A stretch of DNA of 64,000 nt from an uncultured Pseudomonadota bacterium. Its GTDB lineage: Bacteria > UBA10199 > GCA-002796325 > 1-14-0-20-49-13. Below, in pieces: positions 1 through 64,000 of the stretch. The position numbers and the translations under genes were made by a program. Location of the stretch: contig CAZYHS010000002.1 in assembly GCA_964647545.1 (NCBI GenBank), positions 34,695-98,694 of the forward strand, written 5' to 3'. The notes below the pieces were generated by a model. The model did no database searches, had not been told where the DNA came from, and saw only the letters and a list, made by a program, of their open reading frames with translations. Numbering within the stretch: the stretch's first letter is position 1; each line of letters opens with the position of its first letter.

Positions 1-1830
1 GACGCTGTTTTTGGGCTCGGCGTGCATTTGATGAAACTTGTCTCGGCTTTCAAAGCCGCCGCGCGTCAGTACGGCACCGAAAAACGCATTTTACTTTTGC
101 ACGGGCCGGTCGGCAGCGCAAAGAGCACGGTCGTGCGCATGATAAAAAAAGGTTTGGAAGCTTATTCGCGCACGCCGGAAGGGGCGATCTATTCGTTCGC
201 TTGGATGAAAAAAGACCTTAACGATGCCCGCAGCATTTTCGGCACGGCTAGCGAGATAAAATGTCCGATGCACGAAGAGCCGCTGCGTTTGATACCCGTT
301 GAATTGCGCGGGAAGATTTTGGGCGAGATAAACCGCAAATTAAGCGAGGACGATAAGATTATTCTCGAAGGCGATCTTTGCCCGTCGTGCCGCTATATTT
401 ACCGCGAGCTCATCAGCCACTATCAGGGCGACTGGGCCAAAGCCATGGAGCACATCAAGGTCCGCCGCATTCTTCTTTCCGAAAAAGACCGCATCGGAAT
501 CGGCACGTTCCAGCCGAAAGACGAAAAAAATCAGGATTCGACCGAGCTCACCGGCGATATCAATTATAGAAAGATCGCCGAATACGGTTCGGACTCCGAT
601 CCTCGCGCCTTCAACTTCGACGGCGAGTTCAATATCGCCAACCGCGGGCTCATCGAATTCATCGAGGTTTTAAAGCTCGACGTTGCGTTCCTTTATGATC
701 TGCTGGGAGCGTCCCAAGAACATAAGATTAAACCGAAAAAATTCGCGCAGACCGACATCGATGAGGTCATCATCGGTCACACGAACGAGGCGGAGTTCAA
801 GCGTTTTCAAAACAACGAGTACATGGAAGCGCTGCGCGACAGAACGGTAAGGATCGACCTGCCTTACATCACCAAGCTCCACGAAGAGATAAAGATTTAC
901 GAAAAAGATTATCGTCAGGACAGAGTTCGCGGCAAACATATCGCTCCGCACACGCTCGAAATGGCGGCAATGTGGGCGGTCTTAACGCGTTTGGAAGAAC
1001 CTAAAAAAGCGAATCTTACGCTCATGCAAAAGCTCAAGCTTTACGACGGCAAGAGCCTCCCCGGATTTACCGAAGACAACGTTAAAGAACTTCGCAAAGA
1101 GGCGGTGCGCGAAGGTCTAGACGGAATTTCACCGCGCTACATTCAAGACAAGATTTCGAACGCGCTCGTCAGCGAGGCGAGCGGCGGTTGCATCAACCCG
1201 TTCATGGTCTTGAACGAACTTGAAAGCGGGCTCAAACACCACGCGCTTCTCAAAGGCGACGACCAACGAAAACGATTCGCCGAATTGCTGGCGGTCGTGA
1301 AGGAAGAGTACGAAGATATCGTGAAGAACGAAGTTCAGCGAGCGATCTCGGCCGACGAAGATGCTATTTCGCGCCTCTGCTCGAACTACATCGACAATGT
1401 TAAGGCCTACACTCAGCGCGAAAAGGTGAAGAATAAATATACCGGTCAGGACGAGGAACCGGATGAAAGGCTTATGAGGTCGATCGAAGAGAAGATCGAC
1501 ATTCCCGAATCCCGCAAAGACGATTTCCGCCGCGAGATCATGAATTACATCGGTGCCCTCGCCATCGAAGGCAAGCAGTTCAATTACAAAATGAACGAAC
1601 GTCTTCATAAAGCGCTGGAACTGAAGCTTTTTGAAGATCAGAAAGATTCGATCAAGCTCACGAGCCTTGTCTCCAGCGTTGTTGACAAGGATACACAGGA
1701 GAAGATCGACGTCGTCAAGAGCCGTCTCATCAAGAATTACGGTTATTGCGAAACTTGCGCCACCGACGTTTTGAACTTCGTCGCGTCGATCTTTGCGCGC
1801 GGCGACATTAGAGAACGCGGCAGCAACTAA
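1..1830 (+). CDS. prkA: PrkA-family serine protein kinase (AAA+ ATPase N-domain), 5' end outside window
   Basis: The frame is open from base 1, and the translation ([13 protein letters not shown]...) runs into a Walker A motif [12 protein letters not shown] about 28 aa into the listed ORF. It aligns with the YeaG/PrkA N-terminal region, and the full-length family has about 100 aa before the P-loop, so the gene starts upstream of the window. It is followed by yeaH- and spoVR-like genes in the canonical order. Confidence 0.9.
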
Positions 1831-1855
1831 AGCCCGCTTGTTTTAGGGCCTTCAC

Positions 1856-2962
1856 ATGGCACAAAAGATCGAACAGGACATAAAACGTTTTCGCGACATC
1901 ATCCGCGGACGGATTAAAAAAGAGCTTAAAAAGTTCATCACCAGTTCCGAGCTTATCGGTAAAAAAGGTAAAGAGCTGGTGAGCATTCCGATTCCGCAGA
2001 TCGACATTCCGCACTTTGTCTATGGCGACAAAGAACAGGGTGGTGTTGGTCAAGGCGAAGGCGAAAATGGCGCGCCGCTCTCCCCCGGCGATGGGGACGA
2101 AGGGGCGTCGAAGGCCGGCAACGCGCCCGGCGAACATCTCCTTGAGGTCGAGGTCTCGTTTCAGGAGCTTGCAGAAATTTTAGGCGAAGAACTGGAACTG
2201 CCTAAGATTCAGCCGAAGGGCCACAGTGAAATCGAAAGCGCCAGAGTCCGCTACACGTCGATCGGCATGTCGGGGCCCGAATCTCTCAGACATTTCAAAA
2301 GAACCTACCGTCAGGCGCTCAAACGCCAGATCATGAGCGGCAGTTACGATCCTAAAAATCCGGTCATCATTCCCGTGCGCGAAGACAGACGTTATCGCAT
2401 GTGGAAAGAGGAGAAAAAACCCGAGACCAAGGCCGTTATTATTTACATGATGGATGTTTCGGGCTCGATGGGCAACGAACAGAAGGAGATCGTAAGACTT
2501 GAGGCCTTTTGGATCGACGCATGGCTTAAAAGCCAGTACAAAAATCTCGAGACCAAATACATAATCCACGACGCCGTAGCAAGAGAGGTCGATCGCGAGA
2601 CGTTTTTCCACACGAGAGAGAGCGGCGGAACGATAATTTCTTCGGCCTACAAAATGGCCTTAAAGATGATAGAAGAAAAATACAGTCCTCAAGAATGGAA
2701 TATTTATCCGTTCCATTTTTCCGACGGAGACAACTGGAGCGGCAACGATACCGACGAGTGCATTAAGCTTTTAAAAGAGCAGATCCTGCCGGTAGCCAAT
2801 GTTTTCTGTTACGGGCAGGTCGAGAGCGAATACGGAAGCGGGCAATTTTTGAAGGACCTAAATGAAAAACTTCCCAACGTTGAGAATTTGATCACGTCGA
2901 AAATCGAAAATAAGGACGCGATTCCTGCATCGATCAAAGATTTTTTAGGCAAGGGCAAATAG
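1856..2962 (+). CDS. yeaH: YeaH/DUF444 (UPF0229) protein with a C-terminal vWA/MIDAS domain
   Basis: It has the basic N-terminus typical of DUF444 and the MIDAS motif MMDVSGSMG. It sits 25 nt downstream of prkA and immediately before spoVR. Confidence 0.75.
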
Positions 2963-2965
2963 ACT

Positions 2966-4444
2966 ATGAACCTCACGCCCGATTTGGCAAAACTTAGAGA
3001 CGAGATCGAAGGCTATGCAAAGAGCTACGGCCTCGATTTCTATCCGGTGGTCTTTGAGGTGCTCGACTGGAAAGAACTCAACGAAGTAGCGTCGTACGGC
3101 GGGTTTCCCAGCCGCTATCCTCACTGGCGTTTTGGGATGGAATACGAAGATCTTTCGAAGCGCTATGCATGGGGGTTGTCCAAGATCTACGAAATGGTTA
3201 TAAATAACGACCCTTGCTACGCTTATCTTTTGTACGCAAACAGTACGGTCGATCAAAAACTTGTGATGGCGCACGTTTACGCCCATTGCGATTTTTTCAA
3301 GAACAACGTCTATTTTGCCCACACAAACCGGAAGATGATGGACGAAATGGGGAATCATCGCAGCCGGATCGTCCGCTACATAAATCGCTACGGTCAGGAC
3401 GTCGTCGAAGATTTTATCGACGCCTGTCTTTCGATAGATACTTTGATTGACGTGCACGGGCCGGCGATACGTCGTGTGCGCGAACATCGCGCCGCGCAGC
3501 TAAACGACGAACAGCGGACCGTGAGAAAATTAAAGAGCGGCCGGACCTACATGGACAAGTTCATCAATCCGCCGGAATTTTTACAGGAGCAGGCGCGGCG
3601 TATCGAAGAAGAAGAGAGGCTCGAACATAAATTTCCCGAAAGTCCGGAGCGCGACGTCATGGGGTTTCTGGTCGATTTTGCGCAGCTGGAAAAATGGCAG
3701 CGCGACATTTTGTCGATGATCCGCGAGGAGGCTTACTACTACCTTCCGCAGGGACAGACAAAGATAATGAACGAAGGCTGGGCGAGCTACTGGCATTCGA
3801 AAATCATGACCGAAAAAGCGCTGAGAGATTCGGAAATAATCGATTACGCCGACCACCATTCTGGCACGGTGGCGCAACAGCCCGGCAGACTCAATCCCTA
3901 CAAAATGGGGATCGAACTCATGCGCGATATTGAAGAACGCTGGAACAAAGGGCGCTTCGGCAAGGAATTCGACGACTGCGATAACCTTGTCGCTAAAGCC
4001 AAGTGGGACAAAAATCTTGGATTGGGCAGAAAGAAGATCTTTGAAGTTCGAAAGCTCTATTGCGATCTGACCTTCATCGACGAATATCTTACCCCCGAAT
4101 TTTGCAAACAGCAGAAACTTTTTACGTTCGCTTACAATCCGACCGCCGATCAGTATCTTATCGCCAGTCGCGAGTTCCTAAAGATAAAAAACCAGCTCCT
4201 GTTTCAGCTTACGAACTACGGGCATCCGATAATTTCGGTCGTGGACGGAAACTACAAGAACCGCGGCGAGCTTCTTTTGAAACATCAGCACGAAGGGGTC
4301 GATCTAAGGGTCGATTACGCGAAAGAGACGCTTAAAAACCTCAGCAAAATCTGGGGGCGTCCGGCAAATATCGAGACCGTTTCGCAAGATACCCCGAAGA
4401 TTTTCTCTTTCGACGGGAGCGAATTCAAAGAAGCTCGCGTTTGA
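2966..4444 (+). CDS. spoVR: SpoVR/YcgB family protein
   Basis: It is 492 aa and carries SpoVR-family motifs (GWASYWH, NEGWA). It is the third gene of the conserved prkA-yeaH-spoVR module, starting 3 nt after the yeaH stop. Confidence 0.85.
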   Translation: MNLTPDLAKLRDEIEGYAKSYGLDFYPVVFEVLDWKELNEVASYGGFPSRYPHWRFGMEYEDLSKRYAWGLSKIYEMVINNDPCYAYLLYANSTVDQKLVMAHVYAHCDFFKNNVYFAHTNRKMMDEMGNHRSRIVRYINRYGQDVVEDFIDACLSIDTLIDVHGPAIRRVREHRAAQLNDEQRTVRKLKSGRTYMDKFINPPEFLQEQARRIEEEERLEHKFPESPERDVMGFLVDFAQLEKWQRDILSMIREEAYYYLPQGQTKIMNEGWASYWHSKIMTEKALRDSEIIDYADHHSGTVAQQPGRLNPYKMGIELMRDIEERWNKGRFGKEFDDCDNLVAKAKWDKNLGLGRKKIFEVRKLYCDLTFIDEYLTPEFCKQQKLFTFAYNPTADQYLIASREFLKIKNQLLFQLTNYGHPIISVVDGNYKNRGELLLKHQHEGVDLRVDYAKETLKNLSKIWGRPANIETVSQDTPKIFSFDGSEFKEARV

Positions 4445-4448
4445 TTAT

Positions 4449-5201
4449 TTAAACGGTCGGAGTTCTTACACGTCTAATTACCATTGCAACCACCGGCGCG
4501 ATTATCATGCATGCGATCGACCCGAGGACCTTTTCGCCTATCGAAAAGGTGATGACGGTTCCGAAAAGGGCGATGGAAATATAAAAGAGCGGGTTGAAGA
4601 AACGCAACACGCCGCTTAACTTCAGGTTCGGATACCTAAGCCATCTGTTTTCTATCAGTTGAAAAATAAAGATGACCGTGAATGACACAAGCAGCCAGCC
4701 CAGAAAATTTGAGATGGGGACGCCGAAGTAGAGCCCGCCGTTCGGGTAATAGTATATTTTCCCCAGAAACCATCTATCTCCAAGCTTTGTCACGGGGTCG
4801 ATTATCACGTCGAGCAGCATGACCAGCCATGCGCCGAAAAGAGCCGTACGAAAATTTGCAAAAGTGTAGATCTTCTTTTGCTCGGAAATTTCGGTGCCTG
4901 TTTCGCCCAGAATAAAACGCGCGGTCGTAAGCCCCGCGAAAATCATGAAAGGATAGGATAGCGAATCCCAAAAAGGGACCCCCATGACCATAGGTTCGCC
5001 TTGCATGTTTTCGTAAATGTAATGATAGATCCCGTACGGAAATCCGTTGTTGATCGACGAAACCTCGCTGGCCCAAGCGATAAAATAGCCGAGCACGAGC
5101 CAGATGAACGTCTTTTTCCATCCCCAATAGATGCGTCCCAAAAAGATGAATGCCGCGAGAAACGCAAAAACGTACGGGCGGTTGATAAGCATTGCCAGCA
5201 T
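4449..5201 (-). CDS. Polytopic integral membrane protein (6-7 predicted TM helices), family unassigned
   Basis: The 250-aa ORF is rich in W, F and Y hydrophobic segments and is convergent with spoVR. Its start is 3 nt from the stop of the downstream epimerase gene on the same strand. I could not assign the function from sequence. Confidence 0.6.
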   Translation of the reverse strand: MLAMLINRPYVFAFLAAFIFLGRIYWGWKKTFIWLVLGYFIAWASEVSSINNGFPYGIYHYIYENMQGEPMVMGVPFWDSLSYPFMIFAGLTTARFILGETGTEISEQKKIYTFANFRTALFGAWLVMLLDVIIDPVTKLGDRWFLGKIYYYPNGGLYFGVPISNFLGWLLVSFTVIFIFQLIENRWLRYPNLKLSGVLRFFNPLFYISIALFGTVITFSIGEKVLGSIACMIIAPVVAMVIRRVRTPTV

Positions 5202-5204
5202 GGG

Positions 5205-6206
5205 TTAGATCCTCCCTTTGTTTGTAAAATATTCCAGCGCGTCTTGAAGGGTTTTTTCAAGCGGCCGTTCGGCCTGCCAGCCGAGCTCCATTTTTGCCAG
5301 CCGCGAATCCAGAAAGAAAGGAAATTCGCTGCCGGCGATCGTCTCGCGCAATTTTTTTACGGGAACGATTTTTGCCGCGGTTTTTATGACGCGGAAAGGC
5401 AATGGAAAAGAGATCGGCTTTCTGCCCGAGATTTTTTTTAGCATGCCGAACAGTTCGGTCAACATGACGTTCGTTCCGCCGATCAGATAACGCTGCCCGA
5501 CGCTTCCTTGTGTGATGGCGTTGATATGGGCGCTTGCCACGTCTCTAACATCGACAATATTGAATCCGGTTTCAAAAAAGAGAGGGACTCGGCCCCTTAG
5601 ATAGGAGAGCAAAAGTTTGTTCGGCGCGGTAAGGTTGATGTCGTTTGGTCCCATTACGGCGGTCGGATTGAGAATAACGGCTTCAAGCCCAAGATTTGCC
5701 GCCCCTTTGACATGTTCTTCGGCGAGATATTTGCTGTGACCGTAATCGAGCATCATATCGCCGAGCGTGCTTGGGCTTTGTTCGTTCAGTTCTTTTCCGA
5801 TGAGACCTTTTGAGCGTCTTGTCTTAGACGATATTCTAAGCGTTTCACAGCTGCTTGTATAGACGAGCCGTTTAACGCCAGCTTTTATTGCGGCCTCGAC
5901 GACGTTCATCGTGCCGCCGAGATTGGTGGCGATATAATCTGCCAGCCCGAATTGCCCGCTCTTCACAAGAGCTGCGGTGTGGATAACGACCTTTGCTTTG
6001 GCAACAGCTTTGCACACGTCGGAAGGATTTCGAATGTCTCCAAAGAAAAGTTCGAGTTTGTCGGCGATCGAATCGATATTTTCGAGGCTGGAACCTTTGC
6101 GCACAAATCCGGCGACGGAAAAGCCGCGTTTGACAAGCCCTCGCGCGATGTGAGAGCCGATGAATCCGTTGGCCCCCGTTATCAGGATCTTTTCGTTAAG
6201 GCTCAT
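5205..6206 (-). CDS. NAD-dependent epimerase/dehydratase family protein (HpnA / dihydroflavonol-reductase-like)
   Basis: It has the Rossmann motif ILITGANGFIGSHIARGLV near the N-terminus. The likely start is MSLNEK at 6206, and the longer ORF reaching 6251 would overlap the response-regulator gene. Confidence 0.8.
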   Translation of the reverse strand: MSLNEKILITGANGFIGSHIARGLVKRGFSVAGFVRKGSSLENIDSIADKLELFFGDIRNPSDVCKAVAKAKVVIHTAALVKSGQFGLADYIATNLGGTMNVVEAAIKAGVKRLVYTSSCETLRISSKTRRSKGLIGKELNEQSPSTLGDMMLDYGHSKYLAEEHVKGAANLGLEAVILNPTAVMGPNDINLTAPNKLLLSYLRGRVPLFFETGFNIVDVRDVASAHINAITQGSVGQRYLIGGTNVMLTELFGMLKKISGRKPISFPLPFRVIKTAAKIVPVKKLRETIAGSEFPFFLDSRLAKMELGWQAERPLEKTLQDALEYFTNKGRI

Positions 6207-7150
6207 TTGCGCATCATCTGGAGGAAAATTTTGACTATCTGAGGGTTCCATTGGCCGGAGTTGATCTCGTCTTCAATGATCTGCAAAGCGCGTTCGACCG
6301 GCAGCGCTTTGCGATAAGGTCTGTCGGTCGTCATTGCATCGAACGAATCGGCAACGGCAAGTATCATTCCAAACAGAGGGATCTGGTCGCCTTTGAGACC
6401 GTCGGGATAACCGCCTCCGTCGTAACGCTCGTGATGATGTCTTATGCAGGGGAGCGCCTCTTCGATCGATTTCAGTCGGCAGCATATTTCGTAACCGCGC
6501 AGCGAATGGCTCTTAACGTGGGCCATCTCTTCATCGGTTAGTCTGCCGGGCTTGAGCAAAATATCTTCTCTTACGCCGATCTTGCCGATGTCGTGCAGCA
6601 GTCCGCCTTTGCGGATAATCTCGATCTCGCGCTGCGAAAGTCCCATGCGCTTTGCGATATCGACAGAATGTTGTGCGACCCGCTCGGAATGGCCGCGAGT
6701 GTAAATATCCTTAGCTTCGAGCGCCCCTGCGAGAGAAAACAGAACGCTTTCGCTGGTGTCGAGGTCGTCGTGGAGCTCTTTCATTCTCAATAGCGATTTG
6801 ATTCGTGTGAGAAGCTCAAGCTTATTGAACGGCTTGACCAAAAAGTCGTCTGCCCCCAGTTCAATGGCTTTCAATTTGTCGTCTAACTCCTGAAGCGCGG
6901 TGATTACGATGACCGGAACGAACTGGGTCTCTTTGTTTTGCTTGATCCAGCGGCAGACTTCGAATCCGCTGATTTTCGGCATCATTAAATCGAGCAAAAC
7001 CATATCGGGAGGCGCCTTCGATATTTTTTGGAGAGCTTCTTCGCCATCAAACGCGACATCTATTTGATAATCATAGGGTTTTAACTGGGCTTTGAGAAGT
7101 TCGACATTAACTTTATTGTCGTCAACGATGAGTATTTGCGGCTTTGGCAT
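6203..7150 (-). CDS. Response regulator with a receiver domain and an HD-GYP domain (c-di-GMP phosphodiesterase type)
   Basis: The N-terminal receiver reads ILIVDDNKVNVELL ... LLDLMMP. The C-terminal HD-GYP reads LLHDIGKIG ... HHERYDGGGYPDGL. Confidence 0.85.
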   Translation of the reverse strand: MPKPQILIVDDNKVNVELLKAQLKPYDYQIDVAFDGEEALQKISKAPPDMVLLDLMMPKISGFEVCRWIKQNKETQFVPVIVITALQELDDKLKAIELGADDFLVKPFNKLELLTRIKSLLRMKELHDDLDTSESVLFSLAGALEAKDIYTRGHSERVAQHSVDIAKRMGLSQREIEIIRKGGLLHDIGKIGVREDILLKPGRLTDEEMAHVKSHSLRGYEICCRLKSIEEALPCIRHHHERYDGGGYPDGLKGDQIPLFGMILAVADSFDAMTTDRPYRKALPVERALQIIEDEINSGQWNPQIVKIFLQMMRK

Positions 7151-7227
7151 ATAAAAAAGCTAACAGAAATCGCCTTGACAGTAAATGTCTAAATCAAATA
7201 AGAGAGGCTTCTTTAAAAGGGGGACGC

Positions 7228-7590
7228 ATGTTTTTGCTTAGATGGATCAAAAAACTGATTGTTTTTGTTTTGATAATCGCCGGCGTTCTTTACATTGCAA
7301 ATTATCAGTACAAAGGTAAGAGCGTTAAAGAACATATTTTTGACGCGAAGAAGAGCGGACTTATCGGCGAAGCTGTCAAAGATCTGCAAACTTGGGTAAG
7401 CGAGCTTTTTAGGACCGGCAAAAAGGTTGCCGATGACGGGATAACAAAAAAAGACCGTGAAGAACTCGAAAAGGTCATAAGTTCCGAATTGAAAGACGGC
7501 GTTGACAAATTAAAGGAAGAAGCGGCCAAAAAAGCCAAAGAGGCGGCCGAAGCCGCCGCCAAAGCCGCAAAGGACGAAAGTAAAAATTAA
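7228..7590 (+). CDS. Small N-terminally anchored membrane protein with a Lys/Glu/Ala-rich helical tail
   Basis: An RBS aaaaggggga precedes the ATG at 7228. It has a TM segment IVFVLIIAGVLYI followed by a low-complexity charged C-terminus. The ORF-track start at 7144 is unlikely because it overlaps the divergent gene. Confidence 0.55.
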   Translation: MFLLRWIKKLIVFVLIIAGVLYIANYQYKGKSVKEHIFDAKKSGLIGEAVKDLQTWVSELFRTGKKVADDGITKKDREELEKVISSELKDGVDKLKEEAAKKAKEAAEAAAKAAKDESKN

Positions 7591-7600
7591 GGAGAATAAA

Positions 7601-7873
7601 ATGGCAGAGACAAAGAAATGCAGTATCGCAAATTGCAAACGCCCCCATCGCGCAAAAGGCTATTGCGATGTTCACTTCAAAAAGTGGCGTGCCGGCGAGG
7701 TCGAAGGTCACAAATCGCGCTACAAAACCTGTAAAGAAGAAGGATGCAAGAAGCCGATGTTCAAAAAAGGTATCTGCGAAGCCCACTATCAGGCGTTGAT
7801 GGCTTCGAAGAATCCGGCTCCGGCCGAAGCCAGCGCGGCGCCGGCGGCCGACGCGGCAGCTCCGTCAGCTTAA
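7601..7873 (+). CDS. Small Cys/His-rich protein with two tandem zinc-ribbon-like C-x4-C...G-x-C-x2-H repeats and an Ala/Pro-rich tail
   Basis: An RBS aaggag lies 8 nt upstream. The two internal repeats are CSIANCKRPHRAKGYCDVHFKKW and CKEEGCKKPMFKKGICEAHYQAL. I do not recognise the family. Confidence 0.55.
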   Translation: MAETKKCSIANCKRPHRAKGYCDVHFKKWRAGEVEGHKSRYKTCKEEGCKKPMFKKGICEAHYQALMASKNPAPAEASAAPAADAAAPSA

Positions 7874-7934
7874 GTTTTGAGACGGAAGATGAAGGTGACG
7901 TAAGTATTTAGCATCCCCGCTCGAAAGGGCGGGG

Positions 7935-8606
7935 ATGATTTTCATGAGCACACGAGAAGAACTTCTAAATATTTTCGAAGTGCTCTTAAAGCACTTTGGC
8001 CCGCAGAAATGGTGGCCCGCCGATTCGCCCTTCGAAGTGATGGTCGGCGCCATCCTTACGCAAAATACCAGCTGGTCAAACGTCGAAAGGGCGATAGCAA
8101 ATTTAAAGAACGCTAAGCTGCTTGACCCGCGAAAAATGCTTCGCCTTGACGCCGAGACGCTCGCAAACTTGATAAGACCCGCAGGCTATCCCAACGTAAA
8201 AACAAAAAGAATACAGAATTTTCTAAGATTTTTCGTCGAAGAGTTCAATGCGGACGTTGCGAAAATGGGGCGCGAGAGCGTCGATTCGCTTCGTGAAAAA
8301 CTCTTGAGCGTGAAAGGCGTGGGGCCGGAAACGGCCGATTCGATTTTGCTTTACGCGCTCGCAAAGCCCGTATTTGTTTGCGACGCCTACACCCACCGCA
8401 TTTTTTCTAGGCACGGCATGTTAGATGAAGGAGTCTCTTACGACGACGTGCGCGCTCTATTTATGGACAACCTCCCAAACGAAGAAAAGCTTTTCAACGA
8501 ATATCACGCGTTGATAGTTAAGACCGGCAAAGATTTTTGCCGGCCGCGTCCAAAGTGCGATTTGTGCCCGCTTGGGGCGCTGCTGAAAAAGCCTCTTAAG
8601 GTTTAA
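7935..8606 (+). CDS. HhH-GPD superfamily DNA glycosylase (endonuclease III-like) with a C-terminal 4-Cys cluster
   Basis: It has an HhH-GPD core (VGAILTQNTSWSNVERA ... GVGPETADSILLYAL) and a C-terminal C-x6-C-x2-C motif. Confidence 0.8.
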   Translation: MIFMSTREELLNIFEVLLKHFGPQKWWPADSPFEVMVGAILTQNTSWSNVERAIANLKNAKLLDPRKMLRLDAETLANLIRPAGYPNVKTKRIQNFLRFFVEEFNADVAKMGRESVDSLREKLLSVKGVGPETADSILLYALAKPVFVCDAYTHRIFSRHGMLDEGVSYDDVRALFMDNLPNEEKLFNEYHALIVKTGKDFCRPRPKCDLCPLGALLKKPLKV

Positions 8607-11181
8607 TTACCGAAAGAACGTAAGCCTTAAGGTCGAGATATCTCTTTGCCGTCGTCAAAACGTCCTGTCGGGTTACTTTTAATATCTTCTGCGGATACTG
8701 TTCCAGTTCGGCGATGCCCAGCCCGTAAAGTTCGTTGTAGGTGTAGCCGCTGGCCAGCGCGCTAACTCTCTGCTGGTCTAATTCGTAGGCTCCAACCATG
8801 TACTGTTTTGCGCGTTCGAGCTCTTCCGGCGAAACAAGCTCTTTGCTTATGAGCGACAGCTCGTTCTTGATGCCGTTAATGGCGGTCTCGGTTTTTGAGG
8901 GGTCGCAGCCGATGTAAACGGCGAAGTAGCCCTCTTCTGGGCCTACGTGCATGGTCGAGTTCACGGCATATGCGAGGCTCATCTTATCGCGCAGCGTCGA
9001 GAAGAGCCGGCCGCCTTGTCCGGCCAGAATGTGATTTAGCACGGCCAGTTTGTAATTGTCAGGCGAGCCGAGATGCGTCCCTAAAAATCCGAGAACGATG
9101 TGGGCTTGCTCTTTCCCCTTTTTTATTTTTTCGGCAGTAACGATATGTTTCGGCCGCACGATCTTTGCCTTTGGGGCTTTGAACCGGCCTATTTTTTTAA
9201 GGTCGATCCAGTCGTTCGCGAGCTTTTTTATCTCTTCGGGATTTACGTCTCCGACGACCGTGATGACAATGTCTGCCGGATTAAGATGGTTCTTCCAGAA
9301 TTTTCTGAGATCGTCGGCGGTCAGCGATGAAACCGTTTCTTTCGTTCCTGTGATGCGCATGCCGTAAGGGTGTTTGCCGTAAAGTGACTTCATGAACTGC
9401 GCAAAGGCCAGCCCCGTCAAATGGTCTTCCTGATTTTTTATCGTTTCGATCTGAAGGGCTTTTTCCTTTTCTACCTCTTTCTTATCGAACGACGGGGCGC
9501 ACATCACCTCGGCGAACATGCCGAAACCGTCGTAAAGTTTTTCACTTAAAAATTCGCAGCGCAGTCCGATAGCATTGCGTCCGCAGACCCCTTCGATCAT
9601 TCCGGCTATCGATTCGATCTTTTTGGCGACTTCGACAGCGTTGCGTTTTGCTGTTCCCTTTGTGATGCTTCTCGCGATGAGGTGTGAGATGCCGTTGTTC
9701 TTCGGAGTCTCGTGTCTTAGCCCGCCGTGCATCGCCGCGTAGATGGCGACAATCGGCAGGACGTGGTTTTCCCGAACGACAAGTTTAATGCCGTTCTTGA
9801 GGCGATAGAGTTTCGGCGCGCTCTTTTGCGATCTTTTCACGACGCTTGTTATTTTGTTCCTTGTGACCGCCGCCTCAAGGGCTTTCGCCGTCGGCTCTAC
9901 CTTCGCCTCTTTTGGGGAGAGGACTTCGAGCGTGCAGTTTTGAGGCGTCAGATATTTCATGGCAACGGCTCGTATCTCTTCGGCCGTCAGGTCGCCGAGT
10001 ACTTGAAAATAGCGCTTTTCAAATTCGTGGTCTCCGGCCGTCGCGGTGAAATAGGCGAATTTTGCCGACATGCCGCCGACCGTTTCCCGTTCGTAAACTT
10101 CGCTTGCGCGAATGTTTATCTTGGCGAGATTGAGCTCGTCGGCCGAAACGGTTTCGGTCGCAATTTTTTGTATCTCTTCCCAGATAGAATCGACAGCTTC
10201 GACAAGTTTTTCAGGTTGAGTGAGACCGCCTATCATGAACAGTCCCGGATATTTCGGCGTGAACGCGTAGCAATAGATCGTGTTCACGAGACGTTTTTTT
10301 TCCTTTACGATCTGCTCGAACCGGCTCGAATCGGCGCCGCCTAAAATGTGGGAAAGGACATCGAGCGCGGCTATGTCGGCGTGCGTAATTTCGGGGACGT
10401 GAAAGCCCATTATGAAATTGGTCGCCTGAATGTCCATCGAGCTTGTGTGAATCTTTAAGTTCGTTTGATGCGGCTCGGCCGGAACTACGACTGTTGGCGC
10501 GATGTTTTCGGGCTGTTTGAAACTTTCGAACGCTTTTGATATCTTTGAGAGCATGCTCTTGGTTTCAAAATCTCCGACCACGATGAACGTCATGTTCTTC
10601 GGCGTGTAGTGGCGCTTGTAGAACGAAAGGACCGTGCTTCGGTCGAACGATTTAACGACGTTTTCAAAACCTATGATGGGCCGGCCGTAAGTGTGCTTTG
10701 AAAATGCGTGCCTAAAAAGATTTTCACTGACGACGTGCCCGGGGTTGTCCTTACCTCTGCGGATCTCTTCGCAGATGACCTCAAGTTCGCGTTCCAGCTC
10801 CTGCTCGTCGAATAGCGGATTAATAACGGCGTCGGAAAGTATTTCGAGGCCTTTGTCCGAAAACCTGCTGGCCATGTTAACGTAAAAAACCGTCTGGTCG
10901 AAGCTTGTGTAGGCGTTTATGTCGCCGCCGGCGGCCTCTATTTCGCGGGCAACGGCGCTCACAGGACGCGTCGGCGTCCCTTTGAAGATCATGTGTTCGA
11001 TAACGTGACAAAGTCCGGCTTCGGCGTTGGTTTCGACGGCCGAACCGACGTTGACCAGAACGCTAAGACTGATGACGGGGGCGGAGTGATTTTCGCACAG
11101 CAGAACATCCATTCCGTTTGGGAGCGTGAATTTTGTAGTTTGCATGCACCGGTTTATAAGTGAGAGGGTGCCAAACGACAA
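8596..11181 (-). CDS. Tandem-domain M16 (pitrilysin/insulinase) family zinc peptidase
   Basis: The inverted zinc-binding motif HxxEH (CHVIEHMIFKGT) lies near the N-terminus. At 861 aa it is consistent with two fused M16 active/inactive halves. Confidence 0.85.
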   Translation of the reverse strand: MSFGTLSLINRCMQTTKFTLPNGMDVLLCENHSAPVISLSVLVNVGSAVETNAEAGLCHVIEHMIFKGTPTRPVSAVAREIEAAGGDINAYTSFDQTVFYVNMASRFSDKGLEILSDAVINPLFDEQELERELEVICEEIRRGKDNPGHVVSENLFRHAFSKHTYGRPIIGFENVVKSFDRSTVLSFYKRHYTPKNMTFIVVGDFETKSMLSKISKAFESFKQPENIAPTVVVPAEPHQTNLKIHTSSMDIQATNFIMGFHVPEITHADIAALDVLSHILGGADSSRFEQIVKEKKRLVNTIYCYAFTPKYPGLFMIGGLTQPEKLVEAVDSIWEEIQKIATETVSADELNLAKINIRASEVYERETVGGMSAKFAYFTATAGDHEFEKRYFQVLGDLTAEEIRAVAMKYLTPQNCTLEVLSPKEAKVEPTAKALEAAVTRNKITSVVKRSQKSAPKLYRLKNGIKLVVRENHVLPIVAIYAAMHGGLRHETPKNNGISHLIARSITKGTAKRNAVEVAKKIESIAGMIEGVCGRNAIGLRCEFLSEKLYDGFGMFAEVMCAPSFDKKEVEKEKALQIETIKNQEDHLTGLAFAQFMKSLYGKHPYGMRITGTKETVSSLTADDLRKFWKNHLNPADIVITVVGDVNPEEIKKLANDWIDLKKIGRFKAPKAKIVRPKHIVTAEKIKKGKEQAHIVLGFLGTHLGSPDNYKLAVLNHILAGQGGRLFSTLRDKMSLAYAVNSTMHVGPEEGYFAVYIGCDPSKTETAINGIKNELSLISKELVSPEELERAKQYMVGAYELDQQRVSALASGYTYNELYGLGIAELEQYPQKILKVTRQDVLTTAKRYLDLKAYVLSVIKP

Positions 11182-11205
11182 GACAAAAGTACGACCAAAG
11201 ATGCT

Positions 11206-12021
11206 CTAATAAAGGCGTTGATTGGTGCCGAATCGTGTGACGACCACGGCGCCAAGCCCCATGAACCATAGCATAGTTTTGACGAACGCTCCGACGACGG
11301 GGATAAGCGCGATCAAACCGATGGCTACAAATCCGACAAGGACCTCAAGCAGCATTGGTTGGTTCGGTTTTTTTATGGCGTTGAAAAATTTCAAACCGAT
11401 GAGCTGGCACATCGCCGCAAATCCGAAGAAGGTTGCGGCCGATACAAGCACTACAAGAACTGGGATCAGCGGAATTCCGACTATCGTTATAAGCAGCATT
11501 ACGCTTACAGGCGCCAGCAAAATGCTAGCGGCGATTCCGGCCAGAAGAGCTTTCCAAGGATGCATCTGCGTGAAATGCGAAACTCTGCCGATGTGAGCCG
11601 TGAAAAACAGGGCGCAAAGAATTAAAAGTGCGAACATCCCAGCGAGTATCAGCAGCGCGAGCGCCGCGACCACCCAGCTTCCCAGCAGGGGGAGAGTCAG
11701 CCACATTCCGTCGGTAGGAAGGCTTATCGGAGCTTTGGCGAAAAACGCCCCTTCACCTTTTTCGGTGTCGCCGAAGAAGACGACCGTGGAGCCTTCGACC
11801 CGTCCGCTTGGGCCCACTTCGACGTCGCCGCCGATGACAATAAGGTCTTTTGTAACCGTGCCCGACAACGCAACGTCGCCGCCGATGACTACGACGTGTT
11901 CGAGTTGATCGCCTGAGGGGATCGAAACATCTTCGCCGATCTTAACCAGATCTTTTGCCAGAGATGTCGCCGGAATTAGTGCAGCCGCCAATAGACAGAC
12001 GATCAATAGTTTTTTCAGCAT
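11206..12021 (-). CDS. Secreted/membrane protein with an N-terminal signal peptide, a short beta-helix-like (bactofilin/DUF-like) repeat region and a polytopic C-terminal membrane domain
   Basis: The start MLKKLLIVCLLAAALIPATSLA has a strong RBS (ggggga) 8 nt upstream. The longer ORF to 12072 lacks an RBS. The repeats read DVALSGTV / IVIGGDVEVGPSG. It lies immediately upstream of, and co-directional with, the M16 peptidase gene. Confidence 0.65.
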   Translation of the reverse strand: MLKKLLIVCLLAAALIPATSLAKDLVKIGEDVSIPSGDQLEHVVVIGGDVALSGTVTKDLIVIGGDVEVGPSGRVEGSTVVFFGDTEKGEGAFFAKAPISLPTDGMWLTLPLLGSWVVAALALLILAGMFALLILCALFFTAHIGRVSHFTQMHPWKALLAGIAASILLAPVSVMLLITIVGIPLIPVLVVLVSAATFFGFAAMCQLIGLKFFNAIKKPNQPMLLEVLVGFVAIGLIALIPVVGAFVKTMLWFMGLGAVVVTRFGTNQRLY

Positions 12022-12178
12022 GATTCCCCCTGTTTTTTTGTAATAATTACACCCGTAACGGGTTTTAGTCAACGGTGCCCTAGCGTCTCTTGCGTTATTT
12101 CCTGCCCATTTTATGACGACGCTCGGGCAATTATTTCCAGTTGCACTTTGAGGTCCATGCGGCTAAAAGTCCGCACCT

Positions 12179-13888
12179 ATGCGTTATCCGTTGTTTTGCT
12201 CGCTGATACCGTCCGAATTTTTATCCGGACTCGGTGCAAGGCACGAGCTTCTTACACACGACAAGCTGAAGGGGTTTGTCCCTTGCGAATATCAGTGCGT
12301 CTTTCACGAAAACCTTTGTTCTTATTCGAAGGTTCTTTTCGAGCATATTTCGTCGGCGACTCCCGCCTACGATTTTGTCGTGATCCCGGCCTCGTGCGAC
12401 GCTATGCGCAAGTTGTATTCGGCGCTGCAGGAAAAACTTCCGCGCGAGAAGCTTTTCTATTTCGATTTTCCGCGCGGCGGCGATCGTCTGGCGGTAGAGT
12501 TTTTTGCCGGAGAGTTGGCGAGGCTGAAGGAATTTGTCTCTTCTCATCCCCTAGGCATTGATCGGGAATCAGCTGCGTTCAATGGATCCCAGCTTAATAC
12601 CGCAGAAATGACAGCCGGTGCCGACATCACTTTGCCCGAAGAGGCCGCGAAAGGCGTCGGCGTGATCGGTTCGAACGTTGACCAGACCGCAATATCAAAG
12701 GCCGCCGAACTTTTTGGCGTGAAGCTTGTCGGAATATCCCGATGTATCGACAGAGCGGCCCCCGACGCTGCGATCATGAAAATGGTTTCGTCCAAAGCCT
12801 CTTTGAAAGAACTCGCGGCGGCTTACATAGACAGCAACCGCTGCCCGCGCAGCTTCAGGCCGCAGCGCCCGAAAGATATCGCTTCCGACGTTAAAAAAAG
12901 CGGCGTCAGCGCGCTTATTATCAGCACTTTAAAATTTTGCGATTTTTATCCGTTCGATCTTGTCGAGCTTGGGCGCGAACTGAAAGATATGCCCGTTTTA
13001 ATGCTCGAACATGATCTTACGTCAACAGACGAAGGGCAGATCATGACAAGACTTGGAGCTTTTTTTGAAAGTGTTTTCAGAGGTCGGCCCCGCGGCCCGT
13101 CCAAAAAACCTGTCGCCGGTTTTTTCGCCGGCGTCGATTCGGGCTCTCACGCAACAAAGGTCGTCATTGTGGACGGAAGCGGAAGATCGGTCGCCGAAGC
13201 CGTCGTCGCTACCGGAACTTCGGTGAAAAAGAGCGCGGAAGAGGCCCTCAAAAAAGCGATGAACGATTCAGAAATTTCGCGCCGCGACATTTCGCGCATC
13301 GTCGCCACCGGCTACGGAAGGGCCAATATAGATTTCGCCGACGAAAGAGTGACCGAGATCACCTGTCACGCGCTGGGGGCTCACGCGCGGCTTGGACACA
13401 AGGTCACCATCATCGATATCGGAGGTCAGGATTCAAAGGCCATCAGGGTCGCCTCCGACGGTTCGGTTGAAAAGTTCGCGATGAACGATAAATGCGCCGC
13501 AGGCACCGGACGCTTTCTGGAGGTCATCGCAGACCGTCTCGAAATGTCGTTGAGCGAATTTGCACAAATTGCCGGTCGAGCCAAAAAAGCGACTCCGGTG
13601 TCAAGCATGTGCTCGGTCTTTGCCGAGTCGGAGGTTATTTCGCTCATCGCGTCGGGCCAGCCGAAAGAGGCGATCGCAAAGGGGATACACGAAGCCATCG
13701 CCCTGAGAACGGTATCGCTTGTCAGACGCATAGACGGCGCCGAACCTTTCTATATGACCGGCGGAGTCGCCAAAAATCTTGCGCTGGTGGAAGAATTATC
13801 CAAAGGGCTCAACGCCGAGCTCAAGGTCGTGACGAATCCGCAAACGGTCGGCGCGCACGGCGCCGCCATATTTGCCTCCAGAATTTAG
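12179..13888 (+). CDS. 2-hydroxyacyl-CoA dehydratase/benzoyl-CoA reductase family subunit (N-terminal ~300 aa) fused to a C-terminal CoA-substrate-specific enzyme activase (BadF/BadG/BcrA/BcrD ATPase)
   Basis: The N-terminus (YPLFCSLIPSEFL) is of the HgdB/HgdA dehydratase type. The C-terminal half has the actin-like ATPase motif AGVDSGSHATKVVIVD and both cluster-bridging cysteines characteristic of HgdC-type activases (ITCHALGA; NDKCAAGTGRFLE). Confidence 0.75.
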   Translation: MRYPLFCSLIPSEFLSGLGARHELLTHDKLKGFVPCEYQCVFHENLCSYSKVLFEHISSATPAYDFVVIPASCDAMRKLYSALQEKLPREKLFYFDFPRGGDRLAVEFFAGELARLKEFVSSHPLGIDRESAAFNGSQLNTAEMTAGADITLPEEAAKGVGVIGSNVDQTAISKAAELFGVKLVGISRCIDRAAPDAAIMKMVSSKASLKELAAAYIDSNRCPRSFRPQRPKDIASDVKKSGVSALIISTLKFCDFYPFDLVELGRELKDMPVLMLEHDLTSTDEGQIMTRLGAFFESVFRGRPRGPSKKPVAGFFAGVDSGSHATKVVIVDGSGRSVAEAVVATGTSVKKSAEEALKKAMNDSEISRRDISRIVATGYGRANIDFADERVTEITCHALGAHARLGHKVTIIDIGGQDSKAIRVASDGSVEKFAMNDKCAAGTGRFLEVIADRLEMSLSEFAQIAGRAKKATPVSSMCSVFAESEVISLIASGQPKEAIAKGIHEAIALRTVSLVRRIDGAEPFYMTGGVAKNLALVEELSKGLNAELKVVTNPQTVGAHGAAIFASRI

Positions 13889-13897
13889 GGAACGAAA

Positions 13898-15193
13898 ATG
13901 GGTGCTAAACAAAAAATAGCCGGCGTCGGCATGAAATTCGTTAGAAAGGGGACGCTCGATCCGGCAAAGATGCTGAAGATAATGTCGCCGGTCGATAGAG
14001 TCCTGTCGCGAAATCTGTCAAAGACCGGCAGATACATTCGTCGGAATCAGCTCAAATACATCGCCGAAGCGCTAAAGGCCGAGAACCTGCGCGCATGGAC
14101 GAGCGTTCTTTTTCCGGCCGAAATTCTTCATCCGTTCGGGGTTTTACCTCTGAGTCTTGAGATACTTTCCGGAATTTTTTCAACTGTCGGGCTCTCGCGC
14201 GAGTTCCTCAATATTTCTCAGTCGTTCGGAGCGCCTCAGACGATATGCTCGTTTCACAGGCTGCTGGTGGGGCTTGCCAAGAGCCGATATTTCGCTCCGC
14301 CTAAATTTGTTGCGGCGACCTCGTTACTTTGTGACGGCAATCTTAAATCGTTTGCCGAAGCGGCCCGCGAAAGCGGCTCGGAGTTCGTTTATCTCGACAT
14401 CCCGTTCGAAGAAACAGCCCATTCGGTAAAATATTTGAAAGAGCAGCTTGAGGCCGCGGCCAGAAAGTTTGCCGAGGGGACGGGACAGAGATATTCGCTC
14501 GATGCGGTTAAACACTCGGTCACGCTGGCCGATAAGGGGCTCAAGCTCCTTTCGGACATCTGGAGCAAAAGGATCTCGGAACAGAACAATCTTTTTCGCG
14601 GCTACGAAATGGCGAACTTCTGTTTTCCGTCGCACTATCTTTTGGGGAGCCCGCTGCTTATCGACCTTTCTAACCGTGTTCTTAAAGGTCTTGCCGACAA
14701 AACCGACCGCAACAAAAAATACAAGACCCGCGCCCTTTCTAAAAAGGCAAAGCGCCTTATGTGGATGCACATCGTTCCTCAATACGACACGCGCATGTGG
14801 GATCTGCTCGACGACGGGGTTAATGCAAAGATCGTCTGTGAGGAGTACACGGCCCCGTATTGCTTTGGCTATGACGTGAACGACCCGTTCGGCTCGATAG
14901 CCCGCCGTTTGATACGGCATCCGTCTAACGGGCCGCTCTCCAGACGCGTCGAACACTCTCTTAGCGTGGCGAAAGATTTTAATGTTGACGGAGTCGTCCA
15001 TTATTCGAGCTGGGGATGTCATCAGGCGACGGGGAACGTCTCAATAATTGAAAAAGAATTTGAAAAGTGGGGGTTTAAATTTTTAAATCTCAACGGCGAC
15101 GCGGTTGACGCCAACAATACGACATTTGAGCAGCATCGCACACGCATTGAGGCCTTTCTCGAAGACATGTTCAGCACCGCGTCTTTGAAATGA
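13898..15193 (+). CDS. 2-hydroxyacyl-CoA dehydratase family subunit (HgdA/HgdB-like partner)
   Basis: The C-terminal region (GVVHYSSWGCHQATGNVSIIEKEFEKWGFKFLNLNGDAVD ... HRTRIEAF) matches the conserved C-terminus of the 2-hydroxyglutaryl-CoA dehydratase family. It starts 9 nt after the upstream activase-fusion gene. Confidence 0.7.
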   Translation: MGAKQKIAGVGMKFVRKGTLDPAKMLKIMSPVDRVLSRNLSKTGRYIRRNQLKYIAEALKAENLRAWTSVLFPAEILHPFGVLPLSLEILSGIFSTVGLSREFLNISQSFGAPQTICSFHRLLVGLAKSRYFAPPKFVAATSLLCDGNLKSFAEAARESGSEFVYLDIPFEETAHSVKYLKEQLEAAARKFAEGTGQRYSLDAVKHSVTLADKGLKLLSDIWSKRISEQNNLFRGYEMANFCFPSHYLLGSPLLIDLSNRVLKGLADKTDRNKKYKTRALSKKAKRLMWMHIVPQYDTRMWDLLDDGVNAKIVCEEYTAPYCFGYDVNDPFGSIARRLIRHPSNGPLSRRVEHSLSVAKDFNVDGVVHYSSWGCHQATGNVSIIEKEFEKWGFKFLNLNGDAVDANNTTFEQHRTRIEAFLEDMFSTASLK

Positions 15194-15240
15194 TAAACTG
15201 GGGGTTTTAGGCTCTAAAGGCCGGAATGACATCGTAAACA

Positions 15241-15345
15241 GTTAATTCGGTTAGGTCCGTTATTTCCGTTAACGGACTAAACGGAAATATCCGAACTAAC
15301 GGAATTAACCGAAATAACCGACGCAACTGGCCTAACCGAATCAAC
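15241..15345. repeat. Intergenic repeat element built from degenerate CCGTTAA / CGGTTAG / TAACCGA-type units (copy 1 of a dispersed family)
   Basis: It reads ...ggtccgttatttccgttaacggactaaacggaaatatccgaactaacggaattaaccgaaataaccgacgcaactggcctaaccgaatc... It has internal hairpins (tatttccgtt / aacggaaata). Motifs such as ccgttatttccgtt, gaattaaccga and ctaaccga recur at 26791-26883 and 38515-38596. Confidence 0.7.
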
Positions 15346-15346
15346 A

Positions 15347-15490
15347 AATTCAGGCGACTTATGTTTCAAGGGCCTCTCGCAGATCGATGCATCAAATGGC
15401 CTTGGTGCCGCATCGATCGAGAGTGGAGGTGCGTTTGCAGGCCGCAACCTGCAAACGACACAGTCCCTTGAAACATAAGTTGCCTGAAAG
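15347..15490 (+). other. Highly structured ~140-nt element: a 26-bp terminal inverted repeat enclosing two internal hairpins. It is a candidate cis-regulatory RNA or a miniature inverted-repeat element upstream of ogt.
   Basis: The outer arms are ttcaggcgacttatgtttcaaggg (15347-15372) and cccttgaaacataagttgcctgaa (15465-15490), which are complementary with one G-U position. Inner hairpin 1 spans 15374-15423 (ctctcg-ca-gatcgatgc ... gcatcgatcgagag). Inner hairpin 2 spans 15432-15457 (cgtttgcagg ccgcaa cctgcaaacg). It ends 45 nt before the ogt start. Confidence 0.6.
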
Positions 15491-15534
15491 TGTGTTCGGG
15501 AGATCCCCGCTTAATATCGCGGGAATGACAATGA

Positions 15535-15828
15535 ATGTTTAAAAATATTCAAATCGATTTTTCAAAGCTCGGCGGCACGCCTTTTCAAAACCGCGTCTGG
15601 AAAGAAATTCACAAGGTAAAATTCGGCAGAACTCTCACTTACAAAGAGCTCGCGCGTCGCGTCGGCCGGCCAAAAGCTTACAGAGCCACAGCTTCCGCGT
15701 GCGGAAAAAATCCGCTCCCGCTAATTATTCCGTGCCACAGAATTGTCGCGTCGAACGGCATCGGCGGGTTTTCGCTTGGCGTCGGACTGAAGCGGTGGCT
15801 TCTTTCGATCGAAGGCCTTTCCTACTGA
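15535..15828 (+). CDS. ogt: Short methylated-DNA-protein-cysteine methyltransferase (Ogt/MGMT C-terminal DNA-binding/active-site domain only)
   Basis: It has the active-site PCHR motif (IIPCHRIVASNG) and a helix-turn-helix (LTYKELARRVGRPKAYRA). At 97 aa it lacks the usual N-terminal domain. Confidence 0.8.
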   Translation: MFKNIQIDFSKLGGTPFQNRVWKEIHKVKFGRTLTYKELARRVGRPKAYRATASACGKNPLPLIIPCHRIVASNGIGGFSLGVGLKRWLLSIEGLSY

Positions 15829-15843
15829 AAATTCTTTTAACTT

Positions 15844-17118
15844 TTAATCGGCTTTTTTAGGCTCCTCTTTGAGAAAGCGAATGGCCGTAAAAAATCCCAG
15901 CAGCGCTAGCAGAGCGGTTGGATAGAAAGCAAAAGTGTAGCAGCCAAAGACGTCTTTTGCCTGACCGGAAATTATTCCTCCGACAATCGCGCCGATCCCG
16001 TAGGCCAGAAAGAGCGTGCCGTAGTTTCTTGCGTGATTTGCAACTCCGAAATAGACGGCGGTTGAAGTGGGGGCTATCGCAAGCCAGCCTCCTAGGCACA
16101 GCCAAAATCCAGAAAATGCCGCAACGTAAAGGGTGACGCTCTCAGGTTTGGCAAAAAGCATCAGGACCGACATTGCAAAAATGACGGCGAAATTTATTGC
16201 CGCCGCAGTGCGTGGAGATGTCCTGTCGGTGATGGCTCCGAAGAGTGGGCGTCCGACAGCGTTGAAAAGGGCGAAAATCCCTACAAGTCCGGCGGCTGTC
16301 GTGCCGGTCATTTTGATGACCTCGCTCCCGACAGGTTTTGAAATGCCTATCGCCATAAGGCCGGCGATGCTGCCGGCCAGAAAACAGACAAACAGACCCC
16401 AAAACTTTCTTGTTCTTAGCATTTCAGGGACAGAGAAATTTTTTTCCGTCGCTTGGACTCTTTTTGGCCGCCAGCCCGAAGGCTTCCAGTTTTTTGGCGG
16501 CAGGGTGAATAGCATGGAAAGCAAAACAAGCGCCCCCGTGAAGGCCAGTCCGAAGATTATAAATGTGTTCGGCAGCGAGATCGCCAGCTCTTCGGGGAGG
16601 AGTTCGTGAATATCTCCGATAAGTATGATGGCTATCTTGCCGGTTAAGAACGCCGATCCGCCGAAGCCGGCCAGCATTAACCCTGTGGCAAGCCCTTGCC
16701 GGTCCGGAAACCATCGGGCGCCGACGGCAATCGGACACGGATAGACCAGCCCGACTCCCGAGCCGGCAATAACACCGTAAGTCAAAACCAGCATCCACAC
16801 GTTGGACGCAAATCCCGAAAGCATCCAGCCAAGACCAACCAGCACGCTCCCCGCGAGGGCCATTTGTCGCACTCCGAACTTCTCTATGAAAAAACCGCCG
16901 ACAAACATCGTCACCGAAAAACAAAGTATGAATGTCATGAACGGAAAATTGCCGTGAGAAGCCGACGCTTCGAAAAGTTTTTCGACGGCCGGTTTAAAAA
17001 TGCTGTAGGTGTAAACGCTACCGAGGCAGAGATTCATTGCAAAGCCAGCAGCCACAAGCAGCCATCGGGAATTTTCCGGCTTGAGTCCGAACAGACGTTC
17101 GCTCGTCAGGTTTTCCAT
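15844..17118 (-). CDS. MFS transporter (oxalate/formate antiporter-like subfamily)
   Basis: It is 424 aa with 12 predicted TM helices and an MFS-type two-half layout with a central cytoplasmic loop (PPKNWKPSGWRPKRVQATEK). Confidence 0.8.
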   Translation of the reverse strand: MENLTSERLFGLKPENSRWLLVAAGFAMNLCLGSVYTYSIFKPAVEKLFEASASHGNFPFMTFILCFSVTMFVGGFFIEKFGVRQMALAGSVLVGLGWMLSGFASNVWMLVLTYGVIAGSGVGLVYPCPIAVGARWFPDRQGLATGLMLAGFGGSAFLTGKIAIILIGDIHELLPEELAISLPNTFIIFGLAFTGALVLLSMLFTLPPKNWKPSGWRPKRVQATEKNFSVPEMLRTRKFWGLFVCFLAGSIAGLMAIGISKPVGSEVIKMTGTTAAGLVGIFALFNAVGRPLFGAITDRTSPRTAAAINFAVIFAMSVLMLFAKPESVTLYVAAFSGFWLCLGGWLAIAPTSTAVYFGVANHARNYGTLFLAYGIGAIVGGIISGQAKDVFGCYTFAFYPTALLALLGFFTAIRFLKEEPKKAD

Positions 17119-17151
17119 GTGAGATTTTCTCCGGTCTATTTTTTCAGGACT

Positions 17152-17424
17152 TTAATAGCGCACCGAAAAAAAAGCAAATTCGTTCGTCGCGGGCAGATAT
17201 TCAAATTTCACTTCGTCAACTTTTGAGGCCGCCGGCCCTAGGTAGAGCCACTCAAGCAGTTCTTCAAGGGCCGCTTTTTCACCTTCGGCCATCACTTCGA
17301 CAGAGCCGTCATCTAAATTTTTCACCCAACCGGTAAGACGCAGATTCTTTGCCTGCGTTTCGGTGTTGGCGCGAAAGAAAACTCCCTGAACTTTTCCATA
17401 GACTTTTGCGTGCAGTCGTTTCAT
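17152..17424 (-). CDS. acyP: Acylphosphatase
   Basis: It has the motifs VYGKVQGVFFR and GWVKNLDDGSVEV. The start MKRLHAK at 17424 has an RBS aaggaaaa. At 91 aa it is typical of the family. Confidence 0.8.
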   Translation of the reverse strand: MKRLHAKVYGKVQGVFFRANTETQAKNLRLTGWVKNLDDGSVEVMAEGEKAALEELLEWLYLGPAASKVDEVKFEYLPATNEFAFFSVRY

Positions 17425-17509
17425 GTGTAAAGTTTTCCTTACACAAAAGGCTAATAAATTCAAGTCTTTATGTTGATTTTAAAAAAGTCGGATTTTTATG
17501 AAAATAGTT

Positions 17510-17610
17510 AGCAACTTTTTTGGCTCTACGCCGAAACTTCTCCCGAGTCCGGAGGAAGTATAAAAGGTTGCAAAAAATACAAAGCAACTTTTTTGTATTT
17601 TCGCCGAAAA
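17510..17610 (+). promoter_or_regulatory. Two ~28-bp direct repeats (agcaactttttt-g-N6-cgccgaaa) in the AT-rich leader of the low-GC gene. They may be an operator or duplicated promoter element.
   Basis: Repeat 1 is at 17510-17537 (agcaacttttttggctctacgccgaaa) and repeat 2 at 17583-17610 (agcaacttttttgtattttcgccgaaa). A short palindrome gttgc-N12-gcaac lies between them. The RBS aaggaggg is at 17639. Confidence 0.4.
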
Positions 17611-17650
17611 TATAAACGGAAGGTAATCTTATCTTTTTAAGGAGGGTTTT

Positions 17651-19219
17651 ATGGGTGAACCGAAAGTTAAAGAGTCAATTTTTACAAAATGGGTAGTTAT
17701 CGATTCTGCCGTTGAAAAGTGTAATGCTGAAGATACGCCTGAAGAAAAGGCAGAATGTTTTAAAGGCGCTTACTTCTTGCAGGTCAATGCTGCTAAGGAA
17801 GACTTTTCCCCTTACGCAGGTGCGGTGGGGGTAAAAGGTACTTTTGTTAGAGGTATCGGTGATCTTTGTTCTAATGTGTTCTTAAATGATGGCCCCGGAG
17901 TCAGCGATTTTTTCACAAATGAAAATGATTTTCGGGATCAGGTAGAAGCCATGCAGGCTTGCATGAATAGCATTAATGGTCTTGTCGACAGTTTTCAAAA
18001 AATTTCCCCGAACTGGAGAACAGACATTAGAGACGCAGCATCTGCTGAAAGAAAAAATACAGAGCCCCCAGCGGTTAATCTTCCCGCGTCCGCCGCTCAG
18101 ATATATATAGATAAGTACCGTGATCATTATGTTAGAGCGCTGATTAAGTGGGCGGTAGAAAACCAGCACAGGTTTACTGATGAGCAATTAAAAACGATTG
18201 CTCTTGCAATACATAATATTAAAGCTTCTAAAGAAGGGGCTGCTAGGCTGAAAGCAGAATATGAGGATATCGCCGATGTTGATAAAGAGGCTCGTCGTGC
18301 TGAAAAAGTAACAGTGAAAGGTGTGGTCGGTGTTGATAATAGATCGGGGTCGGCATTTAAAAGCGGAGTAAAAAAGATTTCCGCTGATGGCGACTCTATT
18401 TTAGATGTTAAAGTAGGTCTTGGTTTTAACTCACTTGATAAAAATAATCCAGCAGTTGCCGAGATGGTGAAGCCTGGTGGTAGTAGTATGTCAGGTTTTT
18501 CGTTTAATGGCGTTTCATTTGGGACCAGATTATTCTCTAAAGACTTCTTTACTCTAAAAACTGAAATGGCATTTGAGCTCAAAAGTGTTTCAATTATTCC
18601 AAAAGTGGAGTTTGCCGTTACAGAAAATGTGAAATTGGTTGCAGAAAATACTTTCAAAAATTCAAGCTATGAAAGCATGGCAATGAACTACACTCCGAAG
18701 GTTGGCGTTGAATTTGAAAGTAAGGAAGGTTGGTTGGCAGAAGCGGGCGGTCATGTTGGTGCAACGATTCCAAATGATGGTGGGAATTCTATTGCCTTTG
18801 ATGCCAATGCAAAAGTCCGTTGGTTTGATGGGTTCACAACGGGCTTGGAGTTTACCTATGGCGATCCGATTGGTCGAGCCGGCTATGCTATTGGGGCAGT
18901 AGCCGATGATTATAACACAAATGTTAAGCTTGTTAACGAATATGAATTTGAAAGTCCCCTCCTCGGACGTTTTAAGAATGTTGGTTTAACAGCTGAGTGG
19001 GCATATTTTGATAGATCAGTTGTGGCTGGTGGCGATGGCGGAGAGCTAGAGTATTCACTCAATATGTTTTCTACATATGCATCGGTTGCCCTTATTTTTA
19101 ATGACTTTTTAACTACAAAATTTAACGTGGGTTACATAGGTCTTTTCCCAAAGCTTGATTCGGCAGGAGATCCGATAAATGCTTTATATTTAGGTGCTGA
19201 GTTTGGGCTTGGGCTTTGA
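17651..19219 (+). CDS. Orphan 522-aa protein on a low-GC island: a helical N-terminal half, a beta-strand-rich C-terminal half with alternating hydrophobic residues (beta-barrel-like), and no N-terminal signal peptide
   Basis: It has a strong RBS. Base composition is visibly AT-richer than the flanks (low-40s % GC by eye versus mid/high-50s). The C-terminus is ...YLGAEFGLGL. I do not recognise the family. Confidence 0.7.
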   Translation: MGEPKVKESIFTKWVVIDSAVEKCNAEDTPEEKAECFKGAYFLQVNAAKEDFSPYAGAVGVKGTFVRGIGDLCSNVFLNDGPGVSDFFTNENDFRDQVEAMQACMNSINGLVDSFQKISPNWRTDIRDAASAERKNTEPPAVNLPASAAQIYIDKYRDHYVRALIKWAVENQHRFTDEQLKTIALAIHNIKASKEGAARLKAEYEDIADVDKEARRAEKVTVKGVVGVDNRSGSAFKSGVKKISADGDSILDVKVGLGFNSLDKNNPAVAEMVKPGGSSMSGFSFNGVSFGTRLFSKDFFTLKTEMAFELKSVSIIPKVEFAVTENVKLVAENTFKNSSYESMAMNYTPKVGVEFESKEGWLAEAGGHVGATIPNDGGNSIAFDANAKVRWFDGFTTGLEFTYGDPIGRAGYAIGAVADDYNTNVKLVNEYEFESPLLGRFKNVGLTAEWAYFDRSVVAGGDGGELEYSLNMFSTYASVALIFNDFLTTKFNVGYIGLFPKLDSAGDPINALYLGAEFGLGL

Positions 19220-19262
19220 TGGAGTGATGAGAGATTTTAATAATCAAAAGGGTTAAAGGGAT

Positions 19263-21893
19263 ATGAAAAATTATTCAAAAAATTTAGTGCTGGCCTTGGT
19301 TGCCGTAGCTTCAATGACGGCGATCGCAGCCTGTGGTGACGGTAACGCCGCCAAAGCGCCTGCTCCGCTTCCTTCCGAATCGTGCATTGCCACGATCTCG
19401 GCGGTCAAGGCGGGCGATAGCGAGGCGATGCCCGTAACGGGAGAACTCGCAATTGAAGACGGCGAGAGCGTAGTTCTTTCTTGGACTGTGTCTCCTGTCA
19501 CCGCGGCCACCCTTACAAGCGAACCAAGCGCGGTGGTCGGACAGGAAATCAAACTGGCCCTCACACCTCTTAACAAAGACGACAAGATCGACGAAGCGGC
19601 GGGAATCATACCCCCCAGCGAATCGGTCGGCGAAATGGAATTTAGAGCGCTAAAAAATGACGCCACTTTCACTGTTTCGGGCACCAACGCCGAAAAAGGC
19701 AAAGAGGCCACGACATGCAAAGCCAGCATAAGCGTTGTGATCATGCCGGCTCGGGCCGAAGTCAAAATCGACAAATTCGAAGCTTTGACCCCCGAGGTCG
19801 AAGTGAACCAGCCCGCGACCCTCTGCTGGCAGGTTAGCGGAAGCGACGTCGCAGTTTCGGTCAGCGATGAAGATGGCGAAGTTATAGAAAGCTCCTCGGA
19901 GGCCGAAGGTTCGGTCGAAGAGAGCGGCGCGGTCGAAGCGGCAAAGGCGATGCTCGGCGCGAAATCTCAGGAATCTCTTGAAACTTCGGCTCTTGAAACC
20001 GATGCCTGCACGGAAGTTAAACCCACAAAGACAACAACCTACACTTTGACGGCGGTGGCAAAAGACGGACGCATCGCCACCACGAGAGTCACGGTTCGAG
20101 TTAAAGCGCCGGAGATCAAAGCAGATATTTTCGCGAACAACATTCCGGAAAATCTTATTGTCACGCAGCCGGGCGAAGTCGAACTTAGCTGGAACGTTAC
20201 CCCTGCAGACGCCGTCGTAACCATAGACGGAATCGGCAAAGTGGCGTCTATCGGCAGCCAGAAAGTTACTGTAACCGATGATGTTACGACCTTCAGAATT
20301 ACGGCGACATACGACGATAAGGTCGTTACAAAAGATGTGCGCGTTGTGATTCAGCGCAACGCTGCTTCTCTTTACATGTTAAATCTTGCCAGCTCGGCCG
20401 CCGGCAGCGTGTTTGCCGGAGAGACGGTCAAGCTTTCTTGGAATCTTACTTCCGGCGAAGGGGCCGCTACGGCTCCCGAAGGGGCCAAGTTCTTCATCGA
20501 CGGGCCCGAAGGTCGCGTTGAAGTCAGCGGTAATTCCGCCGAATTCGCCCCGAAAGCGGCCGGAACCTACGTTGTTAGGATGCTTAGCTCCAACGGCGAA
20601 GTTGTCAGCAATCAGGTGAAAATCAATATCCGCAACTGGCAGATTCACGACCTCGGTTCGTCGCTGGGTTCTGTTGCGGCTGCCGATAAAAATACGGTTG
20701 TTGCGGCAAGTCTTGCAAATTCATACGACAGCGTCAAATTTGCAAAACTTTCAGGTAGAAAAACTCTCGAAAAGAGCACGCTTGACTATGGGAAATCTTA
20801 CAGTGGGCTCTTCTTTTCCAGCATGGATGTAAGCAAGTTGGCTGACTTTGGCGATATCACGGTGAACAATATCAGCGTTGATAAGGCAACCGGCCGTCTC
20901 TATGCTTCAATGACCGGCATGGTATTTTATTCAGACAACAAAGGTAGGTCGTGGACGCCGGTCGATTTTCTGCACGTTTTGTCGACAATGGTAAAAAACG
21001 ACAAAGACTTCCTTGAATACAAAGGTTGCAAAGGCGCGGCCCGCAAAGGTGCGTCGAACAAAAAACATGTTGTGATTGCTCTTCATGACGTTTGCGACGC
21101 CGAAGCGATCGGTGAAAGACTCCTTGTCGCAACGAACTGGGGCGTTTACTACAAAGATAATATCAATGCTTTTATGAAAGACGCCAAGTCGAGAGACAAA
21201 GACAAATGCTGGGTCGGCAACCCTTACGTTGCAAAATGTAAGAAGGTCGAAACGGCGTTGACCGGCACAACCGTCAACGTACTTGAATCGTTCGGCGGCG
21301 CGGTTTTCGCGGGCACGGAAAAGGGCGTTTTCGTCACAAGAGATAACGGCGAAACATGGAACGAATCAAACGGCGGCGACATGGACAGCTCGACGGTCGT
21401 CTATGCCCTTACGATCGATGCGGCCGGTAAAGCAATTTACGCTGCAGGCCCGAACGGAGTTTTTGTGGCCGAACTTGGCGGCGTGACATGGAAAAAGCTC
21501 GGTGACGCAGCAGGCGCGACAGTTGCTTACAGCGTAACGGTCGATCCGACAGTTGCTTCAACTCTCTACGTCGGCACCGACGCGGGCGCGTTCATTTCGC
21601 GCGACGCGGGTGCTACATGGGCGCCGATTTCATCTTCGATGAACTCGGTCGGCCCTGTTTATGGAGTTACGGCGGTCGAGTCAGGCGCAGGTACCGCGGT
21701 TTACGCCGCGACTGCAGACGGTCTCTATAGCTCATTTTCGACAACGATCGTTAACGAGCTTGTCGGCGGAGTGTCGCCGGCGCAGCCTGAAATTCCTGAG
21801 ACCACTCCCGAAACTCCCGTTATCGAGGAGCCGGTGACGACCCCGACCGACCCCGACACGGTAGCGGCAGATGCGATGAAATCGATGTTCTAA
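19263..21893 (+). CDS. Large lipoprotein with N-terminal Ig-like (Big-type) beta-sandwich repeats and a C-terminal BNR/Asp-box (S-x-D-x-G-x-T-W) beta-propeller-like region
   Basis: The lipobox is IAAC (LVLALVAVASMTAIAAC). It has repeated modules of about 90 aa. The Asp-boxes are SDNKGRSWTPV, TRDNGETWNES and SRDAGATWAPI. Confidence 0.8.
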   Translation: MKNYSKNLVLALVAVASMTAIAACGDGNAAKAPAPLPSESCIATISAVKAGDSEAMPVTGELAIEDGESVVLSWTVSPVTAATLTSEPSAVVGQEIKLALTPLNKDDKIDEAAGIIPPSESVGEMEFRALKNDATFTVSGTNAEKGKEATTCKASISVVIMPARAEVKIDKFEALTPEVEVNQPATLCWQVSGSDVAVSVSDEDGEVIESSSEAEGSVEESGAVEAAKAMLGAKSQESLETSALETDACTEVKPTKTTTYTLTAVAKDGRIATTRVTVRVKAPEIKADIFANNIPENLIVTQPGEVELSWNVTPADAVVTIDGIGKVASIGSQKVTVTDDVTTFRITATYDDKVVTKDVRVVIQRNAASLYMLNLASSAAGSVFAGETVKLSWNLTSGEGAATAPEGAKFFIDGPEGRVEVSGNSAEFAPKAAGTYVVRMLSSNGEVVSNQVKINIRNWQIHDLGSSLGSVAAADKNTVVAASLANSYDSVKFAKLSGRKTLEKSTLDYGKSYSGLFFSSMDVSKLADFGDITVNNISVDKATGRLYASMTGMVFYSDNKGRSWTPVDFLHVLSTMVKNDKDFLEYKGCKGAARKGASNKKHVVIALHDVCDAEAIGERLLVATNWGVYYKDNINAFMKDAKSRDKDKCWVGNPYVAKCKKVETALTGTTVNVLESFGGAVFAGTEKGVFVTRDNGETWNESNGGDMDSSTVVYALTIDAAGKAIYAAGPNGVFVAELGGVTWKKLGDAAGATVAYSVTVDPTVASTLYVGTDAGAFISRDAGATWAPISSSMNSVGPVYGVTAVESGAGTAVYAATADGLYSSFSTTIVNELVGGVSPAQPEIPETTPETPVIEEPVTTPTDPDTVAADAMKSMF

Positions 21894-21921
21894 AATTTAA
21901 GTCGTTTTAAAAAAATGATCA

Positions 21922-21956
21922 GGCCCTGCGAGAGAGATTTCGCAGGGCCTTTTTTA
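21922..21956 (+). terminator. Rho-independent terminator after the Ig/BNR lipoprotein gene
   Basis: The stem is ggccctgcg / cgcagggcc with a 10-nt loop, followed by TTTTTTT. Confidence 0.65.
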
Positions 21957-21995
21957 TTTGGTGCAAAATCGTCCCTCTTTGTTTATAAAGCCCAA

Positions 21996-22388
21996 ATGAA
22001 ATTCACCACATTTTTTGCAGTTTGTTTTGTTTCGCTGGCCTTGAGCCTCGCGTGCTTTGCCGGTGCCTCCTCAAAAAGTTCAAAGGGCCGGTCGGCCCAA
22101 GCGATCTCCGAGCAAGCCGAACCGTTTTTCGGCTGGCAAAAGCTCGATATCAACGCACGTCAAACGTGGGAAGATTACCGGCAGCTAAAAATGGAGCTGA
22201 TGATAAAATGCACCAAGCCTGTCGGTAAGGCCGAAAAGAAAATCATAAGCGAAGCCGGATTTATCCCGACAGTTTGTGCCGGCGATATTTGCACCGGAAA
22301 GATCGCTATTAACGACTTGCCGAAGCTTGCGACCGTCGATTTTTTACAGGCGGTTGAAGGGGCAAAGGCCCTTCATTACAAAAAATAG
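21996..22388 (+). CDS. Small secreted protein (signal peptide, ~105-aa mature) immediately upstream of the S8 protease. It may be an inhibitor or chaperone.
   Basis: The real start is MKFTTFFAVCFVSLALSLACFAGA with an AxA cleavage site. The ORF-track start at 21915 would run through the upstream terminator. Confidence 0.6.
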   Translation: MKFTTFFAVCFVSLALSLACFAGASSKSSKGRSAQAISEQAEPFFGWQKLDINARQTWEDYRQLKMELMIKCTKPVGKAEKKIISEAGFIPTVCAGDICTGKIAINDLPKLATVDFLQAVEGAKALHYKK

Positions 22389-22406
22389 ATCGAGGACGGG
22401 GGAGAG

Positions 22407-24695
22407 ATGAAAAACACAAAAAAAGTTTTGCTGGCCGTTGCTGCGTTTACGCTTTGCGCGTTATCTTTTAGTTCGCACGCTTCAAATAAGATCGACCCGC
22501 TGCTCGAAATTATGGCGGCACGGGGCCCCAAACAGGCGGCTACTTCAATGAAGGCCTTTGGAGTGGCTTCGTCGTCAGACGGTGTCGTAGAGGTGGAGGC
22601 CCTCGTGAAATCGGGCCCCGACGTCGGCGCTGCGGTCGAAGCGATCGAATCGGCAGGCGGCAAGGTCGGGTTGATCCTCGGCGATATCCTTACGGTTTCG
22701 ATGCCGCTCGATGCGGTTGCTGTCTTGGAGAACGAGCCCGACATTATTTACGTCGAGGCGGCCAAGCCTCTTTCGGCAAAGATGAACTTTGCCCGCACGG
22801 TTACCTTCGTTGACCTTGTTCAGAGCGGAAGCGGCACCGGAGGAACGCCCTACAACGGTAGCGGAGTTTTTGTCGGCGTCGTCGATAGCGGGATCGACTG
22901 CCAGCACGCCGATTTTTTCAGCGGAACGACCCCGCGTATCTACGCCTATTGGGACCAGACGGCTTCCGGCGACGGCGTCGCCGAGATCGCCGGAACTACC
23001 GGAGTTGAATATACCGGCGCCGATCTTGACATTGACGGCGCGTGTAAAAATTCTCCGGACGATCCGGCCTCCAATTCGGGGGGCGGACACGGCACTCACG
23101 TTGCCGGTATCGCGGCCGGTTCAAATTCGACCTACACAGGAGTTGCTCCGCAATCGAATCTTGTCGTCGTAAAACTGGACGAGTCGGGAGCTAGCGGCGG
23201 AACCAGCGGGCCTCTTGCAACGAGAATTCTCGAAGGTGTTCAATATATTTTCAAAAAAGCGCAGTCTTTAAAGAAACCGGCGGTCGTCAATCTTTCGATC
23301 GGCACATCGCTCGGCGCGCACGACGGCACCTCGCTTTTGGAAAAAGGTCTCGACAATCTTTTAATGGAGGACACCACCACCGAAAAACAGGGGCGTGCGA
23401 TCGTCAATGCAGTCGGCAACGAAAACGCCTATTACAACCGTCTTGCGACCGGCAACAACAACATAGGCGGTATTCACGCAGCCATTTCGCAGTCGGGCGG
23501 CTCGTCATGGGCTTATGAGATTCATTCGACAAACGCAACTGCGGGCCTTGTCGGAGGGACTTACGTTGACATCTGGCTTAATGCAGACAGCTCATGTTCG
23601 ATAGGCGTAAACGCACTCTACAAAGACGCGCATTCTCTTGCGGTCAGAATGATTCCGGTTCGCGCCGGCTACTCAAACAAGAACTCGCCCACCAAGATCG
23701 GCAACGTTTCGATGTACGTCGATTTCAGCGAGAACGTCAGCGCACTAAACGGCATGCAGCACGCCGTTGCGCTGATTGGAACGACCAGCCCCCTTGACCC
23801 TCAAATAGAAAACTATTCGCACGATCTCGTCTTTACGGGCAATTGTACCGGCAATGCGTGGATCTATTACGATAGCGTTGCTTACAATTATTTTTACAAC
23901 GGACACGCAGGTCAGATCTTCAACGACGGCGGGGTCACTTATCGTTATGTCGCCGGAGATTCAAATAACACCGCGACAATTCCGTCGACCGCAACGAAGG
24001 TAATTGCGGTCGGTTCATTCATGGCAAGAAATACTTACGTCGATATTAATGATCAGGTACGCAGCCAGCAAAGTGTAAGCTACGGCAGCGCCACCAACAT
24101 TTCTACCTTTTCAAGCCTTGGCCCGACCAGCGAACCGATTTCAAGCAACCGGCGCTATAAGCCGGACATCGGCGCTCCCGGGGAACCCATTATTTCAACT
24201 TTAACGACACAAAATACGGTGAGCGCTTCGTTAAAGGGCGACGCAACTCATTGGAAGATGCAGGGCTCGTCGATGGCATCTCCGCACGTGGCCGGCGTCG
24301 TCGCGCTCATGCTCAATAAGAACGGATGTCTCAAACCTTCCGTTGTCAAAAGTACCTTGCTTGGCACTGCCGATCAGGACTCTTACACCGGAGCTGTTCC
24401 CAATAATTATTGGGGATACGGCAAGGTCAACGCACAGAGCGCCGTGAATTCTACCAAAGCTAGAATATGTTCGCCCGACAACCCAGCCGAAGACGGTTGT
24501 GTTTACGATTCCGATTGCCCAAGCGGCTATTCGTGCGTCAATAACGTCTGCCAGAAAAATACAACGAAAACATGTTCACTTATTTTAAGCGGAACCCCGC
24601 AAAAGAGATCGTGGACAGATGTTTTGTCGCTGCTGTTTGGAATTGCCGTTGTGGGCGCTCTTAGAGCGAGAAAGTATTTTGACTCTATCAGATGA
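22407..24695 (+). CDS. Subtilisin-like serine protease (peptidase S8) with a signal peptide, a Cys-rich C-terminal module and a C-terminal hydrophobic helix plus basic tail
   Basis: The catalytic triad is in canonical order: D in VGVVDSGIDCQHADF, H in GGGHGTHVAGIAAG and S in GSSMASPHVAGVVALM. The C-terminus reads ...KTCSLILSGTPQKRSWTDVLSLLFGIAVVGALRARKYFDSIR. Confidence 0.9.
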   Translation: MKNTKKVLLAVAAFTLCALSFSSHASNKIDPLLEIMAARGPKQAATSMKAFGVASSSDGVVEVEALVKSGPDVGAAVEAIESAGGKVGLILGDILTVSMPLDAVAVLENEPDIIYVEAAKPLSAKMNFARTVTFVDLVQSGSGTGGTPYNGSGVFVGVVDSGIDCQHADFFSGTTPRIYAYWDQTASGDGVAEIAGTTGVEYTGADLDIDGACKNSPDDPASNSGGGHGTHVAGIAAGSNSTYTGVAPQSNLVVVKLDESGASGGTSGPLATRILEGVQYIFKKAQSLKKPAVVNLSIGTSLGAHDGTSLLEKGLDNLLMEDTTTEKQGRAIVNAVGNENAYYNRLATGNNNIGGIHAAISQSGGSSWAYEIHSTNATAGLVGGTYVDIWLNADSSCSIGVNALYKDAHSLAVRMIPVRAGYSNKNSPTKIGNVSMYVDFSENVSALNGMQHAVALIGTTSPLDPQIENYSHDLVFTGNCTGNAWIYYDSVAYNYFYNGHAGQIFNDGGVTYRYVAGDSNNTATIPSTATKVIAVGSFMARNTYVDINDQVRSQQSVSYGSATNISTFSSLGPTSEPISSNRRYKPDIGAPGEPIISTLTTQNTVSASLKGDATHWKMQGSSMASPHVAGVVALMLNKNGCLKPSVVKSTLLGTADQDSYTGAVPNNYWGYGKVNAQSAVNSTKARICSPDNPAEDGCVYDSDCPSGYSCVNNVCQKNTTKTCSLILSGTPQKRSWTDVLSLLFGIAVVGALRARKYFDSIR

Positions 24696-26428
24696 AGAAG
24701 ATAAAATTTCTAGTTATTTTGGGCTTTTTTGTTTTATCGCTTCCGGCTTTCGCAAAGGAGCCGAAGTTCATCGAAGAGTTTAGCGCCCTTTCGGAGCGAT
24801 GGGGGAGCCTTTCTGCAAACCAGCGCATGTTTTTAATGGGCTATGCATCGTACAGAGAAGGGCGTTTAAACGAAGCCAAACGTAAGTTTACCGCGATCGA
24901 CGGAAAGTATCCGCTGCTGCAGGGATACATTTCAGAGTTTTTGGCAAAGATCAAAAACGGAGGCGAAAGATATTCGTTCGTTGATAAGCAGGCCGACGCC
25001 GATAAGAATGCCGCAGCCCTCACTAAAATTTTCGAAAAGTCGCGCAGCCCCGATGACGCATACTCCGCAGCGCGCGCGCAGTTTGTCGCACGCGATTACC
25101 AAAAAGCCGCCGAACTTTTTTTGCTGGCCGAAAAGTCTCAGAAACAGCGGCTGTCGGCTCTTGAATATCTTGCCACCTGCTATGCAAGGCTCGAAAAATA
25201 TGACGAGGCCATAAAAATCCACGAACAGATCATCGACGAATTTCCGTCAAATAAAAAGGCGCATGCGAAGGCGTTGTTTAAGATCGGTTTTCTGCACCTC
25301 GACGGCGGAAATTACGAATCTGCGCGCGACGATTTTTCTATGCTGGAAAAATATTCCCATGACTACCAGCGCGAGCAGGTCAGGTGGTATCTTGCGTGGA
25401 TATCCTTAAAGTTGGGCGAGTTCGACCGTGCGGCTCGGCTGTTTTCGGACATTGAAAGACGCGGCGGCAAAGATTGGCCGGCTCGCGCCCGTTTCTGGCG
25501 TGCCGAATCGCTTGAACGTTCGGGCAAGCTAGAGGCGGCGAACGCAATTTACGAGTCAATCATGTCGAAGTCGCCGCTGACCTATTATGGGATTTTGTCC
25601 GCCTCGAAGCTGGGGCAAAAGATTTCCAAACTCCCCGACTTTACCGAAGAGGACGAGGCCGAAGCCGTGTCGGAGGCCGAAGCGAAAAATTCGCCGGAGA
25701 GTTCTAACGGAGAAGCTTCGGGCGAGATTGCTCCCGACGGTCTTGGCGAACGCGCTAAAATAATTCTTGAGCTCGACAGGCTTGATGTGAGCGAGCTCGT
25801 CAGTCTAGAGATCGACTCCTTGATGGCGAAGCCGCCAAAAGATGCCGACTGGAATTCAATTCTTGCGCTTGCGAAAAAGCACGACGCTTGGAATGCGGTC
25901 CGCAAAATGGCCAAGGGTAAGATACGCAGTCATTTAAAGGACGGAAAAAACCTCGCGTGGGAAGTGGCCTACCCGAATGCATGGAAAAAACTTGTCGAGG
26001 CAAACGGCGTTCGTTTTGGCGTCGATCCGAAATTTATCTGGTCGATCATGCGCGAAGAATCGACGTTCAGACCAAAAGTTGTGTCGCCGGCCGGCGCGGT
26101 AGGTCTCATGCAGTTAATGCCGAAGACCGCGGCGAAGATGGCGCAATTAGGCGGTAGGAGTTCGTTTGCCGCCGAACGTCTTTTTCATCCGGCGTTTAAT
26201 ATCGAAATGGGGACGCGCTATCTTGCATTTCTCACCAAGCGCTACAATGGCAATAAGTTCCTAGCTGCGGCCGCTTACAACGCCGGCGAACAGGCGGTTG
26301 ACAGGTGGATAAGCGACCAGAAAAATTTCAGCGAAGACTTTGTCGAAGAAATTCCCTACAAAGAGACACGCAATTACGTCAAAAAAGTTCTCAAGAGCTA
26401 CTGGATCTACAGCACGATTTATAAATAA
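24692..26428 (+). CDS. Soluble lytic murein transglycosylase (TPR/superhelical N-domain plus SLT catalytic domain)
   Basis: It has a signal peptide and TPR-like repeats. The SLT motifs are ESTFRPKVVSPAGAVGLMQLMPKTA (catalytic Glu) and AAYNAGEQAV. It overlaps the S8 stop by 4 nt. Confidence 0.85.
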   Translation: MKKIKFLVILGFFVLSLPAFAKEPKFIEEFSALSERWGSLSANQRMFLMGYASYREGRLNEAKRKFTAIDGKYPLLQGYISEFLAKIKNGGERYSFVDKQADADKNAAALTKIFEKSRSPDDAYSAARAQFVARDYQKAAELFLLAEKSQKQRLSALEYLATCYARLEKYDEAIKIHEQIIDEFPSNKKAHAKALFKIGFLHLDGGNYESARDDFSMLEKYSHDYQREQVRWYLAWISLKLGEFDRAARLFSDIERRGGKDWPARARFWRAESLERSGKLEAANAIYESIMSKSPLTYYGILSASKLGQKISKLPDFTEEDEAEAVSEAEAKNSPESSNGEASGEIAPDGLGERAKIILELDRLDVSELVSLEIDSLMAKPPKDADWNSILALAKKHDAWNAVRKMAKGKIRSHLKDGKNLAWEVAYPNAWKKLVEANGVRFGVDPKFIWSIMREESTFRPKVVSPAGAVGLMQLMPKTAAKMAQLGGRSSFAAERLFHPAFNIEMGTRYLAFLTKRYNGNKFLAAAAYNAGEQAVDRWISDQKNFSEDFVEEIPYKETRNYVKKVLKSYWIYSTIYK

Positions 26429-26491
26429 AAACGGTTAGGTCGGTTTAGTCGGTTAATCCTGTTAGTTCCGTTAACTGACTAAACCGTTTTT
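26426..26491. repeat. Hairpin/terminator-like element made of the CGGTTAG / CCGTTAA repeat units (copy 2 of the dispersed family). It may be a bidirectional terminator.
   Basis: It reads aaaaacggttaggtcggtttagtcggttaa-[tcctgttagttccg]-ttaactgactaaaccgttttt. It has tandem 9-mers cggttaggt / cggtttagt / cggttaatc, a long imperfect stem and flanking A- and T-runs. Confidence 0.6.
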
Positions 26492-26605
26492 TAAGTCACC
26501 CCCGAGGTCTTAATCGCCTGTTCGCCGCGTAGTATTGGCGGAGGGATCTCGCTTACATCTCTTGCGTCTTTGCGAGGAGCGCAAGGCGCGACGAAGCAAT
26601 CCCCC

Positions 26606-26646
26606 GTACGTAGCGGATACGTAGCGGTAACGTACGTAGCGGTAAC
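26606..26646. repeat. Three tandem copies of a ~13-bp unit (gta)cgtagcggtaac
   Basis: The copies are gtacgtagcggat / acgtagcggtaac / gtacgtagcggtaac. They lie inside the 459-bp intergenic region. Confidence 0.6.
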
Positions 26647-26733
26647 GGAGCAGCGCTGATAATTAATTAGTAAAATTAGCTGGTTAGACGAGGGTACATC
26701 TAAATTATTCGGCCCGTAGCGATCAGTAATTTT

Positions 26734-26761
26734 TTGCAATTGTGTTACGTGCAATTATAAC
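26734..26761 (+). promoter_or_regulatory. Sigma70-like promoter candidate (-35 TTGCAA, 16-nt spacer, -10 TATAAC) pointing into repeat copy 3. It could drive a small RNA.
   Basis: ttgcaa is at 26734-26739 and tataac at 26756-26761. No protein-coding gene lies downstream on this strand for 1.4 kb. A T-run is at 26883-26887. Confidence 0.3.
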
Positions 26762-26790
26762 TGAGTGAAAATAAAGGGTATTGTTCCGCG

Positions 26791-26883
26791 TTGCTCCGTT
26801 ACCGTGATCCGGTTATTTCCGTTTAGTCCGTTAACAGAATTAACCGACCTAACCGACAAAACCGAATTAACTGAACTAACTGA
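26791..26883. repeat. Intergenic repeat element, copy 3 of the CCGTTAA / TAACCGA family
   Basis: It reads ...ccggttatttccgtttagtccgttaacagaattaaccgacctaaccgacaaaaccgaattaactgaactaactga. It shares ccgttatttccgtt, gaattaaccga and ctaaccga with copy 1, and taactgaact with copy 4. Confidence 0.7.
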
Positions 26884-26887
26884 TTTT

Positions 26888-28027
26888 TCACCCATGCACT
26901 TTTTCATGTTCGGCCATTGCCTGCCGGTCGGTCATGCTGGCGATGTGATCGCAGACGATGCGGTGCGCGTCGCCCCCTTTGGAAATGAGGTCGCGCCGGA
27001 ATGACGGCAGACTATCGGTATTTTGCAAATAATAATTAAAGAGCTCTTCGATGATGAGCTGCGCTGTTTTCGTCATCTGCGCGACTTTCGGGTGCCGATA
27101 GAGATTTTTGAATAGAAATTTTCTCAGTTCGCCGATATCTTTTTTCATACCGCTTGAAAAAGCCACCAGTTCCTTGCCTCTCAATCGCACATCTTCGAGC
27201 GTAGCGATCTTTTTCGCCTCGATGTTTGCGCGTGTTTGCGTTTGCAGGTCGGTCACAAAAAGGTGAATGAGGCGTCTCACGATCTGGTATTTCAGCAGGA
27301 GCTTGCCGGCCTTGGGGTGCGCCTCTTTTGAAACCTCCAGCATTTTTTCCCAAAGCCTCACTTCGCCAAGTCGGTCAAAATGGAGCAGCCCAGATTCGAG
27401 CCCGTCGTCGAGGTCGTGATTCAAATAGGCGATTTCGTCGGCGATGTTGACGATCTGCGCTTCGAGCGTTGCGTAGCCGGTCCCTTCAAAATCTTTGCCG
27501 GTGGCCTTGTCGTACTCGCCGGAGTGTTTTGCAATTCCCTCAAGTACCTCGAACGTTAAATTGAGGCCGCGAAAATCGACGTAGCGAAATTCAAGCTCGG
27601 TGACGACACGATAGCTCTGACGATTGTGTTCGAACCCGCCAAAATCTTTCATGAGCTCGTCGAGTGCATATTCGCCGGCGTGTCCGAAAGGCGTGTGACC
27701 CAGATCGTGGGCGAGGGCGATCGCCTCGGCGAGGTCTTCGTTGAGGCCAAGCGTCCTTGCGATTCCGCGCGAAATTTGGGCGACTTCAAGGGTGTGGGTG
27801 AGGCGGGTGCGGTAGTAGTCGCCTTCGTGGTTCACGAAAACCTGTGTTTTATATTCGAGTTTGCGGAATGCCTCGCTGTGAATGATGCGGTCGCGGTCGC
27901 GCTGGAAGGCCGAGCGGAATTCGCACTCGTGCTCTTTGAACTTCCGGCCGCGCGATTTGCTGGAGATGGCGGCAAAAGGGGCTAAAACCTCTCTTTCGCG
28001 CGCCTCATATTCTTGGCGTAGGATCAT
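26888..28027 (-). CDS. dgt: dGTPase-like deoxynucleoside triphosphate triphosphohydrolase (HD domain)
   Basis: The N-terminal motif RDRDRIIHSEAFRKLEYKTQVF ... RLTHTLEVAQISRGIA and the metal-binding HD motif LAHDLGHTPFGH are present. Confidence 0.85.
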   Translation of the reverse strand: MILRQEYEAREREVLAPFAAISSKSRGRKFKEHECEFRSAFQRDRDRIIHSEAFRKLEYKTQVFVNHEGDYYRTRLTHTLEVAQISRGIARTLGLNEDLAEAIALAHDLGHTPFGHAGEYALDELMKDFGGFEHNRQSYRVVTELEFRYVDFRGLNLTFEVLEGIAKHSGEYDKATGKDFEGTGYATLEAQIVNIADEIAYLNHDLDDGLESGLLHFDRLGEVRLWEKMLEVSKEAHPKAGKLLLKYQIVRRLIHLFVTDLQTQTRANIEAKKIATLEDVRLRGKELVAFSSGMKKDIGELRKFLFKNLYRHPKVAQMTKTAQLIIEELFNYYLQNTDSLPSFRRDLISKGGDAHRIVCDHIASMTDRQAMAEHEKVHG

Positions 28028-28153
28028 GATAAAAACCTATTTCAAAGCATGTGTCGGGCGTCAATAGCTAATTCGGAGGCCTTTTCTAATGCTTGACGTG
28101 CGGCTCTTTTGCGTGTTAGCAACCCTCCTCGCAAAAAAGGAGAATCTCCCCAA

Positions 28154-29458
28154 ATGGTCGACATGGACAAACTTGTATCCCTTTGTAAAAGAAGGGGTTT
28201 TATTTTCCAAAATTCCGAGATTTATGGCGGACTTAGCGGCTTTTGGGATTTTGGCCCGATGGGCGCCGAAATGAAACGCCGCATCCGTGACTCGTGGTGG
28301 AATTACATGGTGCGCGACCGCGACAACGTTGTCGGCATCGACACTTCAATCATCGCTCATCCTCAAACATGGGTCGCCAGCGGCCACGTCGAGAGCTTTT
28401 CCGACCCGATGATCGATTGCAAAAAATGCAAAAAACGCTATCGCGCAGACGACATCCCCGAAAGTAAAAAATATCCAAAAGGCGTTTGCCCCGAATGCGG
28501 CGGCGAATTCACCGACGCCCGTCAGTTTAATTTAATGTTCCAGACCCACGTCGGCGCCCTTGCCGATGCAGGTTCGGTCGCCTATTTGCGCCCCGAAACC
28601 TGCCAATCGATTTTTACGCAATTTAAAAACGTCTGCGCTACAAGCCGCCAGAAGATTCCGTTCGGCATCGCGCAGATCGGCAAGGCCTTCCGCAACGAAA
28701 TTACGCCGCGCAATTTCATCTTCCGCAGCCGCGAATTCGAACAGATGGAGATGGAATTTTTCTGCCGCGACGAAGAGAGTGAAAAGTGGTTCGATTACTG
28801 GGTTGGCGAGCGCTACAACTGGTTCCAGAAGCTCGGCATCAAAAAAGAGAGCCTCACGCTTCGCCCGCACGAGAAACATGAGCTTGCGCACTATGCCCGT
28901 GGCTGCACCGACGTCGAGTTCAACATGCCATGGGGCATGTCGGAACTTGAAGGCATTGCCAATCGCGGAAATTTCGATCTGTCGCAGCACATTAAAACCA
29001 GCGGCAAAGATCTAAGCTGGTTCGACGAGGCGGCAAAAGAGAGATACGTTCCGTCTGTCATTGAATCAAGCGTCGGAGTCGACAGAACGCTGCTTGCAAT
29101 TTTGGTCGATGCCTACCGCGAAGAGGATGTCAAAGGCGAAACGCGCGTGGTTATGGGTTTTGGCGCCGCCGTTGCTCCGTACCAAGTCGCGGTCTTCCCG
29201 CTCTCCGGCAAACTTTGCGAACCTGCGCAGAAGATCGAACGCGACCTGCGCAAACAGTTCGTAAGCGATTTCGACGACGCCGGTTCGATCGGCAAAAGGT
29301 ACCGCCGTCACGACGAGATCGGCACGCCGTTCTGTGTGACCTACGATTTTGAATCGGAAAATGACCGCGCTGTCACCGTCCGCGAACGCGACTCCATGCA
29401 GCAGGAGAGAGTTTCGGTCGATCAGCTGGCAAATTATTTGAGAGAAAAGTTGTTCTAA
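28154..29458 (+). CDS. glyQS: Glycine--tRNA ligase, homodimeric alpha2 (class II, eukaryote/archaeal-type) form
   Basis: The N-terminus reads LVSLCKRRGFIFQNSEIYGGLSGFWDFGPMG. It has a zinc-binding Cys cluster and class II motifs. The start was chosen at MVDMDK, and the MDKLV alternative lies 9 nt further downstream. Confidence 0.88.
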   Translation: MVDMDKLVSLCKRRGFIFQNSEIYGGLSGFWDFGPMGAEMKRRIRDSWWNYMVRDRDNVVGIDTSIIAHPQTWVASGHVESFSDPMIDCKKCKKRYRADDIPESKKYPKGVCPECGGEFTDARQFNLMFQTHVGALADAGSVAYLRPETCQSIFTQFKNVCATSRQKIPFGIAQIGKAFRNEITPRNFIFRSREFEQMEMEFFCRDEESEKWFDYWVGERYNWFQKLGIKKESLTLRPHEKHELAHYARGCTDVEFNMPWGMSELEGIANRGNFDLSQHIKTSGKDLSWFDEAAKERYVPSVIESSVGVDRTLLAILVDAYREEDVKGETRVVMGFGAAVAPYQVAVFPLSGKLCEPAQKIERDLRKQFVSDFDDAGSIGKRYRRHDEIGTPFCVTYDFESENDRAVTVRERDSMQQERVSVDQLANYLREKLF

Positions 29459-29553
29459 AAGGAAGCGAAAATTAGTTGCAAGACAGCCAAGGCTTTGTGA
29501 CCGCGGTCGTCCTAAAACATCTTTCGCAAATTAAAATAAAGGAGATAGAAAAA

Positions 29554-32241
29554 ATGTCGAAGAAATACATCTACACCTTCGGCCCCAGCCATACAGATGG
29601 CAATTCCAAGATGAAGGACATCTTGGGCGGTAAAGGGGCCAACCTCGCCGAAATGGCAGGACTTGGAATTCCGGTTCCTCCCGGATTTACGATCTCGACC
29701 GAGGTTTGCGCTTTGTTCAACGAAAACAACAAGCAGCTTCCCAAAGGTCTCGATCAGGAAATTCGCGAAGGGCTTGCTTTCGTCGAAAAGAAAATGGAAG
29801 CGAAGTTCGGCGACACAAAGAATCCGTTGCTGGTTTCGGTAAGAAGCGGCGCCCGCGCATCTATGCCCGGCATGATGGACACAATTCTTAACTTGGGCCT
29901 CAACAACGAAACTCTCGCCGGATTGATCGAACGCACCGGCAACGCGCGTTTCGGCTATGACGCTTATCGCCGTTTCATTCAGATGTACTCGGATGTCGTT
30001 ATGGGCGTTTCGCGCCACGACATGGAGCACATGATCGACGACGTCAAAAAAGCAAAAGGTGTGAAACTCGACACCGACCTGACAGCCGACGACTGGAAAG
30101 CGCTTTGCGGCAAGTTCAAAGCCTACGTCCTTGAAAAATCGGGCAAGGCTTTCCCCGACGATCCGTGGGAACAGCTCGTTGGAGCTATCGGCGCAGTTTT
30201 CAATTCGTGGATGAACAAACGCGCAATTGAATATCGCCGTCTCAACAACATTCCGGCACAGTGGGGCACAGCAGTAAACGTGCAGGCCATGGTGTTCGGT
30301 AACATGGGCGAAGATTGCGCAACCGGCGTTGCCTTCACTCGCGATCCGGCGACTGGCGCGAAGCTCTTTTTCGGCGAATACCTCGTCAACGCACAGGGCG
30401 AAGACGTTGTGGCCGGCATCCGTACTCCGCAGCCGATCAACATCGCGGCTAAAAAGAGCGACAGCGAAAGATCTCTCGAAGAGGTCATGCCGAAAGCGTA
30501 CGGCGAGCTCGAAAAGATCTATCAGAAGCTCGAGAAGCACTATCGCGACATGCAGGACATCGAATTCACGATCCAGCAGGGCAAGCTCTGGATGCTCCAG
30601 ACCCGTAACGGCAAACGCACGGCCGCAGCCTCTGTGAAGATAGCGGTCGATATGGCCAAAGAGGGTCTTATTTCGAAAGAAGAAGCGGTGCTGCGTGTCG
30701 AACCGGCACAGCTCGACCAGCTTTTGCACCCGACATTCGATCCTAAGGCGCCAAAAGATGTTGTCGCCAAAGGTCTTCCCGCCTCCCCCGGAGCCGCGGT
30801 CGGAAGAGCCGTATTCACAGCCGACGAAGCGCAGATCTGGGCAGAGAAGGGCGAAAAGGTCATTCTTGTCAGACTTGAAACTTCGCCGGACGACATTCAC
30901 GGCATGAACGTTGCTCAGGGCATTTTGACGGCGCGCGGCGGTATGACAAGCCACGCGGCGGTCGTTGCCCGCGGCATGGGTAAGTGCTGCGTAGCAGGTT
31001 GCGGAGACATCACGGTCGAAGCCTCCAAGAAAGAATTCCACACCAAGAGCGGCAAATCCTTCAAAGAAGGCGATTGGATTTCGCTCAACGGTTCAAGCGG
31101 CGAAGTTATTTCAGGCAAAGTCCCGACAGTTGAACCGCAGCTGACCGGCGAATTCGGCGAATTGATGGGCTGGGTTGACAAGCTGCGCAAGCTGCGCGTC
31201 CGCACGAACGCAGACACACCGCACGATTCCGAGGTCGCCAAAAAATTCGGCGCCGAAGGTATCGGCCTCTGTCGCACCGAGCACATGTTCTTCGATCCCG
31301 AACGTATCGATGCGATGCGCGAAATGATCGTCGCCGACGAGCTCGATTCACGCAAAAAAGCTCTGGCGAAACTTCTCCCGTACCAGAAGAACGACTTCAT
31401 CGGAATTTTCCGCGTGATGAACGGCATGCCGGTCACGGTTCGTCTGCTTGACCCGCCGCTGCACGAATTTTTGCCGCACAAGGAGAGCGAAATTGTCGAA
31501 TTTTCCAAAAAGATCGGCATCAGCGCCGATAAGCTGCGCGACAAAGTTGCCAGCCTTCACGAGTTCAACCCGATGCTCGGCCACCGCGGTTGCCGTCTCG
31601 GCGTGACCTATCCTGAGATCTACGCGATGCAGACTCAGGCGGTCATGGAAGCCGTTTGCGAACTCAAACGCGATGAAAATATCGATTCTCACGCAGAGAT
31701 CGAAATTCCGCTGGTCGGACACGTCAACGAACTGAAGTTCCTGCGTGCGGTTTGCGATAAGGTGGCTCAGGACGTGATTGCCAAGTACAACGTTAAAGTT
31801 CACTACACGATCGGCACAATGATCGAACTTGTCCGTGCCGCAATTACGGCCGACGAGATCGCCGAATATGCCGACTTCTTCTCGTTTGGAACGAACGATC
31901 TCACGCAGACGACCTTCGGTCTGTCGCGCGACGATGCCGGACGTTTCCTCAAAGAATACGTCGAGAAGAAACTTCTGCCGAGCGATCCTTTCGTCGCAAT
32001 CGACCGCGACGGCGTCGGCAAGATCATGCAGATCGCGATCGAGCGCGGCCGCAAGACCAAGCCGAAACTCGAAATCGGTATCTGCGGTGAACATGGCGGA
32101 GAACCGTCGAGCGTCGAATTCTGTCATGAGATCGGCCTTGATTTTGTAAGCTGTTCGCCTTACCGCGTGCCTATCGCGCGCCTTGCGGCTGCACAGGCGG
32201 TCCTTAAAGAAAAAGGGGTCGCTGAGTCATCGACGAAATAA
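29554..32241 (+). CDS. ppdK: Pyruvate, phosphate dikinase
   Basis: The start MSKKYIYTFGP has an RBS aaggag. The catalytic His region is GGMTSHAAVVARGMGKCCV and the C-terminal PEP-utilising TIM barrel reads GTNDLTQ. The length is about 895 aa. Confidence 0.9.
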   Translation: MSKKYIYTFGPSHTDGNSKMKDILGGKGANLAEMAGLGIPVPPGFTISTEVCALFNENNKQLPKGLDQEIREGLAFVEKKMEAKFGDTKNPLLVSVRSGARASMPGMMDTILNLGLNNETLAGLIERTGNARFGYDAYRRFIQMYSDVVMGVSRHDMEHMIDDVKKAKGVKLDTDLTADDWKALCGKFKAYVLEKSGKAFPDDPWEQLVGAIGAVFNSWMNKRAIEYRRLNNIPAQWGTAVNVQAMVFGNMGEDCATGVAFTRDPATGAKLFFGEYLVNAQGEDVVAGIRTPQPINIAAKKSDSERSLEEVMPKAYGELEKIYQKLEKHYRDMQDIEFTIQQGKLWMLQTRNGKRTAAASVKIAVDMAKEGLISKEEAVLRVEPAQLDQLLHPTFDPKAPKDVVAKGLPASPGAAVGRAVFTADEAQIWAEKGEKVILVRLETSPDDIHGMNVAQGILTARGGMTSHAAVVARGMGKCCVAGCGDITVEASKKEFHTKSGKSFKEGDWISLNGSSGEVISGKVPTVEPQLTGEFGELMGWVDKLRKLRVRTNADTPHDSEVAKKFGAEGIGLCRTEHMFFDPERIDAMREMIVADELDSRKKALAKLLPYQKNDFIGIFRVMNGMPVTVRLLDPPLHEFLPHKESEIVEFSKKIGISADKLRDKVASLHEFNPMLGHRGCRLGVTYPEIYAMQTQAVMEAVCELKRDENIDSHAEIEIPLVGHVNELKFLRAVCDKVAQDVIAKYNVKVHYTIGTMIELVRAAITADEIAEYADFFSFGTNDLTQTTFGLSRDDAGRFLKEYVEKKLLPSDPFVAIDRDGVGKIMQIAIERGRKTKPKLEIGICGEHGGEPSSVEFCHEIGLDFVSCSPYRVPIARLAAAQAVLKEKGVAESSTK

Positions 32242-32302
32242 CGGTCTGCCCCAATTAGGGCCGGCTTGAATTGAAACGAACAAGAGGGGGAGGAGCACAC
32301 AG

Positions 32303-33457
32303 ATGAAACGACTTGCTAAAATGCTACGAGACTTCAACAGGGCTTTAGCGGTTGGGTTTGTGTCGCTTCTCCTCCTTTTTTCTTCTTCATGCACCGGCGG
32401 AGATATCTTTCCCGAAATCGGCGACACGGTTTACAACCCGATTGCAGTCGTTACCGATGCCGCCGCCGGCAGATTGTATCTTGTTAATTCAAATTATACC
32501 GTTTACTACAGCAGCGGCTCCTTTCAGGCCTATGACATAACGGCTCCCGACAGCCCCGTTTTGATGGAGACGGTGGCGATAAATAGTTTTTCGGGGCATA
32601 TGCACTTTGACGCGGCCGCAAAGCGCATCTATCTCACCAATCGCTATTCGGAAGATGGTTTCGGCGATCCGGCAGACCACGTCTTTCGTGTCAACGTAGA
32701 TGAAGCGAGCGCGAATTATCTCGAAATTGAGGAGTTTGCCGACGGGAAAAATCCTTTCGGTCTTTTTTACGATGCCGCCACTCAAGTTTACTACATCGCC
32801 AGCGCAAATTCGGCTTTGGACTATTTCACCGATCCGTCGAGCATTTCGGCGTTCGATTTGACTAATGTCGAGCTGTCGGAAGGCTATCTCGAATGGTCCG
32901 ATTTTCGTGACGTCGCCGTGGTCGGCGATCAGGCTTGGCTTTCGAGGGCTTCCGGCGGGGTGATGGTTTTCGACATCGCCGGCGAAAAGTGCGACTATTT
33001 TTTCAACGATTTTTTGGCTCCGCGCGCAATTTCAACCGACGGAACGTACATTTATCTTACGAGCGTCGAGTCGGTAAGCGGAACGGCAACCCCGACTCTT
33101 TACGTGCTTGATCCTTCAAAGGTGCCCGTAAGAAGCGGAAATACGACCTGCCAAATAACTCCCAAGGCGTCTATTGACGATTTTATAGTTGCGAGTCCTA
33201 CGACCGGTGCGAACACTCAGGAAATTCTTATCTCCGACGATTATATTTTTGTCTCCAATCAGGACGCCAATACCGTGTCGGTCGTCTCCAGAGCCGACTT
33301 TACTAAGGTGAAAGATATCACGGTCGGCAAAGGCCCGTTCGGTCTCGGTCTGTACAGTCCGGCCGGTATCGACACCTATCTTTATGTCACGAATTTAACT
33401 TCCAACAACGTTTCAATTATCGACATAGCGACTCTTACCCTTTTGAAGAACTTTTAA
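32303..33457 (+). CDS. Secreted/lipoprotein beta-propeller protein (YVTN-family repeats)
   Basis: It has a signal peptide with Cys (LLLLFSSSCTG). Propeller-blade motifs include LYLVNSNYTVYY, IYLTNRYSEDGF and LYVTNLTSNNVSIIDIATL. Confidence 0.75.
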   Translation: MKRLAKMLRDFNRALAVGFVSLLLLFSSSCTGGDIFPEIGDTVYNPIAVVTDAAAGRLYLVNSNYTVYYSSGSFQAYDITAPDSPVLMETVAINSFSGHMHFDAAAKRIYLTNRYSEDGFGDPADHVFRVNVDEASANYLEIEEFADGKNPFGLFYDAATQVYYIASANSALDYFTDPSSISAFDLTNVELSEGYLEWSDFRDVAVVGDQAWLSRASGGVMVFDIAGEKCDYFFNDFLAPRAISTDGTYIYLTSVESVSGTATPTLYVLDPSKVPVRSGNTTCQITPKASIDDFIVASPTTGANTQEILISDDYIFVSNQDANTVSVVSRADFTKVKDITVGKGPFGLGLYSPAGIDTYLYVTNLTSNNVSIIDIATLTLLKNF

Positions 33458-33568
33458 ACCGGCGGCAATTTTTTTCAATTTTCAACCCGCTTTTTTTGAG
33501 AAAAACTCAAGAATTTACCAACAATTTTATTTACAAGTTTCAAAGGGTTAGCTAAAGTCTGCCGCATT

Positions 33569-36500
33569 ATGCGCCTGAAATCACTCGAACTTATCGGATT
33601 TAAATCCTTCGTTGATAGAACCGTAGTTTCATTCGACGAAGGTATCACTTCTGTTGTCGGTCCGAACGGCAGCGGCAAATCAAACGTTGTCGACGGCATC
33701 CGCTGGGTCATGGGTGAACAGTCGGCCAAGCAGCTGCGCGGCTGTGACATGAGCGACGTTATTTTTAACGGCAGCGAAGCCCGCCCTGCAACCGGCATGG
33801 CCAGCGTGTTTCTTACGTTCGACAATTCCGACGGGCGCGCGCCGGCCGAGTATGCCAGCTATTCCGAGATCACCATCGGCCGCAGGCTTTATCGCAGCGG
33901 CGAGAGCGAATATTACATCAACAAAGTTCCGTGCCGTCTCAAAGACATCACCGAATTTTTCTTGGGAACCGGCGTCGGCACAAAGGCCTATTCGATAGTC
34001 GAACAGGGGCAGGTCGAGCGCATCGTTTCTGCTAAGCCGGAGGAAAGACGCGCCCTTCTTGAAGAAGCGGCCGGTATTTCGAAGTTCAAAATGCACCGCG
34101 ACGCCGCTCTGCGCAAGATCGAAGCGACAAAACAAAATCTTGCAAGGCTGGCCGACATCATTTCCGAGCTTGAGCATCAGAGAAATTCACTTTCGCGACA
34201 GGCCAAGAAAGCCGAACGCTATAAAGAATTTGCCGATGAGTTGAAAAATCTCGACCTCGGCCTTGCTTCGCACAAATGGCGGCAGTGGAGCTCCGAAGCT
34301 TCAGCCTTAAGAGCGAAGCTCGAAGAGCTTTCGCGCGAAGAGGCTTCAAAAGGGGCCGCGCTTTCCACCGAAGAGACGCAGATCGATTCGGCAAGGCTTG
34401 AGCTCACCGAAACAGAGCGCTCTTTGAACTCGCTGCAAGAGAAGAACTACGAGCTGCAGAACGCGCTCCGATTGAACGAAGCCGAAGTGAAATTTAAAAC
34501 CGACGCTCTCGCTCAAAGACGCGCCCGCATTGAAGAAGATTCCCGAGAGATAGTTGAATTAAAGACCAAAAAAGAAGAGCGGATAAAAGAGCTGGAGTCC
34601 CACAACAACACGAAAGTAAATTCGGACATCGAGCTGGCATCTTTTGAAGAGACGGTCGCCGAAATAGAAGCTCGCCTTAAAGAATTTCAGGAGCGTCTTT
34701 CCGCGGTCGGCGCCGAAGTCGAGTCGGCAAGGCGCGAAGCCGTCGAACAGATCCGCATTTCGAGCAGCGCCAAGGCGCGCATCGAGCAGGTCGAACGTTT
34801 GGACGCGGACATAACTTCCAAGGTCGCCGTCAATCAGACCGAGATCGATTCGATCGATTCAAAGATTTCTGAAATTCAAGCTGCGATTGCCGCCGCCGAA
34901 GGTCTCGTCAGCGAAATGCGCGGCACAAAAGAGAGTTTAAGTCAGGAAATTTCCAGACTCACCAATGAAACAACCTCTGCGAAGGGCGACCTGCAACATT
35001 ATCAGGTAGAGCTCGAGGATTTTAGCCGCAGTCTCTCCTCCAAAAAGAGCCGCTTGAGCTCGCTGGAAGAACTTTGCCAGTCTTACGAAGGTTATCACGA
35101 CGGCGTTAAAGCTGTTTTAAAAAGACGCGCCGAGTCGCCCGAATTCAGCGGCATCTACGGCACGTTGAGCGAGGTTGTCGAGACCGAACCGAAATATGAA
35201 ACGGCTCTAAGCGCGGCTCTCGGCGACAAGCTGCAGTACGTTGTCGTTAAGTCGCAGCACGAGGGTGTGGCGGCGATCGATTATCTCAAAACGCAGGCCG
35301 CGGGACGTTCGACATTTGTGCCGATGGAGATATCGGGCGGCGAGACAGAGATGGCGGCCTCTTCGGTTACAGGCGAAGGGGTGATCGGCCCCATGCTGAA
35401 CTTTGTTAAGTTTAACAACGAATATTCGGCGGTCTGCCGGCATCTGTTAAACGACATCGTGCTTGTCGAAGATCTCGGCAAGGCGGTAGGCGTATGGCAG
35501 TCGGGCGGCCGAAAAAACACGGTTGTGACCCTCGAAGGCGATGTGATCGACATGCATGGCGTGTTAAGCGGCGGTTCGGGACACGATTCATCGAAACAAT
35601 TCCTCGCGAATAAACGCGAGATAGCAGATTTAAAGCAGGAGACGGCAAGGCTTGCCGACGAAGTGGCGTCGCGTTCCGCCAAGGTGAGCGAACTTCGCGA
35701 TCGTGTGCAGGTCAACGAGGCTCGCATTGCACAGCTCAAAAACCAGTCGCACGCTCACGAGGTCGATTTTGTCCACAAAGAACGCGATCTTTCCGGTATG
35801 GCCAAAGAGATCGAGAACTGGCGCAGAAACCGCGATCGTCTCACCCTTGAGACGGCGACGATTGCCGAACAACAGCTTGCTTTAAGAAGAGAGCGTGACG
35901 AACTGAACACGAAAATCGAGACCGCTTGCGCGATACAATCGGCAAGCGAAGCAAAAGTTGCGGAGCTTGCGACCGCATCCGACGGCGTTCGTGCCGAGCT
36001 CGCTAAGGTGAACGAAGAGCTGACCACCAAAAAAGTTCAGCTGGCCGCATCGCAGGAGCAGGCTACAAATCTCGATCGGGACATAAAACGTATTTCAGAT
36101 GACATCGCAGATATCGAACGTCAGATATCTTCGCGCGACAACGATATTGTCGAAGGTAACGCTGAGATCGAAAGCAACGAGCGCGCATTGGCCAACGCAA
36201 AGAGCGAAATTTCGCGCCTTGTGCAGGAGATAGACGCCGTTACGGTTTCACAGAACGAATTAAAACTTAAATACGACAAGATGACCGAGGACGTTCGCGC
36301 GAAGGAGCTTGCGCTGCGTGAGCTTCGCAGGACTTACGAAGACGTTAAAAATCAGGTCATGGACCTCAAACTTGAAGATACGAAGCAGACGGAGAAGATC
36401 TTTTATCTCGAACGTGAAATTCAGGAACGTTATCACATCGATCTGGCCAGCAGAAACGCAGAGTTCTCGCTTGATATAAAAACCTCCGAGCAGGCAGAAG

Positions 36501-37255
36501 GAGAGGCGTCTTCAACAACTCCTTCCGAAGCCGAGCAGCTTCAGTCGATCGAAGGCAGAGTTACCGAACTCAAAGAGAAGATCGAAAAGATCGGCGCGGT
36601 CAATACCGATGCAATTAATGAGTATCAAGGGGTTGCCGAGCGCTACGATTTCTTAATGAAGCAGTCTGAGGACCTCAAAACCTCGATCGATACGCTGCAG
36701 AAGGCGATCATCAGGATCAATCGCACAAGTAAGGAACGTTTCTTTGAAACCTTTAACGCGGTTAACGACAGGTTCAAAACTCTTTTCCCGCGACTGTTCC
36801 ACGGCGGTGGAAAGGCCGAGCTCATCCTGACAGATCAGGAAAATATTCTTGAAAGCGGCATTGAGATAGTCGCGCAGCCCCCGGGAAAGAAGTTGCAGAG
36901 CGTTGGGTTGCTGTCGGGGGGTGAAAAGGCCCTTGTCGCCATCACTTTCATCTTCTCGATATTTCTCATTAAGCCGAGCCCATTCTGTTTGCTTGATGAA
37001 GTCGATGCCCCTCTTGACGATGCCAACATCGATCGCTTCAATCAGCTCGTGCGCGAGATGAGCAACCTCTCGCAGTTCATCATGATTACGCACAATCGCA
37101 GAACGATGGAGCTTGCCGACACTCTTTACGGCGTCACAATGGAAGACCCCGGCATCTCCAAGATCGTTTCGGTGAAGCTTGAGAATAGAAGAAGTCAGCA
37201 GCCTGAAACGCAGTCGAACGCCGAGTCGGGAGACCAGTCGCAAAGCGCTGCCTGA
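33569..37255 (+). CDS. smc: Chromosome segregation protein SMC
   Basis: The N-terminal Walker A is GPNGSGKSNVVDGIRWVMGEQ. It has long coiled coils and a central hinge. The C-terminal signature LSGGEKALVAITFIF and Walker B LLDEVDAPLD are present. It is 1228 aa. Confidence 0.92.
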   Translation: MRLKSLELIGFKSFVDRTVVSFDEGITSVVGPNGSGKSNVVDGIRWVMGEQSAKQLRGCDMSDVIFNGSEARPATGMASVFLTFDNSDGRAPAEYASYSEITIGRRLYRSGESEYYINKVPCRLKDITEFFLGTGVGTKAYSIVEQGQVERIVSAKPEERRALLEEAAGISKFKMHRDAALRKIEATKQNLARLADIISELEHQRNSLSRQAKKAERYKEFADELKNLDLGLASHKWRQWSSEASALRAKLEELSREEASKGAALSTEETQIDSARLELTETERSLNSLQEKNYELQNALRLNEAEVKFKTDALAQRRARIEEDSREIVELKTKKEERIKELESHNNTKVNSDIELASFEETVAEIEARLKEFQERLSAVGAEVESARREAVEQIRISSSAKARIEQVERLDADITSKVAVNQTEIDSIDSKISEIQAAIAAAEGLVSEMRGTKESLSQEISRLTNETTSAKGDLQHYQVELEDFSRSLSSKKSRLSSLEELCQSYEGYHDGVKAVLKRRAESPEFSGIYGTLSEVVETEPKYETALSAALGDKLQYVVVKSQHEGVAAIDYLKTQAAGRSTFVPMEISGGETEMAASSVTGEGVIGPMLNFVKFNNEYSAVCRHLLNDIVLVEDLGKAVGVWQSGGRKNTVVTLEGDVIDMHGVLSGGSGHDSSKQFLANKREIADLKQETARLADEVASRSAKVSELRDRVQVNEARIAQLKNQSHAHEVDFVHKERDLSGMAKEIENWRRNRDRLTLETATIAEQQLALRRERDELNTKIETACAIQSASEAKVAELATASDGVRAELAKVNEELTTKKVQLAASQEQATNLDRDIKRISDDIADIERQISSRDNDIVEGNAEIESNERALANAKSEISRLVQEIDAVTVSQNELKLKYDKMTEDVRAKELALRELRRTYEDVKNQVMDLKLEDTKQTEKIFYLEREIQERYHIDLASRNAEFSLDIKTSEQAEGEASSTTPSEAEQLQSIEGRVTELKEKIEKIGAVNTDAINEYQGVAERYDFLMKQSEDLKTSIDTLQKAIIRINRTSKERFFETFNAVNDRFKTLFPRLFHGGGKAELILTDQENILESGIEIVAQPPGKKLQSVGLLSGGEKALVAITFIFSIFLIKPSPFCLLDEVDAPLDDANIDRFNQLVREMSNLSQFIMITHNRRTMELADTLYGVTMEDPGISKIVSVKLENRRSQQPETQSNAESGDQSQSAA

Positions 37256-37275
37256 TTTTGGAAAATAAAAAATAA

Positions 37276-37313
37276 AAAACCCCGCCAGCCTTACGGTTAG
37301 CGGGGTTTTTGTT
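37276..37313. terminator. Bidirectional rho-independent terminator between smc (+) and the convergent small gene (-)
   Basis: It reads aaaaaaCCCCGC-cagccttacggtta-GCGGGGtttttgtttg. A GC-rich 6-bp stem is flanked by an A-run and a T-run. Confidence 0.7.
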
Positions 37314-37328
37314 TGCGTTAAGAAAAGC

Positions 37329-37667
37329 TTAGATCGCTTTTTGAACCGTCTTTGTCTTTTCGCGCATACGTTCGATGCGTGAGAGGAAAGAGCTCGCGCG
37401 GGCGATCGATGAGTTAATGCGGTTCTTTTCGTGAACGCATTTCACTTTTTTGCCCTCTTCAACAAGAGCTTTGCGCTTTTTGGAAGTGCGCTCTTCGTCC
37501 TTATCCAACTTTTCGAGGCGCGATTTCAAAACTTCCTTCGCGTGCTTTTTGAAGGCCGCTTCAAAGGCCTTTTGCCCCTCTTTTGAGGTGCGCTTTGTTT
37601 TGTTTTTCTTGAACTCCGGATTATCCTTAAGGAAATCGGCCCAAGTATATTTTTTGTTTAGTGACAT
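37329..37667 (-). CDS. Small (112 aa) highly basic Lys-rich hypothetical protein
   Basis: The ORF has a good RBS context and a Lys/Glu-rich helical sequence (KKNKTKRTSKEGQKAFEAAFKKHAKEVLK). It lies directly upstream, on the same strand, of tRNA-Ala. The family is unrecognised. Confidence 0.5.
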   Translation of the reverse strand: MSLNKKYTWADFLKDNPEFKKNKTKRTSKEGQKAFEAAFKKHAKEVLKSRLEKLDKDEERTSKKRKALVEEGKKVKCVHEKNRINSSIARASSFLSRIERMREKTKTVQKAI

Positions 37668-37690
37668 ATTTTCTCCAATCGAGTTACCGG

Positions 37691-37718
37691 CTAAAAACGC
37701 CGCTATCGGATAAGCGGC
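37691..37718 (-). terminator. Short hairpin plus U-run downstream of tRNA-Ala (minus strand)
   Basis: On the minus strand it reads gccgcttatccgatagcggc followed by gttttta, giving a 6-bp GC stem. Confidence 0.4.
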
Positions 37719-37733
37719 CTGTTACAGACTTTG

Positions 37734-37806
<73 letters not shown>

Positions 37807-37851
37807 TCTAAAATTTAAAGCTTCCGGCCGACGCCGCAAAGCCGGCACCTC

Positions 37852-38514
37852 TTATACGTTCCTGCCCAAAATATCAAGTGTTATCTGATCCAGCCGGCTG
37901 ACAATGTGGTCGGCCTTTGAGAGGTCTTGATTTGAGCCTGTCACGGGAGATTTCAGGGCGATAGCCAGACAGCCGGCAGCCTTTGCCGCCTCTATCCCCT
38001 TGGTTGCGTCTTCTATCACGGCGCAGCTGCTTGGAGGGGTAGAAAGGCCCTTTGCGGCCATTATAAAGGCATCTGGGGCCGGTTTGGGGTTGAGAACATC
38101 GTTTCCCGTGACGACCACGCTAAAAAAATCCTTTAATTTCAACTGGTTAATAACTTCATCAACATATTCTGGAACCCCGCTGGAGGCGACGGCACATTTA
38201 AAACCCCATTTTTTAATGTTTTCGACCAGTTCAAAGAGGCCCGGCATCGGTTCGACCCCTTTTTTCACAAGCTTCATAAAATATTTATCGCGGTGGCTGG
38301 TCAGTTCGGCGACATCGACCTTCATTTGAAAATGGTCGGCCAGAATTTCCATGATCTCTTTTATGCGCATGCCGTAGATCGACTGGCGGAGTTCTTCCGG
38401 AAGTTTCGGGGTCTTTATACCGAAATCCATCAGAGCCTGTTCGTATGCGGTGAAATGCAAAAAAGAGCTGTTAACAATCGTGTCGTCGAGGTCAAAAATT
38501 ATTGCTTCGATCAT
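37852..38514 (-). CDS. HAD-superfamily hydrolase, subfamily IA (beta-phosphoglucomutase/phosphatase-like)
   Basis: Motif I is IIFDLDDTIVNS. It has the characteristic cap-domain spacing and a C-terminal motif (GIEAAKAAG). Confidence 0.8.
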   Translation of the reverse strand: MIEAIIFDLDDTIVNSSFLHFTAYEQALMDFGIKTPKLPEELRQSIYGMRIKEIMEILADHFQMKVDVAELTSHRDKYFMKLVKKGVEPMPGLFELVENIKKWGFKCAVASSGVPEYVDEVINQLKLKDFFSVVVTGNDVLNPKPAPDAFIMAAKGLSTPPSSCAVIEDATKGIEAAKAAGCLAIALKSPVTGSNQDLSKADHIVSRLDQITLDILGRNV

Positions 38515-38596
38515 AATTAACCCGGTTTTGTCTGTTAGTTCTGTTAATTCCGTTATTTCAGTTCCAGCAGTGGATAACTGAACTGATCATTCGTTA
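38515..38596. repeat. Intergenic repeat element, copy 4 of the family, filling exactly the 82-bp gap between two minus-strand genes
   Basis: It reads ataattaacccggttttgtctgttagttctgttaattccgttatttcagttccagcagtggataactgaactgatcattcg. It shares ttccgttatttc and taactgaact with the other copies. Confidence 0.65.
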
Positions 38597-40279
38597 TTAT
38601 TTTTTGGAAAGTTCTGTTGTGACGATCGCGTTCACTTCGTCAGCTATGCGGTCGGTCTCTTTAATTGCCTGTTCTGCGCGGCTGCGGATTTTTGTGACCC
38701 ACTCGGAGTCGGAAATTCCACCCAGATTGATCAAAACGTTGTAGTAGGCGCCGTGAGCCGATGCGCGCCCCATGAGGGCCGCGACGCCGGCGTCGGAAAG
38801 TGAATTCTGGTTTCCGTTTTCTGCGGCGACTTTTGCGATGTCCAGCATTTTCGGGGTTGCTTCAAGAACTGAAAGTGGAACGAGCGTTGCGCCTTTGTTC
38901 GCTTCGCAAATCGCCGCGGCGCGCTTTGCCTTTTCTTCGTCGGTTGTTTTCGGCATGCCAAAGCAGGCCATGACCTTGTTGAAAGCATCGGTGTCGTCGT
39001 CGATTGCTTTTAGCATTGCCTCTTTTATCTTTTGCGCTTCGACGCCGATCTCCTGCATTTTGTTGTTGTGGGCTTCGTATCCTTTTTTGCCGTGAGTGAG
39101 AGCTGCGACCATCGAGGTGAGGGCGGCAGATAGCGAGCCGGCAAGGGCGGCTACCGAACCCCCTCCGGGGGCCGCCGAGTTGCGCGAAAGTTCGTTAGTG
39201 AAATCGGTGACCGTCATTCCTGTGAGCATAGGTTTTACCTCGAAGTGTTTTTCGATTATTTTTTTGTCGGCGTCGAACGGGGCCACGTCGTTTAAGCCTA
39301 AAGAGATTATAGCCGTTTTGATAATGTCCTCTTCGGGAATCCCCGCCGTCGTGTTTTGCTTCTGCAAATAGTGAAGTCCGCATTCGATGAGCGAACGCTT
39401 TGGGACAAGCCCGACGATCTCCGAGCCGGTCACTCGCACGCCGTACTTTTCGCCCTCTTTAATGGCGGCGTCAAAGACTTGTTGCATCGATGTTACGTGG
39501 TAGTTCGTCAGGTTGATCGTTATCTGCGCGCGGAAATATTCGGGAATGTACCAGCCGGTAGCCTTGCATTCTTTGAATAGGCCGGGGACGTAAACCGTTT
39601 CGCCGTTCGCATCGACGACTTTTTCGCCGCTTGCGTCGCGCTTGATGCGGCCGCGTTCACGCAGCGCGAATGCAATGTCCTTTGCGATCTTCGTGCTCGT
39701 CGTGTTCAGATTGATGTTGTAGGCTATCAGAAAATTTCGTGCGCCGATGACCGTCGCGCCCGATTTTGCGATCGACTCGCTCCATTTTTCGGGGCCGAAG
39801 TCGGGCCTGAATTTGCCTGATTCGAGCTTTGTTTTTAGCGCTTCGTATTCGCCGCTTCTGATGTCGGCGAGATTTCTGCGTTCGGGGGTCTGCGCTGCGA
39901 ATTCGTAGAGATAGACCGGAATGCCGAGTTCGCTTCCGACTCTTTTGGCCAGTATTTTGGAGAGCTCGACGCATTCGTCCATTGTGACGTTTGCTACCGG
40001 AACGAACGGGCAGACGTCTGTCGCCCCTTGTCTTGCGTGTTCGCCGCTGTGATGCCGCATGTCGATGACTTCCTGAGCTTTTTTAATGCCTAAAAATGCG
40101 GCTTCAAGAACGGCGTCAGGTTCGCCGGCGAACGTAACTACTGTGCGGTTTGTTGCGGCCCCCGGATCGACATCGAGGACTCTCACGCCGGCCATTCGCG
40201 CGATTTCGCTTGTGATCTGGTCGATCTTTGCCTTGTCGCGGCCTTCGCTAAAATTTGGTACGCACTCGACAATTTTCAT
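38597..40279 (-). CDS. ftcD: Bifunctional glutamate formimidoyltransferase / formimidoyltetrahydrofolate cyclodeaminase (FTCD-like)
   Basis: The N-terminal formiminotransferase motif is KIVECVPNFSEGRD. At 560 aa it is comparable to animal FTCD (formiminotransferase plus a C-terminal helical cyclodeaminase domain). Confidence 0.8.
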   Translation of the reverse strand: MKIVECVPNFSEGRDKAKIDQITSEIARMAGVRVLDVDPGAATNRTVVTFAGEPDAVLEAAFLGIKKAQEVIDMRHHSGEHARQGATDVCPFVPVANVTMDECVELSKILAKRVGSELGIPVYLYEFAAQTPERRNLADIRSGEYEALKTKLESGKFRPDFGPEKWSESIAKSGATVIGARNFLIAYNINLNTTSTKIAKDIAFALRERGRIKRDASGEKVVDANGETVYVPGLFKECKATGWYIPEYFRAQITINLTNYHVTSMQQVFDAAIKEGEKYGVRVTGSEIVGLVPKRSLIECGLHYLQKQNTTAGIPEEDIIKTAIISLGLNDVAPFDADKKIIEKHFEVKPMLTGMTVTDFTNELSRNSAAPGGGSVAALAGSLSAALTSMVAALTHGKKGYEAHNNKMQEIGVEAQKIKEAMLKAIDDDTDAFNKVMACFGMPKTTDEEKAKRAAAICEANKGATLVPLSVLEATPKMLDIAKVAAENGNQNSLSDAGVAALMGRASAHGAYYNVLINLGGISDSEWVTKIRSRAEQAIKETDRIADEVNAIVTTELSKK

Positions 40280-40317
40280 AGTTTATCCTGAAAATCTGTT
40301 TTAATTTCGCGCATCTT

Positions 40318-41493
40318 ATGGCAACAAAAGCCCGATTTCGCAACGAGATTTTAGATATGAAAAAACGCTCGATAAAAGACATTCCGCTGGATGAATTGCC
40401 TAAACTTGCCGAGGAGCTCGGCCAGAAAAAATTCGTGGCTGCGCAGCTTGTCGATTGGCTCTATAAAAAATGTGTGAGCTCGTTTGACGAAATGACGAGC
40501 TTGTCGAAACCTCTGCGTCAGCAGTTGAATCAGAAATTTTACGTGAGCCGATTGAAACTGGCAAAGAAACAAATTTCAAGCGACGGCACGCAAAAATATG
40601 CATGGAAGCTTTCGGACGGCAACGTGGTCGAGAGCGTTTTAATTCCGAGCGAAGAATATACCAAAGCCAGCAAATACGAAAAAGAGAAGGTGCCGCGGGA
40701 TGAGTGGCGCAAGCGTCTGACCTTGTGCGTTTCGACGCAGGTCGGCTGCGCGATGGGTTGCCAATTTTGCCGCACCGCCGACTTGGGGTTTATCAGAAAT
40801 CTTATGCAAAGCGAGATCATCGACCAGATAATCGATTCGCAGCGCGAATTTAACGGCTCCGATAAGATCACCCACTCGTCGGCGCGTATTTCTAACGTCG
40901 TGCTGATGGGAATGGGCGAGCCGCTGGCCAATTATGACAACGTGATGAGCGCCGTGAAAATCATGCTAAATTCGAAGGCGTTCAATTTGTCGAAGCGGCA
41001 TTTGACACTTTCTACTTCAGGACTTGTTGACGGAATCGAACGCATGGCCAAAGACGATCTTGGAATTAAACTTGCTCTGTCGCTGAATGCCACGACCGAC
41101 GAGCTGCGCGGTAAGATCATGCCTGTGAATAAAAAATATCCGCTGGCGAAGGTCTTTGAAGCTCTTAAAAAATTCGCATTCGAAACAGACGCCTACCGGA
41201 TAACTTTTGAATATGTGCTGCTGGCCGATCTTAACGACGGCGTTGAAGATGCAAAACGCCTTGTGCGTTTGATTTCCAATGTGCCGGCGAAGGTGAATTT
41301 AATTCCATTCAACGGGTTTGAAGACGCAGAATTTAAATCGCCTGACGAGGCGACTGTCGAGAGGTTCGCGCAATATCTTCGCAACAAGAACATTCAGGTT
41401 AATATTCGCGCCAGCCGCGGGCAGGACATCCTTGCCGCCTGCGGCCAGCTTGCGGCCAAGAATAACACACGACAGATGAAACAGCCTTCTTGA
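40318..41493 (+). CDS. rlmN: Dual-specificity 23S rRNA/tRNA adenine-C2 methyltransferase RlmN (radical SAM)
   Basis: The radical-SAM cluster motif is CVSTQVGCAMGCQFCRT. The second conserved Cys region and an RlmN-type N-terminal domain are present. An alternative start MKKRSIK lies at 40357. Confidence 0.85.
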   Translation: MATKARFRNEILDMKKRSIKDIPLDELPKLAEELGQKKFVAAQLVDWLYKKCVSSFDEMTSLSKPLRQQLNQKFYVSRLKLAKKQISSDGTQKYAWKLSDGNVVESVLIPSEEYTKASKYEKEKVPRDEWRKRLTLCVSTQVGCAMGCQFCRTADLGFIRNLMQSEIIDQIIDSQREFNGSDKITHSSARISNVVLMGMGEPLANYDNVMSAVKIMLNSKAFNLSKRHLTLSTSGLVDGIERMAKDDLGIKLALSLNATTDELRGKIMPVNKKYPLAKVFEALKKFAFETDAYRITFEYVLLADLNDGVEDAKRLVRLISNVPAKVNLIPFNGFEDAEFKSPDEATVERFAQYLRNKNIQVNIRASRGQDILAACGQLAAKNNTRQMKQPS

Positions 41494-41565
41494 TTTATTA
41501 TATTTTTAGTTTAATATCTTCGTACTCAATTTTGTAATACCGAACAATTGGAAGGGGAAACATCA

Positions 41566-43650
41566 ATGAAAAAGCTTTATTCTAAAGTAACGTCGCTGCT
41601 GGTTTTGGCAATGCTTGCCGTAGGGTGCGGCGGAGGAGGTTCGTCCACAATAACGGTCACTCTTGCCCCTGCCGATGGTGCTAAAAACCAAACGGCAAGT
41701 GTTAGCGTCAAGGCAACTTTTAGCGCTGCCGTAACGGCTCCAACGGCAGGGTGGGAAAGTGTTTTTACAGTTAAGAAGGCCGGCGGGGTAAATGAATGTA
41801 ATGCATACGAATTGGATCAGACTTCAACTATTCTAACCTGCTTGCACGATGATTTTGAAGGCGAGACAGAGTACACCTCATCCATGCTTGCATTTTCGAA
41901 CGTAATTGCAGCGTCTGCCAAATTCACCACTGCCGGCACGGATTCATATTCGATCGGCGGAGTTCTGACGGGGCTTGCCAGCTCTCGCAATGTTGTTCTG
42001 CAAAACAATGGCGGTGACAATCTTACGCTTACGGCAAATGGTAATTTTACATTCGGTACAGAGTTAAACAACGGGGATGCCTATGCAGTTACCGTAAAAA
42101 CAGCTCCTACAGGACAAGCCTGTAAGGTGACCAACGGAACCGGCACGGTCAATACGGCCAATGTTACAAATATTGCGGTGGCTTGCGAGAGCAGATGGCT
42201 TTCCGGAAATTTTAACATGATTTATTCCCCTGCTCTTGTCGCAGATTTTAAAGTGACATTAAGTGACAACGGTGTAGGAATTGCTTCGGGTAAAACGGCC
42301 TCAAATTATAATATTTCGATCGCTTATACATCGGGATACGCAACTTGCGCAGGTTCAATCACTGCCGAAAATACAAATATCAAATGTGGCGGATGTTCGA
42401 TCGCGCCAAATGGAGACACAGTTAGTTTCACGGCCTGTCCGATTCCAGATACCGGTTCAACCAATATTACTTTCAGCAAATTGCCGATCGGTGACGGTTC
42501 GCTTACCGGCACTTACGCCCTTGGGGATTCGCTTTATACAATGCAAGAGAATGCGAACGAGGGGTTGTCGGCTAGCGACCCTGCCCAAGTGACAATTTAC
42601 TATTCAAAAGGATATGCAGCTTGCAATGCCATAGTTTCAGGGGAGGATCCGGAAGCCTGCTCGGCCTGCGCTATTTTGGAAGGCGGCAACAGACTTAATC
42701 TTACTTGCCCCGGCGTTGGGGAGATATCTTTAATTAAAGTGGCTACCGTGGCCTTTACTCCGCTTAACGGTACTAGCGGCGTCGAAACAGACACTTTGAT
42801 TAAGGCCACGTTCAGCAAAGCCGTATCTGCCCCTGAAGGCGGATGGGATACAGTTTTTACAGTTAAAAATGCGGCGGGGACGGGCACAAATGTGTGCACT
42901 GGATATGCTTTTAATGGCCCCCAGACAGAGGTGACATGCCTTCATGAGGCTTTAGCGGAAGGTGCGGTCTATAAGGCCGATATCTCTGATTTAGATGGGG
43001 TTTTGGATGGTTCCGCAGAATTTACTCCTCTTACGGCAAGCATTACTTCCAAAGATTCTCCTGTCAGTACAACAGCTGGTAATACGGTCACGGTTTCCGT
43101 TCAGTTTAGCAGAGTTCCGGAGATTGAGCCGACAGTTACCGTGGCTGGAGGAACGGCTGAAGCCGGTGCTTGTGCTTCCTCGGGGCTCGATCATAATTAT
43201 GAGTGCGAGATTAACAGCGTTGCCGGTTGCTCGACCAATGTAAACTATTCGGTTGGGATAAAGCTGAGCACTATTAGCATGAATGGTTTTGCGTTCAACT
43301 CTCTAGACGATGAATTTCAATGGGGTAACGACATTCTAACCGATATGATAGCTGCCGACGCTTCCAAATGCTGGGATAAACAGGAGACATCGGGGGACAT
43401 CGAAACAGTTTATAACATGGATACAGAGGGGATCAATTTCATAGTGTCCAATGGTGGTGGGCCATACGTTGAGCTGGCTAAGTCTTTTACATTTGAGTCC
43501 GATGACAACCTTGCGGTTTCGGCAAAGATAATGCCGGCCATCCAAGTGCCTTCGACAGATGGTTCCGAGTCCAAACTATTCTTTGCGGACCCAACCCAAG
43601 AGGCCAGAATAGGGTTTCAGGGGGGGGCAATATCCGGCGTTTGGGTTTGA
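41566..43650 (+). CDS. Large repetitive lipoprotein (Ser/Thr/Gly/Asn-rich, internal ~350-aa duplications). Its reading frame is interrupted at a G8 tract.
   Basis: The start MKKLYSKV has an RBS ggaagggg and the lipobox is LAVGC. The segment SAAVTAPTAGWESVFTVKKAGGVNECNAYELDQTSTILTCLHD is repeated as SKAVSAPEGGWDTVFTVKNAAGTGTNVCTGYAFNGPQTEVTCLHEA. The stop at 43648-43650 lies 21 nt after the poly-G run at 43620-43627. Confidence 0.75.
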   Translation: MKKLYSKVTSLLVLAMLAVGCGGGGSSTITVTLAPADGAKNQTASVSVKATFSAAVTAPTAGWESVFTVKKAGGVNECNAYELDQTSTILTCLHDDFEGETEYTSSMLAFSNVIAASAKFTTAGTDSYSIGGVLTGLASSRNVVLQNNGGDNLTLTANGNFTFGTELNNGDAYAVTVKTAPTGQACKVTNGTGTVNTANVTNIAVACESRWLSGNFNMIYSPALVADFKVTLSDNGVGIASGKTASNYNISIAYTSGYATCAGSITAENTNIKCGGCSIAPNGDTVSFTACPIPDTGSTNITFSKLPIGDGSLTGTYALGDSLYTMQENANEGLSASDPAQVTIYYSKGYAACNAIVSGEDPEACSACAILEGGNRLNLTCPGVGEISLIKVATVAFTPLNGTSGVETDTLIKATFSKAVSAPEGGWDTVFTVKNAAGTGTNVCTGYAFNGPQTEVTCLHEALAEGAVYKADISDLDGVLDGSAEFTPLTASITSKDSPVSTTAGNTVTVSVQFSRVPEIEPTVTVAGGTAEAGACASSGLDHNYECEINSVAGCSTNVNYSVGIKLSTISMNGFAFNSLDDEFQWGNDILTDMIAADASKCWDKQETSGDIETVYNMDTEGINFIVSNGGGPYVELAKSFTFESDDNLAVSAKIMPAIQVPSTDGSESKLFFADPTQEARIGFQGGAISGVWV
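43620..43627 (+). repeat. G8 homopolymer tract at the junction of two co-directional ORFs. It is a candidate slipped-strand phase-variation site, or a frameshift error.
   Basis: It reads cag-ggggggg-caa. Removing one G puts 41566-43650 in frame with 43658-44107, and the alternative frame is open from 43613. Confidence 0.6.
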
Positions 43651-43657
43651 CTATCTT

Positions 43658-44107
43658 ATGTTATTGCGGGGAGAGGTGTTTGAGCTGCCGGATACTTGGA
43701 CTGGAATTAACGCTGCTGCAAAGGCTGATGGCGCTTTTGGTTCAATGTCATATGATCAGTCTTATTACGCGTGCGTGGTCCACTTTAACGGAAGCGTTAC
43801 GTCATATTTGAGTCTTGATGGTTCGACTTGGATACAGACGGGGAGTTCAAATATGGAGTGCAATCTAGCAATGCCTGACCATTGCACTAATTTGTCTGAT
43901 TTAACGAATTATGACACGACCCGATGGAATTCGTTGATAACCCAGATACATGCTAGTGCGACATTCGGTGAAGGGTCAGAAGCTGCAAATTTTACGCAAG
44001 CCTTTGGGTATATGAGATTTAATACAGATTCCGAAGCGGTTGACGGCACATCTGCGAGCTGCCCATCGCTTGATATAGGGACTCCGCATAATGACGAGCC
44101 AAAGTGA
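43658..44107 (+). CDS. Probable C-terminal continuation (149 aa) of the upstream lipoprotein, separated by a -1 frameshift at the G8 tract
   Basis: It has the same S/T/G/N-rich composition and no RBS of its own. The frame is open upstream to 43613, inside the preceding gene. It is followed by a strong terminator. Confidence 0.55.
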   Translation: MLLRGEVFELPDTWTGINAAAKADGAFGSMSYDQSYYACVVHFNGSVTSYLSLDGSTWIQTGSSNMECNLAMPDHCTNLSDLTNYDTTRWNSLITQIHASATFGEGSEAANFTQAFGYMRFNTDSEAVDGTSASCPSLDIGTPHNDEPK

Positions 44108-44127
44108 TTTTTTTCAAGATAATAAAA

Positions 44128-44156
44128 AGCCCCGAGCAAAAACTCGGGGCTTTTTC
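44128..44156 (+). terminator. Rho-independent terminator
   Basis: It reads aaaaAGCCCCGAG-caaaaa-CTCGGGGCTtttttcatttt. Confidence 0.75.
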
Positions 44157-44248
44157 ATTTTAAGCTAGTTTTTCCGCCGCTTGCAAATGCGCCCGATTAG
44201 TGATAGCGCCGGTTTGAATCAATAAATCAAATTAACGGAGAGGTAATT

Positions 44249-45112
44249 ATGGCGGAGAGACTTGTCGGTATTATCGGCGGTAGCGGTTTGTATGGGATGG
44301 AAGGGTTTAAAATTATTGAAGAAAGACGCGTTTCTACCCCGTTTGGCGAGCCGAGCGATGCGGTTATCATAGGCGAGCTTTCGGGGCGTAGGGTAGCTTT
44401 CATGCCGCGTCACGGTCGAGGACATCTTATCAATCCCAGTAAGATCAATTATCGCGCCAATATTTTTGCAATGAAATCTGTTGGGGTCGAGTGGCTAATT
44501 TCTGTCAGCGCCGTCGGCTCTTTGCGCGAGGAGATCGTCCCCGGGCACCTTGTGATTGTTGACCAGTTCATCGACAAGACCAACGGACGCACTCAGTCGT
44601 TTTACGATGACGGCGTCGTGGTGCACGTTGCATTTGCCGACCCAGTCTGTAAAGAGCTTGCCGGCATGCTCTATGAGTCCGCTAAAAAACTTGGAGTGAC
44701 CGTTCATAACGGCGGCGCTTATGTTTGCATGGAAGGTCCCGCGTTTTCAACCCGCGCCGAATCTCACATGCATCGCGCGTGGGGTGCAAATGTCGTCGGT
44801 ATGACGAACATGCCCGAGGCTAAGCTCGCACGAGAGGCCGAAATTTGCTACTCGACGATCGCTTTAGCGACCGATTACGACTGCTGGCGCGCCGGCGAAC
44901 ATGTCTCTGCCGACATGGTGGTTGCGACAGTTAAAAAGAATATCGCAAACGCGCAGCGTGTGTTGCGCGATGTGATCCCAAACATATCGGCCGACCGCAA
45001 ATGTGCTTGCGCACACGCTCTTCAAGGTGCAGTTCAGTCAGACGTTTCAAAGGTTACGCCTAAGACCCGCGAGAAATACGCCGTGTTGCTCGGCAGCGTG
45101 CTTGGGAAATAG
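44249..45112 (+). CDS. mtnP: S-methyl-5'-thioadenosine phosphorylase
   Basis: It has the PNP/MTAP family N-terminus RLVGIIGGSGLY. The motifs NMPEAKLAREAEICY and ALATDYDCW are present. Confidence 0.88.
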   Translation: MAERLVGIIGGSGLYGMEGFKIIEERRVSTPFGEPSDAVIIGELSGRRVAFMPRHGRGHLINPSKINYRANIFAMKSVGVEWLISVSAVGSLREEIVPGHLVIVDQFIDKTNGRTQSFYDDGVVVHVAFADPVCKELAGMLYESAKKLGVTVHNGGAYVCMEGPAFSTRAESHMHRAWGANVVGMTNMPEAKLAREAEICYSTIALATDYDCWRAGEHVSADMVVATVKKNIANAQRVLRDVIPNISADRKCACAHALQGAVQSDVSKVTPKTREKYAVLLGSVLGK

Positions 45113-45119
45113 GTGAAAT

Positions 45120-45617
45120 ATGCATGTTGGCGAATATTTAAAAAGCGAGCGCGAAAAAAGAGGGATTTCTCTTGAAGAGGTCGCTCGCATTACAAAAGTC
45201 ACCATCAGATATCTGCAGACCATCGAGGCCGGCAGTGTCGAGGGACTTCCCAGTACGATCTTTGTGCGCGGGTTCGTGAAAGACTACGCAAAAACGATAG
45301 GTCTTGACGGCGACGATATCGTAAAAAGATTTGATGCCGAAAAGAAGATCGTTCGCTCAAATCACGTTGCATATCACTCGCCGCTAGGGCTCGATGAACA
45401 GCGTGTGGCCGCAAGCGCTGCGAATGCCGCAAAAGACGCGGTGACGCCCCAACGCGGTGTAAAGCGAAGTGTTGTGTGCGTTTCAACCGCCCGCAAGAAG
45501 CGCGAATATTTTTCAAAGGCAAAGGCTCTCTTGAAAAGGCATGTTACAGGGCGCGTCGTTTTTTTCATAATCGCGTCGATTGTCGTCGGACTTGCGGCCT
45601 TTTGTTCGGCCCGCTGA
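45120..45617 (+). CDS. RodZ-like helix-turn-helix (XRE) protein with a C-terminal tail-anchor TM and no periplasmic domain
   Basis: The HTH is GEYLKSEREKRGISLEEVARITKVTIRYLQTIE. The RodZ-type signature STIFVRGFVKDYAKTIGLD is present. There is a single TM at the extreme C-terminus (VVFFIIASIVVGLAAF). Confidence 0.65.
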   Translation: MHVGEYLKSEREKRGISLEEVARITKVTIRYLQTIEAGSVEGLPSTIFVRGFVKDYAKTIGLDGDDIVKRFDAEKKIVRSNHVAYHSPLGLDEQRVAASAANAAKDAVTPQRGVKRSVVCVSTARKKREYFSKAKALLKRHVTGRVVFFIIASIVVGLAAFCSAR

Positions 45618-45621
45618 AAAC

Positions 45622-46338
45622 ATGGAATACAAAAGCCCATCGATAATTTTAAGGACGATCGATTTCGGTGAGGCCGACCGTCTGGTGACTTTCTTTACGT
45701 CTGAACACGGAAAACAGAAGGGGGTCGCAAAGAACGCCAAGAAATCGGCAAGACGTTTTGGCGGAGGACTGGAGCCCGGTTCTGTGGTGATGGCCCGCTA
45801 TGTCGATAGATCGGGGGCCGAGATCGTAAGGTTCGAAGATGTCGTTGTCGAATTCCCCGTCTGGCGCATTGCGACGTCGTTGCCTAAAATAGCGATGCTC
45901 GGAGTTTCTCTCGAACTGGCCGACAAAATGCTGCCGGCCGGGCTTGTTTCGAAAGGGCGATTCGAGCTTTTGGTGAGATGGATAAGATTTCTGGCGGAAG
46001 AGGAGCCTCGCGAGGCTCATCTTCACGCCTTTTTTTGCAGATGGCTTTCGGCCTCGGGGTTAAATCCGGTTTTCGACAAGTGCGCTTCATGTAGTGCGCC
46101 GGACGCCGCCTCGTGGTTCATTTCCATTCAACATGGCGGCTTGATATGCGACGGTTGCGTCGGTTCTAACGCCGAGTTCAAAGTCGATGCGGCTACAAAA
46201 GCTTATCTCACGTCGCTTTCCTCGGGGACCTTGCCGCAAGCCGGCAGTAAAACGGCCGGCGATATTTTTGAGGCGATCGTAACGCATGCCGCCGCGTCAA
46301 AGCTTAGGTCGCTTGATGTTTTACACGAACTAAAATGA
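45622..46338 (+). CDS. recO: DNA repair protein RecO
   Basis: The N-terminal OB-fold reads SPSIILRTIDFGEADRLVTFFTSEHGK. The C-terminal zinc motif is CASCSAPD ... CDGC. The start is MEYKSP at 45622. Confidence 0.85.
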   Translation: MEYKSPSIILRTIDFGEADRLVTFFTSEHGKQKGVAKNAKKSARRFGGGLEPGSVVMARYVDRSGAEIVRFEDVVVEFPVWRIATSLPKIAMLGVSLELADKMLPAGLVSKGRFELLVRWIRFLAEEEPREAHLHAFFCRWLSASGLNPVFDKCASCSAPDAASWFISIQHGGLICDGCVGSNAEFKVDAATKAYLTSLSSGTLPQAGSKTAGDIFEAIVTHAAASKLRSLDVLHELK

Positions 46339-47207
46339 AGCAACGTGATTTTGACATAGCGATACTTCTATCGGTGCTCCTGCATCTTTTATTTGTGGGA
46401 TTTTTCTATTTTGTCGGCCCGCTTTTAGAGACAGATCGGGAGACTGTCGCGCCGATCGAAGTCTTTTTGCAAAAACCCGACGGAGGCTGGCAGATCGCCG
46501 ATATTGATGAGCCCGCCGTTCAGCAAAAACCCGACAAATCGCGGCTTCTTGGGATGTACAACCAGAAGGCCGACGAAGAGACGGTCGCATTAAGCCGGAC
46601 CGGTCCGCGTGGAAGCGGCGGCGGACAGAAGCAGGGGAGCAAAGGGAGCCCGAAGACAGGCTCGGACAGCGCTGAAAAACAGAAAACTGCCCAGCGTGAA
46701 AAAATATCGCCCAAACAAAAGGGGAAGGATATTAATCTCTATCAGTTCGACCGGAAAATATTTTCGTCGAACAAGCCGCAGCAAAAGTCCGATTCGATGA
46801 TGATATCCAGCGGCCGCGGAGAGGGGGGCCTCTCCGAAGATTTCTTCCCCGATTTCAAAGTCGGCGGCAAAACCTACGTCAACGTTTTGCGTTATCCCGA
46901 AGTTGAGTATTTCGTACGTTTGAAGAGAATTTTTAGAATGACTTGGGATCCGGTCAGCGCGATTCGCAGCAAGCCCGTTAATTTGTCGGTGTCGCGCGGA
47001 GTCGTTTCGTGTGTTTTGGGGGTTTCGGTCGATAAAGCCGGAAATATGTCGGAGCTGTTCGTGCTTAAAAGTTCCGGAATACCGGTCTATGACGCTGAAG
47101 CTCTACGCACAATCCGTGCCTCGAGCCCGTTTGCCAGCCCGCCGGAAAAATTCCTCGAAAAGGACGGCGTCCTTCGTATGAGCTGGACCTTCGCCCTTTA
47201 TATCTGA
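46335..47207 (+). CDS. TonB-family protein (N-terminal TM, Pro/Lys/Gly-rich linker, C-terminal TonB domain)
   Basis: The start overlaps the recO stop (ATGA). The TM is ILLSVLLHLLFVGFFYFVGPL. The C-terminal domain reads VSCVLGVSVDKAGNMSELFVLKSSGIPVYDAEALRTIRASSPFASPP. Confidence 0.7.
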   Translation: MKQRDFDIAILLSVLLHLLFVGFFYFVGPLLETDRETVAPIEVFLQKPDGGWQIADIDEPAVQQKPDKSRLLGMYNQKADEETVALSRTGPRGSGGGQKQGSKGSPKTGSDSAEKQKTAQREKISPKQKGKDINLYQFDRKIFSSNKPQQKSDSMMISSGRGEGGLSEDFFPDFKVGGKTYVNVLRYPEVEYFVRLKRIFRMTWDPVSAIRSKPVNLSVSRGVVSCVLGVSVDKAGNMSELFVLKSSGIPVYDAEALRTIRASSPFASPPEKFLEKDGVLRMSWTFALYI

Positions 47208-47217
47208 CCCGCTTAGA

Positions 47218-47793
47218 TCAATAGAACACGGCCTGCAATCCAAGAAGCGCGGTGCCACCTATGAAAAATGCACCATCACCGTTTGCTTTGCCTCCGCCGA
47301 TGTGGCCCAAGATCTCGGTGTAAAACGCCAAAGGCGACCTAGGCGAAAATGGCACGATGTCGATGTGCAATCCGGCGGTAAAGGCAAGCGCCCAATAGCT
47401 TCCGGACGATGAACCGTCATCGGAGGGTTCGCCGATCCCGACATAGCCACCTTCACCTGAGCCTCTTATTGGGCCCCATTCGCCCGAAAGACCGACGCGC
47501 GAACCGAACTGCAGCCAATCCGACATCGATATCGAAGCGACGTAAGAGGAGGTCAGACGGTTTGCTCCGCTGCCCAGAAGTCTGTGGTATTCGATTATGT
47601 TCCAGTCGATATGGGCGGTGACCTTTTGGCATTTATTTATAAATGGCAAGCACGTCTCAGATGCTGACAGGCCGGTAAGATTTAACCCGCCGCCAACGGG
47701 AATGCTTAGCCCTCCCTGATTTGAATATGAAATGCCGCCCGTAGCTATCGGGCTAAGTCCGAAATATAAACTTGTGTCTCCAAGAAAACCCAT
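47218..47793 (-). CDS. Gly/Ser-rich hypothetical protein with an outer-membrane-beta-barrel-like C-terminus (...LLGLQAVFY) and no obvious signal peptide
   Basis: The start MGFLGD at 47793 has an excellent RBS (aaggagg). The longer ORF reaching 47865 would overlap the upstream BNR gene by 56 nt. Confidence 0.5.
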   Translation of the reverse strand: MGFLGDTSLYFGLSPIATGGISYSNQGGLSIPVGGGLNLTGLSASETCLPFINKCQKVTAHIDWNIIEYHRLLGSGANRLTSSYVASISMSDWLQFGSRVGLSGEWGPIRGSGEGGYVGIGEPSDDGSSSGSYWALAFTAGLHIDIVPFSPRSPLAFYTEILGHIGGGKANGDGAFFIGGTALLGLQAVFY

Positions 47794-47809
47794 AATTTCC
47801 TCCTTGTAA

Positions 47810-48946
47810 TTAGTTTGCCTTGCTTGTGATTCGTGAACTGAACAGACCTTTATCGGTTCCGACAAAAATGGACGCGCCGTCCGACGAAATGGTTCTTACT
47901 TCGTTGAACGGAGCTCCTTCGACCTTGCTCCATGATGTTCCTTGGGCCCCTTTAAAAAATAATCCGTCTAAAGTGCCGGCGAAAGTTGTGTCGCCTGTCG
48001 TAAGGATAGCCATGACATCCGACAGTTCACCGGCTTCAGACCATTCAGAATTTTTGTATTCGCTAATGTCGCTTGAGGTGCCGGCAAGATAATTGCCTGA
48101 GCTTATGACATGAATGGAGAGGACGTTCTTTCCTTTCAGGCCGGTCATTTCCCATTTTTCTCCCATGTCGCCGCTCTTCCAAAAGCCGTTGCTTGTAGCC
48201 GCCAACAGGAGACCGCCGTCTTTTTCGATATCGTTAACCACCAGTCCGAACAGTTCGTTTCCGCCTGTGTTTTTGATCGGGGCGCCGCTCCACAGATACG
48301 ACCTGTTGCTAGGCTCAAGAATGTGCTGCAAGATTTTGTCGTTATAAACAAGCCCTTGATCGTAGGCTACAATCGCTCTGTTTCCAGAAAAAATTATGTC
48401 GCAAACCCGCCTGACACCGATCGTCTCTTTTTTCCCTGACGAGGTGACTCCCTTCTGCTGAGCTCCCTTACAGGTCAGATGCGAACCGCTTTCGCCTCCT
48501 TGCGTTGAGATGGTTCTTAACGTGTCGACCACGTGCCAATCTGCGCCGTTATTTTCCGAATAGAAAAGAAAGCCGCTTGTTCCGGCAAATGCTCGAGCGC
48601 CAAAAAATGCTATCGCCGAGATCGGAAAGTCGGCAAAGCGTTCAAAATTATCCTTGGGCCATTTTATCGCTTTAAATTTTTCAACCGTTGCGATCAGGTC
48701 TATGGAATTGTTTTTCCACAGCTGGTTTGAAAAAACATCGACCGAACTTAACGCCGGCGATTCATTGGCGTTGCCGGTCATAAGAGGTCTTCCTGAACCG
48801 TCTGTTGCGATCGAATACGTGTCTGAATCTGTAAGTTGCTCCCAGTTAAACGGCGCAGTAGCGTTTGCAAATGCATTGGCCGCCGTAAAAGCAATAAATG
48901 AAAATACAGCTAGAAACGCGACTGCGAGTTGATAAGCTCTCTTCAT
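47810..48946 (-). CDS. Secreted BNR/Asp-box repeat protein (beta-propeller, Ycf48/sortilin-like)
   Basis: The signal peptide is MKRAYQLAVAFLAVFSFIAFTAANAFA. The Asp-box motifs are SENNGADWHVV, SGDMGEKWEMT and GAQGTSWSKV. Confidence 0.7.
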   Translation of the reverse strand: MKRAYQLAVAFLAVFSFIAFTAANAFANATAPFNWEQLTDSDTYSIATDGSGRPLMTGNANESPALSSVDVFSNQLWKNNSIDLIATVEKFKAIKWPKDNFERFADFPISAIAFFGARAFAGTSGFLFYSENNGADWHVVDTLRTISTQGGESGSHLTCKGAQQKGVTSSGKKETIGVRRVCDIIFSGNRAIVAYDQGLVYNDKILQHILEPSNRSYLWSGAPIKNTGGNELFGLVVNDIEKDGGLLLAATSNGFWKSGDMGEKWEMTGLKGKNVLSIHVISSGNYLAGTSSDISEYKNSEWSEAGELSDVMAILTTGDTTFAGTLDGLFFKGAQGTSWSKVEGAPFNEVRTISSDGASIFVGTDKGLFSSRITSKAN

Positions 48947-49021
48947 AAAATTTCTCCTAAAATTGAAAATTATAAATGACCTAAACTTTTCGGCCGATAT
49001 TATAAAAAGTTGCTAAATTAT

Positions 49022-49060
49022 TTAAAAAAAAGCCGGCACCGCATGAAGCGGTACCGGCTT
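49022..49060 (-). terminator. Rho-independent terminator downstream of gcvPB (minus strand)
   Basis: On the minus strand it reads aagccggtaccgc-ttcat-gcggtgccggcttttttttaa. The stem is 11 bp with one mismatch, followed by a U8 run. Confidence 0.7.
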
Positions 49061-49077
49061 GATAATAAACATGTTTT

Positions 49078-50523
49078 TTAATGTTGTCCGCAATTACATC
49101 CGGCCCCTGCCGCACACATCTCTTCTTTCGGGCCTTTCCAGATAAGGCGCGCCTCTTTGACCGCTTTGGCTTCGTCAAGGCGTCTGCGATAGGTTTTTGT
49201 CGGAGCGTTCTTTAGCAGGTCGGGATTTTCCTTAGCTTCGGCGGCAATTTTTAGCATGATATCGCAAAATTCATCGCAAGCCGCCTTGTTCTCCGATTCG
49301 GTCGGCTCGATCATGATTGCCCCGTGAACTATCAGCGGGAAATAGATCGTCGGCGGATGCATGCCGTAGTCCATAAGCCTTTTTGCGACATCGAGCGTTT
49401 TTACGCCGTTTTCATTTTGAAATTTGTCGGAGAAAACGCATTCGTGGAGCGAAGAACCTTCGTACGGAAGGTGGTAGGCCCCTTTGAGGCGGGCCTTCAC
49501 GTAAGCCGCATTGAGCACAGCAAGCTCTGTCGAACGCTTTAGCCCTTCTGCGCCAAGCTCACGAATGTAGGTGTAGGCCCTTACGCAGACGGCAAAATTG
49601 CCGTAGAAAGCCTTTACACGGCCGATCGACTTTTCGCCTTCCGGAAGAAAAGGGGTGAGTTCCTTTTTAACTCCGATAGGACCGGCTCCGGGGCCGCCTC
49701 CGCCGTGCGGAGTGGCGAACGTCTTGTGCAGGTTGAAGTGCATGACGTCGATGCCGAATTCTCCGGGACGCGCGATTCCCATGAGTGCGTTGAGGTTCGC
49801 TCCGTCCATGTAAACAAGTCCGCCTTTTGCGTGAACGATGTCGGCGACCTCTTTTATGTGGCGCTCAAAAATGCCGAGCGTGTTCGGGTTTGTGATCATG
49901 ATCGCGGCGACATCTTCGTCCATAGCCGCTTTCACGGCTTCCGGCGAGAGGCATCCGTCGGGGCCGCTCTTTAATTCGACCACCGAATAGCCGCAAATAG
50001 CGGTGCTGGCGGGATTTGTTCCGTGCGCGCTGTCGGGGATTAAAACTTTCTTGCGCGGATTTCCCTTGGCTTCGTGATAGGCGCGAACGACCAGCATGCC
50101 GGTGAGTTCACCGTGAGCTCCTGCCGCCGGTTGCAACGTGACCTTGTCCATACCGCTGATTTCGGCGAGGTAATTTTCGAGGTTTTTTATCAGCTCGAAA
50201 TTTCCTTCGACCGTATCTTTTGGCTGGTAGGGATGTGTTAGCGCAAATCCCGTAAGAGCGGCGGCTGCGTCGGCAGACTTTGGATTGTACTTCATCGTGC
50301 ACGAGCCGAGAGGATAGAAGCCGGCGTCCTTGTTATAATTGTAGGTCGAAAGTCTTACAAAGTGACGCACCACATCGGCCTCTGAAAGTTCGGGGAGGGC
50401 GGGGGCGTTCTTTCTTTTAAGCTTCACCGGAAACTCGGCGCGCGAAACGTTCGATTCGGGGAGCGAAAAGCCGGTGCGGCCGGCGACGCTTTGTTCAAAG
50501 ATCGATCTTTCTTCGAGTATCAT
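49078..50523 (-). CDS. gcvPB: Glycine dehydrogenase (decarboxylating) subunit 2 (P-protein C-terminal half, PLP-binding)
   Basis: It is 481 aa and follows gcvPA in a split P-protein arrangement. A PLP-lysine region is present (FNLHKTF). Confidence 0.9.
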   Translation of the reverse strand: MILEERSIFEQSVAGRTGFSLPESNVSRAEFPVKLKRKNAPALPELSEADVVRHFVRLSTYNYNKDAGFYPLGSCTMKYNPKSADAAAALTGFALTHPYQPKDTVEGNFELIKNLENYLAEISGMDKVTLQPAAGAHGELTGMLVVRAYHEAKGNPRKKVLIPDSAHGTNPASTAICGYSVVELKSGPDGCLSPEAVKAAMDEDVAAIMITNPNTLGIFERHIKEVADIVHAKGGLVYMDGANLNALMGIARPGEFGIDVMHFNLHKTFATPHGGGGPGAGPIGVKKELTPFLPEGEKSIGRVKAFYGNFAVCVRAYTYIRELGAEGLKRSTELAVLNAAYVKARLKGAYHLPYEGSSLHECVFSDKFQNENGVKTLDVAKRLMDYGMHPPTIYFPLIVHGAIMIEPTESENKAACDEFCDIMLKIAAEAKENPDLLKNAPTKTYRRRLDEAKAVKEARLIWKGPKEEMCAAGAGCNCGQH

Positions 50524-50588
50524 AAATTAGAATCTCCACGGGGGATCCTTCGGTCGCTTAGCGCGACCTCGGGATGGCCCTCAACGGG

Positions 50589-51920
50589 TCACCTTTTGAT
50601 TGCGTTGGCAAGGAGGTCGATTTGCTCCTTGCTGTTGAGTTCGGTCACGCAGACGAGCAGACAGTTTTTGTACGCCGGAAACCATTTTCCGAGGGCTACC
50701 CCCGCGAAAATATTTTTTGTCGCGAGCTCTTTGACCACATCTTCGGCGTCGCGGTTTGTGTCGATGACGAACTCGTTAAAAGTTGTGCCGCTAAATTTTA
50801 CTTTCGTGCCGTTTGCGGCGAGCTTTGACTTGGCATATTCGGCCAAATCGAAGTTCAACTGGGCAAGTTTTTCGATGCCCTGTTTGCCGATAAGCGATAG
50901 ATAGACCGCAGCCGTTGTGGCGCATAGCGCTTCGTTCGAACAGATGTTCGATGTCGCCTTTTCGCGGCGGATGTGCTGCTCGCGCGTTGCGAAGGTCAAA
51001 ACGTAGCCGAGCTTGCCGTCGGCGTCCAAGGTCTGTCCGACTATGCGGCCGGGCATCTGACGCAGGAATTTTTCTTTTGCGGCAAAGATGCCGAGGTTCG
51101 GCCCGCCGAAATTTGTGCCGCAACCGAAGGCCTGACCTTCGGCGCAGACGATGTCGGCGCCCAAGTTTCCGGGAGCTTCAAGAAGTCCCATTGAAATAGG
51201 CTCGCAAACGACGGCCGTGAAAATTCCGCCGGCCTTGTGCACAATTTCTGAAAGTTCGGCGATGTTTTCGACTACGCCGAAGAAGTTCGGATAGCCGGCG
51301 ATAAGTCCTGCCGCCTTGTCGTTACATTCGTCGCGCAGGTGCGACATGTTGATCGCACCGGTTTCGTCGTGAGAGATAAGCACTATCTCAGCGTTGCTTG
51401 GCTTGAGAATCGTGCGCATTGTTTCGATGTATTCGGGGTGAAGCGTGTCGGCCACCAGAATGCGCGGACGTTTTGTCGAGCGCAGCGATATCATTGCGGC
51501 TTCGACAGTTGCTGTTGCGCCGTCGTAGTGAGATGCGTTTGAAACGTCCATGCCGAAAAGGGCGCAGATCATCGACTGGTATTCAAATACCGTCTGAAGC
51601 GTTCCCTGACTGATTTCGGGCTGGTAAGGTGTGTAAGGCGTTATAAATTCACTGCGTGTGACGATCGTTTTGACCGCCGACGGGACGAAATGTCTGTACG
51701 AACCGGCCCCGAGAAAACTGACTGCGTCGGTTTTGTTCTTTTTGCAAAGCTCGTCGAGGTGCGACATGAGCTCCTGCTCGCTCAAAGGCTTTGGCAGCTT
51801 CATTTCGCCTTTGATGCGGATTTCCTCGGGGATAGAATCAAAAAGGTCGCCGATGTCCTTGACGCCGGCGACCTTTAACATTTCCCTCGTCTCCAGATCG
51901 GTGTGGGGAAGGTATCTCAT
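50589..51920 (-). CDS. gcvPA: Glycine dehydrogenase (decarboxylating) subunit 1 (P-protein N-terminal half)
   Basis: It is 443 aa. The N-terminus is MRYLPHTDLETREMLKVAGV, typical of GcvPA. Confidence 0.9.
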   Translation of the reverse strand: MRYLPHTDLETREMLKVAGVKDIGDLFDSIPEEIRIKGEMKLPKPLSEQELMSHLDELCKKNKTDAVSFLGAGSYRHFVPSAVKTIVTRSEFITPYTPYQPEISQGTLQTVFEYQSMICALFGMDVSNASHYDGATATVEAAMISLRSTKRPRILVADTLHPEYIETMRTILKPSNAEIVLISHDETGAINMSHLRDECNDKAAGLIAGYPNFFGVVENIAELSEIVHKAGGIFTAVVCEPISMGLLEAPGNLGADIVCAEGQAFGCGTNFGGPNLGIFAAKEKFLRQMPGRIVGQTLDADGKLGYVLTFATREQHIRREKATSNICSNEALCATTAAVYLSLIGKQGIEKLAQLNFDLAEYAKSKLAANGTKVKFSGTTFNEFVIDTNRDAEDVVKELATKNIFAGVALGKWFPAYKNCLLVCVTELNSKEQIDLLANAIKR

Positions 51921-51926
51921 ATTTTT

Positions 51927-52316
51927 TTATGCTTTCTCTTCTGAAACGAATTCCTCGTATTCTTTTGCGTCCATGAGGTCGTTGAGTTCGTTTGTGTCGC
52001 TCATTTCGATCTTGCAGATCCAGCCTTCGTTGTAGGGATCTTCGTTGACCGTTTCCGGATTGTCCTTAAGAGGTTCGTTGATTTCGACGACCTTGCCAGA
52101 GATGGGGGCATAAACGTCGCTGACCGATTTGACCGATTCGACCACGCCGAAAGCGTCGCCCTTTGAGATGATCTCGCCGTCGTCGGGAAGTTCGACATAG
52201 ACGATGTCGCCCATTTGTTCCTGTGCGTAGTCGGTGATCCCCATTGTGGCGATCTTGCCGTCAACTTTTATCCATTCGTGCTCTTTTGTGTATTTCACGT
52301 CGTCTGCGAATTCCAT
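51927..52316 (-). CDS. gcvH: Glycine cleavage system H protein (lipoyl carrier)
   Basis: It is 129 aa. The lipoyl-lysine motif ESVKSVSDVYAP is present. Confidence 0.9.
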   Translation of the reverse strand: MEFADDVKYTKEHEWIKVDGKIATMGITDYAQEQMGDIVYVELPDDGEIISKGDAFGVVESVKSVSDVYAPISGKVVEINEPLKDNPETVNEDPYNEGWICKIEMSDTNELNDLMDAKEYEEFVSEEKA

Positions 52317-52343
52317 GATTCCTCCGTTGAATTATGAAGCGAT

Positions 52344-53447
52344 TTATTTTTTATAGAAAGGGGTCTCGATGACCTCTGCTAGCCGCATGCGTCCGCGTAT
52401 GTCAACGAAAAATTTTGAACCGATCGCTCCTTTTGCAACAGGTACCAGCGCGCAGCCGATCGGTTTTTTAAGAGAAGGCGACATTGTGCCGCTGGTGACG
52501 TGTCCGATGGGTTCGTTTGAGGGAGAACCGTCGGCAAGGATGTCGAATACTTTGTAGCCGTCACGCGGAATACCGGCTTCCGTTAAGGTAAAGCCGACGA
52601 CCTTGCGTTTGATGCCTTCGGCTTTGAGCTTTTCGATCGCCGCTTTGCCGATAAAATCTGACTTCGCCAGTTTTACGACCCAGTTGAGGCCGGCTTCTAG
52701 AGGGCTGATCCCTTCGTTCATTTCGTGCCCATAGAGCGTGTATTTCATTTCGAGGCGTAGCGTGTCGCGTGCGCCGAGTCCGACCGGCACCAGTCCCATA
52801 GGTTTGCCGGTCTCAAGAAGCAGTTGCCAGATGTGAGCGGCTTTGTCCGGCGGCATGAAAAGTTCAAAACCGTCTTCGCCTGTGTAACCGGTACGGGCAA
52901 GCAGACAGTCGTTTACGTCGCCCAGATTTCCGTATGCAAAATGAAATGTTTTGATCGATGAAAGATCGGCCTTCGTGATTTTTTGGACGATTTCTGCGGC
53001 CTTTGGTCCTTGAATCGCGATGAGCGCGAAGTCGTCGCTTCTGTTGGTGACCTTGACGTCGCCTTGAACGTGGCTTGTGACCCACGCCCAGTCTTTATCG
53101 ATGTTTGCGGCGTTAACCACGAGCATCATGTGTTCGGGGTTGAAGCGATAGACGATAACATCGTCGACCGGCGTTCCTTTCTCGTTGCAAAGGAGCGAAT
53201 AGACCGCTTGCCCGTTCACAAGTTTTTCGGCGTCGTTGGTCGTAAGATGGTTCACACACTTGAGGGCGTCTTTGCCTTTGAATTCGAACTGGCCCATATG
53301 GCTGACGTCGAAAAGGCCGGCGGCGTTTCTTACCGCGAGGTGTTCTTCTATGACGCCGGTGTAGAGGACGGGCATTTCCCATCCGCCGAATTCGACCATT
53401 TTACCTTTTGCCTTGATGTGTTCGTTGAAAAGCGGAGTGCGTTTCAT
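52344..53447 (-). CDS. gcvT: Aminomethyltransferase (glycine cleavage T protein)
   Basis: It is 367 aa. The GcvT N-terminus reads KRTPLFNEHIKAKGKMVEFGGWEMPVLY. Confidence 0.9.
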   Translation of the reverse strand: MKRTPLFNEHIKAKGKMVEFGGWEMPVLYTGVIEEHLAVRNAAGLFDVSHMGQFEFKGKDALKCVNHLTTNDAEKLVNGQAVYSLLCNEKGTPVDDVIVYRFNPEHMMLVVNAANIDKDWAWVTSHVQGDVKVTNRSDDFALIAIQGPKAAEIVQKITKADLSSIKTFHFAYGNLGDVNDCLLARTGYTGEDGFELFMPPDKAAHIWQLLLETGKPMGLVPVGLGARDTLRLEMKYTLYGHEMNEGISPLEAGLNWVVKLAKSDFIGKAAIEKLKAEGIKRKVVGFTLTEAGIPRDGYKVFDILADGSPSNEPIGHVTSGTMSPSLKKPIGCALVPVAKGAIGSKFFVDIRGRMRLAEVIETPFYKK

Positions 53448-53506
53448 TTTTTTCTCCCGTTCTTGTCATGCCCGCGAAGCGTAATGCGGGGAAGACCGTC
53501 TATTCA

Positions 53507-54349
53507 TTATTTGCCGTGCGCCAGTTTGTAGGCGTTGAGCGTGTTTTTCATGAGCATTGCAATCGTCATAGGCCCGACGCCTCCGGGGACCGGCGTGATG
53601 AAACTTGCGTTCTTGCTTGCTTCGGCAAAATCGACGTCGCCCGTCAGTTTTCCTTCTGCGTTGCGGTTGATGCCGACGTCAAGAACGACGGCCCCTTTTT
53701 TGACCCAGTCGCCACGAACGAAGTTTGCCTTGCCGATTGCGGCGACAACGACATCTGCCGAACGAACTACGTCGGGGAGGTTTTGCGTGCGCGAATGGCA
53801 GATCGTTATCGTTGCGTGGCGTTCAAGGAGCATGATCGACATCGGCTTGCCGACGATGTTCGATCTGCCGATTATGACGGCGTGCTTTCCCTTGAGGTCG
53901 TAGCCGATCGAATCGAGCATCTCCATGACGCCGTACGGAGTGCACGGGCGCAGTCCCTTTTGCCCTGTGAGGAGTCGGCCCATGCTTACCGGATGAAATC
54001 CATCGACATCTTTGTCGGGGTTGATCGAATTGAGGACCTTTTGCGAGTCGATGTGATTTGGAAGAGGGAGCTGAATTAAAATGCCGTGAACCGCTTCGTC
54101 GTAGTTCAGTTTGTGGACAAGGGCCAGCAGTTCTTCTTCGGTGGTAGTCTCCGGAAGAGTATGGTCAAAACTTGTGATGCCGATCTCGGCGCACGCTTTC
54201 TTTTTATTGCGCACATAGACCTGACTTGCGGGGTCGCTTCCAACCAGTACGACCGCAAGGCCGGGGACGATCTTTGATTCTGCAATTTCGGTTTTAATGG
54301 AATTTCTGACTTTTTCGGCAAGGAGTTTGCCGTCGATTAGGTTTGTCAT
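53507..54349 (-). CDS. folD: Bifunctional 5,10-methylene-THF dehydrogenase / 5,10-methenyl-THF cyclohydrolase
   Basis: It is 280 aa. The motifs [12 protein letters not shown] ... [21 protein letters not shown] and [10 protein letters not shown] are present. Confidence 0.9.
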
Positions 54350-54389
54350 GGCGGCTAACTAGTAAACGCCTCCGCTCATTGTCAACGAA

Positions 54390-57300
54390 TTAAAAAAGTT
54401 TCTGGAGGAGAGAGCGGGTTGCCGACAAAATTTCCTTCGCGTTCTTATCGGGATGCCTGAAAAACAGGTCGGCCGGCTGCCTGAACGCGAAATTTTTGGG
54501 GTCCTTATTTACAAGCGATAGAACGGTTTGTGGGTTTACATGCGTAGCCTGATTAAATTTTACGACGATCGAGCCGCGCTCATAGGATATAGAATTTACC
54601 TTAAGTTTACGAGCTAAAATCTTGATTTCTATGACTTTTAACAGATTGATGGTTTCGGGTGGAATGCTACCGAACCGGTCGGTTATTTCGGCCGCCATGG
54701 TATCGAGCTCTTCGACGTTTTCCAGCTCGGCCAATCTGCGGTAGAGGACAAGTCTTTGCCCTTCGTCGCCGACGAAGCTGGTCGGGATGAACGCTTCGAC
54801 CGGCAGCGATATTTCTGCGTCGGTCTTTACCTCTTCGGGCTGGCCTTGTAACTGCCGGATGGCTCTCTCCAGCAGCTCCATGTACATTTCAAATCCGATG
54901 GCGTTAATATGCCCCGACTGCTGCGCTCCGAGCAGGTTTCCGGCGCCGCGAATTTCCAGATCGTGCATAGCGATCTGAAAGCCGCTGCCGAGCTCCGTGT
55001 AACGCTGAAGAAGCGCCAGTCTCTTTTGAGCGGTAACGCCTACGACTTCGTCTTTGGGTTTGAGAAGGTAGGCGTAGGCCTGAACGTTCGATCTGCCGAC
55101 GCGTCCTCTTAACTGATAGAGTTGCGCCAGCCCCATTCTGTCGGCCCGATTTATAATGATCGTGTTTGCGCTTGAAATGTCTATCCCCGATTCGATGATG
55201 GTCGTACAAAGGAGGACGTTCGCCTTTTTTTCAAGGAAACGGATCATTACGTCTTCGAGTTCGCCTTCGTTCATCTGACCGTGTCCTACGACAATTCTGG
55301 CCTCTGGGACTATCTTGGCAAGCATCTCCGCCATTCGATTGATAGTTTCGACGCGGTTGTGCACGAAAAAGACCTGCCCGCCGCGCGCAAGTTCGCCCAT
55401 GATCGCCCCGCGGATGAGCGTTTCGTCGAATTCGGCCACGAATGTGCGAATGGCCAGACGATTGGCCGGCGGCGTGTTAATGATGCTTATGTCGCGCAGT
55501 CCGGCAAGCGACATGTGAAGCGTACGCGGGATCGGCGTGGCCGTCATTGTGATGGTGTCGATTTGCGTCTTGAGTTTGCGGATGCGCTCTTTGTGTGCGA
55601 CGCCGAAGTGATGTTCTTCGTCGATGACGAGCAGCCCAAGGTCTGAATATTTTATGTCGCGCCCCAGCAGTTTGTGAGTGCCGACGATGATGTCAATTTG
55701 CCCCTTGGCCAGCTCGGCGACGATGTGCCGTTGTTCGGAGGCCGTTCTAAAGCGCGACAGCATTTCGATGCGGACCGGCCACTTTTCAAAGCGCGTGAGA
55801 AAGTTTTCGTAGTGCTGAAAAGCGAGAACTGTCGTCGGCACAAGAACCGCGACCTGCTTACCGTCGAGCACCGCTTTGAATGCGGCGCGCATCGCCACTT
55901 CGGTTTTCCCGTAGCCGACGTCGCCGCATATGAGGCGGTCGGCCGGCGTATCTTTCTGCATGTCCTTGAGAGTCTCTTCGATTGCGCGCAGCTGGTCGGG
56001 GGTTTCGTCGAACGGAAACGCGGCCTCAAATTCTTCGAACGAATGGTCGGGGGGAGAGAACGCAAATCCCCCTTTGACTTTTCTGGCGGCGTAAATTTTT
56101 AGTAGCTCTAGCGCCATGGTTCTTATTTCGGAGTTGACCTTTTGCTGGGTTTTGCTCCAGCGCGTGCCGCCGAGTTTGTCTAGCGAAACGTGGTCGGGGT
56201 CTCCGATGTAACGGCTGATGAGATTGATGCGCCAGACCGGCAGATAGAGTTTGTCCTCTCCAAGGTACTGCAAAAGCATGAAATCGTTTTTGGTGCCGCC
56301 GAGGTCGAGATTTTTTAGCCCTAAAAAACGGCCGATGCCGTGGTCTTTGTGAATTACGAGGTCGCCGCTTGCAAGTTCGCTGAAGTCGGTGAATGTTTGC
56401 AGCGCCGATGCGACCGGCGCTCTGCGGTTTATCTTTGTGCCGAATATCGTTTCGTCGGTGAGTAGCGCAATATTATCGTCAAGAGAGGCAAAGGCTCCGG
56501 AAATTTCGCCGAGCATGACCCACACGTTGGAGCGCCCAAGAGTCAGGACCTCGGAGAACGAGCCTTCGAATATTTCGGAGGCGACCCCCTGCCAGCGCAG
56601 CAGGTCGAGCACTCTTTCGGCTTGCGTTGTCGTGTGACAGGTCACGACGATCTTCATCGACATTTCCTGCCAAGCTCGTATTTGTTTAATGGCCGCCGCT
56701 ACCGGTTTGTCTGCGGGAGAGAGACGTTTTTCAAGTGTCTGTGCGTCCAAGCCGCTTGTGAGGGTTCTGTGCGTGATGCTCTGGAATTTCCGGCCTGAAG
56801 CTAGGTCTTCGAAAGTCGTCTTTTTAAGTGCCGGAAGTATCTCGTCATCGAACAGCTCGTCGGGGGCGATTATTTTTTCGATATGTTTTGCCGCCTCACG
56901 TGCGCTTTGCAGCCGGTCGAAAAGTTTCTTCCGCGCCGAGTCGAGGGAAATTTCGTCATCGAGATAGACCAGCGTCTCTTCGGGGAGATAGTCGCTAAGG
57001 GATGCGCACTTGTTGTAAAAGAGCGGCATCAGCGTTTCGGTGGCCGGCCCGTAGAAATTGTTGGCGATCCCTTCGGCAAATTCCCGCCGCTCGCTTGCCT
57101 TGATTTCATGAGTGTCGCAGCGATCTTTTAAACGGCTGTTGAGAAGCTCTTTGCTTTGCTCCGTAAGGACGATATTTCGCGCCGGAATGAGCTCGAACTC
57201 GCTAATTGAAAAACTCGAGCGCTGAGTTGAAGGATCGAAGGTCCGAATTGATGTGATTTCGTCGCCGTCGAGTTCGCATCTTACGGGGCGATCGAGGGTG

Positions 57301-57845
57301 GGAGAATAAATGTCGATGATGCCGCCCCGAGTTGAAAATGCCCCTTCGTCCTCGACGAGCGGCTGATTTATATAGCCGGCCTCGACAAGCCATGCCGACA
57401 GCTCTTCGATGGATATTCTGTCATGCAGCCTGACGATGCGTTTGTGCTTTGAAAAGATAGATGGCGGCGGAAGCTTTCTGAGCACGGCGCCAAGCGGAGC
57501 GATGATCGCTATCGGCTCTTTCTGCCAAAGTTTGTGCAGCAGACGCAGTCTATCGACCCAGATGTCCGGCTGGCAGGTCAAATGCGTGTAGGGGAGAGCG
57601 TCGGGAGTTAAAAATTCGCAGACTTCCGCCTTAAGCCGGCCCGTCGTGAAGAATTCGAGGTCGGCTTTGATTGATGAAGCCGACTTTTCGTCTGGGGTGA
57701 CAACGACTATCGTTCTTCGCGGACTTGCCGACCATTCTGTTGCAAGTCTGTAAGCAAGAAAGCTGCGCACTTCTATCCTCGTTTGATTGGCGGCTAATAA
57801 CTGTTTGTTGTGCGCAATGTCAATATGTGTTATCTTGGCGCACAT
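54390..57845 (-). CDS. mfd: Transcription-repair coupling factor Mfd
   Basis: It has an UvrB-homology N-terminal region and a central RecG-like SF2 helicase (GDVGYGKTEVAMRAAF; DEEHHFGV). The C-terminal TRCF domain is present. The start was chosen at the internal Met (MCAKITHID) at 57845, and the longer ORF reaches 57926. Confidence 0.88.
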   Translation of the reverse strand: MCAKITHIDIAHNKQLLAANQTRIEVRSFLAYRLATEWSASPRRTIVVVTPDEKSASSIKADLEFFTTGRLKAEVCEFLTPDALPYTHLTCQPDIWVDRLRLLHKLWQKEPIAIIAPLGAVLRKLPPPSIFSKHKRIVRLHDRISIEELSAWLVEAGYINQPLVEDEGAFSTRGGIIDIYSPTLDRPVRCELDGDEITSIRTFDPSTQRSSFSISEFELIPARNIVLTEQSKELLNSRLKDRCDTHEIKASERREFAEGIANNFYGPATETLMPLFYNKCASLSDYLPEETLVYLDDEISLDSARKKLFDRLQSAREAAKHIEKIIAPDELFDDEILPALKKTTFEDLASGRKFQSITHRTLTSGLDAQTLEKRLSPADKPVAAAIKQIRAWQEMSMKIVVTCHTTTQAERVLDLLRWQGVASEIFEGSFSEVLTLGRSNVWVMLGEISGAFASLDDNIALLTDETIFGTKINRRAPVASALQTFTDFSELASGDLVIHKDHGIGRFLGLKNLDLGGTKNDFMLLQYLGEDKLYLPVWRINLISRYIGDPDHVSLDKLGGTRWSKTQQKVNSEIRTMALELLKIYAARKVKGGFAFSPPDHSFEEFEAAFPFDETPDQLRAIEETLKDMQKDTPADRLICGDVGYGKTEVAMRAAFKAVLDGKQVAVLVPTTVLAFQHYENFLTRFEKWPVRIEMLSRFRTASEQRHIVAELAKGQIDIIVGTHKLLGRDIKYSDLGLLVIDEEHHFGVAHKERIRKLKTQIDTITMTATPIPRTLHMSLAGLRDISIINTPPANRLAIRTFVAEFDETLIRGAIMGELARGGQVFFVHNRVETINRMAEMLAKIVPEARIVVGHGQMNEGELEDVMIRFLEKKANVLLCTTIIESGIDISSANTIIINRADRMGLAQLYQLRGRVGRSNVQAYAYLLKPKDEVVGVTAQKRLALLQRYTELGSGFQIAMHDLEIRGAGNLLGAQQSGHINAIGFEMYMELLERAIRQLQGQPEEVKTDAEISLPVEAFIPTSFVGDEGQRLVLYRRLAELENVEELDTMAAEITDRFGSIPPETINLLKVIEIKILARKLKVNSISYERGSIVVKFNQATHVNPQTVLSLVNKDPKNFAFRQPADLFFRHPDKNAKEILSATRSLLQKLF

Positions 57846-59070
57846 GGCAGACGAAAACAGCAGAAGAGGAATACAGCCGGTCGGTGTGGGAGATAAAAAA
57901 GCGGTCGATGACGTTGAGCACCGCATGCCCGATCAGGTCGAAGATGAACAGCCTCAGGGACAGGTTCAGAGAAGGTCCCAGCATGGCGAATATGAAACCG
58001 CCAGACCCAGAGGCCGAGAGAGTTTCAATATTTTTAAGGTCGCCGAGTCGGCGATGCAGAGCTTTAGATTGCCGGGGACGAGCCGACTGGTAGTCGATAA
58101 ACGCAAGTCGGCCGAAGAGGGGCGCGACAAGGCCAATAAGGCCGACGAGAAGCGGGCCGAAAAGCGCGCTGTGGCCGAAGGCGAGCTGGAAATAAAAGAG
58201 GGTAAGGCTCAGAAGACCCGAGAAAAGAGCTATGAAAATTATCTGGGAGAACGGCGTTCTCCGGTCAGACAGGAACAGCAAATTCAAAGAAGCGAAAGGC
58301 CTCTCTCTAATTTTGAAAAACTCGTCATAGAGCGATTTGAAAATTCCCAAGAGCTTGAGCAGGCGCTAAAGGGCGAGAACGCCAAGTTCGCCGAAAAAAC
58401 CCCCGAACAATGGCGGGAATTCTTCTCAAAATTCGAGGGCCGGACACAGTTTAAAAAGACAGACCTTGCCGAGATATCCGAGTTTTTGTTTCGTGGCGTT
58501 GTAAAAAAGGGGGATTCCGGCAAGGCCGTAATGATAACCGATATAATTTTGAAAAGCGGGGTCGCCGAAAAATTCGCACGCATCGGGCTTCTTTATCAGA
58601 AGATCGCCGAATTTGTTTCGAAGCTCGTGCCGGGCGACCAAATAACGAAACAGCAGCTTGCCGACGCATTGTTCGCCGAACAGCTTGCCTACCTAGCGTT
58701 AAATCCCCCTTCAACCGAAGCGGAGCTCGCGGCCGCGGCGCGCGAAAAAATGGGGATATTCGCCAGAGAATCGACCGAAGCTTGGATTTCAAGCGAACTT
58801 GGAATTAACGCGGCCAAAAAAGAAGAGGCCGAACAGCGCGCTCAGTCTGCCCGTAAAGGTCGCAGGAAAAAGAGCGGATTCTTCGGAGGCCTTTTTAGCG
58901 GCGAGGACGATCTTGTGGAAAGCGGCGGGCAGGGGGTTGGCTGGTGGAGCTGGGGGCGTCTTGACCGCGCGAGAAAGTCCGGTGTGAAAAAAGCGGTCTA
59001 TTCGTTCGTTTTGATAATTTTCGTTCTGCTTTGCCTCTTCCTTATCGACAGATTCCTCGTGGGCAAATGA
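57844..59070 (+). CDS. Hypothetical tail-anchored membrane protein with a long charged/low-complexity cytoplasmic N-region and a single C-terminal TM
   Basis: The + frame is uninterrupted for over 1.2 kb and has purine-rich first and GC-rich third codon positions. The C-terminal TM is VYSFVLIIFVLLCLFLI. The start is uncertain, and a competing antisense ORF is listed under rejected. Confidence 0.5.
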   Translation: MADENSRRGIQPVGVGDKKAVDDVEHRMPDQVEDEQPQGQVQRRSQHGEYETARPRGRESFNIFKVAESAMQSFRLPGTSRLVVDKRKSAEEGRDKANKADEKRAEKRAVAEGELEIKEGKAQKTREKSYENYLGERRSPVRQEQQIQRSERPLSNFEKLVIERFENSQELEQALKGENAKFAEKTPEQWREFFSKFEGRTQFKKTDLAEISEFLFRGVVKKGDSGKAVMITDIILKSGVAEKFARIGLLYQKIAEFVSKLVPGDQITKQQLADALFAEQLAYLALNPPSTEAELAAAAREKMGIFARESTEAWISSELGINAAKKEEAEQRAQSARKGRRKKSGFFGGLFSGEDDLVESGGQGVGWWSWGRLDRARKSGVKKAVYSFVLIIFVLLCLFLIDRFLVGK

Positions 59071-59131
59071 GAGACGATTTGCGGCAATAAATTCTTTCGC
59101 GACGTTCAAAAGATGTGTTATAAAACCGCCC

Positions 59132-59890
59132 ATGTTATTAATTCCAGTCATGTATTTGAGAGGCGGAATGGTTCTCAAACCGGCCGGCTCGGGCGGGCCG
59201 TCGGTAAAAACCGATCCGCTTGAGCTTGCGCGCGATTGGTTCAACGCCGGCTGCGAGCTGATTCATATCGTCGATCTCGACGTCCCCGCCAGCGGTCATT
59301 CTCCAAATAGCGATCTTCTTGTCCGCATGTCGGGCGAATTGAAGCTTGGATTTCAAATAGAAGCCAATATCCGTTCGGTCGATACGGCTCAGAGCTATTT
59401 CGGCGCCGGCGCTGTTCGCCTCTTGCTCGGTTCGATCGCCTATCAGAAGCCGGCATTTTTGGCCGAGCTTTGCCGTGCTTTCCCCGGAAAGATCGCGACG
59501 CAAATCGACGTCAGGCGCGGCAAGGTGCAGATAAAGGGCTACGCGGTCGCCGCCAATAAGACCGCTCTCGATTATGTCGAGCAGTTCAAAGAGGCGGGGG
59601 TCACGACCGTCTTTTATTCCGATAGCGAGGAAGAGGGAGTTTTAAAACCGGCCGACTTCGGAAGAATTCGCGAATTTTTGCGCAAGGCGCTCATTAAAAC
59701 CATCCACACCACAGACGTGGCCACAGGCTACGACATCGAAAAGCTTATCATGCTGGAGTCTTACGGATTGCTTGGCACAATGCTATGCCGCTCGTTGTAT
59801 GAAGGCCGAGTAAACCTCGAAAGCGCGATAACTCTCGTGAAGGAAAAGAGCGAAGGGCATTTCGACGAACCCACCTACACAGACAGATGA
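59132..59890 (+). CDS. HisA/HisF-family (beta/alpha)8-barrel protein, divergent paralog
   Basis: It aligns with HisA over its full length (LLIPVMYLRGG ... IHIVDLD ... QIDVRRGKVQIKGY). The N-terminal catalytic Asp position (IPAIDL in HisA) is Tyr here (IPVMYL). There are no other his genes nearby. Confidence 0.65.
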   Translation: MLLIPVMYLRGGMVLKPAGSGGPSVKTDPLELARDWFNAGCELIHIVDLDVPASGHSPNSDLLVRMSGELKLGFQIEANIRSVDTAQSYFGAGAVRLLLGSIAYQKPAFLAELCRAFPGKIATQIDVRRGKVQIKGYAVAANKTALDYVEQFKEAGVTTVFYSDSEEEGVLKPADFGRIREFLRKALIKTIHTTDVATGYDIEKLIMLESYGLLGTMLCRSLYEGRVNLESAITLVKEKSEGHFDEPTYTDR

Positions 59891-60255
59891 CCGACAACGT
59901 TTGGGAGGACCCAAAAATGGATTGCATCTTTTGTAAAATTGCAAACGGCGAAATCAAGACCGATTTTGTCTATGAGGACGATACGGTGGTGGCTTTTAAC
60001 GATCTGCATCCGGCTGCTCCGACGCACATTCTTTTCGTGCCGAAAAAACATTACGCAACTTTCAACGATGTTCCCGATGACGACAGCATCATGTCAGAAA
60101 TCGAGCGTGCCATCAGAAATGTCGCAAAAAAGCTCGGGCTTTTGGAACGCGGCTATCGAGTTGTGACCAATGTTAACCGCGAGGGGGGACAAGTTGTCTA
60201 TCATCTTCACGTCCACATGCTCGGCGGACGCGCACTTGAAGACAAAATGGGTTAA
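59887..60255 (+). CDS. HIT-family (histidine triad) nucleotide hydrolase
   Basis: The motifs are CIFCKIANGEI and HxHxHxx (HLHVHMLGG). An alternative start MDCIFCKI lies at 59917. Confidence 0.85.
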   Translation: MTDNVWEDPKMDCIFCKIANGEIKTDFVYEDDTVVAFNDLHPAAPTHILFVPKKHYATFNDVPDDDSIMSEIERAIRNVAKKLGLLERGYRVVTNVNREGGQVVYHLHVHMLGGRALEDKMG

Positions 60256-60258
60256 ATT

Positions 60259-61821
60259 ATGGAACCAATAATTTGCATCGATCCGGCGACGCTTGAGGAA
60301 ATCGGAAGGGTGGAGCCTTGCGGTGAACAGAAGGTGAAAGAGCTGGTTTCGAAGGCCAGAGCGTCGCATCCGGTTTGGAACAGAATTTCCATGAACGAAC
60401 GGGCCGCGGCGATACTTCGGGCGAGGCGTTATCTGCTTGAAAATATCGACGACTTTGCAATGACAATTACGCGCGACAACGGCAAGCCGCTTGTCGAATC
60501 TATGTCGGCCGAAATTCTGCCGGTAGCCGATCTTTTGCGCTGGGTCGCGACCGACGGAAAGAAAATACTAAGCGAGCGGCCTCTCGATATCGGCGTTTTC
60601 AAAATGCTTTTGCGCAGCTCTTCCATAAGATTTCAGCCGCTTGGAGTCGTGGCGGTGATCAGCCCGTGGAACTATCCATTTTCCATTCCGGTCGGCGCTA
60701 TCGCGATGGCGCTTCTTGCCGGAAATTGCGTGGTTTTCAAGCCGAGCTCGGCAACGGCGCTGGTCGGCAAAAAGATCGAAGAGATGTTTAGCGCGGCAGG
60801 ATTACCCGAGTTCGTTTTTACTCATGTCGCCGGCGGAGCCGCCACAGGCGAGGCTCTTCTCAATTCAAGGATCGACAAGGTTATTTTTACCGGCTCGGTC
60901 GGGATCGGCCGGCATGTCGGAGAGGTCTGCAGCAGAAATCTTGTCCCCAGCGTGCTTGAGCTTGGAGGCAAAGATGCGGCGATAATAATGAGGGACGCCG
61001 ATCTTGACGTTGCATCGTCGGCGGTTGTCTGGGGCGCCTTCACAAACAACGGTCAATGTTGCGCGTCGGTAGAACGCTGCTATGTCGATTCGTCGGTGTT
61101 CGAGAGATTCACAAAGCTTGTGGTGGAAAAGACAAAGCGTCTGCGCATCGGTGTCGGAACGAACCCGTCAACCGACATCGGCCCTATGACCACCGAAGCC
61201 CAATTAAACGTCGTTGCCGCGCAGGTCGAAGATGCAAGAAGACGCGGTGCCCAGATACTTTGCGGCGGAAGGCGTCCCGAAAAACTTTGGGACGGAAGTG
61301 TGGCGGCGGGCTGGTACTATGAACCGACGGTTCTTGTCGGAGTTGACCATTCTTTCGAGTGCGTTGCCGAGGAGACCTTCGGTCCGCTGCTTCCTGTCAT
61401 GCCGTTCGAGGACGAACAGCAAGCTGTCCGCCTTGCCAACGACAGCCAATACGGGCTGAATGCGTATGTTTTTGGCGGTGATCTTAAGAGCGCAAAGAGA
61501 GTTGCGCATCAGCTCAGGGCCGGAACTGTCGCGATCAACGAGTGTGTTTACACTCATGCGATTCCATCGACCCCTTGGGGCGGAGTTTGTCATTCTGGCT
61601 GGGGGCGAGCTCACGGCGAGTTTGGATTTATGGAGATGGTGAACGTGCATCATATTCATGTGAACAGATTGCGCATGATAAAAGATTTCTGGTGGTATCC
61701 ATATTCCGGAAAACTGTACGGCATTTTAAAACGTCTATCTCGCACGCTGACGTTGGGTTTTGCCGGACTTCCGCGAGCCTTGCCCGACCTTATGCGGGGA
61801 TTTTTACGTAAAAAAATATAA
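60259..61821 (+). CDS. NAD(P)-dependent aldehyde dehydrogenase family protein
   Basis: The catalytic Cys region is FTNNGQCCASVERCYV. The Glu region ELGGKDAAII and the NAD-binding motif GSVGIGRHVG are present. Confidence 0.85.
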   Translation: MEPIICIDPATLEEIGRVEPCGEQKVKELVSKARASHPVWNRISMNERAAAILRARRYLLENIDDFAMTITRDNGKPLVESMSAEILPVADLLRWVATDGKKILSERPLDIGVFKMLLRSSSIRFQPLGVVAVISPWNYPFSIPVGAIAMALLAGNCVVFKPSSATALVGKKIEEMFSAAGLPEFVFTHVAGGAATGEALLNSRIDKVIFTGSVGIGRHVGEVCSRNLVPSVLELGGKDAAIIMRDADLDVASSAVVWGAFTNNGQCCASVERCYVDSSVFERFTKLVVEKTKRLRIGVGTNPSTDIGPMTTEAQLNVVAAQVEDARRRGAQILCGGRRPEKLWDGSVAAGWYYEPTVLVGVDHSFECVAEETFGPLLPVMPFEDEQQAVRLANDSQYGLNAYVFGGDLKSAKRVAHQLRAGTVAINECVYTHAIPSTPWGGVCHSGWGRAHGEFGFMEMVNVHHIHVNRLRMIKDFWWYPYSGKLYGILKRLSRTLTLGFAGLPRALPDLMRGFLRKKI

Positions 61822-61893
61822 CTACAGGTTTAACGTTGTTTAAGATTGTTTAGGTGGTTTAAGCTCGTTTAAATCGCTTAAATCGTTTAAGAG
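61822..61893. repeat. Tandem array of about seven ~10-bp GTTTAAnnnn units filling the intergenic gap between convergent genes
   Basis: The units are gtttaacgtt / gtttaagatt / gtttaggtg / gtttaagctc / gtttaaatcgc / ttaaatc / gtttaagagg. Confidence 0.7.
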
Positions 61894-61895
61894 GC

Positions 61896-63152
61896 TCAGG
61901 CGAGGTTGCGTGTGATTTCTGCGCCGAGCCCGATCAATTTCTCTTCGATTTTTTCGTAGCCTCTATCTAGGTGATAGATCCTTTGAATTTCGGTTGTCCC
62001 TTCGGCTGCAAGCCCGGCTAAAACCAGCGATGCGCTGGCGCGTAGATCGGTCGCCATGACAGGAGCACCGTGAAGCTTTTCGACGCCTCTAATGATCGCA
62101 GCCTTTCCTTCGACCTTGATATCGGCGCCCAGCCGTAGCAGCTCCTGCACGTGCATGAATCTGTTCTCAAAAATATTTTCGGTAACTATCGACGACCCTT
62201 CCGCTAGGGTCAGGCACGCCATTGTTTGAGCCTGAAGATCGGTCGCAAATCCCGGATAGGGGGCTGTCGGAACATCGACCGCTTTAAGTCGTCCGCGACC
62301 TTTGACTCTGAAACTCTTTGGGTCGAGTTCCTCAATTTCGCATCCGGCCTCTCTCAACTTTTGCAGCAGCGCTTCAACGTGAGTTACGTTTGCGTTTGTG
62401 ACGGTTACGTCGCCGCGCGTTATCGCCGCTGCGCAAGCGAACGTCCCCGCTTCAATTCTGTCGGGAATTATTTCGTGTGTTGCGCTGCGCAGTTCTTTTA
62501 CCCCTTCGATGACGATACGGTCTGAGCCGGCGCCGGAAATGCGAGCCCCCATGGCCGTCAGATAGTCGGCGAGGTTTAGCACTTCGGGCTCCTTTGCCGC
62601 GTTTTCAATTATCGTCGTTCCGTCGGCGAGCACGGCTGCCATAATGATATTTTCGGTGCCGGTGACCGTTACGTTGTCAAAGCGGATATTTGCGCCCCGA
62701 AGTTTTTTTGTGCGTCCGGTTATGTAGCCTTCGTCGAGTTTGAAATCGACCCCCATCGCCTCAAGGGCTTTGACGTGGAGATCTAGCGGCCTTGCGCCGA
62801 TCGCGCATCCGCCGGGGAGTGAGACCTTTGCATGCCCGAACCTTGCAATCATAGGCCCGAGAACGAGGCTCGATGCGCGCATTGTTTTTACGATGTCGTA
62901 CGGAGCCTCCGAGCAGTATCTGCCGGCGTGATGCAGAGTATAGACCCCGTCTGTTTCGCTCGCTTCGATCCCGATGTGGCACAAAAGTTTCGCCATGGTT
63001 TTAATGTCGGCGACGTGCGGCACGTTTTTAAGAACGTGGGTCCCCTCGGCAAGTATGCTTGCGGCCATGCATGGAAGGGCGGCGTTCTTCGCGCCGCTGA
63101 TCTTGACGGATCCCTTAAGATGCCGTCCGCCTTTAATGATGAGTTTATCCAT
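61896..63152 (-). CDS. murA: UDP-N-acetylglucosamine 1-carboxyvinyltransferase
   Basis: The start MDKLIIKGG has an RBS ggagaaaat. The motifs KISGAKNAALP and active-site Cys LPGGCAIGARP are present. Confidence 0.9.
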   Translation of the reverse strand: MDKLIIKGGRHLKGSVKISGAKNAALPCMAASILAEGTHVLKNVPHVADIKTMAKLLCHIGIEASETDGVYTLHHAGRYCSEAPYDIVKTMRASSLVLGPMIARFGHAKVSLPGGCAIGARPLDLHVKALEAMGVDFKLDEGYITGRTKKLRGANIRFDNVTVTGTENIIMAAVLADGTTIIENAAKEPEVLNLADYLTAMGARISGAGSDRIVIEGVKELRSATHEIIPDRIEAGTFACAAAITRGDVTVTNANVTHVEALLQKLREAGCEIEELDPKSFRVKGRGRLKAVDVPTAPYPGFATDLQAQTMACLTLAEGSSIVTENIFENRFMHVQELLRLGADIKVEGKAAIIRGVEKLHGAPVMATDLRASASLVLAGLAAEGTTEIQRIYHLDRGYEKIEEKLIGLGAEITRNLA

Positions 63153-63153
63153 T

Positions 63154-64000
63154 TTATTTTCTCCTCGAGGCGAAAACAAATCTATCCACACCGCTCAAAT
63201 CTTTTAAAACGCCGGCATTTTCAAAACATGCGCCTGCAGAAAGCAGCTCCTTCACCTTTTGTGCCTGATTTTCACCGAGTTCAATGAAGAGCGAACCCCC
63301 TTTAGACAGATATCCCGGCGAAATTTTACATATCTTTGTGACGATGTCGAGCCCGTCCTCTCCGCCGTCCAGCGCAAGGTGCGGCTCGAAATTCTTTATC
63401 TCTTCCTGAAGGGTTGCGATCTCATTTTTAGGAACGTAAGGGGGGTTGGTGACAATGAGATCGAACTTTTCACCTGATGTCAGAGCGCTAAAAAGGTCGC
63501 TCTTTAAAATTTTAGCCCGTTCATTTAATGACGCTGTGTTGGCCGACGCCATTCTGACCGCGGCTTCCGAAATGTCGGCGCCGATAAAAACGGCGTCGGG
63601 GAGATGTTGCGCTAGTGCGGCAATTATCGCGCCGCTCCCCGTGCAAAGGTCGAGAATTCTTGCGCCGGAAGGTTTATTTTCCCTGATGTGCTTGAGAGCG
63701 AAATCGACGAGCATTTCTGTTTCGGGGCGCGGGATCAAAACTCCTTGCGCCACGCATATTTTAGCGCCGTAAAAATCGACGTTCCCCAAAATGTACTGGA
63801 GCGGTTCGCGTCTGCTTCTTCGTTGAACCAGCTCTTTGAACTTCGCCAGTTCGGCCGCGCTAAGCGGCATTTCAAATTTCAAATAGAGGTCGATGCGTTT
63901 GAGCGAAAGCAGATGCCCCAGCAGCAGTTCTGCGTCGAGACGCGGGTTGGGGACGCCGTGTCGCGTGAAATATTCCGTCGTCCATTCGATGAGTTTTAAA
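63154..64000 (-). CDS. prmC: Release factor glutamine N5-methyltransferase PrmC (HemK), N-terminus beyond the window end
   Basis: It has the NPPYVP motif and the SAM-binding motif ILDLCTGSGAI. The reading frame stays open upstream of the ORF-track TTG start through to base 64000 (LKLIEWTTEYFTRHGVPNPRLDAELLLGHLL...), which is the typical PrmC N-terminus. Confidence 0.85.
   Translation of the reverse strand, partial: LKLIEWTTEYFTRHGVPNPRLDAELLLGHLLSLKRIDLYLKFEMPLSAAELAKFKELVQRRSRREPLQYILGNVDFYGAKICVAQGVLIPRPETEMLVDFALKHIRENKPSGARILDLCTGSGAIIAALAQHLPDAVFIGADISEAAVRMASANTASLNERAKILKSDLFSALTSGEKFDLIVTNPPYVPKNEIATLQEEIKNFEPHLALDGGEDGLDIVTKICKISPGYLSKGGSLFIELGENQAQKVKELLSAGACFENAGVLKDLSGVDRFVFASRRK

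What the first reader, a model, noticed from the sequence alone, without database searches (positions are those of the whole stretch)
12179..15193. Orphan radical 2-hydroxyacyl-CoA-dehydratase-like pair with the ATP-dependent activase fused to one subunit
Gene 1 fuses a dehydratase-type subunit to a C-terminal HgdC/BcrAD-type activase, and both cluster-bridging Cys motifs are present. Gene 2 is the partner dehydratase subunit, 9 nt downstream. There are no acyl-CoA-metabolism genes nearby, so the substrate is unknown. Such YjiL/YjiM-like systems are widespread but functionally undescribed. They probably catalyse an ATP-primed ketyl-radical dehydration or reduction.
Basis: partly seen in the sequence, partly recalled or inferred. 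Interest (0 to 1): 0.5.

Follow-up and report, generated by a model that had tools for sequence, protein, structure and literature searches.

The report
Fused double-cubane-type ATP-driven radical reductase pair
Two adjacent genes encode a compact ATP-powered iron-sulfur enzyme of the benzoyl-CoA-reductase/2-hydroxyacyl-CoA-dehydratase superfamily; its subunit and cysteine layout looks more like a benzoyl-CoA-reductase-type reductase with a double-cubane electron store than like a dehydratase, and its substrate is still unknown.

Summary
Gene 1 (12179-13888, 569 aa) is a shortened HGD-D domain fused to a complete BcrAD_BadFG activase. Gene 2 (13898-15193, 431 aa) is a full HGD-D subunit.

The interpretation needs refining. 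The fused N-domain has six invariant cysteines. They align one-to-one with the six [8Fe-9S] double-cubane ligands of BzdN, and with six of the seven DCCP/YjiM cysteines. This is the "class III DCCP" predicted in a 2020 review but never characterised.

Gene 2 keeps only the three cysteines, the Glu and the Trp of the catalytic subunits HadB and BzdO. Its model matches those subunits best (TM 0.74-0.83).

In all 35 related fused loci with readable flanks, the only conserved neighbour is this partner. Reverse-order fusions and unfused three-gene versions also exist.

I read it as a self-contained reductase: the ATP-driven activase passes electrons to a double-cubane store and then to a catalytic [4Fe-4S] subunit. 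That is the cofactor layout of a Bzd-type benzoyl-CoA reductase, not of a dehydratase.

The substrate is unknown. One deltaproteobacterial clade embeds the pair in an inositol-lipid operon. In the window, a lactate-type transporter lies just downstream.

Verdict: a new variant of a known kind, of moderate interest.

The parts
12179..13888 (+). Gene 1, 569 aa: the fusion protein. It has a six-Cys HGD-D/DCCP-type domain, a flexible linker and a BcrAD_BadFG activase (archerase).
   Evidence: ORF. Pfam and NCBIfam matches. AF2 model with pLDDT 82.7. Foldseek hits for both halves. About 120 full-length homologues share the same architecture.
12179..13075 (+). N-terminal domain (residues 1-299). This is a shortened beta/N-type HGD-D domain with a predicted [8Fe-9S] double-cubane site. 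The ligand codons are C7 12197-12199, C47 12317-12319, C73 12395-12397, C189 12743-12745, C222 12842-12844 and C254 12938-12940. H27 (12257-12259) sits where the seventh, non-ligand Cys of DCCP/YjiM lies.
   Evidence: The six Cys are invariant or 100% conserved. The profile-to-PDB alignment puts them on BzdN C36/73/100/263/293/327 and on the DCCP Cys (ligand list from PMC11971306). The best PDB sequence hit is DCCP, E 5.9e-32. The helical intermediate domain is largely missing: residues 130-156 are disordered in the model, and there are 115 residues between Cys3 and Cys4 against 162-170 in BzdN/DCCP.
13076..13120 (+). Inter-domain linker (residues 300-314), variable in length and sequence.
   Evidence: Low pLDDT (block mean 54) and no secondary structure. 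The columns are gappy and variable in A1.
13121..13885 (+). Activase (archerase) domain (residues 315-569). It is an ASKHA ATPase with the two Cys that, in a dimer, bridge one [4Fe-4S] cluster: C439 (13493-13495) and C478 (13610-13612).
   Evidence: TIGR00241 scores 252.9 bits against a cut-off of 125.4. Identity is 40-42% and TM 0.86-0.92 to MbdQ, HadI and HgdC. The nucleotide motifs G318-D320-G322-S323-T326, D413-G415-G416-Q417-D418-S419-K420 and G528-G529 are invariant.
13898..15193 (+). Gene 2, 431 aa: the alpha/O-type (catalytic-type) HGD-D partner with a three-Cys site for a [4Fe-4S] cluster that has one open iron. Ligand codons are C117 14246-14248, C145 14330-14332 and C374 15017-15019. 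Invariant E88 (14159-14161) and W67 (14096-14098) are also present.
   Evidence: Pfam HGD-D, E 1.3e-58. Only these three Cys are conserved across 39 partners. They align with HadB and with BzdO C95/C128/C380, and E88 aligns with BzdO Glu65 (PMC11971306). The AF2 model has pLDDT 88.7, and its best folds are HadB, BzdO and MbdO at TM 0.74-0.83. The partner is adjacent to the fused gene in every related locus with a readable flank.

Best explanation
The two genes encode a self-contained, three-module, ATP-driven low-potential (radical) reductase of the BCR/HAD/DCCP superfamily.

Proposed mechanism:
1. Two copies of gene 1 dimerise through their C-terminal activase domains, which share one [4Fe-4S] cluster (C439 and C478 from each chain). 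This gives an (alpha-beta)2 assembly with two partner subunits.
2. A cellular low-potential donor (ferredoxin or flavodoxin) reduces that cluster.
3. ATP binding and hydrolysis drives the electron uphill into an [8Fe-9S] double-cubane cluster held by the six Cys of the tethered N-domain. This cluster acts as an electron relay and store, as in BzdN.
4. Electrons then pass across the heterodimer interface to a three-Cys [4Fe-4S] cluster with an open iron site in gene 2. There the substrate binds and is reduced by radical chemistry, with invariant Glu88 as proton relay.

Shown here by computation: the domain architecture, the cysteine and catalytic-residue correspondence to solved structures, the fold matches, and the strict co-occurrence of the two genes.

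Inferred: the identity of the clusters, the electron path, the 2:2 stoichiometry, and that the net reaction is a stoichiometric reduction rather than a dehydration.

The substrate is unknown. It is most likely a common cellular metabolite or lipid rather than an amino-acid-derived 2-hydroxyacyl-CoA or an aromatic CoA ester.
For: Domains and scores.

Activase: 40-42% identical to MbdQ, HadI and HgdC, with both bridging Cys and all nucleotide motifs invariant.

Six-Cys domain: the six Cys are 100% conserved in the fused family. They align on the BzdN [8Fe-9S] ligands C36/73/100/263/293/327 and on DCCP (PMC11971306; PMC7317905). The N-domain's best PDB relatives are DCCP, HadC and BzdN, that is, accessory or electron-storing subunits.

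Partner: exactly three conserved Cys plus E88 (aligned with BzdO Glu65) and W67. Its model matches the catalytic subunits HadB, BzdO and MbdO best.

Co-occurrence: the partner is adjacent in all 35 fused loci with a readable flank, and it is the only conserved neighbour.

Independent gene arrangements: fused then partner, partner then fused, activase-first fusions, and unfused three-gene sets. All keep the six-Cys plus three-Cys pairing.

Seven-Cys proteins: the two examined (E. coli YjiM and L086) are the ones without a partner. This fits a switch of the double cubane from active site to electron store, as proposed for BzdN (PMC11971306).
Against: No cluster has been observed; the cysteine patterns only predict them.

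The N-domain lacks most of the helical intermediate domain seen in BzdN and DCCP, so its cluster environment may differ.

The preference for reduction over dehydration rests on analogy and on the 1:1 fusion, not on data. HadBC-type dehydratases share the catalytic three-Cys plus Glu core.

BzdO His131 is replaced by invariant Asn148.

No electron-donor gene (ferredoxin or flavodoxin) and no pathway genes are linked.

Sequence identity to every characterised enzyme is low for the HGD-D parts (16-26%).
Confidence: 0.55

Rival explanations
1. A true 2-hydroxyacyl-CoA dehydratase, for example a lactyl-CoA-type dehydratase. One ATP-primed electron would be recycled over many redox-neutral dehydrations via a ketyl radical.
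For: Gene 2 has the HadB-type core (three Cys, Glu, Trp), and HadB is its top fold match at TM 0.76-0.83. HadB is also its best NCBIfam hit. An L-lactate-type MFS transporter lies 650 nt downstream in the window. A similar transporter sits downstream of a related unfused system in L079.
Against: The accessory domain has six conserved Cys, not HadC's three. The HadB and HadC equivalog scores are 65 and 28 bits against cut-offs of 750 and 700. There is no CoA transferase, 2-hydroxyacid dehydrogenase, or acyl-CoA dehydrogenase/Etf in the window or as a conserved neighbour in 39 loci. The transporter link is not conserved in the closest relatives. It is established that HAD activators work substoichiometrically, which makes an obligatory 1:1 fusion unexpected; this last point is inference.
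Confidence: 0.15
2. A DCCP-type small-molecule reductase. Catalysis would occur at the double-cubane cluster of gene 1, as in C. hydrogenoformans DCCP, which reduces acetylene, azide and hydrazine in vitro. Gene 2 would be only a structural or regulatory paralogue.
For: DCCP is the N-domain's best sequence relative (E 5.9e-32). The fused six-Cys form was classed as 'class III DCCP' in PMC7317905.
Against: The partner is strictly co-conserved and keeps an intact three-Cys, Glu and Trp catalytic core. The Cys near the DCC opening that is conserved in classes I and II is missing, as in BzdN, where the DCC is an electron store (PMC11971306). NF040772 scores 62 bits against a cut-off of 350.
Confidence: 0.1
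3. A membrane-lipid-modifying reductase, functionally analogous to PlsA/PlsR or Ger, which are BCR/HAD-family enzymes that reduce glycerolipid esters to (vinyl) ethers. It would act on an intact glycerolipid or inositol lipid.
For: In a deltaproteobacterial clade (36-38% identical) the pair ends a conserved, partly overlapping operon: B12-radical SAM, inositol-1-phosphate synthase, PIP-synthase-like CDP-alcohol transferase, GT4, then the fused gene and its partner. The operon is flanked by mannosyltransferases, and in L005 by a 1587-aa PlsA/Ger-like protein. In most other genomes the pair is a stand-alone two-gene module among housekeeping genes, as described for plsAR (PMC9702350).
Against: The lipid context is confined to one clade. 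It is absent from the window, from the closest relatives and from about 30 Firmicutes and Coriobacteriia loci. The architecture differs from PlsA/PlsR (Act1-Act2-Red1-Red2; the PlsA/Ger-like neighbour in L005 is BcrAD_BadFG + DUF2229). No membrane anchor is evident.
Confidence: 0.1
4. A class I (Bzd/Mbd-type) aryl-CoA reductase for anaerobic degradation of aromatic compounds.
For: It has the same six-Cys plus three-Cys cofactor layout and a Glu65 equivalent. MbdQ is the activase domain's best hit.
Against: TIGR03190, TIGR03191 and TIGR03192 all score far below their cut-offs. There is one ATPase type instead of the P/Q pair. His131 is replaced by Asn148. No aryl-CoA ligase, dienoyl-CoA hydratase or ring-cleavage genes are present. 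The family is common in gut Lachnospiraceae, Oscillospiraceae and Coriobacteriia.
Confidence: 0.05

Closest known systems
Bzd/Mbd-type class I benzoyl-CoA reductase (BzdNOPQ, MbdONQP; PDB 8S02, 9GAI)
   Same: An accessory subunit with six Cys binding an [8Fe-9S] double cubane. A catalytic subunit with a three-Cys [4Fe-4S] cluster and a Glu proton donor. Electron input is ATP-dependent, through BcrAD_BadFG ATPases that share a [4Fe-4S] cluster.
   Different: Here there is one ATPase type, and it is fused to the six-Cys subunit. The six-Cys domain lacks most of the helical intermediate domain. Asn replaces BzdO His131. Identity in the HGD-D parts is 16-18%. No aromatic-pathway genes are present, and the equivalog scores are far below their cut-offs.
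Double-cubane cluster protein DCCP/DCCP-R (C. hydrogenoformans CHY_0487/0488; PDB 6ENO, 7YYL) and E. coli YjiM/YjiL
   Same: It is the best sequence relative of the gene 1 N-domain. The six ligand Cys are conserved, and there is a dedicated archerase-type reductase.
   Different: DCCP and YjiM have a seventh conserved Cys. DCCP is a homodimer in solution (PMC7317905), YjiM has no second HGD-D gene next to it, and both have a separate reductase gene. Here that Cys is absent, the reductase is fused, and a three-Cys partner is obligatory.
'Class III' potential DCCPs (Jeoung, Martins & Dobbek 2020, PMC7317905)
   Same: Exactly this architecture: six Cys without the seventh, and the enzyme and its reductase in one polypeptide of about 550 aa. 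Gene 1 is a member by those criteria.
   Different: The class is only a sequence-based prediction, described as abundant in Firmicutes. The section that defines class III does not mention the partner subunit. The window's clade is only 35-38% identical overall to the Firmicutes members (24-25% in the N-domain), has the opposite gene order, and comes from a different, deep-branching lineage.
2-Hydroxyacyl-CoA dehydratases (HadBC-HadI, HgdAB-HgdC, FldBC-FldI, Lcd)
   Same: The same fold for all three modules. Gene 2 resembles HadB (three Cys, Glu, Trp; TM about 0.8). Activation is ATP-dependent.
   Different: HadC has a three-Cys [4Fe-5S] cluster, not six Cys. The activator is a separate protein that acts catalytically. 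The genes are clustered with CoA transferase and dehydrogenase genes.
Plasmalogen synthase PlsA/PlsR and glycerol ester reductase Ger
   Same: BCR/HAD-family enzymes with activase domains fused to reductase domains. They are stand-alone one- or two-gene modules that are widespread in anaerobes. Their substrate is not a CoA ester.
   Different: A different domain organisation (Act1-Act2-Red1-Red2; the PlsA/Ger-like neighbour in L005 combines BcrAD_BadFG with DUF2229 rather than PF06050). There is no detectable orthology.

Membership tests
BcrAD_BadFG / acyl-CoA dehydratase activase (archerase) | Matches the family model above its curated threshold, with an ASKHA ATPase fold | tested here: met
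   PF01869 at 206.5 bits (cut-off 31.5). TIGR00241 at 252.9 bits (cut-off 125.4). TM 0.86-0.92 to MbdQ, HadI and HgdC.
BcrAD_BadFG / acyl-CoA dehydratase activase (archerase) | Two Cys per monomer that bridge one [4Fe-4S] cluster in a dimer | tested here: met
   C439 and C478 are invariant and aligned with the CAAGTG and C(S/T)VFAESE motifs of HadI and MbdQ. Dimerisation and the cluster itself cannot be tested with these tools.
HGD-D (PF06050) BCR/HAD catalytic-component superfamily | Both proteins match the family model above the gathering score | tested here: met
   Gene 1 N-domain 109.4 bits and gene 2 199.6 bits, against a cut-off of 28.4.
Double-cubane cluster proteins (DCCP classes I/II, including YjiM) | Six Cys ligands of the [8Fe-9S] cluster | tested here: met
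   C7/47/73/189/222/254 align with the DCCP, YjiM and BzdN ligand positions.
Double-cubane cluster proteins (DCCP classes I/II, including YjiM) | The seventh conserved Cys next to the cluster opening (7-Cys motif) | tested here: not met
   Position 27 is His. The Cys is absent from all fused and partner-associated relatives examined.
Double-cubane cluster proteins (DCCP classes I/II, including YjiM) | Stand-alone subunit with a separate reductase and no second HGD-D subunit; NF040772 above its cut-off | tested here: not met
   The activase is fused and a partner gene is always adjacent. E. coli yjiM-yjiL has no partner. NF040772 scores 62.3 and 63.8 bits against a cut-off of 350.
Double-cubane cluster proteins (any class) | An [8Fe-9S] cluster is actually bound | not testable with these tools
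   This needs anaerobic purification, Fe/S analysis and spectroscopy or a structure.
'Class III' potential DCCP (PMC7317905) | Six ligand Cys without the seventh, and the enzyme and its reductase in one polypeptide of about 550 aa | tested here: met
   569 aa with the six-Cys pattern C7-X39-C47-X25-C73-X115-C189-X32-C222-X31-C254 and a C-terminal activase.
2-Hydroxyacyl-CoA dehydratase (HadBC/HgdAB type) | Alpha subunit with a three-Cys [4Fe-4S] cluster and a catalytic Glu | tested here: met
   Gene 2 C117/C145/C374 and E88 align with HadB. TM 0.76-0.83.
2-Hydroxyacyl-CoA dehydratase (HadBC/HgdAB type) | Beta subunit with only three Cys ([4Fe-5S]); HadB and HadC equivalog thresholds | tested here: not met
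   The fused domain has six conserved Cys. NF052455 scores 65.3 against a cut-off of 750. NF052456 scores 28.1 against 700.
2-Hydroxyacyl-CoA dehydratase (HadBC/HgdAB type) | Genomic association with CoA transferase, 2-hydroxyacid dehydrogenase, or acyl-CoA dehydrogenase/Etf | tested here: not met
   None in the window. None recurs among the neighbours in 39 related loci.
Class I benzoyl-CoA reductase, Bzd/Mbd type | N subunit with six [8Fe-9S] Cys, and O subunit with three Cys plus Glu65 | tested here: met
   using the ligand lists in PMC11971306.
Class I benzoyl-CoA reductase, Bzd/Mbd type | Two distinct ATPase subunits (P and Q); BzdO His131; equivalog thresholds; aromatic-pathway neighbours | tested here: not met
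   There is a single fused ATPase. Asn148 sits at the His131 position. TIGR03190, TIGR03191 and TIGR03192 score 20-173 bits against cut-offs of 380-454. No pathway genes are present.
Plasmalogen synthase PlsA/PlsR / Ger | Act1-Act2-Red1-Red2 architecture encoded in about 4.2-4.9 kb | tested here: not met
   The domain content differs: there is one activase domain and two PF06050 domains. A PlsA/Ger-like protein (BcrAD_BadFG + DUF2229) is a separate gene in L005. The PlsA architecture is taken from PMC12838417.

The most novel reading that the evidence does not exclude
The pair could be the first heteromeric double-cubane enzyme outside aromatic catabolism. In this reading it is a widespread, housekeeping-type, ATP-driven two-electron reductase whose substrate is not a CoA thioester. 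The substrate could be an intact membrane lipid, as the inositol-lipid / B12-radical-SAM / PlsA-like operon of the deltaproteobacterial clade suggests. One candidate reaction is a missing step of bacterial ether-lipid or inositol-lipid biosynthesis, such as vinyl-ether or ester reduction. That would add a new reaction class and a new physiological role for the [8Fe-9S] cofactor.
Probability: 0.15. Interest if true: 0.75.

Novelty: new variant of a known kind. Interest (0 to 1): 0.45.

Why it matters
The [8Fe-9S] double cubane is a recently discovered cofactor. According to PMC11971306, only one enzyme that carries it (BzdNO) has a defined physiological function.

The analysis here suggests that the widespread 'class III' fused proteins are not stand-alone DCCPs. 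They appear to be half of a heteromeric enzyme built like the benzoyl-CoA reductase core, with the ATPase permanently tethered to the electron store.

That gives a minimal two-gene system for studying ATP-coupled low-potential electron transfer. It also marks a large family of orphan radical enzymes as carrying out chemistry that is still unknown. The family occurs in gut Firmicutes and Coriobacteriia, deltaproteobacteria, Planctomycetes, Thermotogae and uncultured lineages.

The deltaproteobacterial operon offers a concrete, testable lead toward a lipid substrate.

Tried and rejected
1. Conserved neighbours. I clustered 374 neighbouring ORFs from 39 fused loci. Only the partner recurs. A MATE-like transporter appears in 5 loci and a Coriobacteriia-specific ~1000-aa protein in 4. 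The window's M16 peptidase, its upstream 288-aa ORF and its Ogt-like ORF have no counterparts next to relatives.

2. Curated families. I looked for an equivalog name in NCBIfam. All equivalog hits are far below their cut-offs; only the domain-level activase model passes.

3. Literature. I searched for a characterised fused member. Only the 2020 prediction of class III exists in the searchable library.

4. RNA elements. Rfam gave no hit in 11000-16000. No convincing sigma-70 promoter or terminator turned up for the operon.

5. Taxonomy. Exact look-ups gave unnamed records. An Mfd search showed at most 64% identity to unnamed proteins and at most 45% to named ones. The lineage therefore stays unassigned.

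6. Rejected memberships. PlsA/PlsR orthology was rejected on architecture. Methanogenesis marker 15 was rejected because the similarity is limited to the activase domain.

The predicted model coordinates are not exposed to scripts, so the Cys-Cys geometry could not be measured.

Full report
OBSERVATION

Gene 1 is 12179-13888 (+), 569 aa. Gene 2 is 13898-15193 (+), 431 aa. Nine nucleotides separate them, and an AGGGAA motif precedes the gene 2 ATG. Some public gene calls start gene 2 at Met12 (P0123, 420 aa). Homologues align from Met1, so I keep the long start.

Pfam places HGD-D (E 3.6e-31, two stretches) in residues ~1-298 of gene 1, and BcrAD_BadFG (E 7.5e-61) in residues 318-566. Gene 2 is a full-length HGD-D protein (E 1.3e-58). 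NCBIfam's activase domain model TIGR00241 is passed (252.9 bits against 125.4). Every equivalog model (HadB, HadC, BzdN/O/Q, BcrA-D, double_cubane NF040772) scores far below its cut-off.

The two activase cysteines that bridge the inter-subunit [4Fe-4S] cluster in HgdC and HadI are C439 and C478. They sit in invariant MNDKCAAGTG and SSMCSVFAESE motifs. That these positions are the ligands is established knowledge.

SURROUNDINGS

The window is a housekeeping stretch of chromosome. It carries:
- PrkA-DUF444-SpoVR
- a CruF-like and an HpnA-like gene
- a response regulator with an HD domain
- an M16 peptidase
- SMC, Mfd and RecO
- PPDK
- the glycine-cleavage genes, FolD and FTCD
- EPSP synthase

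.

No CoA transferase or ligase, acyl-CoA dehydrogenase, Etf or enoyl-CoA hydratase turned up among the ORFs scanned. The convergent gene 650 nt downstream (15844-17118, -) passes the curated cut-off for the L-lactate MFS transporter family SfMCT (351 bits against 320). This is the only hint of a 2-hydroxy-acid link, and it is not conserved in the closest relatives.

The source organism is a poorly sampled, uncultured lineage. Its Mfd is at most 64% identical to unnamed metagenomic proteins and at most 45% identical to any named one.

THE FUSED SUBUNIT

An alignment of 21 full-length homologues (A1) and one of 37 locus-derived homologues give the same result. Six cysteines of the N-domain are invariant: C7, C47, C73, C189, C222 and C254. 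No other Cys is conserved there.

I searched the PDB with a profile of the N-domain. The best hits were DCCP (E 5.9e-32), HadC (E 2e-25) and BzdN (E 1.1e-16).

In the printed alignments the six Cys fall on BzdN C36, C73, C100, C263, C293 and C327. I counted the residue numbers from the alignment offsets. These are the six ligands of the [8Fe-9S] double cubane listed in PMC11971306.

The six Cys also fall on six of the seven Cys of the DCCP/YjiM motif CX19CX18-19CX29CX166-170CX32-34CX32C (PMC7317905). A direct alignment with E. coli YjiM confirms this. The second Cys of that motif is the non-ligand Cys94 of DCCP, which sits at the cluster opening. Here it is replaced by His27.

This is exactly the 'class III potential DCCP' sketched in the 2020 review: six Cys, with the enzyme and its reductase in one polypeptide of about 550 aa. 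That class is only predicted, and the review's class III passage does not mention a partner subunit.

The AF2 model (pLDDT 82.7) shows two alpha/beta half-domains but only one helix of the helical intermediate domain. Residues 130-156 are disordered. A flexible linker of about 15 residues leads to the activase. Foldseek matches the C-terminal half to MbdQ, HadI and HgdC (TM 0.86-0.92). It matches the N-terminal half to DCCP, HadC and BzdN.

THE PARTNER

Across 39 partners from related loci, only C117, C145 and C374 are conserved cysteines. Within the window's own clade, 23 sequences also share invariant W67, E88 and N148.

Profile-to-PDB alignments put the three Cys on the HadB ligands and on BzdO C95/C128/C380. 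E88 falls on BzdO Glu65, the proton-relay residue included in that paper's QM region. N148 falls where BzdO has His131 (PMC11971306).

The AF2 model (pLDDT 88.7) is closest to the catalytic subunits HadB, BzdO and MbdO (TM 0.74-0.83). It is less similar to the accessory subunits. Gene 2 is therefore the alpha/O-type, substrate-binding subunit.

COMPARATIVE GENOMICS

Proteins with the fused architecture are common. They occur in Lachnospiraceae, Oscillospiraceae, Christensenellales, Clostridium species, Coriobacteriia, Thermotogae and deltaproteobacteria. A reverse-order fusion occurs in Planctomycetes.

In all 35 distinct loci that hold such a fused gene and enough flanking DNA, an HGD-D partner of about 420-445 aa is adjacent. 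Clustering 374 neighbouring ORFs found no other recurrent neighbour.

Gene order differs between clades:
- fused then partner in the window clade and the delta clade
- partner then fused, with overlapping genes, in Firmicutes and Coriobacteriia

Two Planctomycetes loci carry the reverse fusion (activase-HGD-D, 638-641 aa); an adjacent partner is seen in L070. Several genomes have unfused three-gene sets. Every N-type subunit I checked keeps the six Cys.

The two proteins that retain the seventh Cys (E. coli YjiM and L086) are the ones without a partner gene.

The window's own clade is small. A phmmer search of the N-domain against 1.84 billion cluster representatives gave 597 hits at E ≤ 1e-3, but only two at E ≤ 1e-30.

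MECHANISM (best explanation)

The cofactor and subunit pattern is a six-Cys accessory subunit, a three-Cys plus Glu catalytic subunit, and an archerase. That is the pattern of the Bzd-type benzoyl-CoA reductase. In that enzyme the double cubane stores and relays at least two electrons to a catalytic [4Fe-4S]-OH2 cluster (PMC11971306).

I therefore propose the following assembly and electron path:
1. Two fused chains dimerise through their activase domains around one bridging [4Fe-4S] cluster, and each carries one partner, giving alpha2-beta2.
2. Ferredoxin or flavodoxin reduces the bridging cluster.
3. ATP hydrolysis drives electrons into the tethered double cubane.
4. Electrons move on to the partner's open-site [4Fe-4S] cluster, where the substrate is reduced by radical chemistry.

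The architecture, the residue correspondences and the co-occurrence are computed results. The identity of the clusters, the electron path, the stoichiometry and the choice of reduction over dehydration are inferences. The last rests on the double-cubane pattern and on the 1:1 fusion. HAD activators act catalytically (established knowledge), whereas BCR and DCCP consume ATP per electron.

RIVALS

- A genuine 2-hydroxyacyl-CoA dehydratase. HadB is the top fold match and a lactate-type transporter lies nearby. Against it are the six-Cys accessory domain and the absence of any CoA-transferase or dehydrogenase partner in 39 loci.
- A DCCP-like small-molecule reductase with an inert partner. Against it is the partner's strictly conserved catalytic core.
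- An aryl-CoA reductase. Against it are the absence of pathway genes, the single ATPase type, Asn at the His131 position, and the family's distribution in gut bacteria.
- A lipid-modifying reductase (see the next section).

SUBSTRATE LEAD

In a deltaproteobacterial clade (36-38% identical; P0055, P0049, P0037) the pair is the distal end of a conserved operon. The order is:
1. B12-binding radical SAM
2. inositol-1-phosphate synthase
3. PIP-synthase-like CDP-alcohol transferase
4. GT4 glycosyltransferase, whose stop overlaps the start of the fused gene in two of the three loci
5. the fused gene
6. the partner

Mannosyltransferases, DUF2079 and ABC/FtsX genes flank the operon. In L005 a 1587-aa BcrAD_BadFG+DUF2229 (PlsA/Ger-like) protein also lies alongside.

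PlsA/PlsR and Ger are BCR/HAD-family enzymes that reduce intact glycerolipids (PMC12838417, PMC13274423). A lipid substrate is therefore conceivable. The context is specific to this clade, however, so I give that reading about 10-15%.

NOVELTY AND VERDICT

The superfamily and the fused six-Cys class are already known or predicted, so this is not categorically new.

Three points go beyond the literature I could search:
- the obligatory three-Cys catalytic partner
- the resulting BzdNO-like, not HAD-like and not DCCP-like, organisation
- the correlation between loss of the seventh Cys and presence of a partner

The window's clade is a divergent, rarely sampled branch. I rate the finding as a new variant of a known kind, interest 0.45. 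It is a solid lead on an orphan enzyme with an unusual predicted cofactor. There is no functional evidence and nothing that a specialist would find very surprising.

Noticed in passing
window 15241-15345: The intergenic region after gene 2 holds an array of 9-nt periodic units (TAACGGAAN / TAACCGAAN). Inverted copies lie to the left, so the whole forms a long imperfect palindrome centred near 15271. No Rfam match.
   Followed up: partly
window 15344-15493: A long inverted repeat: 32-nt arms, 88% complementary, 86 nt apart. It encloses a perfect 10-bp hairpin (15432-15457) and lies just upstream of the Ogt-like ORF (15535-15828). No Rfam match.
   Followed up: partly
window 15844-17118 (-): An MFS transporter that scores above the curated cut-off for the L-lactate transporter SfMCT family (NF049980, 351 bits against 320). 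It is convergent with the gene pair. A 33%-identical MFS gene sits in the same convergent position after an unfused HGD-D + activase pair in L079 (10599-11837).
   Followed up: partly
window 9482-9571 (-): ARAGORN calls a 90-nt tRNA-Arg(ACG) that lies entirely inside the 861-aa M16 peptidase ORF (8596-11181, -). It is probably a false positive.
   Followed up: no
window 22-4444 (+): The conserved PrkA - DUF444 (YeaH) - SpoVR (YcgB) triad, a stress and starvation-associated module.
   Followed up: no
window 4449-6251 (-): A CruF-like carotenoid hydratase family protein (PF04240), followed by an HpnA-like NAD-dependent epimerase (TIGR03466, 241 bits, below cut-off). These are possible isoprenoid-lipid tailoring genes 6-8 kb upstream of the pair. 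No link to the pair was established.
   Followed up: no
L005 3377-11059; L090 3496-11228; L091 3638-9638 and 14611-15924: The deltaproteobacterial clade has the operon B12-radical SAM - inositol-1-P synthase - PIP-synthase-like - GT4 - fused - partner. In L091 an MmeI-type restriction-modification gene and a PhdYeFM/ParE toxin-antitoxin pair are inserted between the fused gene and its partner.
   Followed up: partly
alignment of partners from L007-L061 (position equivalent to window gene 2 S370, 15005-15007): 62% of the partner proteins have an extra Cys four residues before the third cluster ligand (C-x3-C). The window clade has an invariant Ser there. This may mean a different fourth ligand or cluster environment in those members.
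   Followed up: no
L036 859-3493; L049 5236-7903: Two Coriobacteriales loci (L036; Olsenella L049) carry two tandem partner paralogues upstream of the fused gene.
   Followed up: no
window 38597-54349 (-): A cluster of C1/folate genes on the minus strand: formiminotransferase-cyclodeaminase, glycine cleavage P1/P2 and T, and FolD.
   Followed up: no
window 54390-57926 (-): Mfd is at most 64% identical to unnamed metagenomic proteins and at most 45% identical to any named protein. The window therefore comes from a deep, poorly sampled bacterial lineage, whose taxon was not resolved.
   Followed up: partly

What the first reader, a model, noticed from the sequence alone, without database searches (positions are those of the whole stretch)
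15241..15345. Dispersed intergenic repeat family built from GTTAAC / CGGTTAG / TAACCGA-like units (at least five loci in 64 kb)
Related elements occupy the intergenic DNA at 15241-15345, 26426-26491, 26791-26883, 38515-38596 and, as a GTTTAA variant, 61822-61893. They share strings such as ccgttatttccgtt, gaattaaccga, ctaaccga and taactgaact. They form internal hairpins and sit at gene ends and between convergent or tandem genes. This looks like a REP/BIME-like or small MITE-like family, or reiterated binding sites for a nucleoid or regulatory protein. Their density here suggests they are common genome-wide.
Basis: seen in the sequence. Interest (0 to 1): 0.55.

Follow-up and report, generated by a model that had tools for sequence, protein, structure and literature searches.

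The report
Nine-base repeat hairpins, IVS-protein cassette relatives
The intergenic repeats are real: each is a pair of opposed arrays of a 9-base unit, and they appear to be the gene-less form of a widespread, undescribed cassette in which the same arrays bracket a small 'four-helix-bundle' gene previously known mainly from insertions in ribosomal RNA genes.

Summary
Confirmed. Four loci (15236-15345, 26429-26490, 26807-26885, 38516-38596) are arrays of a 9-bp unit (dkTC[C/G]GTTA) in strict register. Forward units meet reverse units head to head at a GTTAAC palindrome. Three phased units occur 16 times, against 0.02 expected. The fifth locus (61822-61893) is a one-directional CGTTTAAA variant.

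All five sit in intergenic DNA, starting 0-43 bp after a stop codon. Rfam, viral contigs and the searchable literature gave nothing.

The same architecture recurs in about 47 soil and groundwater metagenome contigs and in Nitrospirota, Planctomycetota, Omnitrophota, Gemmatimonadota and Deltaproteobacteria genomes.

The new finding is that such arrays bracket PF05635/TIGR02436 genes (23S rRNA intervening-sequence protein, Avd-like). The order is forward arm, ORF, reverse arm. All five looked-up homologues of one subfamily show this. Protein subfamily tracks unit type, not host phylum.

The window holds only ORF-less copies. Cores are conserved unit by unit, while spacers are free and do not covary between arms.

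Best reading: IVS-like miniature elements that are transcribed into long imperfect stems, whose phased units are probably recognition sites for an oligomeric protein. The cognate four-helix-bundle protein is the candidate. This mechanism is inferred, not shown.

The parts
15236..15345 (.). Array a: 4 forward units (GTTA at 15241, 15250, 15259, 15268), a GTTAAC junction at 15268-15273, then about 8-9 reverse units (nnTAACSGA) to about 15339. It begins 43 nt after the stop of the HgdD-like gene (13898-15193).
   Evidence: RNA fold dG -36.4 kcal/mol, z = -5.3.
26429..26490 (.). Array b: 5 forward units, a GTTAAC junction at 26470-26475 and 2 reverse units. It is bracketed by AAAAAC...GTTTTTT. It starts 1 nt after the stop of the SLT/TPR gene (24692-26428). 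It looks like a bidirectional terminator.
   Evidence: Fold z = -4.2, with a stem followed by a U-run. Identical in strain contig L244.
26807..26885 (.). Array c: 3 forward units, a GTTAAC junction at 26830-26835 and 6 reverse units. It ends 3 nt from the stop of the dGTPase-like gene (26888-28027, minus strand).
   Evidence: Fold z = -3.1 on the minus strand. In the near-identical strain L244 it has one unit fewer, about 7 substitutions and a 235-bp element inserted beside it.
38516..38596 (.). Array d: 5 forward units (38523-38565) followed by a degenerate, out-of-register reverse part (TAACTGAACTGA). It fills the whole spacer between the FTCD gene stop (38597) and the HAD gene start (38514), both on the minus strand.
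   Evidence: No significant fold. 100% identical in L122 and L123.
61822..61893 (+). Array e: 7 direct units of (C/T)GTTTAAr at 9-11 bp spacing, with no inverted arm. It fills the spacer between the convergent ALDH (stop 61821) and EPSP synthase (stop 61896) genes. It resembles the GTTTAAAC-type 9-bp arrays of Brocadia, Nitrospinota, Nitrospirota and Omnitrophota.
   Evidence: No significant fold. Variant arrays elsewhere.

Best explanation
WHAT (shown). The loci are copies of a dispersed 60-110-bp intergenic element. Each is made of two opposed arms of tandem 9-bp units with a conserved TC[C/G]GTT(A) core and 2-3 free spacer bases. The arms are joined head to head at GTTAAC.

The window copies are the ORF-less form of a widespread cassette. 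In the full form, the same kind of arms bracket a small PF05635/TIGR02436 four-helix-bundle gene. That protein family was first found inside 23S rRNA intervening sequences (IVS) and is homologous to the DGR accessory protein Avd. The cassette order is forward arm, ORF, reverse arm, with the ORF's stop codon lying inside the reverse units.

HOW (inferred).
- The element is co-transcribed with its neighbours, because it lies right after stop codons and mostly between co-directional genes.
- Its arms pair into a long imperfect stem, like the stems that border IVS elements and are cut by RNase III.
- This stem punctuates the operon transcript, acting as a 3'-end barrier or processing site. Copy b also works as a two-way terminator.
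- The strict 9-nt phasing, the per-unit conservation of the core and the free, non-covarying spacers suggest that each unit is also a recognition site for an oligomeric protein. The candidate is the cognate four-helix-bundle protein, encoded elsewhere in this genome.
- The elements spread and persist as selfish or neutral passengers. They gain and lose whole 9-bp units.
For: Architecture and significance.

Shared ancestry of copies, including spacers.

Same design in about 47 metagenome arrays and in several phyla.

Position: upstream stop codon 0-15 bp away, often inside the first unit; downstream start 1-60 bp away; mostly between co-directional genes.

Hairpin potential: median z = -3.9 over 42 arrays, dG -13 to -52 kcal/mol; window copies a, b and c.

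Unit-level constraint: spacer and N positions of mirrored units match at 0.18/0.22/0.36, against 0.29/0.32/0.34 expected. Adjacent units are no more alike than chance.

Unit turnover: a whole unit gained or lost between near-identical strains and between orthologous loci.

PF05635 link:
- ORFs flanked on both sides in the soil manC-manB locus, Omnitrophota L010, Nitrospirota L075 and Ca. Brocadia L021.
- All five looked-up homologues are bracketed by 9-bp arrays: Ca. Nitrospira bockiana L250, L251, Planctomycetes L252, Omnitrophica L253 and L254.
- In those loci 10-11 of 14 detected arrays abut a PF05635 ORF.
- Protein subfamily tracks unit type across phyla. The GTTTAAAC-type group is 65-79% identical across three phyla but only 30-45% identical to the CNGTT/TCGTT group.

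IVS precedent: a stem made of terminal inverted repeats, the S23p ORF in the loop, and RNase III cleavage (PMC4990558).

The one solved homologue, 2GSC, has five chains in its entry. Arm lengths peak at 4-5 units and drop sharply after 5.
Against: - No PF05635 gene or remnant lies in the window. The link therefore rests on sequence and architecture shared with other genomes.
- The source genome outside the window could not be examined.
- No expression, processing or binding data exist.
- Copies d and e are one-armed and do not fold, so a stem cannot be the whole story.
- Spacers and the N position do not covary, so stems are beaded with mismatches. That argues against strong selection on the hairpin itself.
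- PF05635 loci L010, L021 and L075 were ascertained through arrays, and the five look-ups all come from one protein subfamily. Other PF05635 paralogues carry different flanking repeats.
- Avd is reported to bind nucleic acid without sequence specificity (my own knowledge).
- The subfamily/unit-type correlation could reflect co-inheritance alone.
Confidence: 0.5

Rival explanations
1. DNA-level binding arrays for a nucleoid-associated or regulatory protein unrelated to PF05635. A cooperative filament nucleates on the TCCGTTAACGGA palindrome and spreads outward over units 9 bp apart. The effect is on local topology or transcription.
For: Per-unit core conservation with free spacers and strict phasing. 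One-armed arrays exist. There is precedent for contiguous 9-bp operator repeats in both orientations: the KfrA operator of plasmid RA3 has three units one way and two the other (PMC7783346).
Against: No recurrent neighbouring regulator gene was found. Many copies lie between convergent genes or inside operons, where there is no promoter. The only recurrent neighbour is PF05635. The core is shared across phyla that share no known specific nucleoid protein.
Confidence: 0.15
2. A classical MITE. The arms are terminal inverted repeats that carry several transposase-binding subrepeats, and the elements are mobilised in trans by an unidentified transposase.
For: Dispersed copies have unrelated flanks and a lineage-specific consensus. 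L139, L206 and L231 from one sample are 89-92% identical over about 150 bp. Termini are inverted (rrrCGTT...AACGyyy). The elements are absent from about 30 kb of two relatives at roughly 70% amino-acid identity.
Against: No target-site duplications were seen. No transposase lies next to any copy. Copies are 80-92% identical rather than near-identical. Arrays persist at orthologous sites across flanks of 76-89% nucleotide identity. The only ORF-bearing relatives encode a four-helix-bundle protein, which is not a known transposase.
Confidence: 0.12
3. Plain structural RNA or DNA hairpins (REP-like mRNA stabilisers or intrinsic terminators) that grew by replication slippage of a 9-bp unit, with no dedicated protein.
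For: Folding is significant. Copy b has A- and U-runs on either side. The elements sit at gene 3' ends. Unit number changes. Identical adjacent units in Gemmatimonadales L102 show that slippage happens.
Against: Adjacent units are generally no more alike than chance at free positions. Arms do not covary, and arms are often unequal (4/9, 10/4, 5/2). One-armed copies exist. The simple terminator scan finds none. This model does not explain why the same CNGTT core at 9-bp phasing is kept in several phyla.
Confidence: 0.15
4. Chance or compositional artefact, or protein-coding tripeptide repeats.
For: Many hits of the genome-wide scan were ordinary perfect 9-bp minisatellites, some in coding DNA.
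Against: 16 hits against 0.02 expected. All copies lie outside the long ORFs. The two-strand symmetry is incompatible with coding. The copies recur in independent assemblies.
Confidence: 0.01

Closest known systems
23S rRNA intervening sequences (IVS) of Coxiella, Leptospira and Salmonella
   Same: A short insertion is bordered by complementary arms that form a stem. It optionally carries a PF05635 (S23p) ORF in the loop, and ORF-less forms of about 100 nt exist. They are regarded as selfish and possibly mobile, and the stem is an RNase III substrate (PMC4990558; Salmonella from my own knowledge).
   Different: Here the elements sit in mRNA intergenic spacers of ordinary operons, not in rRNA helices 25 or 45. 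The arms are tandem arrays of a 9-bp unit with a conserved core and free spacers, a feature not reported for IVS stems. Processing has not been tested.
REP / BIME / REPIN elements with RAYT transposases
   Same: Short, abundant, extragenic and palindromic. They lie after stop codons inside operons, have a lineage-specific consensus and cluster in hotspots.
   Different: There is no GTAG/CGTC tag and no 20-40-nt single palindrome. No Y1 transposase link was seen. The internal 9-bp periodicity is unlike REPs (PMC3733652).
Iterated operator or centromere arrays: KfrA 9-bp repeats of plasmid RA3, omega-protein heptads, Fur hexamers
   Same: Contiguous short units occur in both orientations, and several units are needed for cooperative binding. 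KfrA uses five 9-bp units, three one way and two the other (PMC7783346).
   Different: Those are single autoregulatory or partition sites on plasmids. Here there are many chromosomal copies, mostly away from promoters.
TRAP and its (G/U)AG repeats (ring-shaped RNA-binding attenuation protein)
   Same: Phased short motifs are separated by non-conserved spacers and matched to subunits of a homo-oligomeric ring. This is a model for how a pentameric four-helix-bundle protein could read 4-5 units (my own knowledge).
   Different: There is no homology. The period is 9 nt rather than 5-6 nt. Binding is purely hypothetical here.
DGR accessory protein Avd
   Same: It is homologous to PF05635 proteins (PMC10053308). 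It is a basic pentameric barrel that binds nucleic acid and reverse transcriptase (my own knowledge).
   Different: No reverse transcriptase or TR/VR repeats lie next to the array-flanked genes.

Membership tests
REP/REPIN (RAYT-associated) | 20-40-nt imperfect palindrome with a conserved GTAG or CGTC tag at one end | tested here: not met
   The elements are 60-110 bp of tandem 9-mers. The termini read rrrCGTT...AACGyyy, or AAAAACGGTT...AACCGTTTTT in the window.
REP/REPIN (RAYT-associated) | Cognate Y1 (RAYT) transposase gene flanked by the repeats | not testable with these tools
   The source genome beyond the window could not be retrieved. No Y1 gene lies in the window. A Y1_Tnp gene in relative L001 is not next to any array.
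MITE | Terminal inverted repeats | tested here: met
   The whole element is two inverted arms, and the termini are inverted.
MITE | Target-site duplication flanking each copy | tested here: not met
   No direct repeats were seen at the boundaries of five aligned paralogous copies or of the window copies. The boundaries are fuzzy, so this is a weak negative.
MITE | Autonomous parent with the same ends that encodes a transposase | tested here: not met
   The only ORF-bearing relatives encode PF05635 proteins. No transposase was adjacent.
IVS-type element | Bordered by complementary sequences that form a stable stem | tested here: met
   z = -5.3, -4.2 and -3.1 for a, b and c. Median z = -3.9 over 42 arrays. 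In the cassettes the ORF-proximal units of the two arms are complementary, spacers included. Copies d and e do not fold.
IVS-type element | PF05635 (S23p) ORF in the loop of full-length members | tested here: met
   Met in related loci L124, L125, L147, L232, L250, L251, L252, L253, L254, L010, L021 and L075. Not met in the window itself, whose copies are all ORF-less.
IVS-type element | Inserted in 23S rRNA helix 25 or 45 | tested here: not met
   All copies lie between protein-coding genes, and there is no rRNA in the window.
IVS-type element | Excised by RNase III | not testable with these tools
   This needs RNA end-mapping or an in vitro assay.
Intrinsic (rho-independent) terminator | G+C-rich stem with a short loop, followed by a U-tract | tested here: inconclusive
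   Copy b has a stem plus a U6 run, with A5 on the other side. The consensus scan finds no terminator at any copy. Most arrays lack U-tracts.
Iterated protein-binding array (operator or centromere type) | Conserved core at fixed spacing with unconstrained spacers, in several contiguous units | tested here: met
   Information content is 1.5-1.9 bits at C4, G6, T7 and T8, which is partly imposed by the tracing rule. It is 0.7 bits at G2 and T3, and at most 0.23 bits at positions 1, 5 and 9. The 9-bp register is strict.
Iterated protein-binding array (operator or centromere type) | Demonstrated binding by a cognate protein | not testable with these tools
   The only evidence is the correlation between PF05635 subfamily and unit type.

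The most novel reading that the evidence does not exclude
The phased 9-nt units are specific recognition sites for homo-pentameric PF05635 four-helix-bundle proteins, with one unit per subunit and arms of 4-5 units. Binding would be to RNA or DNA, in the manner of TRAP or omega. Each PF05635 subfamily would have co-evolved with its own unit type (CNGTT-9, GTTTAAAC-9, TCGTTA-9, AGTAATTG-8, GGGTTAT-7). Gene plus arms would move between phyla as a cassette, and the many ORF-less arrays would form a genome-wide set of sites through which the protein controls processing or termination of operon transcripts. This would give the long-orphan 'IVS protein' family a function and define a new protein/repeat recognition system.
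Probability: 0.25. Interest if true: 0.85.

Novelty: new variant of a known kind. Interest (0 to 1): 0.66.

Why it matters
PF05635/TIGR02436 proteins are abundant, multi-copy and without a known role outside DGRs. IVS elements have been called selfish for thirty years with no known mechanism.

If these genes are routinely bracketed by phased tandem-repeat arms, if protein subfamily and repeat type go together across phyla, and if ORF-less arms are scattered through housekeeping operons, then both problems become a single testable system: a small oligomeric protein plus a simple synthetic target.

It would also add a new class of intergenic repeat in poorly studied phyla (Nitrospirota, Planctomycetota, Omnitrophota, uncultured Deltaproteobacteria). 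Such repeats can confuse gene calling, because stop codons and C-terminal tails are supplied by the repeat, and they can confuse assembly.

If the repeats turn out to be only passive hairpins, the value is that of a well-characterised new repeat family.

Tried and rejected
- Rfam gave nothing relevant: gathering threshold on the whole window, and E<=5 on the 15.2-15.6 kb and 26.4-26.9 kb regions.
- Literature searches found nothing. I searched exact unit strings, '9-bp/nonamer repeats', the REP papers and TIGR02436/PF05635.
- The viral contig scan gave 3 chance hits and no arrays.
- The source genome could not be retrieved by exact-protein look-up. Only same-strain JGI contigs came back.
- A conserved neighbour gene was sought by all-against-all BLAST. 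None was found apart from PF05635.
- Hairpin covariation at spacer and N positions was tested and is absent.
- Target-site duplications were looked for and not seen.
- The consensus terminator and promoter scans were negative.
- A PF05635 remnant between arrays b and c was sought with an HMM and is absent.
- CsrA GGA sites were considered by inspection and dropped, because the N position breaks GGA.
- Rho rut sites, RNase E sites and the elemental pause consensus were dropped, because the register does not fit.
- CtrA, PhoP, LytTR and IdeR boxes were dropped for wrong spacing.
- DnaA boxes, IHF sites and 9-bp transposon footprints were also considered and dropped.
- The genome-contig scan with a loose 4-unit pattern was swamped by ordinary perfect minisatellites. 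It cannot be used to claim enrichment of the CNGTT core.

Full report
OBSERVATION

The five loci exist as described. Written in lines of nine bases, four of them (15236-15345, 26429-26490, 26807-26885, 38516-38596) keep perfect register across the whole element. The left arm is made of units reading GTTAnnTCS. The right arm is made of the reverse complement, nnTAACSGA. The two arms meet at the palindrome TCCGTTAAC(N)GA. Tandem Repeats Finder calls period 9 at every locus.

Three phased CNGTT cores occur 16 times, all within these four loci, against 0.02 expected from 100 dinucleotide shuffles. Four phased units occur 7 times against 0. A generic detector finds nothing else in the 64 kb.

Copies are homologous beyond the core. 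15247-15293 matches the reverse complement of 26810-26856 at 91% over 47 nt, spacers included. 26832-26870 matches 38517-38555 at 85%.

The fifth locus (61822-61893) is a one-directional array of (C/T)GTTTAAr at 9-11 bp spacing.

CONTEXT

The window is ordinary chromosome from an uncultured deltaproteobacterial MAG. Its genes include HgdD/BcrAD-like, MFS, SLT, dGTPase, SMC, FTCD, HAD, ALDH and EPSP synthase. There is no transposase. The nearest named relatives, at 69-71% identity, are 'Deltaproteobacteria bacterium CG11...' and 'RIFCSPLOWO2_02_FULL_47_10'.

Every array is intergenic:
- Copy a begins 43 nt after a stop codon.
- Copy b begins 1 nt after a stop codon.
- Copy c ends 3 nt from a stop codon.
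- Copy d fills the 82-bp spacer between two tandem genes.
- Copy e fills a convergent spacer.

Independent JGI contigs of the same population carry the arrays. One of them (L244, 99% protein identity) differs in array c. It has exactly one unit fewer, about seven substitutions, and a 235-bp unrelated element inserted beside the array. Array b is identical.

About 30 kb from two relatives at roughly 70% amino-acid identity holds no array.

DISTRIBUTION

About 47 of the hits are true arrays of the same design: 2-10 forward units, GTTAAC, then 2-9 reverse units.

Named genomes with like arrays include:
- Nitrospirae RIFCSPLOWO2_02_FULL_62_14.
- Gemmatimonadales. L102 has about 16 direct GGTCGGTTA units right after a rodA-like stop codon.
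- Two Deltaproteobacteria MAGs.
- A tail-to-tail hairpin variant in Blastocatellia.

A second unit type, GTTTAAAC(S), is found in Ca. Brocadia, Nitrospinota, Nitrospirota, Omnitrophota and Planctomycetota. Locus e resembles it.

The loose genome-wide pattern also caught many ordinary perfect minisatellites. That scan therefore says nothing about enrichment of the core. Viral contigs gave only chance hits.

ANATOMY ACROSS 42 NON-REDUNDANT ARRAYS

The unit consensus is r-G-T-C-c-G-T-T-n. Positions 1, 5 and 9 are nearly free, and C is avoided in the spacers.

Mirrored units of the two arms are no more alike at the free positions than chance: 0.22, 0.36 and 0.18, against 0.32, 0.34 and 0.29 expected. 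Adjacent units are no more alike than chance either. So there is no hairpin covariation and no sign of recent slippage. The core is kept unit by unit. One caveat applies: positions 4 and 6-8 were part of the tracing rule.

Arm lengths peak at 4-5 units, and few arms exceed 5. Termini are inverted (rrrCGTT...AACGyyy). The upstream stop codon lies 0-15 bp away and often inside the first unit (CGT-TAA, -TAG or -TGA). The next start codon lies 1-60 bp away. Most arrays lie between co-directional genes of housekeeping operons such as nuoB, pth, ispF, speD, ureB, atpF, skp and mreD.

Two-armed arrays fold far better than shuffles, with median z = -3.9. The window values are a -5.3, b -4.2, c -3.1, and d and e not significant.

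Within one sample, copies share spacers and about 150-bp boundaries at 80-97% identity, with unrelated flanks. Orthologous loci keep an array across flanks of 76-89% identity while the unit number changes. No target-site duplication was seen.

THE LINK TO PF05635

In the manC-manB spacer of several soil contigs, the array abuts a small gene beginning MKIERFEDL. The C-terminal tail and stop codon of that gene are encoded by a further run of reverse units.

An iterative search of all fetched loci found ten such ORFs. Arrays flank them on both sides in four independent settings: the soil locus, Omnitrophota L010, Nitrospirota L075 and Ca. Brocadia L021. The ORFs are PF05635 and TIGR02436.

As an independent test I looked up five homologues. 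All five are bracketed by 9-bp arrays, with forward units upstream, reverse units downstream and the stop codon inside the reverse arm:
- Ca. Nitrospira bockiana (L250).
- A Logan contig (L251).
- Planctomycetes (L252).
- Omnitrophica (L253).
- A cinA-thpR locus (L254).

In those 71 kb, 10-11 of 14 detected arrays abut a PF05635 ORF. The simplest cassettes (L251, L253, L254) are exactly f(4-6)-ORF-r(5). Their ORF-proximal units are complementary, spacers included.

Other paralogues carry differently built flanks: 7-bp GGGTTAT, 8-bp AGTAATTG, and others.

Protein identity follows unit type, not host:
- The three GTTTAAAC-type proteins, from three phyla, are 65-79% identical to each other but only 30-45% identical to the CNGTT/TCGTT group.
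- The CNGTT/TCGTT group is 52-95% identical among its own members.
- Two paralogues in one genome with different flanks are 27-31% identical.

The window holds no PF05635 gene or remnant.

INTERPRETATION

The arrays are the ORF-less form of a cassette family whose full members look like 23S rRNA intervening sequences moved into mRNA spacers. IVS elements have inverted arms that form a stem, a PF05635 ORF in the loop, and RNase III cleavage. They have long been suspected of being selfish (PMC4990558).

The cassette relationship and the architecture are shown by tool results. The rest is inference:
- Co-transcription is inferred from position.
- Stem formation is inferred from folding.
- The effect on transcripts is inferred from the IVS and REP analogy.

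The unit-level conservation, the strict phasing, the one-armed copies and the subfamily/unit-type correspondence point to a second layer: recognition of each unit by an oligomeric protein. The cognate four-helix-bundle protein is the obvious candidate for three reasons:
- Its only solved homologue (2GSC) has five chains in the entry.
- It is homologous to Avd (PMC10053308).
- Arms favour 4-5 units.

Contiguous 9-bp units in both orientations are a proven operator design for KfrA of plasmid RA3 (PMC7783346). Binding here is hypothesis only. Co-inheritance of gene and arms would give the same correlation.

RIVALS

The alternatives are an unrelated nucleoid or regulatory protein, a transposase-driven MITE, plain slippage-grown hairpins, and chance. 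They are weighed in their own sections. Chance is excluded.

COMPARISON AND NOVELTY

The elements fail the defining features of REP/REPIN (tag and size) and of MITEs (target-site duplication and a transposase-bearing parent). They meet two of four IVS features, fail the rRNA location, and leave RNase III untested.

I found no description of the arrays or of their link to PF05635 in Rfam or in the searchable literature. Subscription journals are not covered. I therefore rate this a new variant of a known kind (IVS-like or REP-like palindromic passengers). There is a 25% chance that it is a new protein/repeat recognition system.

Noticed in passing
window 15345-15493: A 149-nt element directly abuts array a. 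It folds into an extremely stable Y-shaped structure: a 26-bp outer stem enclosing two hairpins, dG -83 kcal/mol, z = -10.5 on both strands. It has no Rfam match and lies upstream of an MGMT-like gene (15535-15828).
   Followed up: partly
window 26493-26607; L244 11190-11425; L001 12650-12790: A second repeat family of about 110 nt (cacccccgaggt..taatcgcctgt.cgccg..ggcggaggg..gcgacgaagcaatccccc) lies between arrays b and c. Strain L244 carries an extra inverted copy within a 235-bp insertion. Relative L001 has a related 'cattgcgag...gaagcaatc' palindromic element. It does not fold significantly as RNA.
   Followed up: partly
window 26607-26647: A perfect tandem repeat of TACGTAGCGGTAACG (2 copies, overlapping an 11-bp period repeat) in the non-coding stretch between arrays b and c. 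It is conserved in L244.
   Followed up: no
window 17489-17536, 17574-17609, 48988-49035 (inverted): Three copies of a roughly 45-nt intergenic motif with an invariant AGCAACTTTTT...GCCGAAA core. Two of them lie in tandem upstream of the gene at 17651. It may be a promoter or operator element.
   Followed up: partly
window 9482-9571: ARAGORN calls a 90-nt tRNA-Arg(acg) inside the M16 peptidase ORF (8596-11181). Rfam does not confirm it, so it is probably a false positive. The tRNA-Ala at 37733-37806 is confirmed by both tools.
   Followed up: partly
L041, L051, L045, L052, L060, L092 (Blastocatellia / Acidobacteria MAGs): Dispersed perfect hairpins of about 100 bp whose stems are four AACGGAAnn units facing four nnTTCCGTT units. 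This is tail to tail, the opposite arrangement to the window. Stems are conserved and loops vary.
   Followed up: no
L005, L018, L020, L030, L040, L089, L100, L110 (Microcoleus, Tychonema and other Oscillatoriales): Many loci carry tandem TAACGGATG 9-bp arrays with conserved flanks (cggattctg...). This is a cyanobacterial repeat family with the same AACGG core.
   Followed up: no
L139, L192, L206, L231, L238: In one soil and groundwater lineage the 9-bp arrays are embedded in an element of about 150 bp. Its outer parts are 7-bp CGTTAAn / CGnTTAA repeats, so two periodicities are built on the same core.
   Followed up: partly
L125 4940-5010; L232 2760-2815; L250 10380-10440; L253 5340-5420: The C-terminal tails of the PF05635 proteins (for example KRPQQTQRTKRIQLS) and their stop codons are encoded by the reverse-arm repeat units. 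Tail length and sequence therefore vary with the array.
   Followed up: partly
L160 9150-9700 versus L250 9880-10440: The same manC-[PF05635]-manB position is occupied in different lineages by distantly related PF05635 genes (about 25% identity). Their flanking unit types differ (AGTAATTG-8 versus GTCCGTT-9). This suggests either a hotspot or long co-divergence of gene and arms.
   Followed up: partly

What the first reader, a model, noticed from the sequence alone, without database searches (positions are those of the whole stretch)
15347..15490. 140-nt multi-hairpin element closed by a 26-bp terminal inverted repeat, immediately upstream of a short ogt
The outer arms pair over 26 bp with one G-U position. 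Inside are a ~50-nt bulged hairpin and a perfect 10-bp hairpin. The 3' arm ends 45 nt before the ogt ATG, and a further small hairpin overlaps its RBS region. The element is either a structured cis-regulatory leader or small RNA, for example controlling alkylation-repair expression, or a miniature inverted-repeat transposable element. It follows a copy of the dispersed repeat.
Basis: seen in the sequence. Interest (0 to 1): 0.5.

Follow-up and report, generated by a model that had tools for sequence, protein, structure and literature searches.

The report
Orphan long-stem palindromic intergenic element
A 150-base stretch just upstream of a DNA-repair gene folds into by far the most stable hairpin structure in this 64-kb window, but it is a lineage-specific orphan that looks like a palindromic intergenic repeat module read through in the mRNA, not a conserved regulator of the repair gene.

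Summary
Window 15344-15493 forms a three-way structure. A 24-bp closing helix with one G-U encloses a 54-nt bulged hairpin and a hairpin with a perfect 10-bp stem. It is the strongest fold in the window (z about -7; next best about -3.9).

It matches no Rfam family, tRNA, phage or plasmid, and its arm has no true match in the public collections scanned. The nearest ogt homologue (69% identity) has no such element upstream.

A sister strain (98-99% identical) carries a second, 270-nt rod-like element (E2) in tandem at this locus. E2 shares the terminal motif TCTCCCGAACAC..TCAGG.AA.T.AT.TTTC. All differences between the two closing helices keep pairing. Transition-type mismatches are G-U on the + strand 7 to 1. 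Each element follows a 9-nt-periodic palindromic array and precedes GGGAGAT-N17-GGAATGACA.

There is no target-site duplication at the arms, no further copy in about 79 kb, and no promoter or terminator.

Best reading (0.45): a low-copy, modular palindromic element resembling Correia (CREE), ERIC or BIME elements, co-transcribed between the dehydratase operon and ogt, acting if at all as an RNase III or exonuclease-barrier hairpin. A new small-RNA family is not excluded. Moderate-to-low interest.

The parts
15344..15493 (+). E1, the whole palindromic element: a three-way junction with a closing helix and two internal hairpins
   Evidence: MFE -84.2 kcal/mol on + and -81.8 on -. Strongest fold in the window (z -7.15).
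15349..15372 (+). 5' arm of the 24-bp closing helix (TTCAGGCGACTTATGTTTCAAGGG)
   Evidence: G15356 pairs with U15481 as G-U on the + strand; the same position is an A-C mismatch on the - strand.
15465..15488 (+). 3' arm of the closing helix (CCCTTGAAACATAAGTTGCCTGAA)
15373..15426 (+). Internal hairpin 1, bulged, with a perfect 9-bp core (GATCGATGC 15382-15390 with GCATCGATC 15410-15418)
   Evidence: (pair I10).
15429..15461 (+). Internal hairpin 2, with a perfect 10-bp stem (15432-15441 with 15448-15457) and a 6-nt loop
   Evidence: (pair I9).
15492..15503 (+). 3' flank motif GTGTTCGGGAGA. It is the exact reverse complement of the 5' end of the sister-strain element E2 (TCTCCCGAACAC). It has no partner in this window.
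15498..15530 (+). Direct-repeat unit, copy next to ogt: GGGAGAT, then 17 nt holding a 5-bp hairpin (15506-15523), then GGAATGACA. It overlaps a mini-ORF (ATG 15525 to TAA 15542) that overlaps the ogt ATG at 15535.
   Evidence: GGAATGACA occurs only at 15223 and 15522 in the window.
15200..15231 (+). Direct-repeat unit, copy after the dehydratase stop codon: GGGGGTT, then 16 nt holding a 5-bp hairpin (TTTAG/CTAAA), then GGAATGACA. The stretch 15205-15270 is duplicated in sister strain L001 on either side of the extra element E2.
15241..15345 (.). 9-nt-periodic palindromic array: GTTAnnnCC units, then their complement. This is the dispersed repeat that precedes E1.
   Evidence: An 18-nt (two-unit) indel separates the window from L001.
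15535..15828 (+). Short ogt (97 aa, DNA_binding_1 domain, PCHR active site), the gene downstream of the element
13898..15193 (+). HGD-D family dehydratase subunit, the gene upstream. No terminator-like site lies between it and ogt.

Best explanation
E1 is one module of a small, lineage-specific family of palindromic intergenic elements. It resembles Correia/CREE, ERIC and BIME-type mosaic repeats. It is neither a riboswitch nor a classical transposing MITE.

The locus is built from units of the form [9-nt-periodic palindromic array][long-stem element E][GGGAGAT-N17-GGAATGACA]. The window has one unit. A sister strain has two, with elements E2 and E1. Units are gained or lost by recombination between the repeated flanks (shown by the strain comparison), not by cut-and-paste with a short target duplication.

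No promoter or terminator separates the dehydratase operon from ogt. E1 is therefore most likely transcribed on the + strand as part of a read-through mRNA (inferred). It would fold into a three-way hairpin closed by a 24-bp helix. This fold is predicted by energy calculation. The inference that pairing matters on the + strand comes from the G-U bias and the compensated changes.

A perfect duplex of two helical turns is a classical RNase III substrate and a 3'-exonuclease barrier. If the element has an effect, it most likely uncouples the stability of the upstream mRNA from that of the ogt mRNA (inferred by analogy, not shown).
For: - Extreme fold: z -9.1, the strongest in 64 kb.
- A second element, E2 (L001 2421-2688, 268 nt, rod-like, z about -8), sits in tandem in a 98-99% identical strain and is absent from the window. 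The indel is bounded by a 66-nt direct repeat.
- E1 and E2 share terminal sequence: an exact 12-mer (TCTCCCGAACAC), then TCAGG.AA.T.AT.TTTC.
- Across 20 aligned helix positions there are 11 identical pairs, 3 double compensatory changes, 4 one-sided changes through G-U, 1 co-deleted pair and 0 broken pairs.
- Transition-type mismatches are G-U on the + strand 7 times (6 in E2, 1 in E1). On the - strand fold there is one comparable long-range G-U (in E2); E1's only other G-U on that strand is a local hairpin pair. E2 folds 13-14 kcal/mol better on +.
- Both elements follow a palindromic 9-mer array and precede GGGAGAT-N17-GGAATGACA.
- No + strand promoter or terminator lies between the dehydratase stop and ogt.
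- The helices are near perfect (24, 10 and 9 bp). This is typical of young palindromic repeats and unusual for riboswitches or ribozymes (general knowledge).
- MITE and CREE elements are described as folding into long RNA stem-loops, and CREE elements as bound or cut by RNase III (PMC3184786, PMC2649163).
Against: - Only two family members are known, both at this one locus. No further copy was found in about 79 kb of this lineage.
- No target-site duplication lies at the arm boundaries.
- No transposase or IS with matching ends was seen.
- Transcription, RNase III cleavage and any effect on ogt are untested.
- The element and ogt show zero SNPs between strains over about 600 nt, where about 6 would be expected. 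This could mean constraint or a recent sweep.
- The G-U bias (about p = 0.04) could also come from strand-biased C-to-T mutation.
Confidence: 0.45

Rival explanations
1. E1 and E2 are genes, or processed products, of an undescribed family of highly base-paired small RNAs of about 150-270 nt. The family would be defined by a conserved terminal helix. The RNAs would be encoded in tandem and made on the + strand, for example as protein-binding or RNase III-processed RNAs.
For: - + strand G-U bias and compensated helix changes between E1 and E2.
- Very strong folds.
- Tandem paralogues with copy number that varies between strains, as in several known sRNA families (general knowledge).
- E2's terminal helix is followed by UUUU.
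- No SNPs in E1 between strains.
Against: - No sigma-70-like promoter on the + strand upstream of either element, and no intrinsic terminator after E1. The genome does use canonical terminators.
- No Rfam match.
- No homologue outside this strain cluster.
- The interiors of E1 and E2 cannot be aligned and differ twofold in length.
Confidence: 0.2
2. E1 is a cis-regulatory leader specific to ogt, such as a riboswitch, thermometer or protein-binding 5' UTR. It would control alkylation-repair expression.
For: - It ends 46 nt before the ogt ATG.
- A small hairpin and a mini-ORF overlap the start region.
- A weak 9-nt complementarity exists between the 3' arm and the start region (pairs I12 and I13).
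Against: - It is absent upstream of the nearest ogt homologue, where ogt overlaps the preceding gene.
- No Rfam family matches.
- A 24-bp perfect helix leaves no energetically plausible alternative fold.
- The related element E2 precedes another module, not a gene.
- The same flanking motif also follows the dehydratase stop codon.
Confidence: 0.07
3. E1 is a DNA-level site. It could be an invertible segment bounded by inverted repeats, a recombination or cassette site, or a cluster of palindromic operators (CGTTTGCAGG-N6-CCTGCAAACG; GATCGATGC-N19-GCATCGATC).
For: - Long inverted repeats flank 86 bp next to a gene start.
- The internal palindromes are perfect.
- Modules are separated by a repeated 33-nt unit, a cassette-like layout.
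Against: - The orientation is the same in all three assemblies.
- No recombinase gene is among the called neighbours.
- No promoter-like site lies inside the element.
- The arms do not carry the integron core sites RYYYAAC and GTTRRRY at their borders (read from the sequence).
- The strand-biased G-U pattern points to a single-strand fold, not to duplex recognition.
Confidence: 0.1
4. E1 is a neutral by-product of local quasi-palindrome formation by template switching, with no function and no mobility.
For: - It is an orphan with a single locus.
- The helices are near perfect, which suggests recent origin.
- It lies next to unstable tandem arrays that change unit number between strains.
Against: - Two elements with a shared terminal motif have diverged, yet every helix position stays paired.
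- Mismatches are restricted to G-U on one strand.
- These patterns argue for maintenance of pairing over time.
Confidence: 0.1

Closest known systems
Correia repeat-enclosed elements (CREE) of Neisseria
   Same: - Size of about 105-157 bp, with 26-bp terminal inverted repeats enclosing a core.
- Often sit just 5' of genes.
- Are part of the mRNA, form a hairpin, and are bound or cut by RNase III.
- Show presence or absence differences between strains (PMC2649163).
   Different: - CREE have 100-250 copies per genome, and their Correia repeat is reported only from Neisseria.
- From my memory of the family, not checked here, they also have a TA target duplication.
- E1 has no flanking duplication and no other copy in about 79 kb. 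Its host is an uncultured lineage whose MurA is closest to deltaproteobacterial MAGs.
- A loose resemblance of the E1 left border to the Correia repeat is recalled from memory only and was not tested.
Bacterial MITEs in general (ERIC/IRU, RUP, Nezha, TIMEs)
   Same: - Under 400 bp, with terminal inverted repeats and no transposase.
- Intergenic, and fold into long stable RNA stem-loops (PMC3184786).
   Different: - The defining target-site duplications and multi-copy dispersal were not found.
- The strain indel that carries E2 is bounded by a 66-nt repeat and does not coincide with E2's own ends. This indicates recombination, not transposition.
REP clusters / bacterial interspersed mosaic elements (BIMEs) and pneumococcal BOX elements
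   Same: - A mosaic, modular build made of palindromic units plus other motifs.
- Located after stop codons and between convergent genes.
- Variable module number.
- Proposed roles in mRNA stabilisation (PMC3184786).
   Different: - REP units are 20-40 bp, G+C-rich, and present in hundreds of copies.
- Here the dispersed unit is a 9-nt-periodic array, and E1 and E2 are much longer and low-copy.
RNase III processing stems in polycistronic transcripts (rRNA precursor stems, phage T7 early mRNA sites)
   Same: A duplex of 20 bp or more, formed by sequences flanking an internal segment and located between cistrons (general knowledge).
   Different: Those are conserved, experimentally mapped sites. 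No cleavage or transcript data exist here.
Riboswitches and structured 5' leaders
   Same: Position immediately upstream of a gene, with a multi-stem junction.
   Different: - No conservation across orthologues and no Rfam hit.
- Helices are far longer and more perfect than in ligand-binding RNAs.
- No expression platform.

Membership tests
MITE | Terminal inverted repeats enclosing a short core without a transposase | tested here: met
   The arms are 24-32 nt and the element is 150 nt. The only ORFs inside are implausible, and Pfam found nothing for the 51-aa one.
MITE | Short direct target-site duplication flanking the inverted repeats | tested here: not met
   The flanks at either candidate border (15344/15493 or 15349/15488) are not direct repeats; they continue the palindrome. 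A 9-bp direct repeat, GGAATGACA, flanks the larger block of array + E1 + small hairpin. That block has no inverted ends.
MITE | Multiple dispersed copies in the genome | tested here: inconclusive
   There is one copy in 64 kb and none in about 15 kb of extra sequence from the same lineage. The public collections scanned do not contain this genome, because the locus itself was not retrieved. The rest of the genome could not be searched.
MITE | Presence or absence polymorphism with an empty site | tested here: inconclusive
   E1 is present in all three assemblies. The related E2 is present in L001 and absent in the window, but the junctions are a 66-nt repeat and not E2's ends.
Correia/CREE | The 26-bp Correia repeat sequence as inverted ends, and a Neisseria host | not tested
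   The paper read reports the 26-bp repeat only in Neisseria. MurA of this organism is closest to deltaproteobacterial MAGs at 60-71% identity. No alignment to a Correia sequence was run. The TA target duplication I associate with this family is from memory and was not checked.
REP/BIME | 20-40 bp G+C-rich palindromic units in high copy number, clustered in mosaics | tested here: not met
   E1 is 150 nt, 52% G+C and low-copy. The neighbouring 9-mer arrays are dispersed (at least five in the window) but are A+T-rich and periodic, not REP-like.
Riboswitch / cis-regulatory leader of ogt | Conserved upstream of orthologous genes, with covariation | tested here: not met
   The nearest Ogt relative (69%) has no intergenic element. 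No closer relatives of Ogt or the neighbouring MFS gene exist in the protein database. No Rfam family matches.
Riboswitch / cis-regulatory leader of ogt | An expression platform: a terminator, or an RBS-sequestering alternative fold | tested here: not met
   No terminator-like site lies between 15194 and 15534. In the predicted minimum-energy fold the closing helix is intact and the start region folds separately.
Independent sRNA gene | Its own promoter and terminator, and a discrete transcript | tested here: inconclusive
   Consensus scans find no + strand promoter or terminator. The scans cover only sigma-70-type sites, and no transcript data are available.
Integron attC site | RYYYAAC and GTTRRRY core sites at the hairpin borders, with an integrase nearby | tested here: not met
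   The borders read ATCAAC|AAATTCAGG and CCTGAAAGTGT|GTTCGGG and do not fit the core consensus. No integrase is among the called neighbours.
Invertible promoter (inverton) | Both orientations observed, a promoter inside, and a recombinase nearby | tested here: not met
   The orientation is the same in three assemblies. No promoter-like site lies inside. Read-level data could not be tested.

The most novel reading that the evidence does not exclude
E1 and E2 are the first two members of an undescribed class of tandemly encoded, almost fully base-paired RNAs. The class would have a conserved terminal helix (UCAGG.AA.U.AU.UUUC and its complement) maintained by compensatory evolution on the + strand. 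Alternatively, the repeated unit [9-mer palindromic array][E][GGGAGAT-N17-GGAATGACA] is a new kind of modular cassette that is added and removed at a fixed chromosomal site.
Probability: 0.15. Interest if true: 0.6.

Novelty: new variant of a known kind. Interest (0 to 1): 0.3.

Why it matters
If the element is simply a palindromic repeat module, it adds a low-copy, recombination-driven variant to the catalogue of CREE-, ERIC- and BIME-like elements. It comes from a poorly sampled uncultured lineage. It would also be a natural case in which a 24-bp duplex sits between an operon and a DNA-repair gene, which is a testable RNase III or mRNA-stability switch.

If it is instead a dedicated RNA family, the paired comparison of E1 and E2 already gives a helix with compensatory support. 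That helix could seed a covariance model once more genomes of this lineage appear.

Either way, it is not evidence for a riboswitch-type control of ogt.

Tried and rejected
- **Rfam:** gathering thresholds on the whole window, and E-value 10 on 15100-15700 and on the L001 locus. Only a tRNA elsewhere and chance miRNA-like hits on the 9-mer array.
- **ARAGORN on the region:** nothing.
- **Exact 20-mer of the arm (GGCRACTTATGTTTCAAGGG):** 0 in genome contigs, 0 in viral contigs, and 1 in metagenome contigs. That one lies inside a groEL-like coding sequence and is a chance match.
- **blastn of E1 and E2 against phages and plasmids:** no match for E1 in either collection. E2 was run against plasmids only and gave a single 28-nt match at E = 0.3.
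- **Synteny search with the dehydratase:** relatives at 66% and 58% have different downstream genes.
- **Ogt and MFS homologue searches for near relatives, to allow covariation analysis:** nothing between 100% and 65-69%. R-scape-type analysis is therefore impossible at present.
- **Extra sequence of the same lineage (L007, L010-L013), scanned for the family motifs and for strong folds:** none found.
- **Look-ups meant to recover other strains' versions of the locus or of the 26.5-kb mosaic region:** only short contigs that break at the 9-mer arrays.
- **Coding readings:**
  - A 51-aa + strand ORF has no Pfam hit.
  - A 56-aa - strand ORF is implausible by eye.
  - A 36-aa Cys-rich ORF starts inside the 5' arm.
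  - A 54-aa - strand ORF in E2 has no Shine-Dalgarno sequence and was not called by the source annotation.
  - All four were judged spurious.
- **Ideas rejected on inspection:**
  - Hammerhead ribozyme (no CUGAUGA core).
  - Retron msr/msd (no reverse transcriptase).
  - Tn3-type TIME (the ends do not start with GGGG; candidate 5-bp duplications are CTTTT against ATTTT).
  - attC site.
  - sigma-54 or ECF promoter readings of the flanking motif.
- **A - strand promoter-like site** (ATGTCA-17-TAAAAT) in the L001 copy of the flanking repeat was noted. The number of such sites is no more than the shuffles give.

Full report
**What is there**

The intergenic spacer between an HGD-D family dehydratase gene (13898-15193, +) and a short ogt (15535-15828, +; 97 aa, DNA_binding_1 domain only) is 341 nt long. 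It holds, in order:
- a short unit GGGGGTT-N16-GGAATGACA (15200-15231);
- a palindromic array of 9-nt-periodic units (15241-15345);
- the element in question, E1 (15344-15493);
- the motif GTGTTCGGGAGA (15492-15503);
- a second unit GGGAGAT-N17-GGAATGACA (15498-15530), which runs into the ogt start.

E1 folds into a three-way junction:
- a contiguous 24-bp closing helix (15349-15372 with 15465-15488) with a single G-U (G15356 with U15481);
- a 3-bp outer extension;
- a 54-nt bulged hairpin (15373-15426);
- a 33-nt hairpin with a perfect 10-bp stem (15429-15461).

**Is it more than chance?**

Yes. The 201-nt region folds at -97.5 kcal/mol against -56.7 +/- 4.5 for dinucleotide shuffles (z -9.1). 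In a GC-corrected 160-nt sliding fold of the whole window it is the extreme outlier on both strands (z -7.15 and -6.6). The next unrelated region reaches -3.9. The sequence is identical in three independent assemblies (the window and two JGI contigs, L001 and L002), so it is not an assembly artefact.

**What it is not**

- No Rfam family matches, even at E = 10, and ARAGORN finds no tRNA or tmRNA.
- There is no sigma-70-like promoter on the + strand and no terminator-like site between the dehydratase stop and ogt. The genome does use canonical intrinsic terminators elsewhere.
- The arm sequence occurs nowhere else in the window.
- E1 has no blastn match in phage or plasmid collections.
- The arm 20-mer is absent from the genome and viral collections. 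Its only metagenome match lies inside a groEL-like gene and is chance. These collections did not return the locus itself, so they do not contain this organism. They say nothing about copy number in its own genome.
- The lineage is poorly sampled.
  - MurA places it nearest to deltaproteobacterial MAGs at 60-71% identity.
  - Only strain-level relatives (97%) and one 91% relative are present.
  - For Ogt and the adjacent MFS gene, nothing lies between 100% and 65-69% identity.
- In the closest Ogt relative, ogt overlaps the preceding gene and there is no leader element.
- Relatives of the dehydratase have different downstream genes.

A conserved ogt regulator is therefore not supported, and formal covariation analysis cannot be done now. 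Short Ogt proteins of 91-101 aa are common, so the short ogt is unremarkable.

**The informative comparison**

Contig L001 is 98-99% identical to the window in the flanking genes. It carries an extra 376 nt (310 nt unique plus the second repeat copy) in the same spacer. The 66-nt stretch corresponding to window 15205-15270 is present twice in L001. Between the copies lie another 9-mer array half and a second long-stem element, E2 (L001 2421-2688). E2 is a 268-nt rod with about 100 base pairs; the enclosing region folds with z about -8.

E1 and E2 cannot be aligned in their interiors, but they share their ends:
- E2 begins TCTCCCGAACAC-C-TCAGGTAATTAATTTTCGA.
- The reverse complement of the E1 3' side reads TCTCCCGAACAC-ACTT-TCAGGCAACTTATGTTTCAA.
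- This is an exact 12-mer followed by TCAGG.AA.T.AT.TTTC.

I aligned the two closing helices on TCAGG. The 20 positions give 11 identical pairs, 3 double compensatory changes (C-G to U-A, U-A to A-U, A-U to G-C), 4 one-sided changes through G-U, 1 co-deleted pair and no broken pair.

Transition-type mismatches are G-U on the + strand in 7 cases (6 in E2, 1 in E1). On the - strand fold there is one comparable long-range G-U, in E2; E1's only other G-U on that strand is a local hairpin pair. E2 folds 13-14 kcal/mol better on the + strand, and E1 about 2.4 kcal/mol better.

Both elements are preceded by a palindromic 9-mer array and followed by GGGAGAT-N17-GGAATGACA. The N17 part holds a 5-bp hairpin whose sequence differs between copies. 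GGAATGACA occurs only twice in the window, on either side of array + E1.

**Interpretation**

The locus is a mosaic of repeated units [array][E][GGGAGAT-N17-GGAATGACA]. Unit number differs between strains through recombination between repeated flanks. The indel boundaries are the 66-nt repeat and not E2's own ends, which argues against cut-and-paste insertion with a short target duplication.

- No direct repeat flanks E1's arms; the flanks extend the palindrome.
- No other family member was found in about 79 kb of this lineage (window plus L007 and L010).
- The elements therefore share the architecture of MITE, CREE, ERIC or BIME-type repeats: terminal inverted repeats, no transposase, intergenic position, long RNA stem-loops and strain polymorphism (PMC3184786, PMC2649163).
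- They fail or cannot be shown to meet the two defining MITE features, target duplication and multi-copy dispersal.
- The G-U strand bias and the fully compensated helix point to selection on pairing in a + strand single strand.
- The + strand is the transcribed sense of both neighbouring genes, and no promoter or terminator intervenes. The simplest reading is that E1 is part of a read-through dehydratase-ogt transcript.

**Mechanism proposed (inferred, not shown)**

The 24-bp duplex spans two helical turns. That is the classical RNase III substrate length and a strong 3'-exonuclease barrier. Cleavage or blocking there would leave the upstream mRNA with a stable 3' stem and give ogt a separate, probably less stable, message. 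I give this reading a confidence of 0.45.

**Rivals**

- A new family of small structured RNAs made from these elements (0.2).
- A DNA-level site such as an inverton, operator cluster or cassette junction (0.1).
- A neutral quasi-palindrome (0.1).
- An ogt-specific leader (0.07).

**Novelty and interest**

The structure is real and striking, but it is an orphan without comparative or expression data. Its most likely identity is a variant of a well-known kind of intergenic palindromic element. The E1/E2 comparison is a modest positive result. It would become interesting if more genomes show a conserved RNA family or a cassette-like mechanism. Interest is 0.3.

Noticed in passing
window 15241-15345, 26429-26495, 26805-26885, 38531-38590, 61828-61892; L010 ~8590-8660; L012 ~4490-4600: Palindromic arrays of 9-nt-periodic units (GTTAnnnCC, then GGnnnTAAC; or GTTTAAnnn) sit directly after stop codons and between convergent genes. 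The array between murA and the aldehyde dehydrogenase gene is kept at the same place in a relative with 91% MurA identity, but with a different unit number and sequence. Unit number differs by two units between strains at 15280-15297. Short-read contigs break at these arrays. I could not link them to a known repeat family.
   Followed up: partly
window 26496-26804: Between two 9-mer arrays in a convergent-gene spacer lie tandem TACGTAGCGG(TAACG) repeats (26607-26647) and a hairpin with 20-nt arms (26640-26659 with 26785-26804) around an A+T-rich 125-nt core. This is another mosaic of array plus long-stem segment. It has no clear sequence relation to E1 or E2.
   Followed up: partly
L001 2379-2688 (sister strain; inserted relative to window 15270/15271): A 310-nt extra segment carries the rod-like element E2, bounded by a 66-nt direct repeat. 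E2's terminal helix ends in GGGAGA followed by UUUU. A sigma-70-like site (ATGTCA-17-TAAAAT) on the - strand points into it.
   Followed up: yes
window 15525-15542: A mini-ORF (ATG ACA ATG AAT GTT TAA) overlaps the ogt start codon at 15535. The same ATGACA start, preceded by GGA, recurs in the upstream repeat copy (15226-15237: ATG ACA TCG TAA). Translational coupling or re-initiation at ogt is possible.
   Followed up: no
window 17651-19219 and L001/L002 beyond the position matching window 17658: Identity between the window and the sister-strain contigs ends abruptly at the start of a 522-aa ORF with no Pfam hit on record in the sister-strain copy. That copy is 542 aa in L002. This looks like a strain-variable gene.
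   Followed up: no
L010 12973-16083 versus L011 12527-15973: Two contigs that encode the same MurA protein (97% identical to the window's) differ here. One has a 1036-aa ORF without Pfam hits. The other has several small ORFs.
   Followed up: no
window 15324-15920: There are no SNPs between the window and L001/L002 across E1 and ogt (about 600 nt). The flanking genes differ at about 1-1.3%. This may reflect constraint or a recent recombination tract.
   Followed up: partly
window 37279-37312: A canonical intrinsic terminator (AAAAAACCCCGC...GCGGGGTTTTTG) follows smc. It shows that this organism uses standard terminators, unlike the structure at E1.
   Followed up: no
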